Assembly: GCA_028534125.1 (NCBI GenBank)
Contig: CM052816.1
Location: 67,706,001-67,770,000 of the forward strand
Source of the DNA: Lama glama
Lineage: Eukaryota
Direction of reading: 5' to 3'
Length of the DNA: 64,000 nt
Shown here piece after piece: positions 1 through 64,000 of the stretch (position 1 is its first letter; every line of letters begins with the position of its first letter). A program made the translations under genes and the position numbers. The notes beneath the pieces are model-generated. The model saw nothing but the letters and a program-made list of their open reading frames with translations. It searched no databases and was not told where the DNA came from.

Positions 1-1459
1 GTGGGAACAAAATGTTTTCAGAAGTGTTTGCTTTTCCACCACTAAAATCACATTAATGATGTCAGCATGAATAATATTTATTATTAGATCTAATTTCATA
101 AATTTTATCTTATCTTCTATGTTAAACACAGAATATTCACTACTGGCTCTTGACAGCAAGTGTTATTTAAATGTCAAACCAGATAAAAGGTTTATTTTCA
201 TTATCATATCTTGTTAAAATAAAGAAGACTCAGACATTTTGATTTCTGAATTTTCACTAAGATCACTTGAATTAAAAACAAAATCTTCCCATCCAAAACC
301 TTTATATTCTCTTATATAGCCAGAGTGAGTTCCAAATACCATAAAATCTCTTTACCATATTTCTTATGATGTTCAGTCATTCAAGTGACTATGCAGACAG
401 CCTAACTTTAAAATTTCAGAAAGTGGGCAGCACAACAACTGCTACAAAACCACTGAAGTTCTCAGAAAGAAAAATCTATTGTAATATTAAAAAATGAAAT
501 GATTTGTCTATGCATTCTGCAAATTACTTATTAGTTTGCTTAATGTTTTTCAGATATTACGGTATTCTAAGCAACAAGAAAACTTCTAATACAATCTGTA
601 GGCTTGTGTAGAGAATAAATAATGGAGGCAAAAGATGGACTTCATGAGATGAGAAACAAGTCAAAGTTAAGTGCTTAATTTTTGAGACCCTGTACAGACT
701 ACAACATGTGACTTAGGGAGGAAGACAAGGTTGGACTGAGAGAGCTCCAAAAGGGTGTAATGGCAGAGGTAAAACAAGAGAGATTTGATCTGCAGGGATA
801 TGAATTGCCAAAAAAGTGTGTACTGTAGCTATGTTTATTATAGGAAAAGTGGTCTTTCCCTCCCACTTTTTGGAAAGGGGGTGGAGGTAAGATAATCATT
901 GGTCTAATAAAAGCATAGCTTGTGCTCATTTTTGCTATCACCATACCTCATTTCCCTACCTCATTTCTTCATACCTCCAATTAGGGTTACTCCTGTTCCT
1001 TGCTGATTTTTAAGGATATTGCAGGGATCTATGGAATTTTTGTTGTATTGTTATTTGACATAAATTGTCACAATCAGAGTAAAAGTCCATTGCAAAGAAA
1101 GTAATGGAAGGGTTTGTTTTTTTGTTTCTGATAATGCAAAGTAGGTATAATGATTTTATTGGTTCCCATCTTGTGTAACTCATTCTCTACAATGAGACTG
1201 TACGTTATACATATGTCAGCTGTTTTTCTTATCAATTGGATTTTAGTTTAGGATACTACTTTAAAATAAAAGAGAATCAGTCATAATACAATAATGAGAA
1301 GGTCCATGCAGTTTGTTAGCCTGGTTTTACTTGCCACTAATTCTTCTCCTTAAAGAGCTTTAAGTATTACATATTAATTTCAAATCTCATATTAGAAAAC
1401 AATATTTGAAGCCTCATCTAATAAGTAGATATTAAATACTAGATGTGAGGCTCCATGCT

Positions 1460-2245
1460 ATTTTTTTTATTGAAGTATAGTTGATTTACAATGTTGTGTT
1501 AGTTTCAAGTGTTCAGCAAAGTGATTCAGTTATACCTATGTATATATATTTTCTATTTAGATTCTTTTCCATTGTAAGTTATTACAAGATATTGAATATA
1601 GTTCCTTGTGCTATATAGTAGGTCCTTGTTGTTTATCTACTTTATATATAGTAATGTGTATATGTTAACCCCAAACTCGTAATTTATTCCTACCCCTGCC
1701 TTTCTCCTTTGGTAACCATAGTTTGTTTTTTATGTTTGTAAGTCTGTTTCTGGTATGTAAATAAGTTCATTTACATCTTTTTTTTTTAGATTCCACATGT
1801 AAGTTATAGCATATGATATTTATCTTTATCTATCTGACTTACTTCACTTAGTATGATAATTTCTAGGTCCTTCCATGTTACTGCAAATGGCATGATTTCA
1901 TTCTTTTTATGGCTGAGTAATATTCCATTGTGTACACCCCCCCCCAACTTCTCTATCCATTTATCTGTCAATGGATATTCATGTTGCTTCCATGTCTTGC
2001 CTATTGTATGTCATGCTGCTATGAACATTGGGATGAATGTATCTTTTGAAAGTAGAGTTTTCTCCAGATATATGCCCAGGAGTGGGACTGATGGATCATA
2101 TGGTAAGTCTATTTTTGTTTTTTTAAAGAATCTCCACACTTTTCCGTAGTGGCTGCACCAATTTACATTCCCACCAAGAATGTAGGAGGGTTCCCTTTTC
2201 TCCACACCCTCTCCAGCATTTATTATTTGTAGACTTCTTGATGAT
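1460..2245 (-). mobile_element. L1 3' end fragment (L1MA-like; ORF2 C-terminus plus 3' UTR)
   Basis: Poly-T followed by attgaagtatagttgatttacaatgttgtgttagtttc. Minus-strand peptide [18 protein letters not shown]...LPYDPSVPLLGIY is typical of the L1 ORF2 end. Confidence 0.9.
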
Positions 2246-2302
2246 AGTCCCTGCTAGCTTTTAATAAAAGAGTATTTGAAGCAGTTCATTAACAGAGCCT
2301 TA

Positions 2303-2446
<144 letters not shown>

Positions 2447-2479
2447 TCAGTTTAACTACATTTAAAAAGCATCAGAGAC

Positions 2480-3610
2480 AATGGCATAATCTGAGACAAT
2501 CTGAGAAACAAAATAAATAATGATAGAAACAGATTATAACCCATAAGTAAAATAAGAATCCACAAGTTGATACTGATACAAATAAAAAAACTGAATAAAG
2601 AAATAGATAAGGTAGAAAGGAACTATTTCTGTAATTTTTAAAAGTCTGAATTAACTTCAAGATGACAAGTTATTTTAAAAAGAAAATGAGAACAGAAGCC
2701 AACTTGAAAGAGCTCCCAATGGCCAAAGCAGGAGTAATTTGAGCAACAAAATAAAAGATGATAGTACTAAATTATAACTCACAGTATAAAATAAAAACCC
2801 ATGAGTTTTGGTGATATAAGTAAAAAAGTGAATAAATACATAAACGGGGGAGAAGAGACAGCTTTTTACAGAAGATACAGAAGGAATAAGAAAAATAGAA
2901 AATCACCAATAGATCCACTGACATGCTAAAATCTGTGGTCAAATGTTGAAGACAAACAAGATATATGTGTATACTCTCCAAGTATCTCCCCCAAGACAAT
3001 TTTTAATAGTAATTTTACAGTGCCCAGTAGACAGCACCTTAACCAAGTGATGAAGGCTAGCATCACCAATAATAAGACACAATGACACCATGTACCCCCT
3101 GATACAATGTACTGAGAAGGGCACATCACCTCTGGAATTCTTGCAAAAAAATGCATAAACAATCTAATCATGAGAAAATCAGATATACCCAAATTGAGGA
3201 ACATTCTCAAACTAACTGGCCAATTCACTTCAAAAGTGACAAGGTCTATGAAAGACAAGGAAAGATTGAGAGATTGTCACAGATGGGAGAAGATTAAGGG
3301 GGCATGACAACTAAATGCAAAGTGAGATCCAGGATTGGATCCTAAAAAGAGAAAAAAGACATGAATGGAAAAACGTGAAATCTGAATAAAGTCTACAGTT
3401 AAGCTGTAAAGGATACTGTTGGGACAACTGGGTATATTTGAATATAGACTTTATAGTACATAATAGTATTGTTATTAATGTTAAATTTCCCAAGTCTCTT
3501 GACTGCATTGTGGCTATACAGAAGAATGTATTTGTTCTTAAGACATACATGCTAAAGTATTTGAAATGTCATGATGCCTGCACATAGCTTTCGAATGGTT
3601 CATCAAAAAA
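2480..3610 (+). mobile_element. Old L1 (L1MC-like) 3' UTR fragment
   Basis: Motifs such as aatctaatcatgagaaaatcaga...aaattgaggaacattct and catgacaactaaatgca...ggattggatcct recalled from L1MC 3' ends. Boundaries approximate. Confidence 0.65.
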
Positions 3611-4711
3611 TGACATGTGGGGAGGAAGGGGAAGAGGGAAAAAAAGAAGGGCAAGGAGGGGAGAAAGGGAAGAGAGAGCTCTAAGGGCAAGAATATTTCT
3701 GCCTCCATTGTGCCTGGCACACTAAATAATTGTAGGGGAATCAGAATACAGTATTATTCACAGAGTCCCTGAACTCCAGGAGCTCACAAACTCAGTGGGA
3801 AACTATCTGAACTTAGTAAGAAATAACCAGACAGAAAGGCAGGATATTGAGCAGTTAAGTATGTCTGAAGGTTTGTGTTGGAAAATAGTAAGAAGGGGTA
3901 AAAAGTTGAACCAAAACAACTGGTCTTCTTCTATAGTATTCTGTAGTATGCTGGTCCCTCCAGATGCTACATAAAAAAACAGACCATGGTAAGATAAAAT
4001 TGGGAATTAATGCATCTTACCCCATGATTTTATAGATTCTCAATGTATGCTAACTTATTGAAGGTTCCTAGAAGCCTTTCAGTGAACAGACCCATTTCAC
4101 CTCATGTAATTCAGTGTTCATCCATTTTAACTGAACACAGAACTCCTTCTTCAGGGAACTTTTCATAATCCTGCCAAACTTCCAGAGAATATGCTTTAGG
4201 AAATGCTGCTGAAGAAGCAGAAACCTTAGGTTTCTGAGCTGGGGAATAATCAAAGTAGCAGTTAAGGAATAATGATGGCTACTGTATATTCAACATTCTT
4301 ACAGTGTACTAGGTATTATGGCTAGAGAGTTCTACACAATCTCATTTCAAACCTAAGTGATAAATATTCTCATTATTTTATACGTGAGAGAGCTAAAGTT
4401 TAAGAGTGCTAAAATCACACTGCTAGCAAACCAGAGGACCAGAATTTGAATCAAGGTCTCTATGATCTTGACCACACATCCAGATTAACAAGTAGATTAT
4501 TCAAGTATCCCAGTTGGGATGATTAATTGTAAGGTGACTTAATTCTGATTCCAAACTAATGCTCATAACCGCCATGCTATACTACCTCTACCTCTCAAAA
4601 AGATTCATCCGGTACAGCTATTATAGCATGGATTAGAAAAAGACTGAGAAGCAGAGAGATGACTGAGTTAAAAAAAACAAAAAAAACAATGAGATAAGAA
4701 TTATTCTAAAG

Positions 4712-4936
4712 CGGTGTTTCTGAACTGGGAGCAATTTTGACCCTCAGAGGACACTCAGCAATGCCTGGAGACATTGGTTGTCATAACTGGGGAGAGGAGA
4801 GGGTTGCCACTGGTATCTAGTGGGTAGAGGCCAGAGATGCTGCTGAACATCCTACAATGTGTAATACAGCACCCCTAACCCCCAGAAAATAATTATCTGT
4901 GTCAGTGCCAATAAGTGCTGAGGTTGAGAAACCCTG
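4712..4936 (+). mobile_element. MER20-like hAT-Charlie MITE with perfect 8-bp target-site duplication
   Basis: Internal ggtatctagtgggtagaggccagagatgctgctgaacatcctacaatg; end gttgagaaaccctg; ttctaaag flanks both sides (4704-4711 and 4937-4944). Confidence 0.9.
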
Positions 4937-5520
4937 TTCTAAAGATATATATACACAAAATGGGGAAAGTCAAATTAGCTTCTGAAATTACAAACAAAAC
5001 AGCCTCCTCGTCATTCCGTCCCACTCATAAAAGACAACTTCTAACAGGTTGAACTAGAAAAACAACTCAGTAATCTATGTCATGGACTCCTCTCTTGCCA
5101 AAAGGCTTCTGAATTTCCATACAACAATGTTTATTAAAAATCAGTTCTTCTTAATGTCTGCTAATATCAAATTTAAAAACATCAAAGTAACTTTGATTGC
5201 TTTGCTATCATACACATAAAGAATTTTTAACTTGCTCATGTGTAAGGTAAGGCAAATGTAAAGATATGAACAGCAAAATATTGCTACTTAAGGGGAGAAA
5301 AGTAAACAGCATATAAGAAAACCTCAACAGATTAAAACAGTAAAATCCAAAGGAAGAGATTAAATGGAAAATTGCAGTTTCCTGGCATTATGAAATAAAA
5401 ACAAAATTTGGATTTTCTGAAATCAGATAAAGTCATTTTACTGAATTGTAAAAATGATATCTACAACCGTCAAAAAAAAAAACACCCCAAAACCCAAACA
5501 AACCCACAATACTATGGTTA

Positions 5521-5817
<297 letters not shown>

Positions 5818-7713
5818 CTATCAAAAACAAACAAAATGAATTCAATGTGAAGAAAAACTAATGAACCTAAAGTATTTTGAATTAAGCATGATTTTTAATT
5901 ACCAGAGGGAAACCGGACATTTCTTAAATCTTCACCATACTATACAATTTCCAAATACATAAATAAGGAGGAATTTTATATTCAAGTTTAACTGGTAATT
6001 ATCAAAAGTCCTTAACATTTATTAGTTCAAGTAAAATGAAGAGAATGAACATTAAGTGGATGGATATATATGCATTTCTGTACTCCTATGCTTACCACAA
6101 AACAAAACAAACAAATCTGTGAAGAACCCCAAATTTGTATTCATATTAAGGTAGTTTACAGAGAAAAAACTGAAGCAAGATTTAAAAAAAAAGCCAAATC
6201 AAGAAAGGCACCTGGGCGGGTATTCAAGAGATAAGAGGATTTCTCCTACCAATGATAATGGTGCTTACCTAATTTTTTGTCTTGTACAAAAAGGTTAAAA
6301 AAAAAAAACTGTAAAAAAACTACAATGAATGGAGTGGAAAAAAATCAAATGACTAAAGAAAAGCATTCTATGATGAAATCAGCAAAAGATAAGGATATAA
6401 TTAAAGTACATATTATTACAGTTATTATCACCATGTCTGCAAAGCCAGAGAGTCCCTAAAGGAAAGAAAGGGTTCATGTCTTGACATTATGGACCAGTTA
6501 GCTAAAAGTAAACTTAATACCTAAGATAAGATATTATAGGAAAAATTTCTGAACATTAGAGTTGAATAAACACAGTTTTGGGGAAAACAAATCACAACAT
6601 ATTTTTCATGTGTTCTGTTTTAAAGTGATAAGTAAAGGAGAATAAATCAATTAGAATATTTGAATTTATTATATGCCTGGCAGTGTTAAATAGCATACCC
6701 TATCTAAGTCTTCATTATGTCTTATATGATATTCTAATTTTAAAAACCAGGAATATATAGCCTAGTCCAACCTAAGCTTTAGCAGAACAAACTAGACCAC
6801 TGCCTCAAAAAAATGGCATCCAACAGCTCAGTTACCAACTTGAGAGTTTTCCTGAGGACTCAAGGGGCAGGTGAGAGCCTATGTTAAATACCATTAATGA
6901 ATGAGATAAATAGGGTATATTTATTAAGTTGACAAATTTTATTAGATTCATATTAGGTTTTTAACATGCTGAGAAAAGAGAATTCAAAAGCTGCAGGACT
7001 CTAATGATCATAAAAAAGAAACGGAAATAAATTTTACTGATATACAAACTTAATGAGTTATTGTGTCTGTTTACAAATTTAATATTTTTAAACAGAATTT
7101 ACCAGATTATCAAAAATATTTTACTTTACTACTGTCTACTGGAGAGATTATCTGGTTTTGAACTCTACATTAAAAAAAAGTAATGGACTAAGCAGACAAC
7201 AACAAAATCATCAGAATCCAACCAACAGATAATTTGATTTCCTGGGAATGAAAAAGCATTTAAGCAGAAGAGACAGTCAAGGAATGGAAACTGTCCTTAC
7301 AAATAAAAATGACTAATATAAGGTAAATACCACATATTTTTTCTTATTCATCCACTTAGCAATTATTAAGTACCTAACATATGCCATGAGAATACAGAAA
7401 GGAGAAACTGAGTTTAAATGGCAACAAACAAGAAAAATGACAGCAATTATTCACAGGAATGGGATTAAACACTGGAACAAGTGGTTCTAGTGTCTATCCT
7501 TGGATAACTTTTTATGTCTGTTCAGAAAGAGATGTTTCTAAAGGTGGGAGGTGAGACTACAAAGAACTTTTGCAGTTTAAGCTCTATAATAAGTGGCACA
7601 GTATTAACACCAAAGGTAAAATTAAAGTTTTTCAATGGAATAAGAGTCATGATGGAGGCAAGCAAAAGTACATTCTCATATTATAAACAACTAGGAGACA
7701 ACTACATTAATTA

Positions 7714-7974
<261 letters not shown>

Positions 7975-8053
7975 TTACCAGGTTTAAATATCACTTTGAG
8001 AACAATTTTATTTCTTATTGAACATAACTCAAATCATTAATTCAAGACGGTTA

Positions 8054-8206
<153 letters not shown>

Positions 8207-8699
8207 TCATAATAGCTAGTACAGGATTTATATGGAAGGAACCTCAGAAAAATCATCTGATATATGTTTACCTAAAAGCAGGCAGGCACAGCATGTTAAA
8301 TTATTCTGATGCTTGTAATTTTTGCAAATGCTGTTTTGTTAGTTATACAACATGTACTCTGTTTACTGTTTTACAAAACATTCTGCCTACTTGATAACCT
8401 GGTAGTGCTATTCCAAAAGTTGCTTTGATGTCGCCCTCTCTGTAATGCCTGCCTAGGTCTTCTTTTACTCCCTTTCCTCCACGTGCACCTTCCAGATCAG
8501 AGTTGTTTCTAATTCTGTGCACGCCTTCCATTACCACACGAATCATAGTTTATAACATTTCTTCACTCACACCGCTCACCTCCTAAGAGATCTTAAACAC
8601 CAGTTTGTTGAAAACTTCACATAGGACCTAGACATGCTTCTCTTCTTCTCTCACCAGTCTCCCCAAAGGCCATGTTAAAATCCTAAATAATATAGCTTA

Positions 8700-8921
<222 letters not shown>

Positions 8922-10182
8922 TTATAATGCCGTATGCTAAAAACAATTTTGGCTTCTTTAGAATATGAAAAAATTAATTAGAAATTCTTACTTAGGACCA
9001 TCTAATTAAACCATTTAAGAAGTATTTCTCCTATTAACATACAGCAATTTTTAATCCGATTCCCACCACCAGTAAGAGTACATTTACTGGATCAATGAAT
9101 ATAAATGTTTCACATTACTTTTTTCCAGAAAGGCTATACCACTTTTTTATACAGTAAAGCATATCCTTAGAAGAACTGAACTGTCTCATTACAAAGGATT
9201 TAATTCTGTAAATAAATCTGACATCCATATATATTTTTTAAATGAGTATTTCCTTAGTTATTAAGTTGTCTGGACAATTTTCACATGTTTCTTAGCCCCT
9301 TGAAATTCTTCTTTTGTGAAAATTCTCTTCATGCCCTTTGCCCATTTATGTACTGGATGCCAGGTTTCTGTTTGCAGCTTTTATTTTGTTGGTAAGGTTT
9401 TATTAGTTATTTTTTATAAGCATATTCAATTTGTCCCAATTATCTTTTTTATTGTTTCTTATATACCATTTAAAATTAATGCAGCAGTAAGACCTCCAGA
9501 TTAATTTGTTCTCTTTTTTACTGATTTTAGTCTTAAAATATTTATTTCAGATATAAAAATTTGTGATTACATGAAACAGTAATAAGATTACAATTTCTGT
9601 GGTTTCCCCCTGGGATACTGCCAATGCACATGAATCAAACTCCCAAATTATGGCCAGCGCTATTTAGAGGGTACTTTTTTTCATCTTGGAGAGAAACTTT
9701 CTATTTTAACTTTTGCTACCTGGTTTTAAGCATTTATTAATTTTTTCCAAAATAAAAAGCTACAGAAATATCAAAAGGAGAAATGCTCTAGAGTAGTTTT
9801 GGGTCAGGAAGCTTGAGAAATAAAGCTAACCTTTTCATTGTATTTGAAAGAGATGAGGAGTAAGAGAAAAGAGTCCTGAACTAGAAGTCAAGATACTCAG
9901 GTTCGTTCAAATGACTCTTTTGGCTTCATTTATCATTTGAACCATGTAAAGTAGAAAATCTCTAATGTCTCCCAAAACTCACAAAACCCCCATTCTAAAA
10001 TCAATTCACTTTATAAAAACTAAGAAAATTCAAACATTTACTTTTCCACAGATGAAAAAAATCTCTCAATTCTTTATCACACCCTTGTCCTGATACCACC
10101 ACTTTCTATTCTTCATGAATTTTGAAGTACTTACAATACTTAAAAGATTGATGGGATGAAAATGGGACTTAATCACTTAGAC

Positions 10183-10451
10183 CACTGCTTCTCAGACTGG
10201 GGTGCCTGGGAACACATGGGAGGTGCCCTCCTAACAGAAGTAGCAGTCCTTTCTGGAGTAATTTTTAAGAATCTCATTTTTACATTAAAACCAATAAAGA
10301 AATCTTGGAAAAGAAAGAAAATTCATGTGAATTTTTATGATAGTACTCTAAGTTTTTCATACCTGTCATACTGGGTTGCATTTCAGATCCTTCAGGGTTA
10401 TGAGTTTATTCTTTTCAGTAACTAGGCAATGGAAAAGTTTGAGAAGCACTG
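10183..10451. mobile_element. Degenerate hAT-type MITE
   Basis: Terminal inverted repeats cactgcttctcagact ... agtttgagaagcactg; TSD not recognisable. Confidence 0.5.
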
Positions 10452-10877
10452 CAGATTTTAAGTAATAACTATGATTAACAGCTACCATATCTCTTAATGA
10501 CAACTTATTATTCTCTTTGTTTAGAAGAGTCTGCTTATGTTCTCACAGATGAAATAGACTGTAATGAGGATTCCCTGAGAGTATCTATGAAAGAAATTAG
10601 GATGTCATGAAACTTAAAAATCTTGTATTTGGAAATGATTTTGGATAATCACTTTGCCTTGACAAACATTTACATAATGCCTCAGCTTCATTATCTGCAA
10701 AAGTGATAAAAACTACCTAATGAGACAACATACTAAGTGCTTGGCACAAAGTAATGACTGATAAACAGTAGCCACTTATTTTTTTACCTACCACGTTATT
10801 TTTCTTATGACATGGACATTTATTAGATTCTGATATTTAAGGTACTATTTTCAACACTGTAGTTTTCAACACATAAA

Positions 10878-10878
<1 letters not shown>

Positions 10879-10925
<47 letters not shown>
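10879..10925. repeat. (TA)23 microsatellite in intron 6
   Basis: Uninterrupted TA run, directly visible. Confidence 0.98.
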
Positions 10926-10928
<3 letters not shown>

Positions 10929-10989
10929 AGATGACCTTTAATATTTTTTTACCCTTGATTTTAACTTGAAAGCCAAGATTCAATAGTTA

Positions 10990-11241
<252 letters not shown>

Positions 11242-11537
11242 CTAACATTGAAAAAAGACAGTAACAATGATATTTGTGCCATGATACACATATGAAGAGT
11301 TGAATTATTTGCCTTTTATTTAATAAGTTTTTCATAAAGCCAATTCAAGAGCTTCAAAAGTAAGAATACATACAGCTTACTAAGGACAGTATTTTTACAG
11401 CAGGTCAGTGTTTACTTTTTTTCAGTCTATAAGAAAAACCTAATTAGTAAATAGATGATAAGAGAAGTATTTACAAATATCAAGTAAATCTTACATACTT
11501 TCACACCTTTGAAATGACCACTGTTTATTTAAATTCA

Positions 11538-11732
<195 letters not shown>

Positions 11733-12137
11733 CTAAAGAGTTTAAAACAAACAAACCAACTTAGGGTTTAATAACTCTGCGATTCTATTAGAATTCCTAA
11801 TTTGGTTCTATGAAAACGCCTAACTTGATCCTTTTTAAAGTATTTCCAAGTTTATTATACTAAACTTTCTATTAATTTGCTTCTTATCCTTAATAGAATA
11901 ATATATATAAGGATATGCAAGAAAAGCCCACAGCTATCTCCATTAATTAATCTCTTATTTTTGGTTTATTAAATAGACCTAATTTTATTCTGACGTGTAT
12001 TAAATCCTAGTAAAACCCTTCATAAATACATTAAATAAATATGTTTATTAGTTTCCAAAATATATTTTAAACTCCCTTTACAAGAATTACATAATTGATC
12101 TAAATTTAAGAATGTTATAGTGTATAAATCTGAATTA

Positions 12138-12404
<267 letters not shown>

Positions 12405-12999
12405 TTACTTGCTCATTTCTCGATAAGAAACAATGACCCCAAAAAAGCCATGTAGCATTTTATATTCTGAAAAAATGGCCCAAGATGCGACAAAATGCAT
12501 TTGCAAATGCTTTTGTCTGACATAGTTATCATGAGTAAACTTCTAAAATCTCAGACACCTAATAATAAATCTTTGGCCAAGAGAGCCAACTATGTGGTAA
12601 TTTTACAAATTATAAATATCTGACTTCTTTTTAAAGTATTTTGTAAACCAAAATAAAAAGCGTAAGAAATTTGTCTCATAAGCAGGCAAAATGCCTTGTT
12701 TTTTAGTGAAAAAAATTAAGCATCCAATTCCCTGCCTTCCACTTAATGCATTTACCAAATGCTGTTCTGTGACTGGTAATTTACAAACAGCACCAAGAAA
12801 TTCCTCCCATGGTACACCCTGTGGAGAACTAATGGCAAGTGACTCTTCCCAAATTAAGACATCTTACTGGAGGCTGATGAAAACTCTCCTATAGTGAGGG
12901 TGATATAGCACTCTCACTCTACTCCACTGATTCCTCTAGAACTTGGTCTTTTCATCAATGCCCAGTGGAAATTCTAGTTTGATGCCTAACTAGTTAAAA

Positions 13000-13625
13000 G
13001 ATAAAAAATATCGGTGAGAGCAGGAAGCAACTAGAAGCTGCATACAGTGCTGGTGAGAATGTAAAATGGTGCAACTGCTTTGGAAAACACGATCCAGCAA
13101 TTCCACTCCTAGGTACAAACCCAAGAGAAATGAAAAGATATGTCCACATAAAAACGTGTACAGGAATGTTCACAGTAGCATTATTCACAATAGCTAAAAG
13201 TGTAAACCAAATGTCCATCAACTGATGAGTGGAAAAACAAAGTATGTATACCCATACAATAGGATATTATTCTACAATTTAAAACTGGTAGAGTACTGAT
13301 TACAAATTATACCATGGATGAACTTTGAAAACATGATGCTAAGTGCAAGAAGCTAATCACAGAAGATTATACATATTATATGATTCCATTTATATAAAAT
13401 GTCCAAGATAGGAAAATTTAATATAGACTCAGAAAGTGGATTAGTGGTTGTCTAGGCCTGGGGAGAGACTGGTCTGGGGTTTCTTGTTGGGGTGATGAAA
13501 ATGTTTTAAAATTGACTGTAGGGATGGCTACAACTCTGTGAATATACCAAAACCCAATGAATGGTACAACTGAAACAGATGAATTGTATAGTGTATGAAT
13601 TGTATCTTAATAAAACCATTATTCT
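13000..13625 (+). mobile_element. L1MB-like 3' end fragment
   Basis: gatccagcaattccactcctaggta...aaatgtccatcaactgatga...ggggtgatgaaaatgttttaaaattga...aataaaa. Confidence 0.85.
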
Positions 13626-13935
13626 TTAATAGGCAGTTACTAAAAAGTAAAACAAAACCAGGCATACATGTATGCACTATTGGACTTGCTAAGTATTCAG
13701 ACTACGGATATGCTCACAGATGTACAAAATGACACATTGCATAAAAATATTTTTGCAGCATTATTTTTTTAGTAATGAAAGTTAAGGAGGAGCATAAATG
13801 CTCATTAGTATGTAGTTCATCCAATAAGCCATGATTTATCCAAATAATGAAATGCTAGGTGGCTGTTAAAAAGAATAAGGGAGTAACTTTATCTAGCATA
13901 TATCCCAAAAGGGGAGACACAATTCTGTATATACT

Positions 13936-14450
13936 TGTGGTAGTCTTTTACTTTGATGGCCCCTGTGAACTACAGCTCCCAATATTTACACCCTTCTGTA
14001 GTCTCCTATCATTTTAATTCTGGATTTGGGCACGTAACTAGCTTTGGGCAATGAGTGACTAGCAAACAAGATGCAAGGGGGTGGCAAAAGAGCTTCCACA
14101 TTGGAATTTGCCCTCTTGAGAGACTTTTTTTTTCTGCAACAGAAATTTATTGTCTCACAGTTCCAGAGACTTAAGTCCAAGATCAAGGTGCTGGCAGGGT
14201 TGGTTTCTTCTAAGGACTGTACGAGATAATCTGTTCCATGTGCTTTCCTACCTTGAAATACTTATTGCTACCCAATTTCCATGCTATAAGAGATGCCAAC
14301 AGCCCCAACTGTTCCAGCTGAAGGACCAGACATGCAAGTGAAAAAGCAGTCATGGATACTGTAGCTTCTGCAGATGCCACAGGAGCAGACATAAGGCACT
14401 CCTGACCAATATGTAGATTCATAAGCTAATATATGATTGTTCCTGTTTTG
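13936..14450. mobile_element. MaLR (MLT1-like) LTR with an apparently nested second MLT1 fragment at ~14135-14255
   Basis: Starts tgtggtag; insert caacagaaatttattgtctcacagttc...aagtccaagatcaaggtgctggcagggttggtttcttct is a typical MLT1 motif. Confidence 0.6.
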
Positions 14451-14729
14451 AGTTTTTAAAAAGTAGGTAATTTATGTGTCCACATAAAGCCAATAAATAC
14501 TGTTGAGTATCTTGGGCTTTACTGTAAAATTTTTACTTAAAATTTACTTATTGAAGCATTAATATGCTCTAACAACCTCAAATCCAAGGAAACCCAAATC
14601 TCCCCCCTGGGGTCACTATATTTCAGTCATTTTCTCCATTTACTCATTTGCTCTTCAAGGTTAGAAAGTAAGTTTTAACTTGTATTTCTCCCAGTAGAAG
14701 TCTGTCTGTCTGTCTGTCTGTCTCAGGAA

Positions 14730-15570
14730 GTTAGCACCTATCTTTTTGCAAATCTCTTTGATGCCTGGCTTAATACAGAAGACAGCTGGATTCTCATTGA
14801 TGCTTCTGCATTCAATCTGCTATGATATGATGTTTTGGTTAAAGAACATGAAGAAAATCTGGCCTCACACAGATAAATAGTTGGAAAAAGTAAGCCTTCC
14901 CAAATAATAATGAAAATTCTTCTTTGATACTAATATTAAAGGAGTGTTTTCTTAAAGGAGGCTGTAATGTGGAATCTGAAACCACAGAAAAATTTCTTCT
15001 ACTATTACAATAAAATCTAGATGGTATATCTTACATACTTTGAATGATCTTACATACTTTACTCAAGAATGATCCTATTTCATGCACTGGTTATACGGAA
15101 AACTCTGGTTTACTGAGTTATGCAGATCTTCCAAACATTCACACATTTCATTGAGCAATATACAAATTTGATATCATTGACCTACTAGAAAAGTCTAAGT
15201 ATTGGGAGGCTATCAAGCTCACAGTGGTAGATACGAGTTTTCCAAAATTCTAATTTTTGCTTAAAATCTCAAATTTTACCACTAGTGAAAAAACCTAATG
15301 GTTGTTTTCCTTGAAGTGAATATTAATTCTTAAGTAAAGTGTCTGCCAAATACTCAAGTGAAGAGTACAATGTCTACTGGTATAGCTTTAATTCAGGCAA
15401 ATGCACCAGCAGCTTTACCCACCATTTAATTGTCAATGCAGTGAAAGGGGCAAATAACATGTCAATTTTATTACAAAATTAATTTTGACCTAATGGATCT
15501 ATAGAAAGCATCTCAGGGCAGGCCCCCCCCACCAAGAGCCTGTACATCACACTTTGAGAACTGATGCTCT
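14730..15570. mobile_element. Charlie1-like hAT DNA transposon fossil
   Basis: gaagacagctggattctcat...tctgcattcaatctg and terminal cacactttgagaac recalled from Charlie1. Preceded by (TCTG)n at 14701-14722. Confidence 0.65.
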
Positions 15571-15656
15571 AACAGATGGCTAGCCAATCTTTTCTGTGTT
15601 ATAAACAAGTTTAAAAACTGTAGGAACTTAACATATTTGCTGAAACATTAACTTAC

Positions 15657-15857
15657 AGGCACCGGGGAAACTCTTTTTCTCCTTACTCCTGGAGATTCTG
15701 ATTTCACTGTGCGCCCTGATGGGGAGCTGCCGGGGGAAGGACTGCGTCGGCCTTTGGGCGCTGGGGAAGCAGTGCTCGCCTGGCACTCTCCTTGAGACTC
15801 AGCTGCCAAGTTATTAATTTCAGATCCATCTCCTTTAACAGGGATTGGTTTTACCAC
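15657..15857 (-). CDS. MAP3K1: MAP3K1 exon 3 (201 nt)
   Basis: Acceptor atttag|GTG GTA AAA; encodes [13 protein letters not shown]...RKRVSPVP; donor CCT|gtaagt. Confidence 0.97.
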
Positions 15858-16444
15858 CTAAATTAAAATTCCAGTATTTTTATCACTTAAAATATTTAAA
15901 AAATAAGTAAATTTGAACATAAGACAAGAAATGAACTCAGTGAGTTTTTTATTATGCAATATTATACAAATACAACAGATAATATATCAGCTTTTATTTA
16001 CTATTACTTTATAAACCATAAATGTAAGACTGTTTTTACCCACACAGATTTAATTCATTTACGCTTTATGAACTAGTTAAAATGTTGTCATACATTACTT
16101 TAGAAGATTTGGAATTAAGATCCTTAGACCTTACCTTAAAAATAAAACATCAAAATAAAACTAGAAAAATTGCTTTTCTTTTTTGCGTTCTAAGTACAAG
16201 ATAAATCTCTAATAAAAGGATTTTAGATGCTGACATTAGAGGGCAGTGTTCCTTTAAGCATTACCTCTCCCACCCAACCAAAGGGTTTAGTTCCTAGAAT
16301 GGTTTGCTTAATGAGCATAGTTTAGCAATGTTCTGTTCAAGTGGCCAGGATCTCAAAGCAAATAAAACTACTGCATTTAAAATAAAGAAGGGAAAAAAGG
16401 CTTATAAGAGGATCTTTTTATGCTTAATTTTCCATTTCCTCCTA

Positions 16445-16741
<297 letters not shown>

Positions 16742-18139
16742 CTAAAAAGATAACTGCTAAAAACTCCAATGATTTAAGCAAGATATGAAAATATCATTGT
16801 GAAACATATACTACTCTACTGTTGCATTTACAATGTGGATAGTGTTGAGTGTTGCCTGATAACGTGAGTTTAATGCCTATAAAAAGAAAGGTTCTATTTA
16901 GAAAGTGCATGCTTACTAATAGTATTAATGCAGACCTTTGTTTCTAGGTAGTTAATAAAATGCATCCTAAGACATTAAAGCACTGCATTAATACATTCAT
17001 GAAAACTGCATTGTTTCTAATTATACCACTCTAGCATGCTCAAGTATATTAGAGACAAATGTTTAGAAGAGTATTTTCTGCTCTTTACCCCAGATTCCCA
17101 ATAATTTAAGTTAATACAGATAAAATCTGGTGAATATGCTCATTTTCTGAAATAAACTAAATAAGTATTTAATAAGCTAGGTGAAACCTAACTACACCTT
17201 CTATGACCTCACGATGTTTTTTCAAAGCCTAAATGATTTAATTTGTTTTCTCAGAACATGATAAAGCACTTGGGGTACTCTATATGTAGAGAGTAAAAAT
17301 TATCTGATACAAAAATTTTGATCTTTATTCCATATATAATGTGGCGTTATCAGAATGAAATAACCTACAAGCTGGTAACTTCTGAGAACTAATTCTACAA
17401 ACTAATTTTACCTAATGGGTAAAACATCCACAAATTTCAGAATACACTCATATCCATATGCAGATCTATATGCAACACAATATATATAGGTATGGATTTT
17501 AAAACTTGGTTTATAAGAAACAGTTAAAGCACTGCATTCTGGGGGAAGTAACAATTTTTAAAATACTAAGCTAACTTCAGTAACTATTTTGGAAATTCTA
17601 TAAGGCTACAGAAATTTTTTTTTTATAACACTGATAGGAAAAGGAAATAGTCAAGGAAATACCAGAGACGATAACCACCAGCTCACCAAAAAGTCAAATT
17701 CAAAATCCTGTAGGAATTTTCCACTAATCCTAACTATAAAGCATGAGTATTTTCAGAGAACCAGCAAAAAAAAAAAACAAAAAAAAACAAAAAAAAAAAC
17801 AAAAAAAAAACTACTTAAAACGAAATATGCACTAGAAAGGAAATAGTTAACTAGTTCTACAGAAGCATCAGTACTGTAAGGGGAGAGGAAACCAGTATGT
17901 TAAATACCTCTGTGCCAGAGACTAGCCTAGATATTTTTAAAGAATGCAAAGAACACATAACATTTGAAACTTGCAAATGGGCATTAAAATGATTTCTACC
18001 ACACATATAAAAATTGTCACAAAGAAAGAGGCAATATGAGAAGGAAGGAAGGGAATTTGATTTTCTTATTTACTTAGAACTGTTTGGCTATTTTTCCTGT
18101 TCTGAATATATCATAAAGTGTAAATGTTAGGGGTGGATC

Positions 18140-18328
18140 AGGAGGGAGGGAAGGGGAGAAGAAAGGAAGAGGGGAAGAAGAGACAGGAGAGAGAGAAGGG
18201 AGAGGTGGCCGAGAGGGTGAGGGAAAGGAAGGAAGCAGAAAAGAAGGGAGAAGAGGTTGGGAAGGGTGGAGGGAGGAGGGAGGAGGGAGAGGTGGAGGGA
18301 GTAGAGAGGACAGAGAGAGAGAGAGAAA
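18140..18328. repeat. Low-complexity purine (GA-rich) tract
   Basis: ~190 nt of almost exclusively G/A on the + strand. Confidence 0.9.
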
Positions 18329-19084
18329 TGTTTTCTCAGTTTATCCTGCTTAGTCAATACTTATCCAGGGACGCTCAGATTTATATAGGCAACCAAATTT
18401 ATGGGCTGACTGCATACTAAAAATTTACTCCCAACTCTGGTTTGAAAAGCACTCCCCCTGACCCCCTCCCCCCAGTAACAATGTTATAAGGTGGGGCTAG
18501 GTTCCCAGGCTAGTTCTCAAAATAAGTCACCCTGTAGAACTGCAGTGCATTTGTACAGGAGAAACTCCTGTACTCCCTGACAAAGGTGCTTGTGCTTCCC
18601 ATTGATCCTAAAAGTCTCTCCTCCCCTAAATTTGCTTTATGAGTATCTCTTCTAAGTTCTGTATTTTCAGTCTCCTTCCCTGGTACCCACTCTAACACAC
18701 AGAGGACTCGCCTATCTAAACAAATCTTCCTGAATGATGTGGCCTCCTTAATGTTAGCATGATTTGCCTCTTCTTTCCACTTGTTTGAAAAATACTATAA
18801 TCTTTCAAGCCTATTTCTTATTATAAAGAACAGAGGATGAACATAGTAGTAGCTTAACTTTTAACTATTGCACACATCTAAGATTATTTCTTTAGAATAA
18901 ATGCCCTGAAATGGAATTACTGGGTCAAAATGTACACAAATTAAGACTTCTGGTAATACTGACAAATTATCTTCAAGAAAATACATCTTCCATTCACAAC
19001 ACCCAGGTCAAGTTGCCAATTTAGCTGGTCTGAATTAGTGATAGACTCCTAAGGGGCTCCTTCACTTTGAATTTTACTCCAATC

Positions 19085-19578
19085 CAGACTTCAGAGCAGC
19101 CAAGGTCACTTCCCCATTAAAAGTCTCCCCCTGGGGTTTTCCCCCTGGGGTTAGACTAAAATTCAAAATGTTATGGCCTATGAAACCCTGCACCAACTGG
19201 TCTTACCTCAGCTGAAGTCACCCAGAACCCACCTCTGCTCACCCTTCTGTTTTTTTCATTGCCTAGAAAACTCCAACATCTTTCCTGGCTCAGGTCTTTT
19301 GCACAGGCTGTTTCTTCTCTACTTTTCACCTCATTAATTTAGCTTTTCTTCAACTCCTTAGAGACATTCCCAGTCTCAGTTAGGAACCCCTAGTTCCATT
19401 TTTTTTCTTAGCTCTGTTCTTTAAAGTGCTCATTGCAATTTGCAAACCTGTAACAACCGCCCCCCCCCCAACACACTCCACGAGGGCAGGGACAACTGCT
19501 TCATCTGAGGCTGTATAACCAGTATCTAACCATGTCTGGCTTACAACAGGTATTAAAACAATTATCAAATGAATGATC
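19085..19578 (+). mobile_element. L2 3' end fragment
   Basis: tttgcacaggctgtttct...ctccacgagggcagggac...aaatgaatga terminal motif. Confidence 0.6.
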
Positions 19579-19782
19579 ATTTATTAACATCTTTGCCAGC
19601 CCTAAGGGCCTTCCCAGTTTTAAAACTTAATGAGTATTCATGTTATTTAATCTTTCTCTAGTTCTGTATTTAATTAAGACTAGGTTCGCAGTTTAGATGT
19701 TATTCTGTAGAACAATTTTTGTCGTTTCTAAATTGATCTGCAAATATAAACCTAAGTGTTTTTTCTAATGTCTTCATAATAA

Positions 19783-19963
19783 TTGTATATTATTAATTCT
19801 AAAATGTGCATTTTTCACACTTAATATCTCTGAAATCTGAATGCCTCTTATAATCAAATGTTGTTGTAATTTAATTGGCAGGATTTTATTTCCTTTCTTC
19901 ATGGTATACAAAATAGTGATACAATTTATAGCCAATGGGGTCTTCGATTAAATGAAATATACA
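19783..19963. mobile_element. MER104-like Tc2 MITE
   Basis: ttctaaaatgtgcatttttcacacttaatatctctgaaatc...gtcttcgattaaatgaaatatacag with degenerate inverted ends. Confidence 0.45.
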
Positions 19964-22222
19964 GTGAATCCTTTCTGCTTGTCAGGAAAAAAACCATACC
20001 TGAGTACTGAGTTTCATTTATCTCTGAAACTGAAACCAAATGGGGAAGAAAAACAAGTTTTTCTTAGATACTTTTATGTTTTGTTACAGTCCTAACATAT
20101 AGTCTTTATGGATCAGACATATACAGGTTTTTTTCTTTTTACCAGATATATGTATGTGTGGGTGCATGTATACAGCAGTGATTTGTCATCTTATCTAATT
20201 AATATCATAGCTATAGTAGGAAACTTTTTTTTAAAACACAAACTAATCTAAACAGATAGCTGCATGAGTGTTTAGGAGAGTTATTTTTGCCCCATCTATT
20301 ACCTAGAACCACACTTGTTATTTCAACTAAAATAATAGCTTGTATATTTCTGTCTTTTTAGCAAAGCAAACATACATATTTTGGGAAATACTTTGAAGAC
20401 TTAAAAATAAACAATAAAATTTTAGCCAGATAATTATAAGAAACTTAAACATTGCTACAGATTAAGCTTTATCCTCCTTTCCTGTTTATTTAGAAAACAT
20501 GAGGTTTCTTGCTTTTTTTGGTTTCTAAACATTCCTCAGAATGAATCTGTGATTGACCTAAACTTCAAAGCTTTTCCGCCTGAGATTAGGCTGTCTCTTT
20601 CTAGACCTATACAGTTTGCCTGCTAAAAAATGAGATGGTTCAATGGCCCCTCCTCAATGATGCCACTTGACCCTCCCTTTATATGACCCACTGTGGCACC
20701 AGGAATTGTTGACTGGACTGTCACTCTTGCAGATCTCCCTTCCCTTGTTTTGTAGGAGATGGTTTTTCCCTACTTTTGCTTCTAACACTCTGACTAACCT
20801 CATTAGTATCATATACTAGACCCTCTTCCTGGAGCCCCTTAAATGTCAGCCACTGTCCTCTTCTTACAGCACTAAAATATTCCATTTATAAGCGTACTAA
20901 GATATTTCATACCCCTCTGCCTTTGCAGATGATTTGTTTCCTGAACAGGAATACACTTTTTGTCATCTCATATGCCTTCAGTAAAGAATTTCCTACCACC
21001 ATTCTACAGCAGTTAGCCACTCCCTCCCAGTATGCTTATATTAATTATCACACAGCAGAAACTCAAGTATCTGCTGAAGTATCTGCTTCCCTCACCACAT
21101 CAGGAGCTCTTCTGGGACAGGTTACCCCATCTTATTCATTCTTCTATCATCAGTGCCAAATGTCCTGGTCTAGCCACAAAAGGCACCCTACACGAGGTCA
21201 GAGGGCCTATCCAGCCACAGCCGCCTCCCGGATGAGGGCAGTGTCTGATGCTTGGGGCACCATTCTTTACACATTTGAACCCAGCCTGCAGTCCACAGTT
21301 GGTTGGTGCAAGAATGTGCCCTGATCTAAAGACCTTCTACACTGGATGCTGCTGTACCTCTTAACTAGACTCTTTCTCTATGGGGGTTTAAACACAAGAT
21401 CCATGGATAGTGGGTCACTGCAGGAAAAATGGCCACCAAAACTGAGGAAAAGAGAAAAGTAGTAACTAGCAGCAATAAGAGAGAAATAAGGGAGAAGAGA
21501 GGGAAGTTAGTCAGAAGGAAGATGTGGTTAGAGACGGGAAGAAGGGAAGAAGCAATAAAAGTAAACATAAGAGTTGTATTGTACCTGGGCCCCTGCTATG
21601 CTGTTAGACAACTGGTGCTACTTTCCTACCTCCCTGGGTGGTGAAGCCCTATGTTCCCGTTCCCTGGAGGCCGCATGTATGCGCGGCAGGGCAGTGGAGG
21701 GAAGTAAACTCTCATGTGTCTTTTGTCCCTGCAACCCCAAAGAGCCTGACTAAAACATTAACTCAGCACACTCCCTGACCCAGAGGACATTCAATAAACA
21801 CTGAAAAACATACTCCTACCAAGTTTACCATAATTTCTTTAAAGTATTTCTTAAATGGTTCATCTTTAGCATGAAAATATGTTAGCCAACAACTAGTGAT
21901 TGGAGAAGTAACTGCCAGACATATCATAACCAAAAAAGTAAATGTTACGTGTCAGGCAAGGTGTTAGGTGTTTTATGAGTATAAACTGTACCCTCCCAAC
22001 AACCCTATCAAGTCATTACCACCTAAGGCTTGGAGAGGCTGGGTTACATGCCCAGGGTCACACAGTTGGTAAGCAGCAGGGACAGGATTCAAACTCCAGT
22101 GGATCAGCCTCTGAAGCCTGTGCCCTTAACTGGCCACTGTCAAATCTGATTTTGTACAACAAATTGGCATCGGATATCTATGTTGATATCTATTGATGAG
22201 AATACAAAGAAGTTTAAACATG

Positions 22223-24141
22223 TTATTTATTTATTTATTTGTTTTAGTTGCTTTAATTTTTTTTAACATTTTATTGAGTTATAGTCATTTTACAATGTTG
22301 TGTCAAATTCCAGCATAGAGCACAATTTTTCACTTATACATGAACACACATTCATTGTCACATTTTTTGTCACTGTGAGCTACCACAAGATCTTGTATAT
22401 ATTTCCCTGTGCTATACAGTATAATCTTGTTTATCTATTCTACATATGCCTATCAGTATTTACAAATTTTGAAATCCTACTCTGTCCCTTCCCATCCCCT
22501 GCCCCCTTGGCAACCACAAGTTTGTATTCTATGTCTATGAGTCTGTTTCTGTTTTGTATTTATTTATTTATTTATTTTTGATTCCACATATAAGCGATCT
22601 CATATGGTATTTTTCTTTCTCTTTCTGGCTTACTTCACTTAGAATGACATTCTCTAGGGACATCCATGTTGCTGCAAAATGGCATTATGTTGTCTTTTTA
22701 TGGCTGAATAGTATTCCACTGTATAAATATACCACAGCTTCTTTATCCAGTCAGCTGTTGATGGACATTTAGGCTGCTTCCATGTCTTGTCTATTGTAAA
22801 TGATGCTGCTATGAACATTGTGAAGTAGGGTTCCATCTGGATATATGCCTAGGAGCAGGATTCCTGCGTCATATGGTAAGTCTATTCCTACTCTTTTGAG
22901 GAATCTCCATACTGTTTTCCAGTGGCTGCACCAAACTGCATTCCCACCAGCAGTGTAGGAGGGTTCCCTTTTCTCCACAGCCTCTCCAGCATTTGTCATT
23001 TGTGGACTTTTGAATGATGGCCATTCTGACTGGTGTGAGGTGATATCTCATCATAGTTTTGATTTGCCTTTTTCTGATAATTAGTGATATTGAGCCTTTT
23101 TTCATGCGCCTATTGATCATTTGTATTTCTTCCTTGGAGAATTGCTTGTTTAGGTCTTCTGCCTAAACAAGCAAAATTTTTGGATTGGGCTGTTTGTTTT
23201 TTTCTTATCAAGTCGTATGAGCTGCTTATATATTCTGGAGATCAAGCCTTTGTCAGTTTCATCATTTGCAAAAATTTTCTCCCATTCCTTAGGTTGTCAT
23301 TTTGTTTTACTTATTGTTTCCTTTGCTGTACAGAAGCTTGTAAGTTTAATTAGGTCCCATTTGTTTATTCTTGCTTTTATTTCTATTGCTTGGGTAGACT
23401 GTCCTAGGAGAACATTTTTGAGATGTATGTCAGATAATGTTTTGCCTATGTTTTCTTCTAGGAGGTTTATTGTATCTTGTCTTATGCTTAAGTCTTTGAT
23501 CCATTTTGAGTTTATTTTTGTGTATGGTGTAAAGGAGTGTTCTAGGTTCATTGATTTACATGCTGCTGTCCAGTTTTCCCAAAACCACTTGCTGAAGAGA
23601 CTGTCTGTATTTTGTTGTGTATTCTTGCCTCCTTTGTCGAAGATTAGTTGACCAAAAGTTTGTGGGTTCATTCCTGGGCTCTCTTATTATGTTCCATTGG
23701 TCCATATGTCTGTTTTTGTACCAATACCATGCTGTCTTGATGACTGTAGCTCTATAGTATTGTCTGAAGTCTGGGAGAGTTATTCCTCCAGCCCTTCTTT
23801 TTCTTAATGCTTTGGCAATTCTAGGTCTTTTGTGATTCCATATAAATTTTATTATGATCTGTTCTAGTTCTGTGAAATATGTCCTGGGTAATTTGATAGG
23901 GATTGCATTAAATCTGTAGATTGCCTTGGGCAGTATGACCATTTTAACAATATTGATTCTTCCAATCCAGGAGCATGGGATATCTTTCCCTTTTTTAAAG
24001 TCTTTTTTAATTTCCTTCATCAATGGTTTATAGTACTCCTTGTGTAATTCTTTCACCTCCTTTATTCCTAGGTATTTTATTACTTTGGGTGCTATTTTAA
24101 AGGGGATTGTCTCTTTACTTTCTTTTTCTGTTGATTCATCA
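22223..24141 (-). mobile_element. Relatively young 5'-truncated L1 (~1.9 kb; frameshifted ORF2 C-terminus plus 3' UTR) with TSD
   Basis: ORF2 peptides ([55 protein letters not shown]) in shifting frames. A-rich tail at 22223. TSD core ttaaacatg at 22214-22222 and 24142-24150. TT/AAAA endonuclease site at ~24153-24158. Confidence 0.95.
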
Positions 24142-27100
24142 TTAAACATGACTTTTAAATGGTGAGTTTTACTATAAGAATTAAAGAAGCACATTAATTC
24201 TATTCATTAGTAGAGCACTTTGCTATAATAGGAGTAACAAAGACTATAATGATCATACGAAACTTTTCTGGAAATTAAGGGGGTTTAACCCTAGAGTACA
24301 TAAAGATATCTGGAACAGTTTAGATTATGGATAACTTTATATAAGAGAATCTCAATTCTCTCAGTGTCTGGGTAATGTCAAACAACACTGGAAAATACAC
24401 TGAATTATTTGGGACAGGCAAAATTCAGAGCCACTCAACTGAGGTCTACTTGTGAAGCTCTTAGCAGCAGGAATTCATATACTAAAACCCATAAGCTTTG
24501 TTACTCAGAGGAGCGACAGCAAGGGAGGAACTCTCTCCCAAAACAAAACTAGACTATGGTGGGACCCTTAAAATTTAAGTTTCCAGGTGAAAGGCAAGAG
24601 AAGGAATGACTTTGGTAAGGATGAGGAGAGTGTGATGAATCATAAAGGCTAACAATAGAGGCTAACAGTCCTTTACCATGGCCAGGGCACTGTGCTAACA
24701 GTGCCATGTGGGTCATCTCAGTCAGTTCCCATGAAAATAGGACTCTTCTCATGAGAGTGGGACTCTTGCTATCCCATCCACAGATAAGAAGAAAAGCAGG
24801 GAGGTTTATGTCCAAGGTGATAAAGTATAGGTGAAAAATACAGGATTTAAACTCAGATGAATGATTTCCAGGGCAGAAGGAAAATTAATATTTACAAGTG
24901 CTTAAAATTTGCTGACCTAGATCTGAGGCCAAAAAATCTGTATCTCAGTCCTGGAACACTATTTTCCCTTAAGATAATTTCTCCAGAGATATACTGTCAT
25001 TGGCAACTGTTGGCCTTTTCCCTCTTCTAAGCACGGATTAAATAAAATCATTGGTAAGGGCAACCCTTCCATCTTTATGTAATGCAACATTTATAACATA
25101 TCCAATTTTACATAAGAATAATATGTAGAAGTGGCTCATATTATGAAAATTATCTCTAAGGGATTTCATTCCAGGTTATGCTCAGTAATGTTTAGCCCTG
25201 AGAACTAAGGATGGCACAATACCTATTTATTTATACTGAGAAACAGGCTCCCCCACCCCAGTACAGAGTAGACATCTTCTCTTTAGCACAACAAAGGACT
25301 CTCGTTTTCTTAATATGAATATAGCCATGGTATAGTCAGTTTTATATTGAATCTCTACCAGAATCTTTATCAGAGGGAGAAAACTATTTCTAGTATTGTG
25401 TGCAAACCTTCCTATTCAGTCATTTGAAGGATACAGGCAAAGAATTTCATCCCCCAAAAAGCTCATTGTTATGTTCTGGTTAGTTACATCAAAAGTTAGC
25501 TAATATGGAGATCAAATAACAAAGACAACAATATAGCTTATTATCAACAATGATTATAAGCAGTTTAATTCTGCCTTACTGATTTTGATTGATTCACATT
25601 TATAAATTGTTCTAAACTGATTTGTACATACTAAAAATCAATTTGTCTGATATCATGAATTAGTTTCTATTAAAATATCAGTGCATTTGAATTTTAAGAT
25701 AATAATTATTCTCCAGCAAAAATTACAGGATTCTGAAAAGTAGAACATGGTATAAAAGCTTAAGTATGTATGAAATTAACCAAAATTAAACCATAAGGAT
25801 TAGTGGCTAATCATACTGTAAATACTAGCTGACCTAGGTCAACCTAGACAAGGAAAGTGGAAGTTCTTTGAGGGCAGGACCTTTCCCCTGGCATGTCTGG
25901 CAGCCACAAACAAAGCACCCAGAGCAACAGATGCCATGAGCTTGATAAGCAATTGATGATTTGGAGTTGGAGTAGCTGGTTATCACTTCCAGTCAACAGA
26001 GATCTGGGAAGTAACACTGCAGATGTTGTGCCCAGCACATGTAACGGACACACACACAGCCTGTTTAACCCATAACCTCTACCACAAATGAGTGCCTTTT
26101 GGACACATAAACAATTTCAAAAAGAATAGGAAGAATCAAAAGGCTTTCTACTTCTAAATTAGTAATCAAAAAAGATTGGTTTAATATCACCATACAAATA
26201 TAGTAACAAAGAATTTACAAAACACAGAGAGCTACTAGACAGTATCAAACCATTCTTACAGGTAACAACAATATAGAAGGATTTTTTTGGGAGTCAGTTA
26301 CCTCTGACCAAGTCTATGCAATAAACTACCTATCTCAAAGCCTCCCTTTAAAGAACACAAGTGAATCAAAAAGAAAACTGTATTTTAGCTGTATAATGTT
26401 TCTGTATTTTTTATATGTATATGCTAGAAATGTATGAATATACTTAAAGCAATTGATATGCTACAGAATATTGAATAAACTCTAAGGAATTGATTAGTAA
26501 ATTATTTCTTGTAATTACAATAGTGTGCTACAAATTCAGATACCATTAAAAAACATTTTTTAAATGTACATAAGATACTGATAACTACCAATTAGGACAT
26601 ATTTTATGATTAACAGGATATATTAAATGAAGAAAAAAAGACTCTAGGTTTCAAGAATCACATTTTTGTTTAATTCTGTAATTACATGATATTCAGTGTT
26701 ACTTTGGCTCTGTGGAGTAACACTGAATATCATGTAATTTAATCACTGATGACATCACTCTCTCATGGAACCAAATAGTCCATCCAAATCTGGAAAAAAG
26801 AATAATTCTTCCTTCTAAATATGCTAAGACATGAACATAAAAATCATCAAATTAATATAAGTATGAAACTAATTATGTGTACTTTATCAAGCTGGGGGAT
26901 ACATAACAATCAAATATATTTACTGACAAGTGTGTAACTGACCAGTCAAGAAAATGTCAAACTGCAATAGAAATTAAAACTCACCAGGAGGAAAAGATAA
27001 TTCAGACAGCTCAAATACACAGCAAAATTCAAGGGGAAGTAGCTATGCAGAGATTAGCTAGACTATTAAAATTGGTAAGAATTTTAAAGAAAACTAAAGG

Positions 27101-28612
27101 AAATAAGATGTATCAAGTTAGGTTAGGAAGGACATGAAAATTCTAGAAGATTGGTAATTTGAAATCAGAAAATACTGTTTTTAAAAAAAGCAGTCAAGGA
27201 GAACCAGAGTTGAAGGCAGGCATCTCTTCAAGTTAACACCCCTTATGTGTGCGCATAAAAGAAAACAAATCAGACTTAAGTGAAACCAACATGTTGTCAG
27301 TTCTGTAATGTCTTAAGACTCAAGTTCAATGAAATTCACTGACTTGTCACAAATTATGAACTAAAAATTTGATGGCAGTATTTATGTAGACAAGTAAAAA
27401 TTGTAAAAATGGCCAGAATTGGACAGAAATGAGTTTTGTGATTTTGTAAGATTCACCACCTCACAAAATACATGAAAATCTTAGTGACAGAAAAACAGTA
27501 AGTGCACTTCTGTTATCGGTGACAGACAAAACAAATGGACTAACAAGTTACCAGCTGTTACTGGAACATTTACTACTTTAAGTATTTTTCAAAAATACTT
27601 CTCTTACTCCTCAAAGTAATCACTTCTGTAACAAAATTTCTAAATATTACTATTCTTCCACCCATCTTTCCATGGGAAAAATTCACACTATTCTCACTCA
27701 CAAATTCAGAAGATGTATAGGTCTAATGTAAACCACTTTCTGAGAGCCAGTGTTTACAGGGGACAGTTTAAGACCAAAATGGTCCCATTTCTCATTATTT
27801 CTCTCCAATATAAACCCATGAAAGCTTGAAATACTTTTAATCCTGTAGGCCTGTATTCTTTTGATATTCAATGCTAAAAATTCCACTGTTTATTCCTTCC
27901 TTTGTTGTGTCCTTGATAACTGACGAAGAACCTTTAGCAACCATTGGGGAAAAAAAGGGACGTATGAGCATCCTCTTCCTTAACTGTTGAATATAGATCA
28001 GTAAGCAAGGAAAAGGATGCTACTTTTTTTCATAGTATTTGGCTAAATGTGTATTTCCTTTCAAGAATTCCCCTTTCATGCTACTTGACAAACCTAGGGT
28101 TGGGAATGTGTAAAAGACAACTGATACATAAATGTAAGTGAGCTTTTTCACTACATAGAGAAGTAGATCACAACTCCCTACACCAATACTGGGGCAGTTT
28201 TCAGCAAAGCAGTGTCCTGTCCTGTCCTCCATCTAAGGGCACTGGTACATAATTCATGGCACAAAGCAGGTATTCCAAGGGGAAGAAGATGGCTGCTCCT
28301 TCACCATTTGGGGTTTCATCAGAAAGATCCCAAGTCAGTGTTGGGCAGGGTAGGGGTAGGGGGTCTGATATGTTTTCCTTTGGAACCTCCTCCAATGGGA
28401 GTGCAGCTACATTTTTACAAGTCAATTATTTTGAAAGAAATGTGGCAGCTCAGTTTAAGTATTCTAAGCGATCAAATGAACAAAGCTAATAATTGGGAAA
28501 TTGATCTGTTACTGTACATGTTCCCTTCCTCCATAGTTTAAGAAAAGAGGTTTAGAGTTTAAAATGTCACATTTTGAGTACCTTTTATGTTAATAAACAC
28601 CTTTGGATTATT

Positions 28613-28881
28613 ATTTTTTTTAGTTATATATCATTTAATTATGTTTATTTAATTTTTTAAACATTTTTATTGATTTATAATCATTTTACAATGTTGTGTC
28701 AAATTCCAGTATAGAGCACAATTTTTTAGTTGTACATGAACATATATATATTCATTGTCACATTTTTTCTCTGTGAGCTACCATAAGATCTTGTGTATAT
28801 TTCCCTGTGCTATACAGTATCATCTTGTTTATCTGTTCTACAATTTTGAAATCCCATCTATCCCTTCCCACCCTCCGCCCT
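28613..28881 (-). mobile_element. Short L1 3' end insertion, same family as 22223-24141, with 12-bp TSD
   Basis: Closely similar to 22270-22500 (tcattttacaatgttgtgtcaaattccag...). TSD ctttggattatt at 28601-28612 and 28882-28893, followed by a canonical endonuclease site. Confidence 0.92.
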
Positions 28882-30829
28882 CTTTGGATTATTTTTAATG
28901 TTCCCAGATTAATGGAGGAAAAGGCATATAGTGCTGAATTAGAGCACAAAGTCTTCTACAGCCTTTGCTAGGAGAATGATTTCTTCCAAATCCTGTGGAA
29001 CAGCTAGCACCATTTCAACAGTACTTCCCTCTAGCTGGTGGAAAGGCACGTTAACTGGGATGCTCAGAATAAGGAAAAACGACTTCCTGACAAATGTAAC
29101 TTTCCTTCTCTATGCTTTTTGCTAGAAAACCTCTCTGCTCAACGAATGCTGGCATGCCTACTACACGTAAGCCCTGGGCTAGGCAACAGAGATACAAATA
29201 CAAAGTGGGATAAAGAAACAAAAGATAAATAGGACAGCCCTCTATCCCTCTAGGTGCTTAGTCTAGCAGAACAGAGAAAACAGATGCCAGCTCTGATATA
29301 ATAGAAGTATTTTAATACATCATAAATAGTTGCAAGGATGGAGTGGATCTCCATCCTTAATTTTATCTAGGGGAATCCTGGAAAGATCTATAGGTACAGG
29401 TGCAGTTCTGTTACCAGTGACAGACAAAAATGGACTGAACAAGTTACCAGCTGTTACTGGAATGTTTACTACTTTAAGTATTTTTCAAAAATACTTTTCT
29501 CTACTCATCAAAGTAATCACTTCCGTAACAACCTACTGTAATGCCTGAATAATTTTAAAGAAAAGAACAGGACTGGCAGGCATGGATCTGATGAAGGCTG
29601 AAATATTTTCTTAACAAAAGAAACAGCTTTAGTGAAAATAATGTTCTATAAAATACTAAACAGCTTATAATTCTGCTGTTTAGGAAACACTAGGTAAAAT
29701 AGTTAAATGCATTTATTTAAAGACCTCTGTGCATCATACTTCTCCAAGTGAGAAAAAGAAAAGGAAAAAAAAAGAAGGTACACAGCATTCTTCACACTTA
29801 TTTACTTATATGGCACGGAAGTCCTTTTTAGCAGAACACCTCTGACAGAGTAGTAGTCCTTGAATTAAACTGTGAGAAAGCTCTACTGGATCATCTCTAG
29901 AGTCCTTTCTGATTCAAATTAGTCAGTAGGTTTAAGAAGAAAAGTCCAGAGAAGAAACTAACACCAGCTGTTTTAATGTCTTAATATATGACTTCCCAAG
30001 CTATCATAAAATTCAGCGATTGTCTTTAGAGCAACTGACACTCCAAGAATTTGAAATATGGGGAAAAAGATTATTTGACAGCCAGCTAGAGACGGGTATA
30101 TTCACCTGGTACAAACCCCATCCTAAGAGAAGTGGGTGTCAGACATTCAAACTTGGCCCAGTCTAACCACTAGCAGAGGCCAGAGTCTGTCACTAAGATT
30201 TGCTCCTGGCCCAGTCCACTTACTCTCTGCCAAAGACTTAGGTCTGGGGTGAAGACAAAGAAGACATTAGCCAAAAAAACCAAAAACCGCCTGACAAGCT
30301 ATTTTCTTTAAAAATCTTTAAATGTCTAGAGGAAAGCCCCAGAATATGAAATAAAAAAGGGGCCTGGGGCACAGTCCTCACTCCACTGCAAAGCCCTGGA
30401 GCGCTGGTGCAGCAGGAGCACCCATGGTCGCCCCCACTGACAGCAGCACTCCTGGCGGTGTCTGCTGGGAAGCAGGTCAGGCGGGAAGCAGCATCAATGC
30501 CCAGCAGAGGCAGTGAGACCAATGTGGCTGAAGGAGGCGAGGGCAAGGGCTGAGGAGGCAGTGTTGTTCAGGGGCAGCAATAGGGAACTGACCAAATTCA
30601 TACACCGGTGCATGGGCAGCCCACACTGGAGAGTTTAGGAAGAGGAGGGTTGTCTCTTAGGGGTATTGAGGGTAACGGCCAAACCAGTAAAATCTGGGTT
30701 GTATCCACAACAAAATCAAAAGGGCTTCTTGTTCAACAAAGATGACATAACTTGAAGGACACGTTCCTAGGATAGGGTAGATAAAGAAGTCATACCACAA
30801 ACATAATCAAGATGTATGGCATGGAGATC

Positions 30830-31480
30830 AGTGGCATGAGTTCTGGAGCTAGAATGCCTGGGTTCAAATCCAAGGTTTGACACCTACTAGCCATATGGCT
30901 CTGGCCCAAGTTATTTAACCCCTCTGTACCTCAATTCCCTCACTAAGAAAAGGATAATAACACCCACCACATGAAGTGGCTATTAGGATTAAATAAGTCA
31001 GTATGTAAAGTGCTTAAAAGGAAGTTCACCTCCCTAATTTCCTCCCATTAATTTCTTCTGTAAAATGGAGGCAATAGCTAATATTTATGATGCACTTCCT
31101 ACGTGCCTTTCATTTTACGCCCTTTACTTACAGTTCTCACCTCATAGAGTTTTAAAATGAATAAACATGGATGAAGCACTTCAAACAGTGCCAAGTGTGC
31201 GATAAGCACACAATAATGGAACCTCCATGACCACCACAGTCATCACTGTTTCTGCTGCTGCCGCTCCTCTTCACGGAGCACCTCCCCTGTGCTAGGTACT
31301 GCGCCAGGTGCCGCCAACACACGGCCCGAAGTCTCCCACACGGCAAGACACATAGTCTCCACTGCGCAGATAAAGGAACTCTTACAGCGAGATTAAGGGA
31401 CTTGACTAAGAATCCACGGTGAGTGGGGATTCTGAGTTTCAAAACCAGGTCTCTCTGGCTTCAAAGCCTTGTGCTCTTCC
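30830..31480. mobile_element. Cluster of MIR SINE fragments
   Basis: MIR core motifs: gcctgggttcaaatcc, aagttatttaacccctctgtacctcaattccctca, tctgtaaaatgg, cagataaaggaact. Confidence 0.7.
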
Positions 31481-34400
31481 TGCTAGTCTCTGTTGCTTGG
31501 TAATTTCCTGTAACATGAAAGTCAAAAAACAGATGAAAACAGCAAAATACAACTATGTTTCTAGTTTCGGGAGGTAACAGTGTTGACTCATCTGGAGTGA
31601 GACACCTGGCTGTACAAGGCTGCTACGGGTGCAGGGAGGGAGGGAGACCAAGGAGGTTCTAACTGCTGCTTCAATAATCGATTCTTCACAGACCTAACTG
31701 CAGCAAATATAATAAAATATTACCATTTATTAGCCACAGGTGAAGGTTTTATATTATTCTATAATACTTTTCCTCTGTATTTTTCTGTATGGTTGAAATA
31801 TTTCCTTAAAAATAAACATGTGGTACTGAATTATTACTCTCTACATTGTGGGAGGCTTCATGGAACCAAAGTAAAATAATAGAGGACTGGGGAGTCCGGA
31901 GATTCAGAGTCAAATCCTAACTAGGCCATTAACCAGCTACATAGTCTTAAATAATTCACAACATTTCTGGAGTACAAGAACTTACAACTCCCAGGAGGAA
32001 CATTCAAGGAAGGAGAGACCACAAAACATAGAGTTTAAGGTTGTTGTTTTTTTATTTTTTTTTACACTGTAAACATTAACTTTTCTAGCCTTCTTTTTGT
32101 TTTTCATGAAAGAACTACAAATTTCTCTTCCTTAAAAGACACATAACCATTCGGCATATTTAAGTGTGATGAGTCAAAAAGATCTGAAGTATGCCAGAAA
32201 TGAGAAATGAAGGCTGGTGGTGCTCTGGCCAAGTCTCAGCTCCAGTCGTGACAAGTTTCCAATCTGAATTCTAACTTCCCCAGCCCAGGGCTCTCTGCAG
32301 CCACACAGCATGCTTTTCCCATAATCTGCTTTCATAATTTCAGAGACGCTTAATCTGTGTCAAATCACAAAGGCGATGGTTTACTTTTTTTTTAAAAGGA
32401 GAAAAGCTGGGATAGTGTAAACATTTAATGAGTCATTCTGAGTGCTAATCTGAAAACACAATTACTGTTAAAATATTTTTGCTTTTGTATTGTTAAAAAT
32501 CATAATGTTCTCAGAGAATGCTTGCAATTCAGCCAATTAATACTCCTTATTTAAGTAACATGAGTCAATGTCACTGCAACTTATTTACTTACTTTTTTCA
32601 TTTTACTTTTAAGATCTACTCTCTTAGACACAATTTACTCTTTAAACTGAAAAACAGAAACAAAAACAAAAAACCCAGTGACTCAACTTTGGTGAATTAC
32701 ATCTAGTGTTCAGGCTATAAGCCTGACATATTTGGGTTAGACAACATAAACATTTTATATGGAATGAATTGTAACACCGTACACTATGTATTTTGTTTGT
32801 TACTTACTTCAGGATTTTAATACACAGCATTATCCTTCAGTGGGCTGTACAATTAATCTGTCTAATCAGCAAGTATAAACCAACCTAGCATACACTTCAC
32901 CTCCTCTTACAGAAATTACTCTTACACAGTCTGCTAAACAAGTGGAAAAGCTGGAGACAATTGACGCCTAGCAACATATTAAGCCAAAACACCACAAATG
33001 TGCCAATTAACTGCAGATAATGGCTATGTGAAATTCTCAAATGAAATATTTTACTTCTGATACTGGTGTATTTGCTAGTGTTCTCGTTTTCAACCTTTCA
33101 TAGAGAGGAACTACCAAAAAGTATCACATGGTTTACTGTGAAGTAGGTATCTGGATCTGCAGGATAACCTTAGGAATCTCCCCAAGTGACCTATGGCCAA
33201 GCTGTGACCAAACAATCTCTGTACTAATATCCCCAGTAGATCCTCAATCCCCTTCAGTTATTCCTTGGAATCATTTCTTCCTAACCATTTGCTCACCCAT
33301 TCCTATTCCTATATATTCCATATATCCATCTTAAAACAAACAATAAACCTTTGGGGCAGTGAATACATTAAAATAATGGAAAGGTTTTGAAGCTTCCAAA
33401 GTGCTGAATCATGTTTACGTTTCAGTTTTATTTTGGTTTTATTTTAACTGGTTTTGGAGGCACAAGCTCCCTCTAAGAATATTAGCCACCCTAGTTAATC
33501 CACTGAAAGATGGGACCAGGGGTGAATCTAACTTCTTTGTTTACTGTCTGTCATAAACTACCTATTGGAGTTAACTATAGCACACAGTTGGAGAAACTAA
33601 GAATTCAAAGTGAGACAACACTCTAGGAATGGAATGGGAGGGAAGAAAAAATATCTTCATTCAGTAGGTGGCACTCTTTCCTTAAAAATGCAACTTAGGC
33701 AACTACTAATATCAAAGATGTCATCTGCCCTCTAATCACTTGAAAGAGAAGCCACAGGAATTCTGATACCCTGTCCCAAATATCGTCTGAATCATTATTT
33801 TCTGTCTACCTAAATGTCTTCTCATTTCAATGGAATTCTGGAGGTGTTCATAAATATGCCAATTTCTTTTCACTGTAGCAAAAGGTACAATTTAGTAGAA
33901 CCAATTGCATTTATTTTAAACTGGCAGGTTTTGACTTATAATTTAGCCTGGTATATATGCTTCAAAAGATATTCATCCTAACTATTTTCCAATTTTAATG
34001 AGTTATAAAATAATCTGAATGGAAATGTGACAAAGGACTGTACCTATAATATGTAAATTATATTATTGTTTTATTCTCGTTTTAAGACATAACAGCAACT
34101 CTTTTTTTCAAAAGCATGCATGTGAATATTCTTTGTAACCAGAAAAACTTTGACTCAACTTTGACTTCATTGTCATTCTGGCTGATACTTAACCTCAAAC
34201 TTTTAAGTTGAAAAACAGAAACAAAGCAGGCAATTAATAAAATGTGAGTTTATCAGTACACAAAGGGAGCAAAACATAAAAATAAAACTTGCCTGGTTTT
34301 CCTTAGATATATCTCTTGGTCTCAATACCCTGTAGTTCCTACCTCTTCACTCAAGTTCCAGGGTCACCCTTTCCTTGGAGAAACTATCCCAGATGCAGCC

Positions 34401-37400
34401 TTGGCCTTCCGCATTGCTCACGGCCCCTCTAACTCAGTCAGGCGTGAGGAAAGGTCTTCCTCTGCCCTAACTCAGCAAATAGCACTCTGTTATAATGGCT
34501 TCTTACTTATCTGTCTCCCACATTTGACTAAGATCCTTGAGGGCAAAAGTGGGTCTTAACTTTATGTTCCCGCCCTAGCAGAAAATCTGGCACATGGCAG
34601 ATACTAAATAAACATGCACTGAAAAAAGGAACAGACTGATCTTTCCCCTCGGGCTGTGTTTTACTTGAGAACAAGGCCTGTGTCTTACTCATCCACCACT
34701 TTACAGCGGTGACTCTTAATGCTTGGTACTTGTACATGGCAGGTTGTGAGGAAGCAACATCCTTCCAATATGAGTCTCCAGACCAGAAAGATCTCTAAGA
34801 TATAAATAAGCTTCGCTAAGGCCCTTATATAAACCAAGTCCCCACCATTAATTCTAGGGGCACTGCAGAAAGAGAGAGGAGCTGGGAATACCAGTAAGAT
34901 TACCAGTAAAAGTGACAGATTTCATCCCCAGTAAAACATTAAGAGATGGTCAATAAGAGAAGCCCCAAACTATGAGCCTAGACACATGTATTTCAGTGAA
35001 AAAAACACTATCCCATAACTTTGGAATTTGTCCGTGTCTTTAATTTTGTTAATGCCTATTGATTTTTCTGTAGCTAATAGAAAGAAAACATCCTGGAGAA
35101 AACCCCAGAAGATTTCGTGTCTGGGAGGGGAAAGGCAGAAGCCACAAGACTACATCCCACTAGGAAGCAACCTGAGTGGGAGAAAGGGAACTAGCTGAGG
35201 GGGTCAGTGATTAGGGTGCCTCCAGGGAAGGGACAGCACTAAAACCCCAAATCCAAACTCCTCACACCTGGATTCTCCTAGTTTGGGGGAAACAGCTGGC
35301 AGGATGCATCTGAAACCACATCGTAAGTATGAAAAATAGAGCATCTACTTTTAGAATGTAAATTTTATTTCAAGATTTGGGAGAGGGGTGCAGTGATAGT
35401 TCTGTGTTAAAAATACAAGTATGACTAAAAGGTAAAATTCAAATAATTAAGGTAAACTCTGAAAACTAGGGACTTGAATCAATTTTGTTCAGTGTTCCCC
35501 GGAGGGCAGGCTGCAGAGCAGGCTCCTGGGTACTTTCTCTTCAGCAGAAGTTTGCTGAATGGATGACCAGAACATAATTTATCTATGGCACAACCACTAG
35601 CCACACATAAGTAATAAGTCACCCTCTACTTGAAGCAGAGATAAACTGCATTAACTGCCAAGTATCAGCAATATCTCTACCAAGAAAGTCTATCAGTTAT
35701 GCAAGATAATGAACAATATTTATAGGGCTATTTCTAAATATGCCCTAAATTATTTTTCTAAAAAGAAATCATTTAAAAATATTGATATTTTATTATTACC
35801 AAGAAAGTATTCTTGGATCACCTCCCCTGGTTTATCACCACACCACGCCTTCAACATCAAAATCTGACTGGCTACCAGTCAGGTATGCTCACACCCAAGT
35901 TAACACGGAACCTGGACAGTATTTCTGTGCAGTAACGACAACTGACAATTAGGAAGAGGGTAGAGAGATGCAACAGCCACCAGAAGGCTTCGACAGAAAG
36001 CAATCTTCTGAACACATGGACCAGGAAGGTCACTTTAGTGTTCAGGTCATCCTAAGGGAAGGCCACAAAACATGAAAAAAAACGTGCAAGTAGAAACCAT
36101 GAAATGGGTTCCAAGAACACTTACAACCACATTTTTGTGAAACCGTAATGCCTATGAGAACAGGGATTTCTGTCTGTTTCATCACTGCTGTATTCCTAGT
36201 GCCTGGCATGTAGCCAATTCTTTATAAATTTCTTGAGTGTGTGACTATTTTGTTATACCATGAGCAATAATAGTTTAAACACAGAAAACTCCTACCAACA
36301 TCTTCTATAACCATGGCAAACTTTCAATCACAGGCTGGCTTCCTAGTCACTATGTGGTCAAGTACCTTCCAAGCTCCCTCGAGACATGTCAGTATTTCTG
36401 AAAACCACACCCAGTAAAACTCAGGTTTTAAAAACCGACCTTGCCTCCTCTCTTTGCTCCATCTCTTCAGCCTAATGAATATTCTTCTATCTTCTTGCCT
36501 TAAAACAAAACCCAACCAACCTAACCCCCAAACACTTCTTTACCTTTGCAAATCCTTGGGCTTCCTGCCTCTCTTCCCCTCCATCCTCCTCCAGCTTCTC
36601 AAGAGGAGTCATGCTTCCTCACCACCCTGTCATCCCTTAAGGAAGCACAGTGGCTCCAACGTCCATCATTCCACTGAAACTGTTGGTCTTGAGACAGTCC
36701 CTGCTGCTCTTGGTCCTGCCCAGTGGGATAGCTACTGCTGACCATTTTCTTCTTGGGTAAAATTCTCTCCTTTACCTCTCAGGTGTCATCTGTCCTGCAG
36801 GTTCCTCTCTGCTCTCTTCCAGGAAATCCTGGCACTCCTCAGAGGGAGGAATCTGAGCTAGAATTCCCCACCCTGCTTTCAGAGGTATGGATATGAGCCT
36901 GGGCCTACCTATCAAGGAATTAAAATTGCCTATTCATTCCTCATCCTTGGCAATTGACTCTGAGCAACTCAAGATTCAACTGAGCAAAGCTGTCATTAGA
37001 GAGAAACACTGTAAGGAACCATGAAACCTGAATCCCAGAGGTGGAATCACTATCAGTAAGACATAAAACTAAACATAGTTTACTTTCTGCAAGTTGTTTA
37101 ATTAAAAGCTGTATATAATTATAATACATATAATAAAATCATTTTCGGGAGTCTGACACTGAATCATTCTGGATTTTTTTTGAGGGGAGTCAACTCAACA
37201 TTTTTATTAAGAGGTCTTTCTTACAAGTACAACAGTGTTTCTTTCTTCATCTTTTTCCTTCATTGCCTACCCTAAAAGGACAATCAGCAGGCAGCATTTA
37301 TGAAGATGTCCTCATATCCAGTATATACAAGAATGCTGTCAAATCCAGGTAGAACCTACAGGTTATCCCTCAGTTTTCTCCAAGAGCGTCTCTTGAAACT

Positions 37401-38274
37401 AGTTACCAGTAATCAATAACTCACTAGAGAACACAACTGAATTATCTTGTTACTCCCCCAGCTCTTATCTGGGGATCAGCTCCTAGCACAGTAGTGTACA
37501 CACAGTATGTCAGTAAACATTACTGAGTTTGAAGAGACAGTATAAGTTTCCATAAGCAGTACATATATAAGATTTCTGGGACAGCAAACACATTACTATT
37601 ATTAATTTAAGAAAACAAAATAATGGAATAGTAGAGACATAGTTAAGGGCACAGATATTTATCTTGTCTTAAAGGAGATTTCAGTTTTACCTGAGTGACC
37701 TTTCTATAGTTAAACTCAAAGATAATCTCCTTTGTTGGAAAGGCATAGAGTCAGGGAGATTACTGAATTCTGTCAGAGCCAGTAAGCTCTTGTAATTATT
37801 AAAGAAGATGCCTGCTGAACACAAATAGAGATCCCATACTTGATAAGCGGGCATTCATTAACTTATATTACTAGCAGAGAACAAACATCAGTAAGAGAAC
37901 AAACGAACTGAAGTTCATTTAGGCATAACTTCATATTGGATGCTGGCCCTAGAAATTAGTATCTTTACTCAAGTTAGTAAATAGGCACAACCAACAATCA
38001 AAACACACCAACTGAAAGAATGCTGAAGTCTGAATTTAGCTTTAATTTAAAACCACTGAATGAAATGAAAATCACTAGCTATTTTTTTCATGACCTATTT
38101 ATAAACAGCTCTAATAGCTATGTTTAGATGTAAGAAGTTTCAAAATGCCTGAGGTACCTGAGGCAGCTACCTCAGAGCAGGCACTAGGATGCTCAGGTGT
38201 GAGCCCAGGAAAAGGGGAAGAGGAGGGAGTATGTGTAGACATAGAGCAGAGAGCATCAGGAGTTCTGTTTTGTT

Positions 38275-38505
38275 TTAATTGAAGCACAGTCGATTTACAA
38301 GTGTTGTGTTAGTCTCTGGTATACAGCATAGTGATTCAGTTATACACATATGTGTATGTTCTTTTTTGTATTTTTCACTGTAAGTTACTACAAGATGTTG
38401 ACTATAGTTCCCTGTGCTGTACAGTAGGATCTTGTTACCTACTTTATACACAGTAGTTAGTATCTGCAAATTCCAAACTCCCAATTTATCCCTCCTCTCC
38501 CCCTG
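38275..38505 (-). mobile_element. L1 3' end fragment
   Basis: ttaattgaagcacagtcgatttacaagtgttgtgttagtctctggtatacagcatagtgattcagttatac, homologous to 1470-1700. Confidence 0.85.
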
Positions 38506-39483
38506 ACCGCCTCTTACTACTTCACTTGGCTGGAGAGGCCCCCTAACTTTTCTGAGGTATTCCCACCAACTGTAAAATGAGAATGATGCCTATGCCACAG
38601 GGCGAAAGCTCCCCAAGTGTTAGCAATGACCACCTCTATTGCACATGCACTCAAAGCACATCTCCCATTGTGGGCAAAGGTCTGTGCATTGAAGAAATTC
38701 AACCAAATCTGCACCCTGAACCTCTGTTCTTTTCTGACAGAGTAAACACACTGAAGCCTAATCTTGTGTTTACAACTGGTCTTATTTTATAGGAACTTCA
38801 CATAACAATGAAAAATGTGAAAATGTTTCACTTCTGTTTCCTGCATATTTTGGAAGATCTAAACATAATTTTAAAAATCATCACCAGGTATGATTTTTAC
38901 TTCAATAAAAGCCAAAAGAAGGAAACGAATAAGATGATGAAATCTGTGCTCTGATGTAACTCAAACCTATCTCCTGATTTAAAAAAAATACAAAAGTATG
39001 CATAAAAGAGTACAATCTTGGCATCGAACTGCCAGGGTTCACACCCAGGCTTCACCTCCTAGTAGTTGCCAAGTTAACTTGACCTCTCAGGGTCTCTGTT
39101 TTCTCATCTGTAAAATGGGAATAAAAACTGCACTTATGTCACAAGGATAGTACAAGGGTCACCCAATAGTACGGGGTCAGGAGTCACCCAATAGTATGAA
39201 GACAGGAAGTCAGCCTGGAGTAAAAAATATGCAGGTAATCTGACATGTAAAGAAGACTTGATCACAAATACAAACGCTATCAGTGTTCAAGAAATAATTT
39301 ATAAAATGAAGTTTATTTTTAATAAAGAACACAGAAATACAGGAAAAAGTGTGGATGCACTGGCTCTATAGGAACATTACTATAGCACAGAATTCTGTGT
39401 AAGTTGCTCACCAAAGATCCTGTAAAGACAGGTTCCAGCACAACCTGCCAGTATGGAATGAAAAGTCAGTACTAAGCAAGACT

Positions 39484-39506
39484 TGTGTGTGTGTGTGTGT
39501 GTGTGT
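39484..39506. repeat. (TG)11 microsatellite
   Basis: Directly visible. Confidence 0.95.
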
Positions 39507-42500
39507 AGGCATTTGGGGAGGTAGCATGTGTATGTGTAGGGGGCTGGGGGTGTAAGAAACAGAGACAGAACTCAGAAAAAACAATTTCATCTTGGCTCAG
39601 TGTATGGCCAACCATATTCTCTTCTTAGATAAGAAATTTCTACTAATTTGTCTTTAGTAATTAAAATACATTCAGTATTTTGGGGAACCTTTAACAAGAA
39701 TAAAGCATTATATTACATAATGTAATTCTGAACACATTTCTTTTGCAAGGTGTTGTATTTAGAGATAAGCTGACTTCAGACTCTACTGGTTTTCTATATT
39801 ATCACCAAAACTTGGCCCAGGAAATAAGAGGGAGAAGAGAAATCAAGAAGTTCTTGAGTATAAACCTTTCTCTTTGATGCAAAAACTGCCTTTTGAATGT
39901 AAGCCCAATAAGGGAAGGCTTTGTTCTCATATGTTTTGGGCACTATTTAAAACTCTCCTAGCAAATCCTCTTGCAGTGGAGGGAATGACTATCCACCTAT
40001 GAAACTGCAGGATGATTTCAGTTTTCATTGTGCAAATGATGGTCTAGCTACCTTATTTATTCATGACCAAACCTGTAGCCAGTTATCATAATCAGTCACA
40101 ATAGGCTGGAAGAATGGTGCTAAGACAACCAAGACTCAGAAGGACTTTGCTTTCTTATCACAGCCTTGTCTGGAAATCATGTGTTGTTAGCATGCAGTAA
40201 GTGCTCCCAATACCTGAGTAACTGATCCCAACAATCAGAAATGGAGAACTGCATGGGTTTTGACGGAAGCAGGAAGGGTCAAATATCCTTCACTACTAGG
40301 AATCTAAGACAAACAGTAATTACCGCTAGATGTCCATGTGCTCAGCAATGAATTATGAGCAGCTCAGTTCTATGTATGCAAATAGTGAGGGCAAGAGAGT
40401 TCTCTGTGAGTATGCTTCCAACTGGTATAACCACAATGATTAAATCAGTTTAAAATTTCTATTCCAAAATGACTTGAAAGTCAGATTTTCTAGAATTTGA
40501 GCCCCAAGTGATTGGATTAAAAAGAAACAAAAGATTCATAGTGAGATTCATACTTTTCAGTAATTGCCAACTCTGTACAAATTATGTGAAAAGAACCCCC
40601 TAAATAGAATCAAGTCTAAATTTTCACAACTAGGAAACAATACAACTAAGTGTCACTGAAAAATGCATTTTAAAAAGTTTCAGTAAAAAAAAAGTATGTA
40701 TACATATGTATATTTATAAAAAGGTCTTTATAAACATAGGAAAAAGTCAAAGGATTGTTTTGCTCATTAGAGGTTATCCTTAGGGAATGTCCCTTCCTTA
40801 TACAATTAAAGTTGAGGGAGAAAAAGACAGTTCTTAACAGCAGTAAAGTTACCAAAAATTAGACTTAAAGTTATTTTCAAAACTGTGCTCTAAGCATATC
40901 TGCTAAACACAAACATGCAAATGACCTTGCCCTATTTTCTCCACTTTGCAAAATACTGTTCTCCCAGCATAGCAACATGCTTTTAAAAGATTAAATATTT
41001 TCTCATCATTTAATGTCAGTTAACAAATATGATTTCTCTTTTCTGAGCCTTCATTCCTTTTCATTTGTATTTCTCTTTATAGCTGGTACCCATGTTTAAA
41101 ATTCCAGGAGTTTATAAGTTCAAAAAAATAATTGTTTCAATAATTAGAACTAAATTTAGCCATAAGAAATAGTTTTCAAATGAAATTTTTGGAATTTAAT
41201 CTGCCAGAGCTTGCAAGGAACCAAAAGATTATGTAAGCCAACCTCTTCTTTTCATAGATGAGACCTAGGAGACCAGTCTTAGGTCCTCACAAAGTCATGA
41301 GAACCCTGATCTTCTATTGATGACATGCTTTCTCCCACATCAGGTAATTCTGAATGCTGCATTTTCCATTATTCTCAAAAATAATTTCAAAATAATAAGG
41401 AAAAATATATGGCTCTCAAGATGATGTATAATCTATACAAACTGCGTCTGCTGAACCAATGGTAACTAGTAAGGTAACTGTGAGTCTCTTTACTTCATCC
41501 TCATCTGTACAGTCCAAGGGTTAAGGAGCAAATCTTCACAGTTACTTGCAGTGATGTTATTGACAGTTAATGTTTACTGAGTGCTTCATTAACTTGTCTA
41601 ATCCCCACCACTCACCCCATTTTCAAGATGAGAAAGTTGAAGTTCAGAGAAGTTAAGTGACTCCCTCAGAGTCCAATGGTGGTAAGTGACTAAAAGGTCT
41701 GACTTCCTGAACCCAGCTCCTTATCACTACCTTGCACTGCCTCTGAAATGTAATCGCGTAGTTCCAAAACCACATTCAGGAACAGAATGGCTGGGATTCA
41801 TTTGCCTGAGAACATTTCCCAATCTGTGAGCCTCTGAAACCCTGGGGAACTGTTGAGAGTGCAAGAGCCACAGCTCCCAGACTGTGGCCTGACTGTCCTG
41901 TACCAGCTCCCATGTGACTCCTCCTTGGGCCTCCTGACCCACTTCCTAGAGCAGTACAGTTACCTGTCAAACTACAAAGGCTTTTTATTTTGCCCTGAGC
42001 AGGGTGATCTAAGGATTGCCAAGGGGAGCAACAAGGAGGAGAGGGCTCTGCATGGTTCTCTGGCCAGAGACAGGAATTTTGTCCCCTGGCTTGGCTGCTG
42101 AGCCCTGTCTACACCCTGCTCTTGGTCCAGACAGAGCTACCTGAACTACTCACAGTCCTCCACATCAGCACACAAGCCTCCCGCAGACTTCTGGGCCTGT
42201 GTGTGTTCTCCACACACCCCTGCCCCTATCCCGAGGCCACAAAACCTCCCTGCAAGTCTCTTTCACCTGTTTAACCCTTCTGTGGTCTTCAGGACCTGGT
42301 GGACCTCCCATTTCCCAGAAAACCCTCCTTACCCACCTCTATTCCCAGCTGAATGAGGCCAGTACCACCCTTGTCATCAGGTAGACTGTTACCTCGTTCA
42401 GCTCTTTCATGGGCTTCATTCCTGCTGGTCCCCCAGCACCTTGGTGCCTGGCTCACAGCAGTCACTCCAAGAGTGTTCCTGAAGGCATGACTCTGCCCTT

Positions 42501-42790
42501 GTCAGGAGTAATGACAGCACTGACAATGGGCACTCACCCTGGCATGTTTACTACCCTGCCCTTTCATTTTCTAGAAAGAACACCCACAGACCAGACAAAA
42601 AGATTTGGAATGACCCCACATCAGATGTGCTTGTTTTCCTACAACCCATCAGCTCCTGTGGAGGCCAGGCAGCTGATACAAACCTTGTGATGGACGTGTC
42701 TAGGCCGTGACCAGCTCTGTGCTTAAAGCACTTGAGCATGTTTGTTCTCTGACTTGAGATGGTCTTGGATTATTCTGGATGACAGCAATA

Positions 42791-42956
42791 CAGTCACCAT
42801 CCCCCCAACCCAGCCATAGCCACAGGACACTGATTCCAGGACCCCTTGAAGATAACAAAATCTGCAGCTGCTCAAGCCCTTATACTGTAAAACTGTGCGG
42901 TATGGTTCCTCTGGGTTCCCAAGAGCTCTGCAACCACAGACACTGAGGGCAGACTG
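42791..42956. mobile_element. MER2/Tigger-like MITE (internally deleted)
   Basis: ta|cagtc...ttccaggacccc...aaaatctgcagctgctcaagcccttata...gagggcagactg|ca; cagtc/gactg ends with one TA flank retained. Confidence 0.6.
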
Positions 42957-45274
42957 CAAGCTGCCTGGCACCAAAATGTCATCCTGAAACTGCACCTCTG
43001 AAATTTTAACACATATCAACAGAGAAATCTGACTCACTTTGCAATAATGTATAACTTTTCATAAACACTTGTTCAGTAAGGCATGACTGCATATGCGATT
43101 ACAAAGGAAAAACTAAAGAGGTTTAAAAGTGGCAAATCTAACTTAGGAACTTTAAATCAAAGAGTTCAGCAGAATTTACAATATAGTACTGACTTCTAGA
43201 AATAGCCACATTTATGTTTAGTAGAATATCAATAATTCTTCATTGCAAAGGGACTAAAACATATTTTTTAAAAATCTCACAGAAGAGACAAAATGATTAT
43301 TCCAGACATAAGAAACAACATTTAGCACATTGAGAAAAAAGGGCAAACTGGGGAAACAAAAACGAGACCTTGGCACTGAATGGCTGGAGCAGGGTGTTCT
43401 GGAAGGGGAGCTGAGAGGGGAGCAGAGCCCATTATCAGGAGCTTCTGAGCTACAGTAAGGAGTCTGGACTTTATTGTGAGGATGAAGAAAAGGTTTCATG
43501 GACAGAAATGTCAAGATCGGCCCTGCATTGTAGAAGACTCGCTCTAACTGCGGTGTAGAGAAAAGACCAAGAGGACACGTCCGAAGGCGGGAGGCTGGTT
43601 AGGAAGAAGACCTGCAAGAACTGGGATGAGGTGACAGGTGTGACCCTGGGTTAGCAGTTGTGGGGGTGGATTCCAAGGCTAGCGGACAACTGGCAACAAG
43701 AGAACTGGAGACTGACTGGATGCTGAGGATGAGAAAGCCAGAGGAGGAAGAGCATACCAATTAGGGAGATGGTGGCAGGGATTACCAATGGCACCTCAAA
43801 GGACCAGGAGATGTGAAGGGGAGGATGGAGAAGCTGAGAAGGTCAGGGATTCAGTTTGGACACGTGATGTCTGCAGTACCTGGCAGAGCTGTACCTCCTG
43901 GAGAAACTATCCCAGAGACAGTTGGATGCAGGGTTCTGTCATTGAAGCCGAGACATTTAGGCACCAAAATATTAATAAGAATAATTCAGCAAAGATACAG
44001 CTAATAATCTTCCAGTATATCTTATTTTCTTTAGTAAATGACTTTCTTTAAGAATCTTTGTACAAAACTTGAAATGTAGTTATTTAGGAATTTAGACCCT
44101 TGTTGCAAGAATAAGATCTGAAATAAATGAATTCGGGAACTTTCAAATATTTGAAAATTTAGTATGTGATAAAGCAGATACTTTTCATCAATAAACAGTG
44201 CTGGGACACCTAGTCAATCATTTGGAGAAAATAAAGTTAGGGCCCTATGTCACCCTTAAACTTCTGATGGATCAGAGACTAAAGTATTTTTTTAAAACCT
44301 ATAAAAATATAATTAGAAAAGGCTGGATAATCTTGCAGTAGGGAAGAATAATAGCTATTACCTATACAGTGTTCACCATGCACTGTTTTAAGAACTGGCT
44401 CAAACACTGTCCTCACAACAACTCTGAAGTAGTACCTTTATTTTACAGTTGAAGAAACTCAAGTGCAAAGAAGTTAAGTAGCATCCCAGGTACCCTGCTT
44501 GATAGTAGTGAAACTCTGACTAGTACTCGGGCATCTGCACTACACAGCACTCCCTCCCTAGAGGGTCAGTCTGTAAGACCTGAACACAGGAATAATAAAA
44601 CAAAGAACTGAAATTTGAAGACATATTTAAAGCTTCTTTATGAAAAATACTATAACTGAAATTCATAAATCATAACACAAAAGTGGAGGAAAACAATTCC
44701 AATAATGTGAGAGCTAATATTCTAATATACAAAGGATGCTTAAAAATCAGTAAGAAAAACAATTCTCTCTCATGTGTGAAAGGAAATGCACAAAAGGAGC
44801 TTGGAATTTTTAATAAACACAACTTGTAATATGATGCTAAAAAGCTAAGAAATGCAAGTTAAAATAATAAATCATCTTTCATCCACCACATTAGCAAAAA
44901 TGTAAGTCTGATAACATCCAGCGTTGGCAAGAATGTGGGGCAATGCACACTAGCATGTACTGTGAGGTAAATGTACACTGGCACAATGTTTTACAAAGCA
45001 ATTTGGCTATATGATAAAATTTAAAAATATGCATATCCTTTGACTCGGCAGTTTCACTTCTGAATATTTACTTAACAAAGCCAAATGCACAAACGTATGA
45101 AAATGTATATACAATGGTAGTAACTGCAGCTTAATGTAACAACCAAAAAGCAAACAATATAAATGTCTAGAAACAGGAAACTGGTTAATGAGACGGCCGA
45201 ATAATGGGATAGGATGCAGTTATTAAAAATGGCAGCTCTACGTTCATCATTAAGGTAACTAATAAAATACTATT

Positions 45275-45413
45275 GGGGAGGGTATAGCTCAGTGGTAGAG
45301 TGTGTGCTTAGCATGCATGAGGTCCTGGGTTCAATCCCCAGTACCTCCCTTAAAAAGGTGAACAAGTAAAACTTAATTACTTTCCTCCAAAAAAAAAAAC
45401 CAAAAAAACTTAG
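45275..45413 (+). mobile_element. tRNA-Ala-derived SINE (camelid Vic-1-like)
   Basis: ggggagggtatagctcagtggtagag (A box)...cttagcatg (AGC anticodon remnant)...gggttcaatcccc (B box), A-rich tail, flanking tactatt repeats at 45268-45274 and 45418-45424. Confidence 0.88.
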
Positions 45414-45996
45414 AAACTACTATTAAGAAAAAAGCAAACTGTACAGCAGTCTATGTAATACGGTCCTTTGTTAAATGATAAATACATAAATATTTAAAAA
45501 ATTGTTGTTTCTTTCAAAAGGATTGTCTAATTATTTTATTAATGAAGTTTAATTCTATAAATTCTGAATCCCAGAAAAATCATAAGGACTTGTATAGGTG
45601 CCAGTGTACCACAATAATTGAAACATTTTCAAAATTCAAAATAAATTTAGATTAAAACACTAAAACTTTTTTCAAGAATATTAATATCTATATTAATATG
45701 TCACATCTTTTTTACAATCCAAGGTTCAGTGAAAAACAATTACCCATGAAGAATTTAAGAATACCAACTGAAATCCAGAAAATCCAATTAATTATTTTGA
45801 AAGAGAAAAAAGAAGAAATGTGAAACATCTGTGTCAAAACACTCAACATCTTAGAGCATGTAAACATTAAAAATACTTTCACAAGTAGCCATTTTATTAA
45901 ACTGAAAACCCTGCAGTAATTAAATAATTTGGTCAATGGTACAAAGCTGGAGATTACTGTCTGACTCCTCAGTCTAGCCAGGAAAAGGGTGGTACA

Positions 45997-46028
45997 TGGT
46001 GGTGGTGGTGGTGGTGGTGGTGGTGGTG
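45997..46028. repeat. (TGG)10 trinucleotide repeat
   Basis: Directly visible. Confidence 0.95.
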
Positions 46029-47479
46029 ATTAACTATTAAGCGTTTTTTTTTAAATGCAAGGTATAAAACAACTCAGGCCAACAAATAAAGAAGAAAGAT
46101 TTTCCCACACAGCCAGTCCACAAGACGTTTCTAATGAGCAGCATGTGATTTTATGTAATTCTAAAGAATGCTTCATTTATTCAGCATCATCAAAGCTACA
46201 GGACCACCTCTTCCAGATAATTTAGATGTTTACCCCTCTGAGGATTGAAATACTTTCTACAACTATCATGGATAGAAATCTTCCTTAACACATTAGAAGC
46301 TTTCTAACTTAGTTCACTGAGTAGATGGAAACACGATAACCTTGCAGTAACAAGCCACAGTCGTCACCACATAAAGAACAAAACCAGTCATATAAACTTG
46401 ATCACTCTCATTTTACAGATAAGGAAACTGATGCTCAAAAAGCAATGTTGGAAAGTGCTGTGATTTAATAAATTTATCATCTTAGAGGCCAGGTATGTGG
46501 AACTGAACGTTCCAACACCAGGTGGCCCCCAGTTGCAATATTTAATGTCCTCTTCTCTCTTCCTCTCTCCTCCCTTCTCTGTCAGGTCTCTACCTATATT
46601 CTGCCTTCAGGGAACTATTCTCTTGCTCACACTGGTAGCCCTTCTAATTGGCTGCTTTTAACTGCTGAGTATTAGGGACACCGAATGGAAAAGACTGCAA
46701 GAATAATAATTTAAATAAATGTCAGCGAATCCTGAATGAGTACCCTTGGAACTCCTCTTAAGTGTAAAATCAAAGAACTTCAAAGCGCAGATTTTGTTAC
46801 AGGCCCTTTGGCAGCTAAGAGCCTTTTTCTCTTACTTCTTAGTGCTAAACCATGTTCTAGATAAGGGAGGCTGCCAGGTATAGTTACCACCAGTAAACTT
46901 TAAAACGTTTTCTGTTACCAGGGTTCCTGGCTCCTGAAATCTCATATAGTACGTGCCTAGCAAATCTTTTCTTTAATGCAAATGTGAACTATTTATCCCA
47001 AGTTGAATTATTATCAATAACACAAATTAATATATTTTGGATACCCTAAAAATGGTACCCTAAGTTTGGATCACATTCTGAGAACTTGAAAAAAGGAATC
47101 ATTAAATTAATGCATAACACCTTCATCTGTATATTTACTCACACAGAAGTGCACACGCACACTCAACTTCCTAGTAACAGCCGAAGAAATACACACACAC
47201 AGCAGACACTTCTCCCTGTGGTAGATCATCACGCAATAGAGCTATTTCTTCTGTACCACATTAAGCTGTCCTCCTTCACCTGAGGTACCTGGTGTGTCTA
47301 ATAGTCCAGATACCTCCCAGTGAATCTATCGCAAACTGACAATGTGGAAACATCAACCATCTAGGCTTTTGCCATCTAACCCCATCGCAGCTAGGTCCTA
47401 GACTAACTACATCTGACCAGGCAAAAAAAAGATGACCCACTAGGTTGAACTTGCCATGTCATTATTACCCTCACCTATT

Positions 47480-48500
47480 TATTTAACAAACATTTCCAGA
47501 GTGTCTACTTGCTAGGTGCTGGGTCCCTACCCTATCGCAGGCTCTGCCCACTCAGGTCTTATAGTTTCCTGGGGAAGGCAGCTAGTCACCAAATAAGATA
47601 AATGTAAAATCTCAACACTGACAGTAGGAGCACGGTGCTACAAAGCCGGTCTAGGAAATCAGAGAAAGAAGGCTTCCCTGAGGAAGAAGCATCAGTGAGC
47701 AAAGATCTCAACACTGAGAAGTGACTCAGGACTGGGGAAAGTGCTCCCAGCAGAGGGAGCATGCCATGCCCGCCAAGGCCCTAGGGCAGGAGGTGGTGTG
47801 CTGAGTCTGAGGAAATGAAAGAAGGCAATCCTGCAGAACAAGGGCGAATGTGATCTGAGATGGGCCTGGAGAGGCAGGCAGGGGCCAGGCCAGGGAGGGG
47901 CTCCAAAGGACATGCTAAGGATTCTGTGGTCTTGATCCAAATGGAAAGCATTTGAAAATTTAAAAAATCAATTTACTTTTTTGAAGGAAAATTGTTATAA
48001 TCAGATTTACATTTAAAAATGATCACTCTGGCCACATAATATGGAGAACAGATTGGAACAAAGAAACTAGGAGACAGGGAGCAAGTTAGAAGGCTACTAC
48101 ATTAGTCCAAATGAGAGATCATGGAAGCCTGGACTAGGGATGTGATAACAGGTCAAATCACCAGCCTCTGATGATGAACTGAGTAAGTCCTAGGTTCTGC
48201 TTCTGCCATTTCATGAGCAGGGAACTTGTTAGTAAGACAAGGTGTAGGGAAAATCCTGTTTGGTTTTAGATATCTGAGTATGGATGTGTCATGTAGACAG
48301 TTAGGTGTGGTGTTTAGGAAAGGTCATGGCTAAGAAAATAAACTCTGCAATAATTTGTGAATGGCCAACGATTGATCTAAAGGCATTAATGATGGGGGCG
48401 GGGGTGGAGGAGACAGAATGACAGAAGGCCTAGGCCTGAGGATATTCTAATAATTAACATTCAAGAGGATGATGAGGAGCCATCAAGGAAGGGTCACCAG
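47480..48500 (-). mobile_element. L2 fragment(s); a similar L2 remnant lies at ~43300-43950
   Basis: tttatttaacaaacattt...gaaggcttccctgaggaag...aaaatgatcactctggc...gcaagttagaaggctact...tagtccaaatgagagat, typical of antisense L2. Boundaries approximate. Confidence 0.65.
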
Positions 48501-51500
48501 GGTGAAGAAGAAAATCAGGACGGCTCACCTATCAGCCCAGATAACTAGACACTCAAATGCCAGAAACTCAATTTTCTCAGTATTTGACAGTGTACACATG
48601 ACTCCAATTACTTTGTAACTACACAGTTATTAAACTAATTATTGTAAAGTTTACATTATATAAAATTGATCAAAATTAACCACTACTTGCTAAATACCAA
48701 CTACTGCTACTAAACATCAAGCAATGCACAAAAACTCTTAGCAGTTCCTGCCTTCAAAACTTGCCTTAAGTTAGACTATGATTAAAATCCCATCACAGTA
48801 AGTGGTAAATTATGAGTTAGTGTATCTTCCAATACATTTATTTAACAATAACCATTTTGGGAAAATTAATTCATCCCAACACTCATGGGCACCCAATATT
48901 CATGGGTGCGTGACATTAGTCTAGGTGCTAGACAATGACATAAAGAATAAACAGTTCTTTGTTAGCAATTGATATTTAGTACTCAGAATGCTGTAAGACC
49001 AGTTATAGGATTGGTTGATTCTATTATCAGTTAAATGATTGTTCGTTCAGGCAATAAAGAAACATAATGGTCATGTCTGTCTGTCAAGAGTATAACCTCC
49101 ACCCACCACCCAGTATCTGCCCTCTCCTCACTCCACATACACTTATCATCATGCTTACATGTGATAAACTTAGTTAGCGCACTAACTACAGCCCCGTGTA
49201 AGCTCCAGGCACTTCCTCCAGTCTTCAAGAGGTCCGAGGGTTTCATTAATAATTCCCAAGTGACAGACTGTACTTTCAGAAATACACGCTTGGTGGGTCT
49301 TAAGAACGTAACAATTCTTGGCAGTCTACAACCACTCAATGTATTAAACCAAACTAACCAGACCAGTATTTCAAAGGCCTCAATCACTAACAGTACAGAA
49401 CTTCTTTCCATACCAAACATACCTAAACCAACCAGGATATGCCATAGAGTAAATGAAGACCAGGATATCTTCTTGATTATCTTACACCCTAGAGCATATT
49501 TTACATCTCCCAATGTTGTTTTCTTAACTAGCTGAGTTGCTGTTACTAATAATAAAAGACTAAATTTTAAAATCAGCCTTGGCAGACACTGAGTTTCTTG
49601 CTCCCATACCCTCATTTTAATGTTTTCTTTCAAAACAGAAAAAAAATCACATCTGAACCTGCAATTCTACATTATTTCTCTTAAAGAGTACAGGCAGAAA
49701 TAGTCTGAAACTAATCTGTATCTAAATTCCTTTTTCCATTGCTGTGGAAATGGAAAAGCTACAGCATATATCTGTCCTAAGAAAAGTGAAAGAGACCAAA
49801 GGAAAGGAGCAAAAACTAGGAGACCAAATGTATAAGCAGAAAGCAGAACAAAGCCACCACCCTTAACTGCTAACCTGGAAAGTCCATTAATCCCTCAGGA
49901 AGTTAGGGAGGCATGACTACTCACTGCAGGAATACAGTGTGGAATGTTGTGGGTGAGATTCAGAGCACTGATTTTTAATCTGGGTGCCCTTCCATATTCC
50001 CATCTCTCTTACAGCACTTAACATGGTATTGTGAAACATGTTCGTACTACAATCTGCCAACAGAAACAGAGGCTGTGCCCTGGTAATATTTTTCTCTATC
50101 ACCCAGACCATCACCTTGCAGAGGTTCATAAATGTTGAATGACTGAAATCTGAGACAGTAACAAAGGGGCAGGGCCCAGCTATACTGGAATAGTTTCTCT
50201 CCATGTATGATAATTAAGATGAATAAGTGATGCTGATTTCAGCTTCTCTATCTCCTTCCACTTATGATGTAAACAGCATAAATCAGGAAATCTAAGAAAC
50301 ACCCAGCACTAATCAATTGTTCTTCTTGCCTAACATAATAAGGTGATCTAAGTACAAGTCATTTATTCTCTTTGTTTAACATGATGAGATGATCCAAGCA
50401 GTTTACCTGTATTACATGTACAAGGCCAGGTTACAGAAAGCTATGTACACATCAGATACACATACAGAAAGATACGCACACACACACAGAAAGCTATATA
50501 CCCATTAGGGGACAAACACTGGCAACAGCATTTGAGAGGTTTTGAGATCTCTCAATCTCTTATTGACTCCTGCGGAACAACCTCCTCCTTCAAAATCATC
50601 AATTAATCTGATTATTAATTTGAAAAAGAAAATGGAAGCAGCAGAGAATGGTGGAAAGAAAGGGAGACCGACTTGGGTTTGAATCCTAGCAAGTCTTCTG
50701 GTTGTGTGATCATGGGGCTTTAGCATCACACAAGAGTTTCCACCTCTTGAAAACAGAAATTACAATGCACTGGAAGGCTGCAGTGATGATGAAATGAAAT
50801 AATACATATACAACTTGTCTGACACACAGAAAGCAAGAAAAGTGACGATATAAAAGGTATTTAAACATATCTATATGCTCAATGAACATGTTTTAGCCAC
50901 AGTTAACATTCTCTTAGATTCTTGCAATAAGAACACTCAACTCGTCTCACTGCTTTGCAATGAACCATTTACTTTAATTCTGTTCCTGATGATTTCTTTC
51001 ACATTTAAAAATGTTCTTAAATTATTTCTTAAAGATATCTTGGGTTGATTCCTAATACTGCACATTTCCTCACACTAGTCTTCTACCCATTTACAGTTTT
51101 AAGTAGGTGTAATTTTGGACTTAGGATATGAAAAGAGGCCAGGACTGAGGAAAACAACCAAGTCTAAGGAATATACCTGGTATGTTTGATACAGCAAAGC
51201 ATCTAAGGTTATGAGGGCAATACAGCACAGCTCTTAGGCAGCCTCTGGAGACTATTACTTTTCCATGCCACGTTCTCCTGTTGCCTTCATAGAGAAATAA
51301 TCCTCAAGCCAAGAAAATGGAATACGAAATGCAAAAGTTGTGCCTTCTAACTCAGAGCACACCTAAATGCCCTATATTTTTCCTTAGGGGAATCCACTCC
51401 CCACTAACAGCCTTGCCGCCCCATCATTTCTTCTGGAATGCTCACAGCAACTGTCAAGGCTGATCAGCAGACAACCTAGGCAAGCTGTAGCTGGTTCTTC

Positions 51501-53899
51501 TGCTCTTGTTGAAAGCAAAGAACACTCCTTTCATTCCACATTTTGAAATCTTTAAGTTGATAAGTCCGGTGACCATTTCTAAAACATGCAACATATGCTT
51601 GAGGTGCTACAGAAGATGTAAAAGAATACCAATGAACAGGGCTACTTCCTGTTTTTTGTATCTAACAAAATGGAGTTATTATAGTGTATTGGAAATAATA
51701 TATTAAGGAATGTTGGTTAACCAGTCACTCTTGCCAGAACCAGATATGAAAAGAAAACAAATGTTGGCAACAATTCTAGCTCTGATATTTCTCTTTCAGA
51801 ATTATATTTAATAAGGTTAATCTTTGAAGAATGCATTAATTTTCTTACCTGTTTTAAAATAGAACTTGGAGACAATTCATAACAACAAAACTTACACATT
51901 CATGTAAAACTAACTTATGTAACTACCTCTATTGTTTTATAAAATCCCCAACTTAATTTTTTTTAATCTTATTTTGGGATAATAATGTTCCTATACCTCC
52001 TCTAGTAAATAGTCATTAAATTATATTTTCAATCTAGTAGCTTCAAAAAGGAAGTGAAAGCTGAGGGCTATATGAGGTTATAAAAGCAGCCTATGAAATA
52101 GCTTTAGTTTTAAACAAAAACTAACATTAACAAGTACAGCATATCTTGTTCTTTCATGGGGCCAGCAAATTGATAGTTAGGTTTTTTTAAGTTACAAAAA
52201 TAGGATGGAGTAATTATATCTACCAAACTCACAATAGCCTGTTCAATGGAGAGTAACACTGTAATTTCTCTTCAAAGACAGTAAATAGGAAGAAAAAGCC
52301 CCTAATTCTGTAATATAAGGAAAAATTCCAAGCCCTTGGGCGCCACTTACAGGCAAAAGACTTTCACTGATTTCAGTTATTACCCTGAAAAAGATGGATG
52401 GACTTAAAATCTTCTGTTTTTAATATGAGTATTATATATATAATTTATGCTACAAAAAATGTATTTTCAACAATTCCAATTTCTACATCCAAAGATCAAA
52501 AACTGAAGGAAATTATGAAATTTTAAAAATCATCCATTTCTCTTTCAAAAATACAACAGGTCTTTAAATATGGAACTCCAGACTCATACCAGTGAAAATA
52601 AAAAAAAAATTCAAAACCTCAATGTTAGATTTTCCTCCTGAAAAGTAGGAATGTAACTACTGTCAAAAAAGTAAAACGTAAAGTTCAATTGAGATTTTAT
52701 TAAACTGCTTATAATCAGTGTTTATACCAATAAATTCAAATGAATTTCAACCCCACTGACAAGAAAATTGAAAAAAATCACTATTTCAAAAGGATAGGGA
52801 GTCAACATTTTACTATACATTTTACTATATTTTATTATAGTAAAACAAAATATTATTTACAGTATTTTACATTCTATAAAAGGTTATGACATTTGGGGTG
52901 AAAAAACAGCATTCTGGCTAGTGAAATTCATTAAAAAAATTATGCTGATTAACCCATTATTTCATACACTGTGCAATTATAATCCACCTCTTAAACAAAG
53001 AGGAGGGGAGTCTAAATTATAAAATGCAAAACTTAAGCATGTATTACTCAGTCCCTGAATTCTATCTGCTTCCATCTTCGTCCTTATTTTGAGTGGAGAC
53101 AACACTGAATGTCTATACATTAAATTTACAGGGATCCTTCTTTTACTGTAGTCTGCTCATTAAGATGACTAGAATGCTGACACTTGCTAAATTATTTACC
53201 GTATCCAAAAAAACTGGTCTCATGAGAATAGATGAAATTGATTTTTCAAATTTGGGGTTTAATATTTTTATCTGGAGCTCATTTGTAGCAACAACTGAGT
53301 GCAAAATTTACTCTAGTCAAATTTTAATACAATGTGCACAGAAGCAGTAAAGTGTAGCGGAACTAACTCTTGTAAGACTAAGTTACATATACAGGTGCAC
53401 ACAGAAAACTGTAACAGTCACAAATCTCCTTGCCTCTCAATATTGCCATGGCACAGTGCTGACCATATTTTTAGGATTTTTGTTTGTGGGAGGAGGGAAA
53501 GGGGCAACTTCCAAGTAATCAACGAACTATAGTTTTAAACAAATAAGTAATCAATTTCCCCCAAAGGTGCCGAATCTCTTTAGATAATTAGCCAAAACCA
53601 ATGATTTCCTACTGTCAAATTCGTCTCACAAGGGAAACATACATAAAGCAGTCCTTAAAGTTCTCAGAATAAGTCAGGAAACTCTAGAGAGCAACGGGTG
53701 ACTATCACAAAAACATTTCCAACTCAAAATACCCATTAAGCCTGTGCTTTGCATACACTAGTCAGATTTTTTTCAAAACAAGGATTACGGATGTCACACT
53801 TAAAAGAATTTCCTTAAACATAAAAATTTCCAATTGCCACAAAAGGGTCAGGCCAGGAACTGTTGGTCTGAGCTACCTTACAAATACCGTAATGCATGA

Positions 53900-56560
53900 T
53901 GCAGCACAGGACTGTCTGAGCCGGAGCCCACGGCACTGAGTCCCCTGGAATCCGGCAGTCGGCCGCCCGCCCGCGCAGCTGCACGGAGCAGGAAGCACCG
54001 CACCCGCGCCGCCGTCCCCAACCACGCCGGAGAGGCTGCGGGGAGCAGTCCCCACCGCTTTGAAACTGAATGGCTGACACATCCGGTCCTGGCTCTTACA
54101 CCACTCCGCCAAATGCAAACTTCAAAGGCCAAATTCAAACTCCAAACAGAAGTCACTCAAGTCTCAGTGGTGCAGTCCGCACTCCCAAGAACACTTGAAG
54201 CCCCACTGGGGGACGCAATCAGAAAACCTCATGTCCTAAAAGACCGCAAGCCCAGCGGGTTTGCAGCCCGTCAGCCCGCAAAGCTTTTGACAGACGTTAC
54301 GGAGACATCCACCAGGAGCTCCCTGCGGCCAAGCTCCGGGAGCGCCGCCTTCGTCCCGGCCGGGATCCCAGTACCTGCCGAGCGGCTCTGCCTGTCACGG
54401 CCGCGGGGACCGCGCTGCTTTCTCCGCTGCCCTCCGGGCCCCCGCTCGGCCTCGGGCTCGGCTCTCCACCTACCCCGCCCCTTTTTTGACCACCGCCCGC
54501 CTGCAGGCTCTGGCCTCACCTCCGGTGCCCCCCGGGACTCTCGTCTGCGGTCGCCGCCGCCGCACTGCTCCCCGCCCCCTATCCCGGCCTGGAGGCAGCA
54601 CCAAGGTTCCGCGCCGGGGCTCCTCAGAGAGCCCCGATTCTGGGAGCCCCACAAAGCCAGCCCGGGCCCCCACACCTTATCTCAACTGGTCCTCGCAGCG
54701 CGGCTTGCACGCCTGTCACATGTCTGCAAACAATAACAAACTCTCCGGCACGTCCCCGCCGCGGGCCCCCGTCCCGTCCCCCAGGCCAGGTCCGGGGCGC
54801 CGCCCGACGCCCATGGGGTTGAAGGGGGTGCCGAAGGACTTGGGTCCAGGCGAGCAGCGCGCAGCCTCGCTGCGCAGATCCCCGGGACTACGTGCGCGGT
54901 GCCCAGGGTTCATTCATTGCCCTCACCCGCCCGCCTCTGAAGTCTCCACCGCGCCCCCAGCCGCGCTGCTCACCCGGCGAGGGCCACCGCAGGAGGCGGC
55001 TCGGCGGCGGGCGTCCGCTTCTCCCCGGGCTCGGCCCCCGCGGGGCTCGGGGCGCCGCTGTCCACTGCGGCCGCCGGTTCGGCAGGGTGGGCGCCGCCGC
55101 GGTTCGCGGCTCCGTGGGACGGCGGCACCGCCGCTGGCTGGAAACCGCTCCCGCCCGCCACCGCGTCCGCGGGCTCCGGCGACGGGGAAGTGGAGGAGGA
55201 CGGCGGCGAGGCAGCGAGGAAAAGCGGCGGCTCCGGCAGCTGGTCCAGCTCCACACTCCGCACTTTGCGCAGCTGCCGCCGCCGCCAGTCCGCCCGCTCG
55301 CGGCCCCCGCTGCCCGCCTCCCGCAGCAGTCCGGCTGCTGCCGCGGGCGCGCTGCTCGCCTTGAGGGCCCCTCCGCCACCGCCCTTTTCGGGGCTCGCCG
55401 CCCCGGCGCCCGGGAATCCCGACGACGAGGCGCGATTCCCCGCCGCCGCCGCCATTTTCTCTCGCGGGCTACATTCGCTCGGCCCCTGCGAGGGAGGGAG
55501 GGGGCGGGGAGAGTGCAGGGGGCGGGCGGACGGGCGGGCGCTGCGCCTCCAGCGTAGGGCCGCCTGCGCCAACTGCGTGAGCGCGGCCCTTCGGGCGCCT
55601 GGCCTGGACTGACGGGCGGGCGCAAGGGGTTCCGCCGCAGGGTATCGCGAGCGGCAGGTGGAGGGGGCGGAGCCGCGCGTCCGCCGGCGAGGTGGGCTCG
55701 GACGTGGCCGACGCGGGGGCGCCTCGGGCTTAGTGCACCGCACCCGCCGCGCCGCCAGGTAGTCCCGGGCTGCACCGGCGGGAGGAGGAGCCTTGGCGGT
55801 GGCCGCGCCGCTTCCTCTCCGCTGCAATCTCGGCCCGGCTCGGCCGGAGCTCACCCAACGGGAGTTGCAGTTCGAACTTAGGTGTGTGGTGGGTTGAAGG
55901 GACAGCAGGCGAGAGGGTTTGCAGTCTGTCATTCGCACAGCCCTTTGCAGTGGGCGTCGGGGAACCCGGGCGCGGACCAACCCCTCCGGTTCCCCCTCCG
56001 CGCGGGACGCGCAGGTGGCGCCCTGGGCTGTCGCCTGCTGCAAAGCGAAAGGAACCCAAGGTTCAGCAGGCGTGCTGCCGCGGACCAAAAGATAGTTTTT
56101 TTTTTAAAAAAAGCCTTCCTCCTCTTTTGCCCCCGTACTCTCAACTCGTGCTACAAATAAAACAAAAGTTTCCTGCATTATCTTGTTCATAACCTGAAGT
56201 CACAGATTTGGGACCCCTCTCTCACCCCGTACCCCGCCCCCGGCTCGAGATAGAACCGAGGGCTCGGGGAATCTCTGAAGATCTTTATTTTTGATTTCGC
56301 TGTATTTTGGGAAAGCAGCGATATTCAGGACTACATAGCGCACGTTTGGGGAAGGAACCAGGAAGTGCTCGATATTGTCATCCTCTGCCAGGTTCTGACC
56401 CTCCCCGAATCCTATGCCTCTAGCTGCACGTCCGTCTTCCCGGCAGGGCTGGGCCACCGTCTGGGTTCCCTCCGCCCCCACCCCTGCTGTGCCCGAGTGG
56501 CCTATGTGTCGATGCGAACCCTTCCAGTCCCTGGGGGCGTGTGGCGATAACGTGCTTTGG
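53900..56560. promoter_or_regulatory. CpG island / MAP3K1 promoter and 5' UTR
   Basis: Abrupt switch to very GC- and CpG-rich sequence spanning exon 1. GC boxes at 55501 (ggggcgggg) and ~55663 (gggggcggag). No obvious TATA box. Boundaries approximate. Confidence 0.9.
54974..55455 (-). CDS. MAP3K1: MAP3K1 coding exon 1 (482 nt, Ala/Pro/Gly-rich N-terminus)
   Basis: ATG at 55455 in strong Kozak context (gaaaATGg). Encodes [13 protein letters not shown]...PPAVALAG. Donor GG|gtgagc, phase 2. Confidence 0.96.
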
Positions 56561-58879
56561 AATGGAAAAAGCACTATTTACATGTTAATGATTTATTTAG
56601 ACTTTTCTTCAGGATTCAGTGTGTCGTTTATTTCTCCCGTTCCCTTCTTTTCCTCCACCCGGTTTGTCTGTGATGGGAAATCTCCCATAACCCGGGAACC
56701 GAGTCCCTAGATTTATTTTGTGAAACATGAATTAAGGCCAGAGAGTAGGGGGCGGAGGGGGAAGGTTCCTCAGGAAGAGGAAGGAGAGCTCTGTCTTGTC
56801 AGTATTCATATATTTAGACAAGTCTAAACTGTCTACGAAATAATTCCTTTGACTTCTTGGAAGTAAAATGAAAGCCCCCTTCCCGGTATAGATGTTAACT
56901 GAGGAGGGTGGTGATATCCGAGGGACTTTTAAAACGGGTTCAGGTTTCGTATTAGCTTAGTGTTTTGAATACTGCTGCAACATCTACCATAAGATACTTT
57001 TAGTTACAATCAATGGTACAAATTTTGAAACTTTAGATAAATCTGTTAAAATGTTAAGTCTCATTTAGGCTACAATTATACAGTCTTTTAAGGGTAGCCA
57101 AGTGTATCATCCAAAGCAAACAGTAGTTATTTCCCAGGTCTTCCCGTATGGCCACACCCACCAAACCCTACATTGGAAAGAATAAATCTTCCTCTTTCCT
57201 AGTCAGATCAGAAAACCTTTGAGTTGGCACACACATACTTAGGTACCTGTAAATGAGAAGAGTAAGTAGATGCCACCTTCAGCCTTTCAAAATTATTCCA
57301 ATTTTGATGTTTGGCCAGAGTAGCAAAGTAGAATGGGATTCCAGCAAAACATTTACTTTTGCCTCTTCATTTGTACACAGCGATGAAAATGGGACCAAGT
57401 GAGGGGTGTACCAAATTCAAACACTATCAACTAGCCACAGTTCTCTGACCTCCTCCATCCATCACACCACCATGGAGAAATCTAAGTGCTGGTCTTTCAC
57501 CTAGTTTTTGGTGCTTTGAGTCATCTGTTCCTTAACCTTTTATGTAAATATCCGGGTTGTCACTGTGCATCTAGACACTGACAAACCGATTTTTTTTTTT
57601 TGAAGAGAGAAAAATAATCAAAGGACATGCTTGACTGAAGAGTGTTCTTCCTCTGCCATATGTCAGTACGAAGTCTTCATTGAAGATAATTTAACCCATG
57701 GGATTGCTACCATAGTTTTTGCATTTTAAGACTCTAGCTCTGGTTTCTGTGCTTTTGCATTCTGCTTTATAATGTTGCATAAAGACATATGTCAAATTGC
57801 CTAAATTTGATTTCTTTAATGACAGAAAGGAGACTTGCGTATCTTCAAAGGTTGCTTGTACACTGAAAATTCTAGTTACTATTTCTAAGCTCTTTATTTC
57901 TATCCTCTCAGATACAAATGTTGCAGTGATTTCATTTATACCAGGACAACTTTGGTAACCTTTACACCAGTGCTTTACAGATCACTGCTTCTACGTAGTG
58001 CTCCTGGGAACTGCCTAAGCCACACTTCAGTTCCTACATCACACTCATTTGGAGGATCCAATTTAATATTCCTCATCATGCATGAATATCACTGCTATTA
58101 GAATGAACGGATTTAATATGCACTGGCAGCAATATTTCAGCCTGTCCATCTTTCATCATATATTTATTAAATGCCTACTAAGCACATACAAAGAGTTTTC
58201 TTCTCTCGACATACTGGGTTTTTTTCTTCCATATTTACAAAATTAAATAAAATGTTCCCATTTGCAAATATTTTTATTAGTGGATATTTATCAGGCTAAC
58301 TCTGGTAGAATTTCAGATCCATCAATGTGTGTGTGTTTTCATGCCTCTGTTTGTGAGATCTATGTCTTAGGTAGACATAGACAGTCAGAAGGTAACCTTG
58401 AGAATAGAGTAAAAGCTGGTGTTCTGTCAGACTTGTAAATATTTATTATGGAATACTTGCAGGAGAGTTGGGGCTAGAAGTAGGTTTCCCATCTTCTTTT
58501 CAGACATCATACTTCCCAGGTGTTTCCAGATGTTCTAAGTCAGGAAATTTGTCATTCGTGGGATAATTGGCCCTCTACAAGAACACTGTAGGTGATATTA
58601 TAGTATAAAGTTTCTTAACCTACCTCCGTTTCGCTGACTTCTCCAATAACAGATACCTGTCATTCCCAGCGTGGTGTGTAGCATACAGAGGGATGCCACA
58701 GCATGATGATTGCCCATGACACCTGCACACTTCTGCTGCCACTGGGTGAGTTATGGACCCCAAGAGAATCCATTATATTTGGTCCAAACCTAATTACACC
58801 TATTGTAACTTTCCTTATGGAATTTAATTAAGTACTATTAAACTGATTATTAAATTAATAAAATATAAGTATGTATGTA

Positions 58880-59150
58880 CAAAACGAAAGCTGTTCCAAT
58901 GATAACTAAGTTAAATGCTTTGAAAGAATGAATGAAGGTGAGACACTGAAAAAAAGTCTCTACCAGATTAGTTGTATGATGATTGTGAAAGATGGGGCAA
59001 AAAGCATTAAAAAAAAATCTGTAAGAACTTTGCATGTACTATCACTTCTCACTTAAATTGAAAGAAACTCAAAGTGAAAATTGTAAACAATTACATATAT
59101 GAGAACGATACATGGGGCTTTGAATAGTGGACCCATACTCAAAGGACCAA
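58880..59150 (+). mobile_element. Decayed Tigger-type transposase 5' remnant (CENP-B-like HTH)
   Basis: With one frameshift reads roughly MITKLNAL-RMNEGETLKK, resembling pogo/Tigger N-terminal HTH; multiple stops. Confidence 0.4.
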
Positions 59151-59901
59151 GACCCTAACAGCCAAATACTGGTCAAAAAACCCCAAACTATACAAAACAA
59201 AACCCTGCTATTTATGTTTTAAGCTAAAAGAAAATATTTTATGCCATATATATTTTATTTATTTATTTATTCATTTATTTTTTTATTTTTATTTTTATTT
59301 ATGATTCCTTTTAATTAACCAGCCACCTAAACATTTTACATGTAGTTGTATGTACTTCAAATCAGAAACTCAATTTTGTAGTAAGTAATGAAAACCGGTT
59401 GAATTGGGATTTTATATTTAAAAAATAAAACTGCAACTTATGACATTTGATCAATCTCAGTTAGCAAAATTCTGCTTGCCTTTGCAACTCTGCACTGATT
59501 CTTTGAATTATTTGAATGAGCCATGTTGGTTGCTGTTTTTTGATGTATGTTGTGATATTCTTTTTCCAATTTATTTTTGTGGCTTGATAATAACTATCAT
59601 TTTTGCAAAAAATATTCAAAGATTTCATACATTTCCCCAAGGTACTCCTACAATATTCAGTTGCTTTCTTTGAATCTGTATCCTTGTTGGTTTTCTCTTC
59701 CTTTGTGGTCCACTGGTCCAGCTCTGCTAAATCCTACACTGACAAGACTTTATATGTGATGTAAGAAGTTTTGTACCACTTCCAGTTGCTTAGTCAATTT
59801 CTGCATCTTTTACAATATTTGCACCTTCACTTTGCAATGGATTCGTGTTGTTTTGGGGTCAAAGCTGCTAAAGAGGTATACAAAATTGGTATCCACTAGA
59901 G

Positions 59902-60195
59902 CAGTGCCATGCCATCTGATAAAATATAATGCAAACCAGAAATGCAAGTCACATACGCAATTTAAGATTTTCTAGTAGCCACATTAAAAAAAAAAACTAA
60001 AAAGCAACAAATGAAGTTAATTTCAATAATAAATTTTATGTTCCATACTATATGCAAAATGTTACTATTTCAATATGTAATCAATATTAAAATATTACTA
60101 ATGAGATCTTTTACTATTTATTTTTTACTAGATTTTTGAAATTCAAGTGCTCAAAAGGCACGTATAGATAGTGGTGAGTGTATCAGACATCATAG
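59902..60195. mobile_element. MER33-like hAT-Charlie MITE
   Basis: aagattttctagtagccacattaaaaa...atttcaatatgtaatcaata...ttcaagtgctcaa. Flanked by cactagag (59894-59901) and ccctagag (60196-60203), a 7/8 TSD match. Confidence 0.8.
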
Positions 60196-62253
60196 CCCTA
60201 GAGCCATTGTAGCTAAGAGTTAGGAGTTTCATGGTCTATTAAATGGCTAGTTAGGCCAGATTAGTGTATACCTAAATACCCACATTTTTTTTAAAAAAAT
60301 CCACATTTATATGTTCAGGAGATAAAGAATCACAATAAATATAAATTAGTAACATGTAACTAAGCAAATTAGTCTCTACTTCAAATAAATTTTAGGTACC
60401 ATTGTCAGTTATCTTTTAAACTATAATTCTGATTTTGTCCCCTCTCCTCAAACACTTTAGTTGTTCCACCTTACATAGACAGTAGAATCCAAATTCCTTC
60501 TTTCATTCATTCAGCAAATATTAAGTATATTCATTCCCATGTACTGCATACCATGCAAAACCCAGGAATTCCACAGGGATCAAAGTAGACATGCCATCTA
60601 CCCTGATGGAGCTCCCAGTCTATCACAGCCCTCTGCTTTCCACCACTGGCTGTTCAGTGCTCAGCAGAGTTCACCCTGTCCTGCGCCTGGGCTCCAGCCA
60701 CAAATAGCCATTCCCCAGTTCGGGAACAGGTCATGCTCTCTTTCTTCCATGCTTTCACCCATGAGCCCTCTTCTCCCGAAGACACTTCCTTAAATCCACC
60801 TCACCCCCAGACTCTGGCCACCACCACCCCTGGGCCAGTCCCATTCCTAACATTTGGAGTCTCAGGGTGAGTACAAATGAAGGCCCCATACAACACTTAA
60901 AATTATTTAAATGTCCACATGTAAACCAACAGCAGGTAAAATATGTTTTAGGCTTCTACCTTGATAAATAAACCTTTGTAAGGACAAAATTGAATGCTAT
61001 ATGTAAAATTATGATTTTTATATGACTGACAACAAAATATTAAAGACAATTGTATTTATATCTGTGTGCTCCATTGATGGGCTGATAATATATAAGGAAT
61101 AAAATAAAGACATATATTAAATTCCTATTTTTATTTACACAAAATTTCTAATTATATTGTTATAATTGGGATTTTTCACACAATTTGCATTTGCTCACTT
61201 GAGACAATCTAATTACCCATTATTATTAAAAGACAAAATTTATTTTAAGACATGAATTTGATGAATATCAAAATTTTAAATAAAATTATATAAATAAAGC
61301 TGAATTTTTAACTTTTTGAACATTTAATTAAATGTCTTTAAATATTTTATTAGAATAAAATCATTTGAAATTCCAGCATTCAATAGCCATATGGTTGCCA
61401 ACGTAAGGAATAGTGACACCCTTCACACGTTTTGTCTATACCTCCATAAATACATATCTAAGTCATACTACTGCTGAATATTGCAATATTTTTCTCAGTG
61501 TTTATGTGCAGCTGTTGTGAGTACTGCCCTAATGGGTAGGTAGCTCAATACCAATGAAACAGGACGAAAAGAGAAGCAAGAATGTGGACACTCAGATAAA
61601 TAGGATATGACACGTTGGTATTCAGGAATCCATCACATTCCTGTTAGCAGAGGGGCAGATTTGGCAAGTTAGCTTGTCTCTTCTCTTACTAAACACTTCT
61701 ACTAGTGAGATTCTCCCTGACTGCAAGTTAACATTGATCTCCAATGTCGGCTGCAGCATAGCCACAGACCTTCTTGACATGTCAGGGCCATGGGACAAGT
61801 CATGTGAAGGTGTTGGTCTTGAGAGCAAATGTTTAGGGTTATGGGTCATGATGAGTCAGCACAGCACACCAGACCTGAGTGACCACGGTAGCTGTGCATT
61901 CTTTAGTAAATTTGTTTTTCCAAGTGTGTCATGGATGGTGTGTTGTATCCTCCTACCCAGGTCTGAGGGAGGTACTGCTAGGCACCTGCTATGGGTATGC
62001 CCCGTTCCACGGGGCACAGAAGTAGAGGGAGTGAGACAATGCCCTTTCCCTCAGAGGACTTCCAGAAACTGCCTTGTGCAAGAGCTACTTTTGTCCATGT
62101 CCATGTTATCCACCACCTTATGAGACCCTGGAGAAAGAGACCATCTCCTCTTCATCATTCCTGCCTCCCTAGAGTCCCTAGATCAGTGCCTTGCAAGTAG
62201 TAGATGCTCAATTAAGAGAAGTTGATGAAAGTTGTTACAAAACACTCACTGTT

Positions 62254-62343
62254 GGGGGAAGGAAGGTATAGCTCAGCAGTAGAGTGCATGTTTAGCATGC
62301 ACAAGGTCCTGGGTTCAATCCCCAGCCCTTCCAAGAAGAAAAG
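62254..62343 (+). mobile_element. Second tRNA-Ala-derived (Vic-1-like) SINE
   Basis: ggtatagctcagcagtagagtgcatgtttagcatgcacaaggtcctgggttcaatccccag, homologous to the 45275 copy. Confidence 0.85.
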
Positions 62344-62659
62344 TACCAACTATCTAAGACTCCTCAAGATTTGATCCTTAATTCCAACCATTCTCTTCCT
62401 AACAGGGGAAGGGTTCTCCTTCTTTCAAATAGTACTATTTTATTTGCAAATATAATTGTGCACTTTCTTTAGAAGAAAGTGAGAATTTATTTCTACATGT
62501 ACTCTAATTGTCTCTTATTGGGGATAATTGGGAAAGAGGAAGGGAGATCGAGAAAAAGGGAGGGAAGGGAGAGGAGAAGGGAAGGGAGAGGAGAAGGAAA
62601 GAGAGAACGGGAAAGGACTGGGGAGAGGGAATCTAAAATGCAGAAGACAATGGCAGAAT

Positions 62660-62795
62660 TTGAAAATATATGTACATACATATGTATGTATATGTATAAC
62701 TGAATCTCTTTGTTGTACACCTGAAACTAACGTTGTAAATCAACTACACTTCAAAACAAAATTTTAAAAAAATTAAATTAAAAATAATTTTAAAG
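62660..62795 (+). mobile_element. L1 extreme 3' end with A-rich tail
   Basis: tatgtataactgaatctctttgttgtacacctgaaactaacgttgtaaatcaactacacttcaa followed by an A-rich tail. Confidence 0.8.
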
Positions 62796-62914
62796 AAGAA
62801 GAGAATGGCAGAAAAGGAGCTGTATTTGTAACATAGGAAACAAATCCGAGAATTTGTAGGAAGAGGATCCTGAAAAGTTTCCAGGGAGTGTAGGATGTTA
62901 GAAATTATTGATAA

Positions 62915-63150
62915 TTATAAACAATTTATTGAGCACTTACTATATGCCAGTATGGTGATAAGTGCTTCATGTATATTAACTTATTTAATCTACACAACCC
63001 TATGAAGTAGGCACCAACAGCATCTCTACTTTACAGATGAAGAAACTGAAGCACAGAGAGGTTAAGTAACTTAACCAAGGTTACTCAGCCAGGAAGTAGT
63101 GAAGGTGATATTTGAAGTTAGATACTCTGGCTGTACAGCCCATTCTTCTA
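62915..63150 (-). mobile_element. MIR SINE
   Basis: atttattgagcacttactatatgccag...tttacagatgaagaaactgaagcacagagaggttaagtaactt. Confidence 0.85.
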
Positions 63151-63552
63151 ACCTTAAAGCTGCAGTAGATATCCATTATTACTAATATAACATATAAAAT
63201 TTCTTTGTTGATTTTCAATGGTTAGATATTATTTTCTTAGTGAACATAAAAATATTCATAAGATCTTTCAGAGTTTTTGCTTCAGTGAAGTTTTTATTCC
63301 CTAATGCTTTAAGCATCTCAAGTGAAAACTTTACCATGGGTATCTTCACTAACATACTCGTTGAATGGGGAAAAGGATAGTATACTCTGTGTTATTTTTT
63401 TAACCCAAGGTTCCAAGCTGTTTTAAATCTTATATTTAAAAAAAATCTTCGTATACCAAACATAAAAAATGACCTTTGAATTACTATGAATCTTTAAATT
63501 CATTACACAAAGAAATGGAAATTAATAGCTAATCTAAATAGTCTCTGAAAAG

Positions 63553-63935
63553 GTGTGGTAGAGGTGGCTGCCCACCAAATTCCCTCTCTCCATCCATTGC
63601 CATACAGTTATGGTTGGGAAGCAGCTGCTTAGCCATTGTGGGGACTCCATTTCCCAGCCTGCCTTGCAGCTAGGTATGGCCATGTGACTGGTTCTCATCA
63701 ACAGAATATGCACCGTGGTTTCAAACAAATGGCACTGACTGAAGACAGATGACTACAATGCCCTGTGGGATGGCAGAGCAGCAGAACAAAAGGGTCCCTG
63801 AATGACTAGGTGGAGGACAACCCCTCTAGACAACTTCCTGAATTCCTTCCCAGGAAAAAAATTCAATTTTTTTGACTAAGGAATAAAATTCTAGTGTCTT
63901 GTACCATTACTTGTTTAATCTTTTTGTTATAGCTG
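63553..63935 (+). mobile_element. MLT1-like MaLR LTR
   Basis: tgtggtaga...catttcccagcctgccttgcagctaggtatggccatgtgactggttct...gggatggcagagca. Confidence 0.7.
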
Positions 63936-64000
63936 TTTAATATACCCTAAATAATACAGTATAATTTTCTTTGTTCTCTAATGCATTGTAATCCTTATAG

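Follow-up and report, generated by a model that had tools for sequence, protein, structure and literature searches.

Perfect hairpins within introns provide raw material for new microRNAs (miRNAs), and their appearance is usually ascribed to local template switching. A hairpin of this kind, present in intron 1 of MAP3K1 within the 64-kb stretch of DNA analysed here (the window), raises the questions of how such a structure was generated, how old it is and whether it functions as an RNA. As detailed below, the hairpin resembles a scar left by fold-back or template switching, which was probably linked to a templated insertion involving two loci. This kind of mutation is already known; what is new here is a match at a second locus.

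The hairpin and its host gene

The host gene, which we take to be MAP3K1 based on peptide motifs, is encoded on the minus strand, with the coding region of exon 1 at ~55455-54974 and exon 2 starting at ~16634. These positions place the hairpin mid-intron 1, as an earlier note on this DNA had proposed, and identify the minus strand as that of the pre-mRNA. The hairpin is consequently located inside a transcript, in the sense orientation. It is covered by a contig from an RNA library (run X11), although coverage alone does not show transcription. At the Rfam gathering score, the whole window yielded only two matches, both tRNA-like, at 45278-45349 and 62262-62332, and the first is followed by an A-rich tail. 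Both are probably tRNA-derived SINEs, not tRNA genes, and may be vic-1 elements. In SINEBase, vic-1 is given as a simple SINE of camels (PMC3531059), and the two matches would thus be in keeping with the camelid identity assumed in the earlier note.

The two arms of the hairpin (Table 1) are complementary at 24 of 24 positions and 12 nt apart, giving a total length of 60 nt, so that the perfect 24-bp stem and 12-nt loop described in the earlier note are confirmed. With the exception of an (AT)n run, no other perfect stem in the 64 kb exceeds 13 bp when loops of ≤50 nt are considered. The number of such stems expected by chance is 4.5e-8 per window, or 0.002-0.008 per 2.5 Gb, in agreement with the previous assertion that a chance origin is very unlikely. 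Folding of the hairpin in a 221-nt context gave z values of -4.5 (+ strand) and -5.5 (- strand), with none of 200 shuffled sequences (0/200) folding as well. A 4-nt repeat joins 26679-26682 and 26740-26743, in AT-rich sequence. No tandem repeat was found that overlaps the hairpin, and the three stop-free frames that cross it have no PDB or Pfam match at E values up to 10. A search of metagenomes with an 18-nt motif from the loop returned six loci, all attributable to chance as there was no similarity past 18-22 nt, and the same motif was found at no locus (0) in the viral search.

Table 1. Coordinates of the hairpin, of its host intron and of the sequences associated with its origin
Feature	Position	Strand	Evidence or remark
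MAP3K1 intron 1 (host; approximate limits)	16635..54973	-	exon 1 and exon 2 positions
Left arm; 3p in the sense (minus-strand) hairpin	26680..26703		sequence inspection
12-nt loop	26704..26715		folding; unpaired on the sense strand, 3 extra G-U pairs possible antisense
Right arm; 5p in the sense (minus-strand) hairpin	26716..26739		sequence inspection
7-nt direct repeat of 26733-26739	26677..26683	+	possible junction microhomology, or chance at 28% GC
Segment common to a second genomic locus	26692..26739	+	43/48 identical, no gaps; X19 contig of 2926 nt
Outer 12 nt of the left arm, unmatched at the second locus	26680..26691	+	putative fill-in product of a fold-back

Two local interpretations were evaluated and rejected. 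The hairpin is not a mirtron, as it is positioned mid-intron, its ends are not GU/AG splice sites and there are no joints in the compared runs. Similarly, the suggestion of an old quasi-palindrome immediately downstream, where 26740-26757 resembles the right arm, was dropped because 9% of local 40-mers score as highly, consistent with chance. On the minus strand, at ~26792-26805 and ~50 nt upstream of the hairpin, a run of pyrimidines leads into CAG in the manner of a 3′ splice site, but no joints were seen in the compared runs.

Other repeats are present in this region of the window. An inverted repeat at 23142-23174, with a perfect stem of 13 bp and a loop of 7 nt, edges what, judging from its translation, we take to be a LINE-1-like ORF2 fragment (~23150-24200). 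There is a two-copy tandem repeat of 37 nt with 80% identity at 26419-26494, 190 nt from the hairpin, and a direct local duplication of 135 nt with sharp edges, in which 27502-27634 and 29400-29531 are 90% identical and separated by 1.9 kb. Within each copy of the latter, inverted arms of 10 bp pair perfectly around a 1-nt loop, and the duplication is possibly another short templated copy.

Presence and age of the hairpin

Of 24 public runs listed, 19 contain part of the region 26300-27100, and four of the 24 (X19, X1, X11 and X20) were compared. Seven of the 24 have a library record, and none of these seven is from small RNA. The hairpin is covered in three of these four and all three carry it, with no difference listed. 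In X19, a whole-genome-sized run with the same species label as the best-matching run, 26300-27100 is present in one contig with six substitutions and an unchanged hairpin. In X1, from a related organism, a single contig again spans the region and differs over the 801 nt by 17 substitutions and 4 indels, none of which is located between 26624 and 26743. In X11, the RNA library, which has X1-like alleles, a 183-nt contig extends across the intact hairpin; in X20, available as raw reads, a single read was found and lies off the hairpin. Another haplotype of the species, as well as a related organism, thus carries the hairpin with identical letters, so that it is neither an assembly artefact nor species-specific. 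The earlier note had advised that raw long reads be consulted to detect such an artefact, and the contigs of three runs now argue against one. Its designation of the hairpin as recent does not hold, as the stem is unchanged in a relative that has diverged by ~2.6%.

The hairpin therefore predates the split of the window's species from the related organism of run X1. If that organism belongs to the other camelid tribe, as the 2.1% substitution suggests, the hairpin would be at least ~17 My old, based on the date published for the camelid tribe split (PMC12849490). Given 23 variant sites in 801 nt, the probability of no change is 0.17 for the 60 nt of the hairpin and 0.24 for the 48 nt of its arms, and the variant-free stretch of 120 nt around it is not significant (P 0.48). 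There is thus no sign of selection, and conservation of the hairpin does not exceed the neutral expectation (P about 0.2).

The X19 haplotype differs from the window at six sites in 801 nt, has a 16-nt deletion (26756-26771) just 3′ of the hairpin and has four alleles in common with the related organism of run X1. In X11, contig depth falls from ~14 to ~3 (14.4 vs 3.2) over 26459-26764, with holes on either side, a dip that is not centred on the stem. X1 has one unbroken contig where this dip occurs, and filtering or library bias could explain it.

A second locus shares 48 nucleotides with the hairpin

The X19 contigs revealed a second genomic locus, within a contig of 2,926 nt, that matches 48 of the 60 bases of the hairpin, namely all of the right arm and of the loop, plus the half of the left arm that adjoins the loop (Table 1). 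The contig is unlike the window for at least 255 nt on both sides of the match and has a depth of 16.1, as compared with 16.3 for the MAP3K1 contig, consistent with a single-copy sequence. A 48-nt match of this quality is expected by chance 4e-7 to 3e-5 times. Its right end is the exact outer edge of the stem, a coincidence with a probability of about 0.03-0.12 if the two edges were independent. In 5.1 million contigs totalling 2,002 million letters, it is the only other copy at 80% likeness, and a partial one. Two further partial matches in X19 are AT-rich and at chance level (38 nt with 6 mismatches, ~1-20 expected); their recovery indicates that the search was sensitive down to noise. The second locus was seen in X19 only, one of the four compared runs and the sole one of whole-genome size. 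It was not seen in the contigs of X1 and X11, which have far fewer letters (484 and 838 million, respectively, vs 2,002 million).

Hairpins of this type are common; 6,054 miRNA-sized stems attributed to template switching are reported from genic regions of the human lineage (PMC10710096). As the match was seen in one run, a purely local four-point template switch might be envisaged, with the second locus dismissed as a mis-assembly, a contaminant or an unrelated sequence. We consider this improbable. The match is too unlikely to be due to chance, and it is located inside a 2.9-kb contig of single-copy depth which, together with the five differing places, argues that the second locus is not a chimeric copy of the MAP3K1 locus. 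The simplest such model, a 17-nt fold-back insertion of the right arm, also fails, as the loop and right arm occur together elsewhere. With 48 nt of the hairpin present at a second locus, its origin is probably not purely local. The template-switch inverted duplication suggested in the earlier note is therefore upheld in part: a fold-back or template-switch origin fits, but a purely local one is improbable.

A proposed origin by capture and fold-back

We tentatively favour, with a little less than even confidence, an origin as a by-product of DNA repair in which a fragment from the second locus was folded back, filled in and ligated into the intron. First, a single-stranded piece of ~48 nt would have been copied from the other genomic locus. 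Its 3′ end, in the minus-strand orientation, would then have folded onto an inverted match of up to 12 bp within the fragment. Extension by a polymerase over the 12 nt left unpaired, as far as the 5′ end of the fragment, would have yielded a blunt and perfect 24-bp hairpin. Finally, this product would have been end-joined into a break in MAP3K1 intron 1, perhaps via the 4-7-nt repeats at the junctions, and the hairpin would since have been transcribed passively along with the intron. Although we infer the direction of transfer, the fill-in and the end joining, the geometry is there to be seen. The 48-mer alone folds into a 12-bp stem with a 12-nt single-stranded tail, a substrate for fill-in. 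With capture and fold-back, donor homology should run out where the stem does and 12 further bases should mirror the tail of the fragment, as is observed. As in distant inverted templated insertions, the other locus (in one run) covers one arm, the gap and part of the second arm.

There are precedents for these steps. In yeast, a distant insertion is often made up of two pieces that derive from the same donor locus and lie inverted to one another; of 23 complex insertions analysed in rad27 cells, 15 were inverted pairs with a single distant source. A single-stranded DNA of 69 nt that contains an 8-nt inverted microhomology was also found to fold back and to be captured at breaks (PMC11724301). 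Distant templated insertions also segregate in the human germline (PMC5110952). Several observations count against capture. The yeast precedent, as reported, comes mostly from replication mutants (PMC11724301), all three haplotypes compared carry the hairpin, and an empty site was not seen.

A further difficulty is the integrity of the stem. If all five mismatches arose after copying, the chance that none broke the MAP3K1 stem is ~0.05. This value rises to 0.17-0.31 if two or three of the mismatches were already present in an imperfect arm of the donor. The lower value hints that the stem was subsequently re-homogenised or has been under constraint.

Base composition does not settle the direction of transfer. 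The 48-mer has 35% GC and no CpG, and the intron flanks have 28% GC. The 30-nt flanks of the second locus have, by eye, 33 G+C in 60 and four CpG, the latter with P = 0.0003 at the rate of the intron. As these flanks are richer in GC and CpG than the intron, the second locus may be exonic, island-like or a young repeat. The GC content of the 48-mer falls between those of the two sets of flanks and, as a point against capture from the second locus, is slightly nearer to that of the intron if the mismatches add no G+C. The lower GC and CpG content of the 48-mer relative to the second-locus flanks (Fisher P 0.05 with the sequence as in the window, 0.44 if the five mismatches add G+C) would rather suit transfer in the reverse direction. 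A local template switch would then have made the hairpin, and a 48-nt piece of it, from extruded DNA or from intronic RNA, would later have patched a break at the second locus. The hairpin base is a natural breakpoint and so the coincidence of the edges is also explained, and templated insertions may derive from intronic sequence and from RNA (PMC5110952). This order of events would, however, require two separate rare events, and would place five changes in the 48-nt copy with none in the source stem (P about 0.05). The 30-nt loose ends have no target-site duplication or poly(A) that is apparent by eye. On balance, transfer from the intron appears unlikely.

Alternatively, both sites could be remnants of a small palindromic element, either MITE-like or a low-copy repeat, with the MAP3K1 copy having been perfected by quasi-palindrome correction. 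The end of an element would coincide with the end of the stem, and the 10% divergence of the copies, which exceeds the 2.1% between species (P = 0.003), would also be accommodated. In addition, 8 of 10 positions in the left flank of the second locus match the outer left arm, ~14 nt further out (identified by eye and post hoc, with a rough P of 0.01-0.08). However, only one other copy was present at 80% likeness in the 5.1 million contigs, there was none in the window and no target-site duplication is clear. A MITE with many copies was thus not found, only one partial copy in 2,002 million letters, although an old family with <80% identity would escape this search. We regard descent from such an element as distinctly unlikely.

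The geometry could also be read in terms of RNA. Read in the sense orientation, the common piece extends from the initial base of the stem as far as 26692. Argonaute slices opposite guide nucleotides 10/11, and slicing of the 3p arm would end the piece at 26690-26692 for 5′ starts at 26739-26737. The hairpin might accordingly be, or have been, cut from the MAP3K1 pre-mRNA as an endogenous shRNA, the second locus then being an RNA-templated fossil of a sliced intermediate. If so, selection would have preserved the perfect stem, and the copy would have diverged by 10% through drift. This is very improbable, and fold-back gives the same geometry with fewer assumptions.

Evidence for and against a functional RNA

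Whether the hairpin now works as an RNA, namely as a proto-miRNA, an endogenous shRNA or an ADAR substrate with its perfection kept by selection, is a matter of function and compatible with any model for its origin. The sense-oriented intronic position is that of 81 of the 99 intragenic miRNAs attributed to template switching (PMC10710096), the length of the sense hairpin, 58-62 nt, is pre-miRNA-like, the sequence is unchanged in three haplotypes, and there is a weak hint of excess perfection of the stem (P 0.05-0.3). Against this, conservation is not above neutral, there is no Rfam family at the hairpin at the gathering score, and only 57 (0.9%) of the 6,054 template-switch stems are reported to be in miRBase (PMC10710096). 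Structure also counts against it. The stem of a Microprocessor substrate is ~35 bp long, and DROSHA places its cut at a distance of 11 bp from the basal junction (PMC6298569). The stem here has 24 bp on the sense strand, and 27 bp antisense when G-U pairs are counted. A cut at the base of the stem would need a lower stem, which the flanks do not form; on the sense strand, flank pairing near the stem base has a probability of at most ~0.6, and in alternative folds only. Measured from the true junction, DROSHA would release a 36-nt product. None of the basal UG, CNNC and apical UGUG motifs, which are helpful but not obligatory, is present on the sense strand in the three registers inspected, and the antisense loop carries UGUG only. 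The hairpin would thus be too short for canonical DROSHA cutting and, as modelled, fails the structural tests of a canonical miRNA. The case for an miRNA is weak, given a 24-bp stem, no lower stem, no basal UG or CNNC and a seed that is exposed only if cutting occurs 2 nt from the base of the stem. Present function as an RNA of any of these kinds appears highly doubtful.

The earlier note had offered a nascent miRNA as one option, based on a 22/22 duplex with the miR-141/200a seed. This option receives no positive support, as the duplex leaves 2 bp of lower stem as compared with the 11 bp measured by DROSHA, and the doubts that the note itself raised, the absence of a lower stem and the dependence of the seed on register, were well founded. 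The 8-nt identity with alpaca miR-141 is real, but it exists only in the register chosen, as the first 8 nt of one possible 3p product, in a register that is incompatible with DROSHA. There is no identity past nucleotide 8. Seven occurrences of the seed 8-mer are present in the window, two of them in the hairpin, vs 2.5 expected. With the number of seed families taken as 100-220, a random hairpin would expose some conserved seed in some register with a probability of 0.06-0.39. The mir-8/200 family is also absent from the 15 Rfam matches obtained around the hairpin at E values up to 10. The best of these matches are structural: MIR2630 was rejected, with 30.7 bits against 144, as was mir-1297, with 30.1 against 84 and 12 nt in common at the loop that were judged to be chance. 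As judged from its sequence, the hairpin is not a member of the miR-141/200a family.

Published data were similarly negative. The arm motifs were not found in the main texts of papers, and a literature search for a novel intronic miRNA with MAP3K1 as host gene found nothing. In the readable supplements of a small-RNA study of alpaca skin, in which novel miRNAs were called on the bovine genome, the arm motifs are absent and the miR-141 control is present. Five camel small-RNA supplements also lack the arm motifs but are uninformative, as the miR-141/200a control is missing too, and the sole match to the seed 8-mer in them was in long transcript sequence. No A-to-G majority variant, as might be generated by ADAR, was present in the stem in the RNA-type contig sets X1 and X11, a weak negative because contigs drop minority variants.

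Implications and comparison with known systems

If capture followed by fold-back is correct, the MAP3K1 intron contains a natural germline hairpin whose starting material was a fragment taken from elsewhere in the genome. This route has been shown at induced breaks in yeast, and is missed by alignment methods that consider local templates only. It suggests a simple genome-wide count, namely of orphan perfect hairpins for which one and a half arms are matched at another site. No consequence for MAP3K1 or for camelid biology is evident.

Three documented systems are most similar. The distant inverted templated insertions described by Yu et al. 2024 (PMC11724301) likewise have two inverted pieces from one distant donor, a short gap and a donor that remains intact, with fold-back in a short single-stranded DNA and short junction microhomology. 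They were reported, however, at induced breaks in yeast, mainly in rad27 and RPA mutants, whereas the MAP3K1 case would be an old event, fixed in a mammalian germline, with a putative direction of transfer. The miRNA-like hairpins generated by template switching, as reported by Monttinen et al. 2023 (PMC10710096), also have a perfect stem that results from one event and a loop of at least 10 nt, and are sense-intronic and, as far as tested, lineage-restricted. In that report the templates are local only, whereas the MAP3K1 hairpin is mostly common to another locus, has a 24-bp stem with no lower stem and is known from sequence alone. The class 2 templated sequence insertion polymorphisms reported by Onozawa and Aplan 2016 (PMC5110952) are also short copies of distant sequences that have no poly(A) and junctions of the end-joining type; in contrast, the MAP3K1 hairpin is non-polymorphic in the haplotypes compared and has, in addition, an apparent inverted fill-in.
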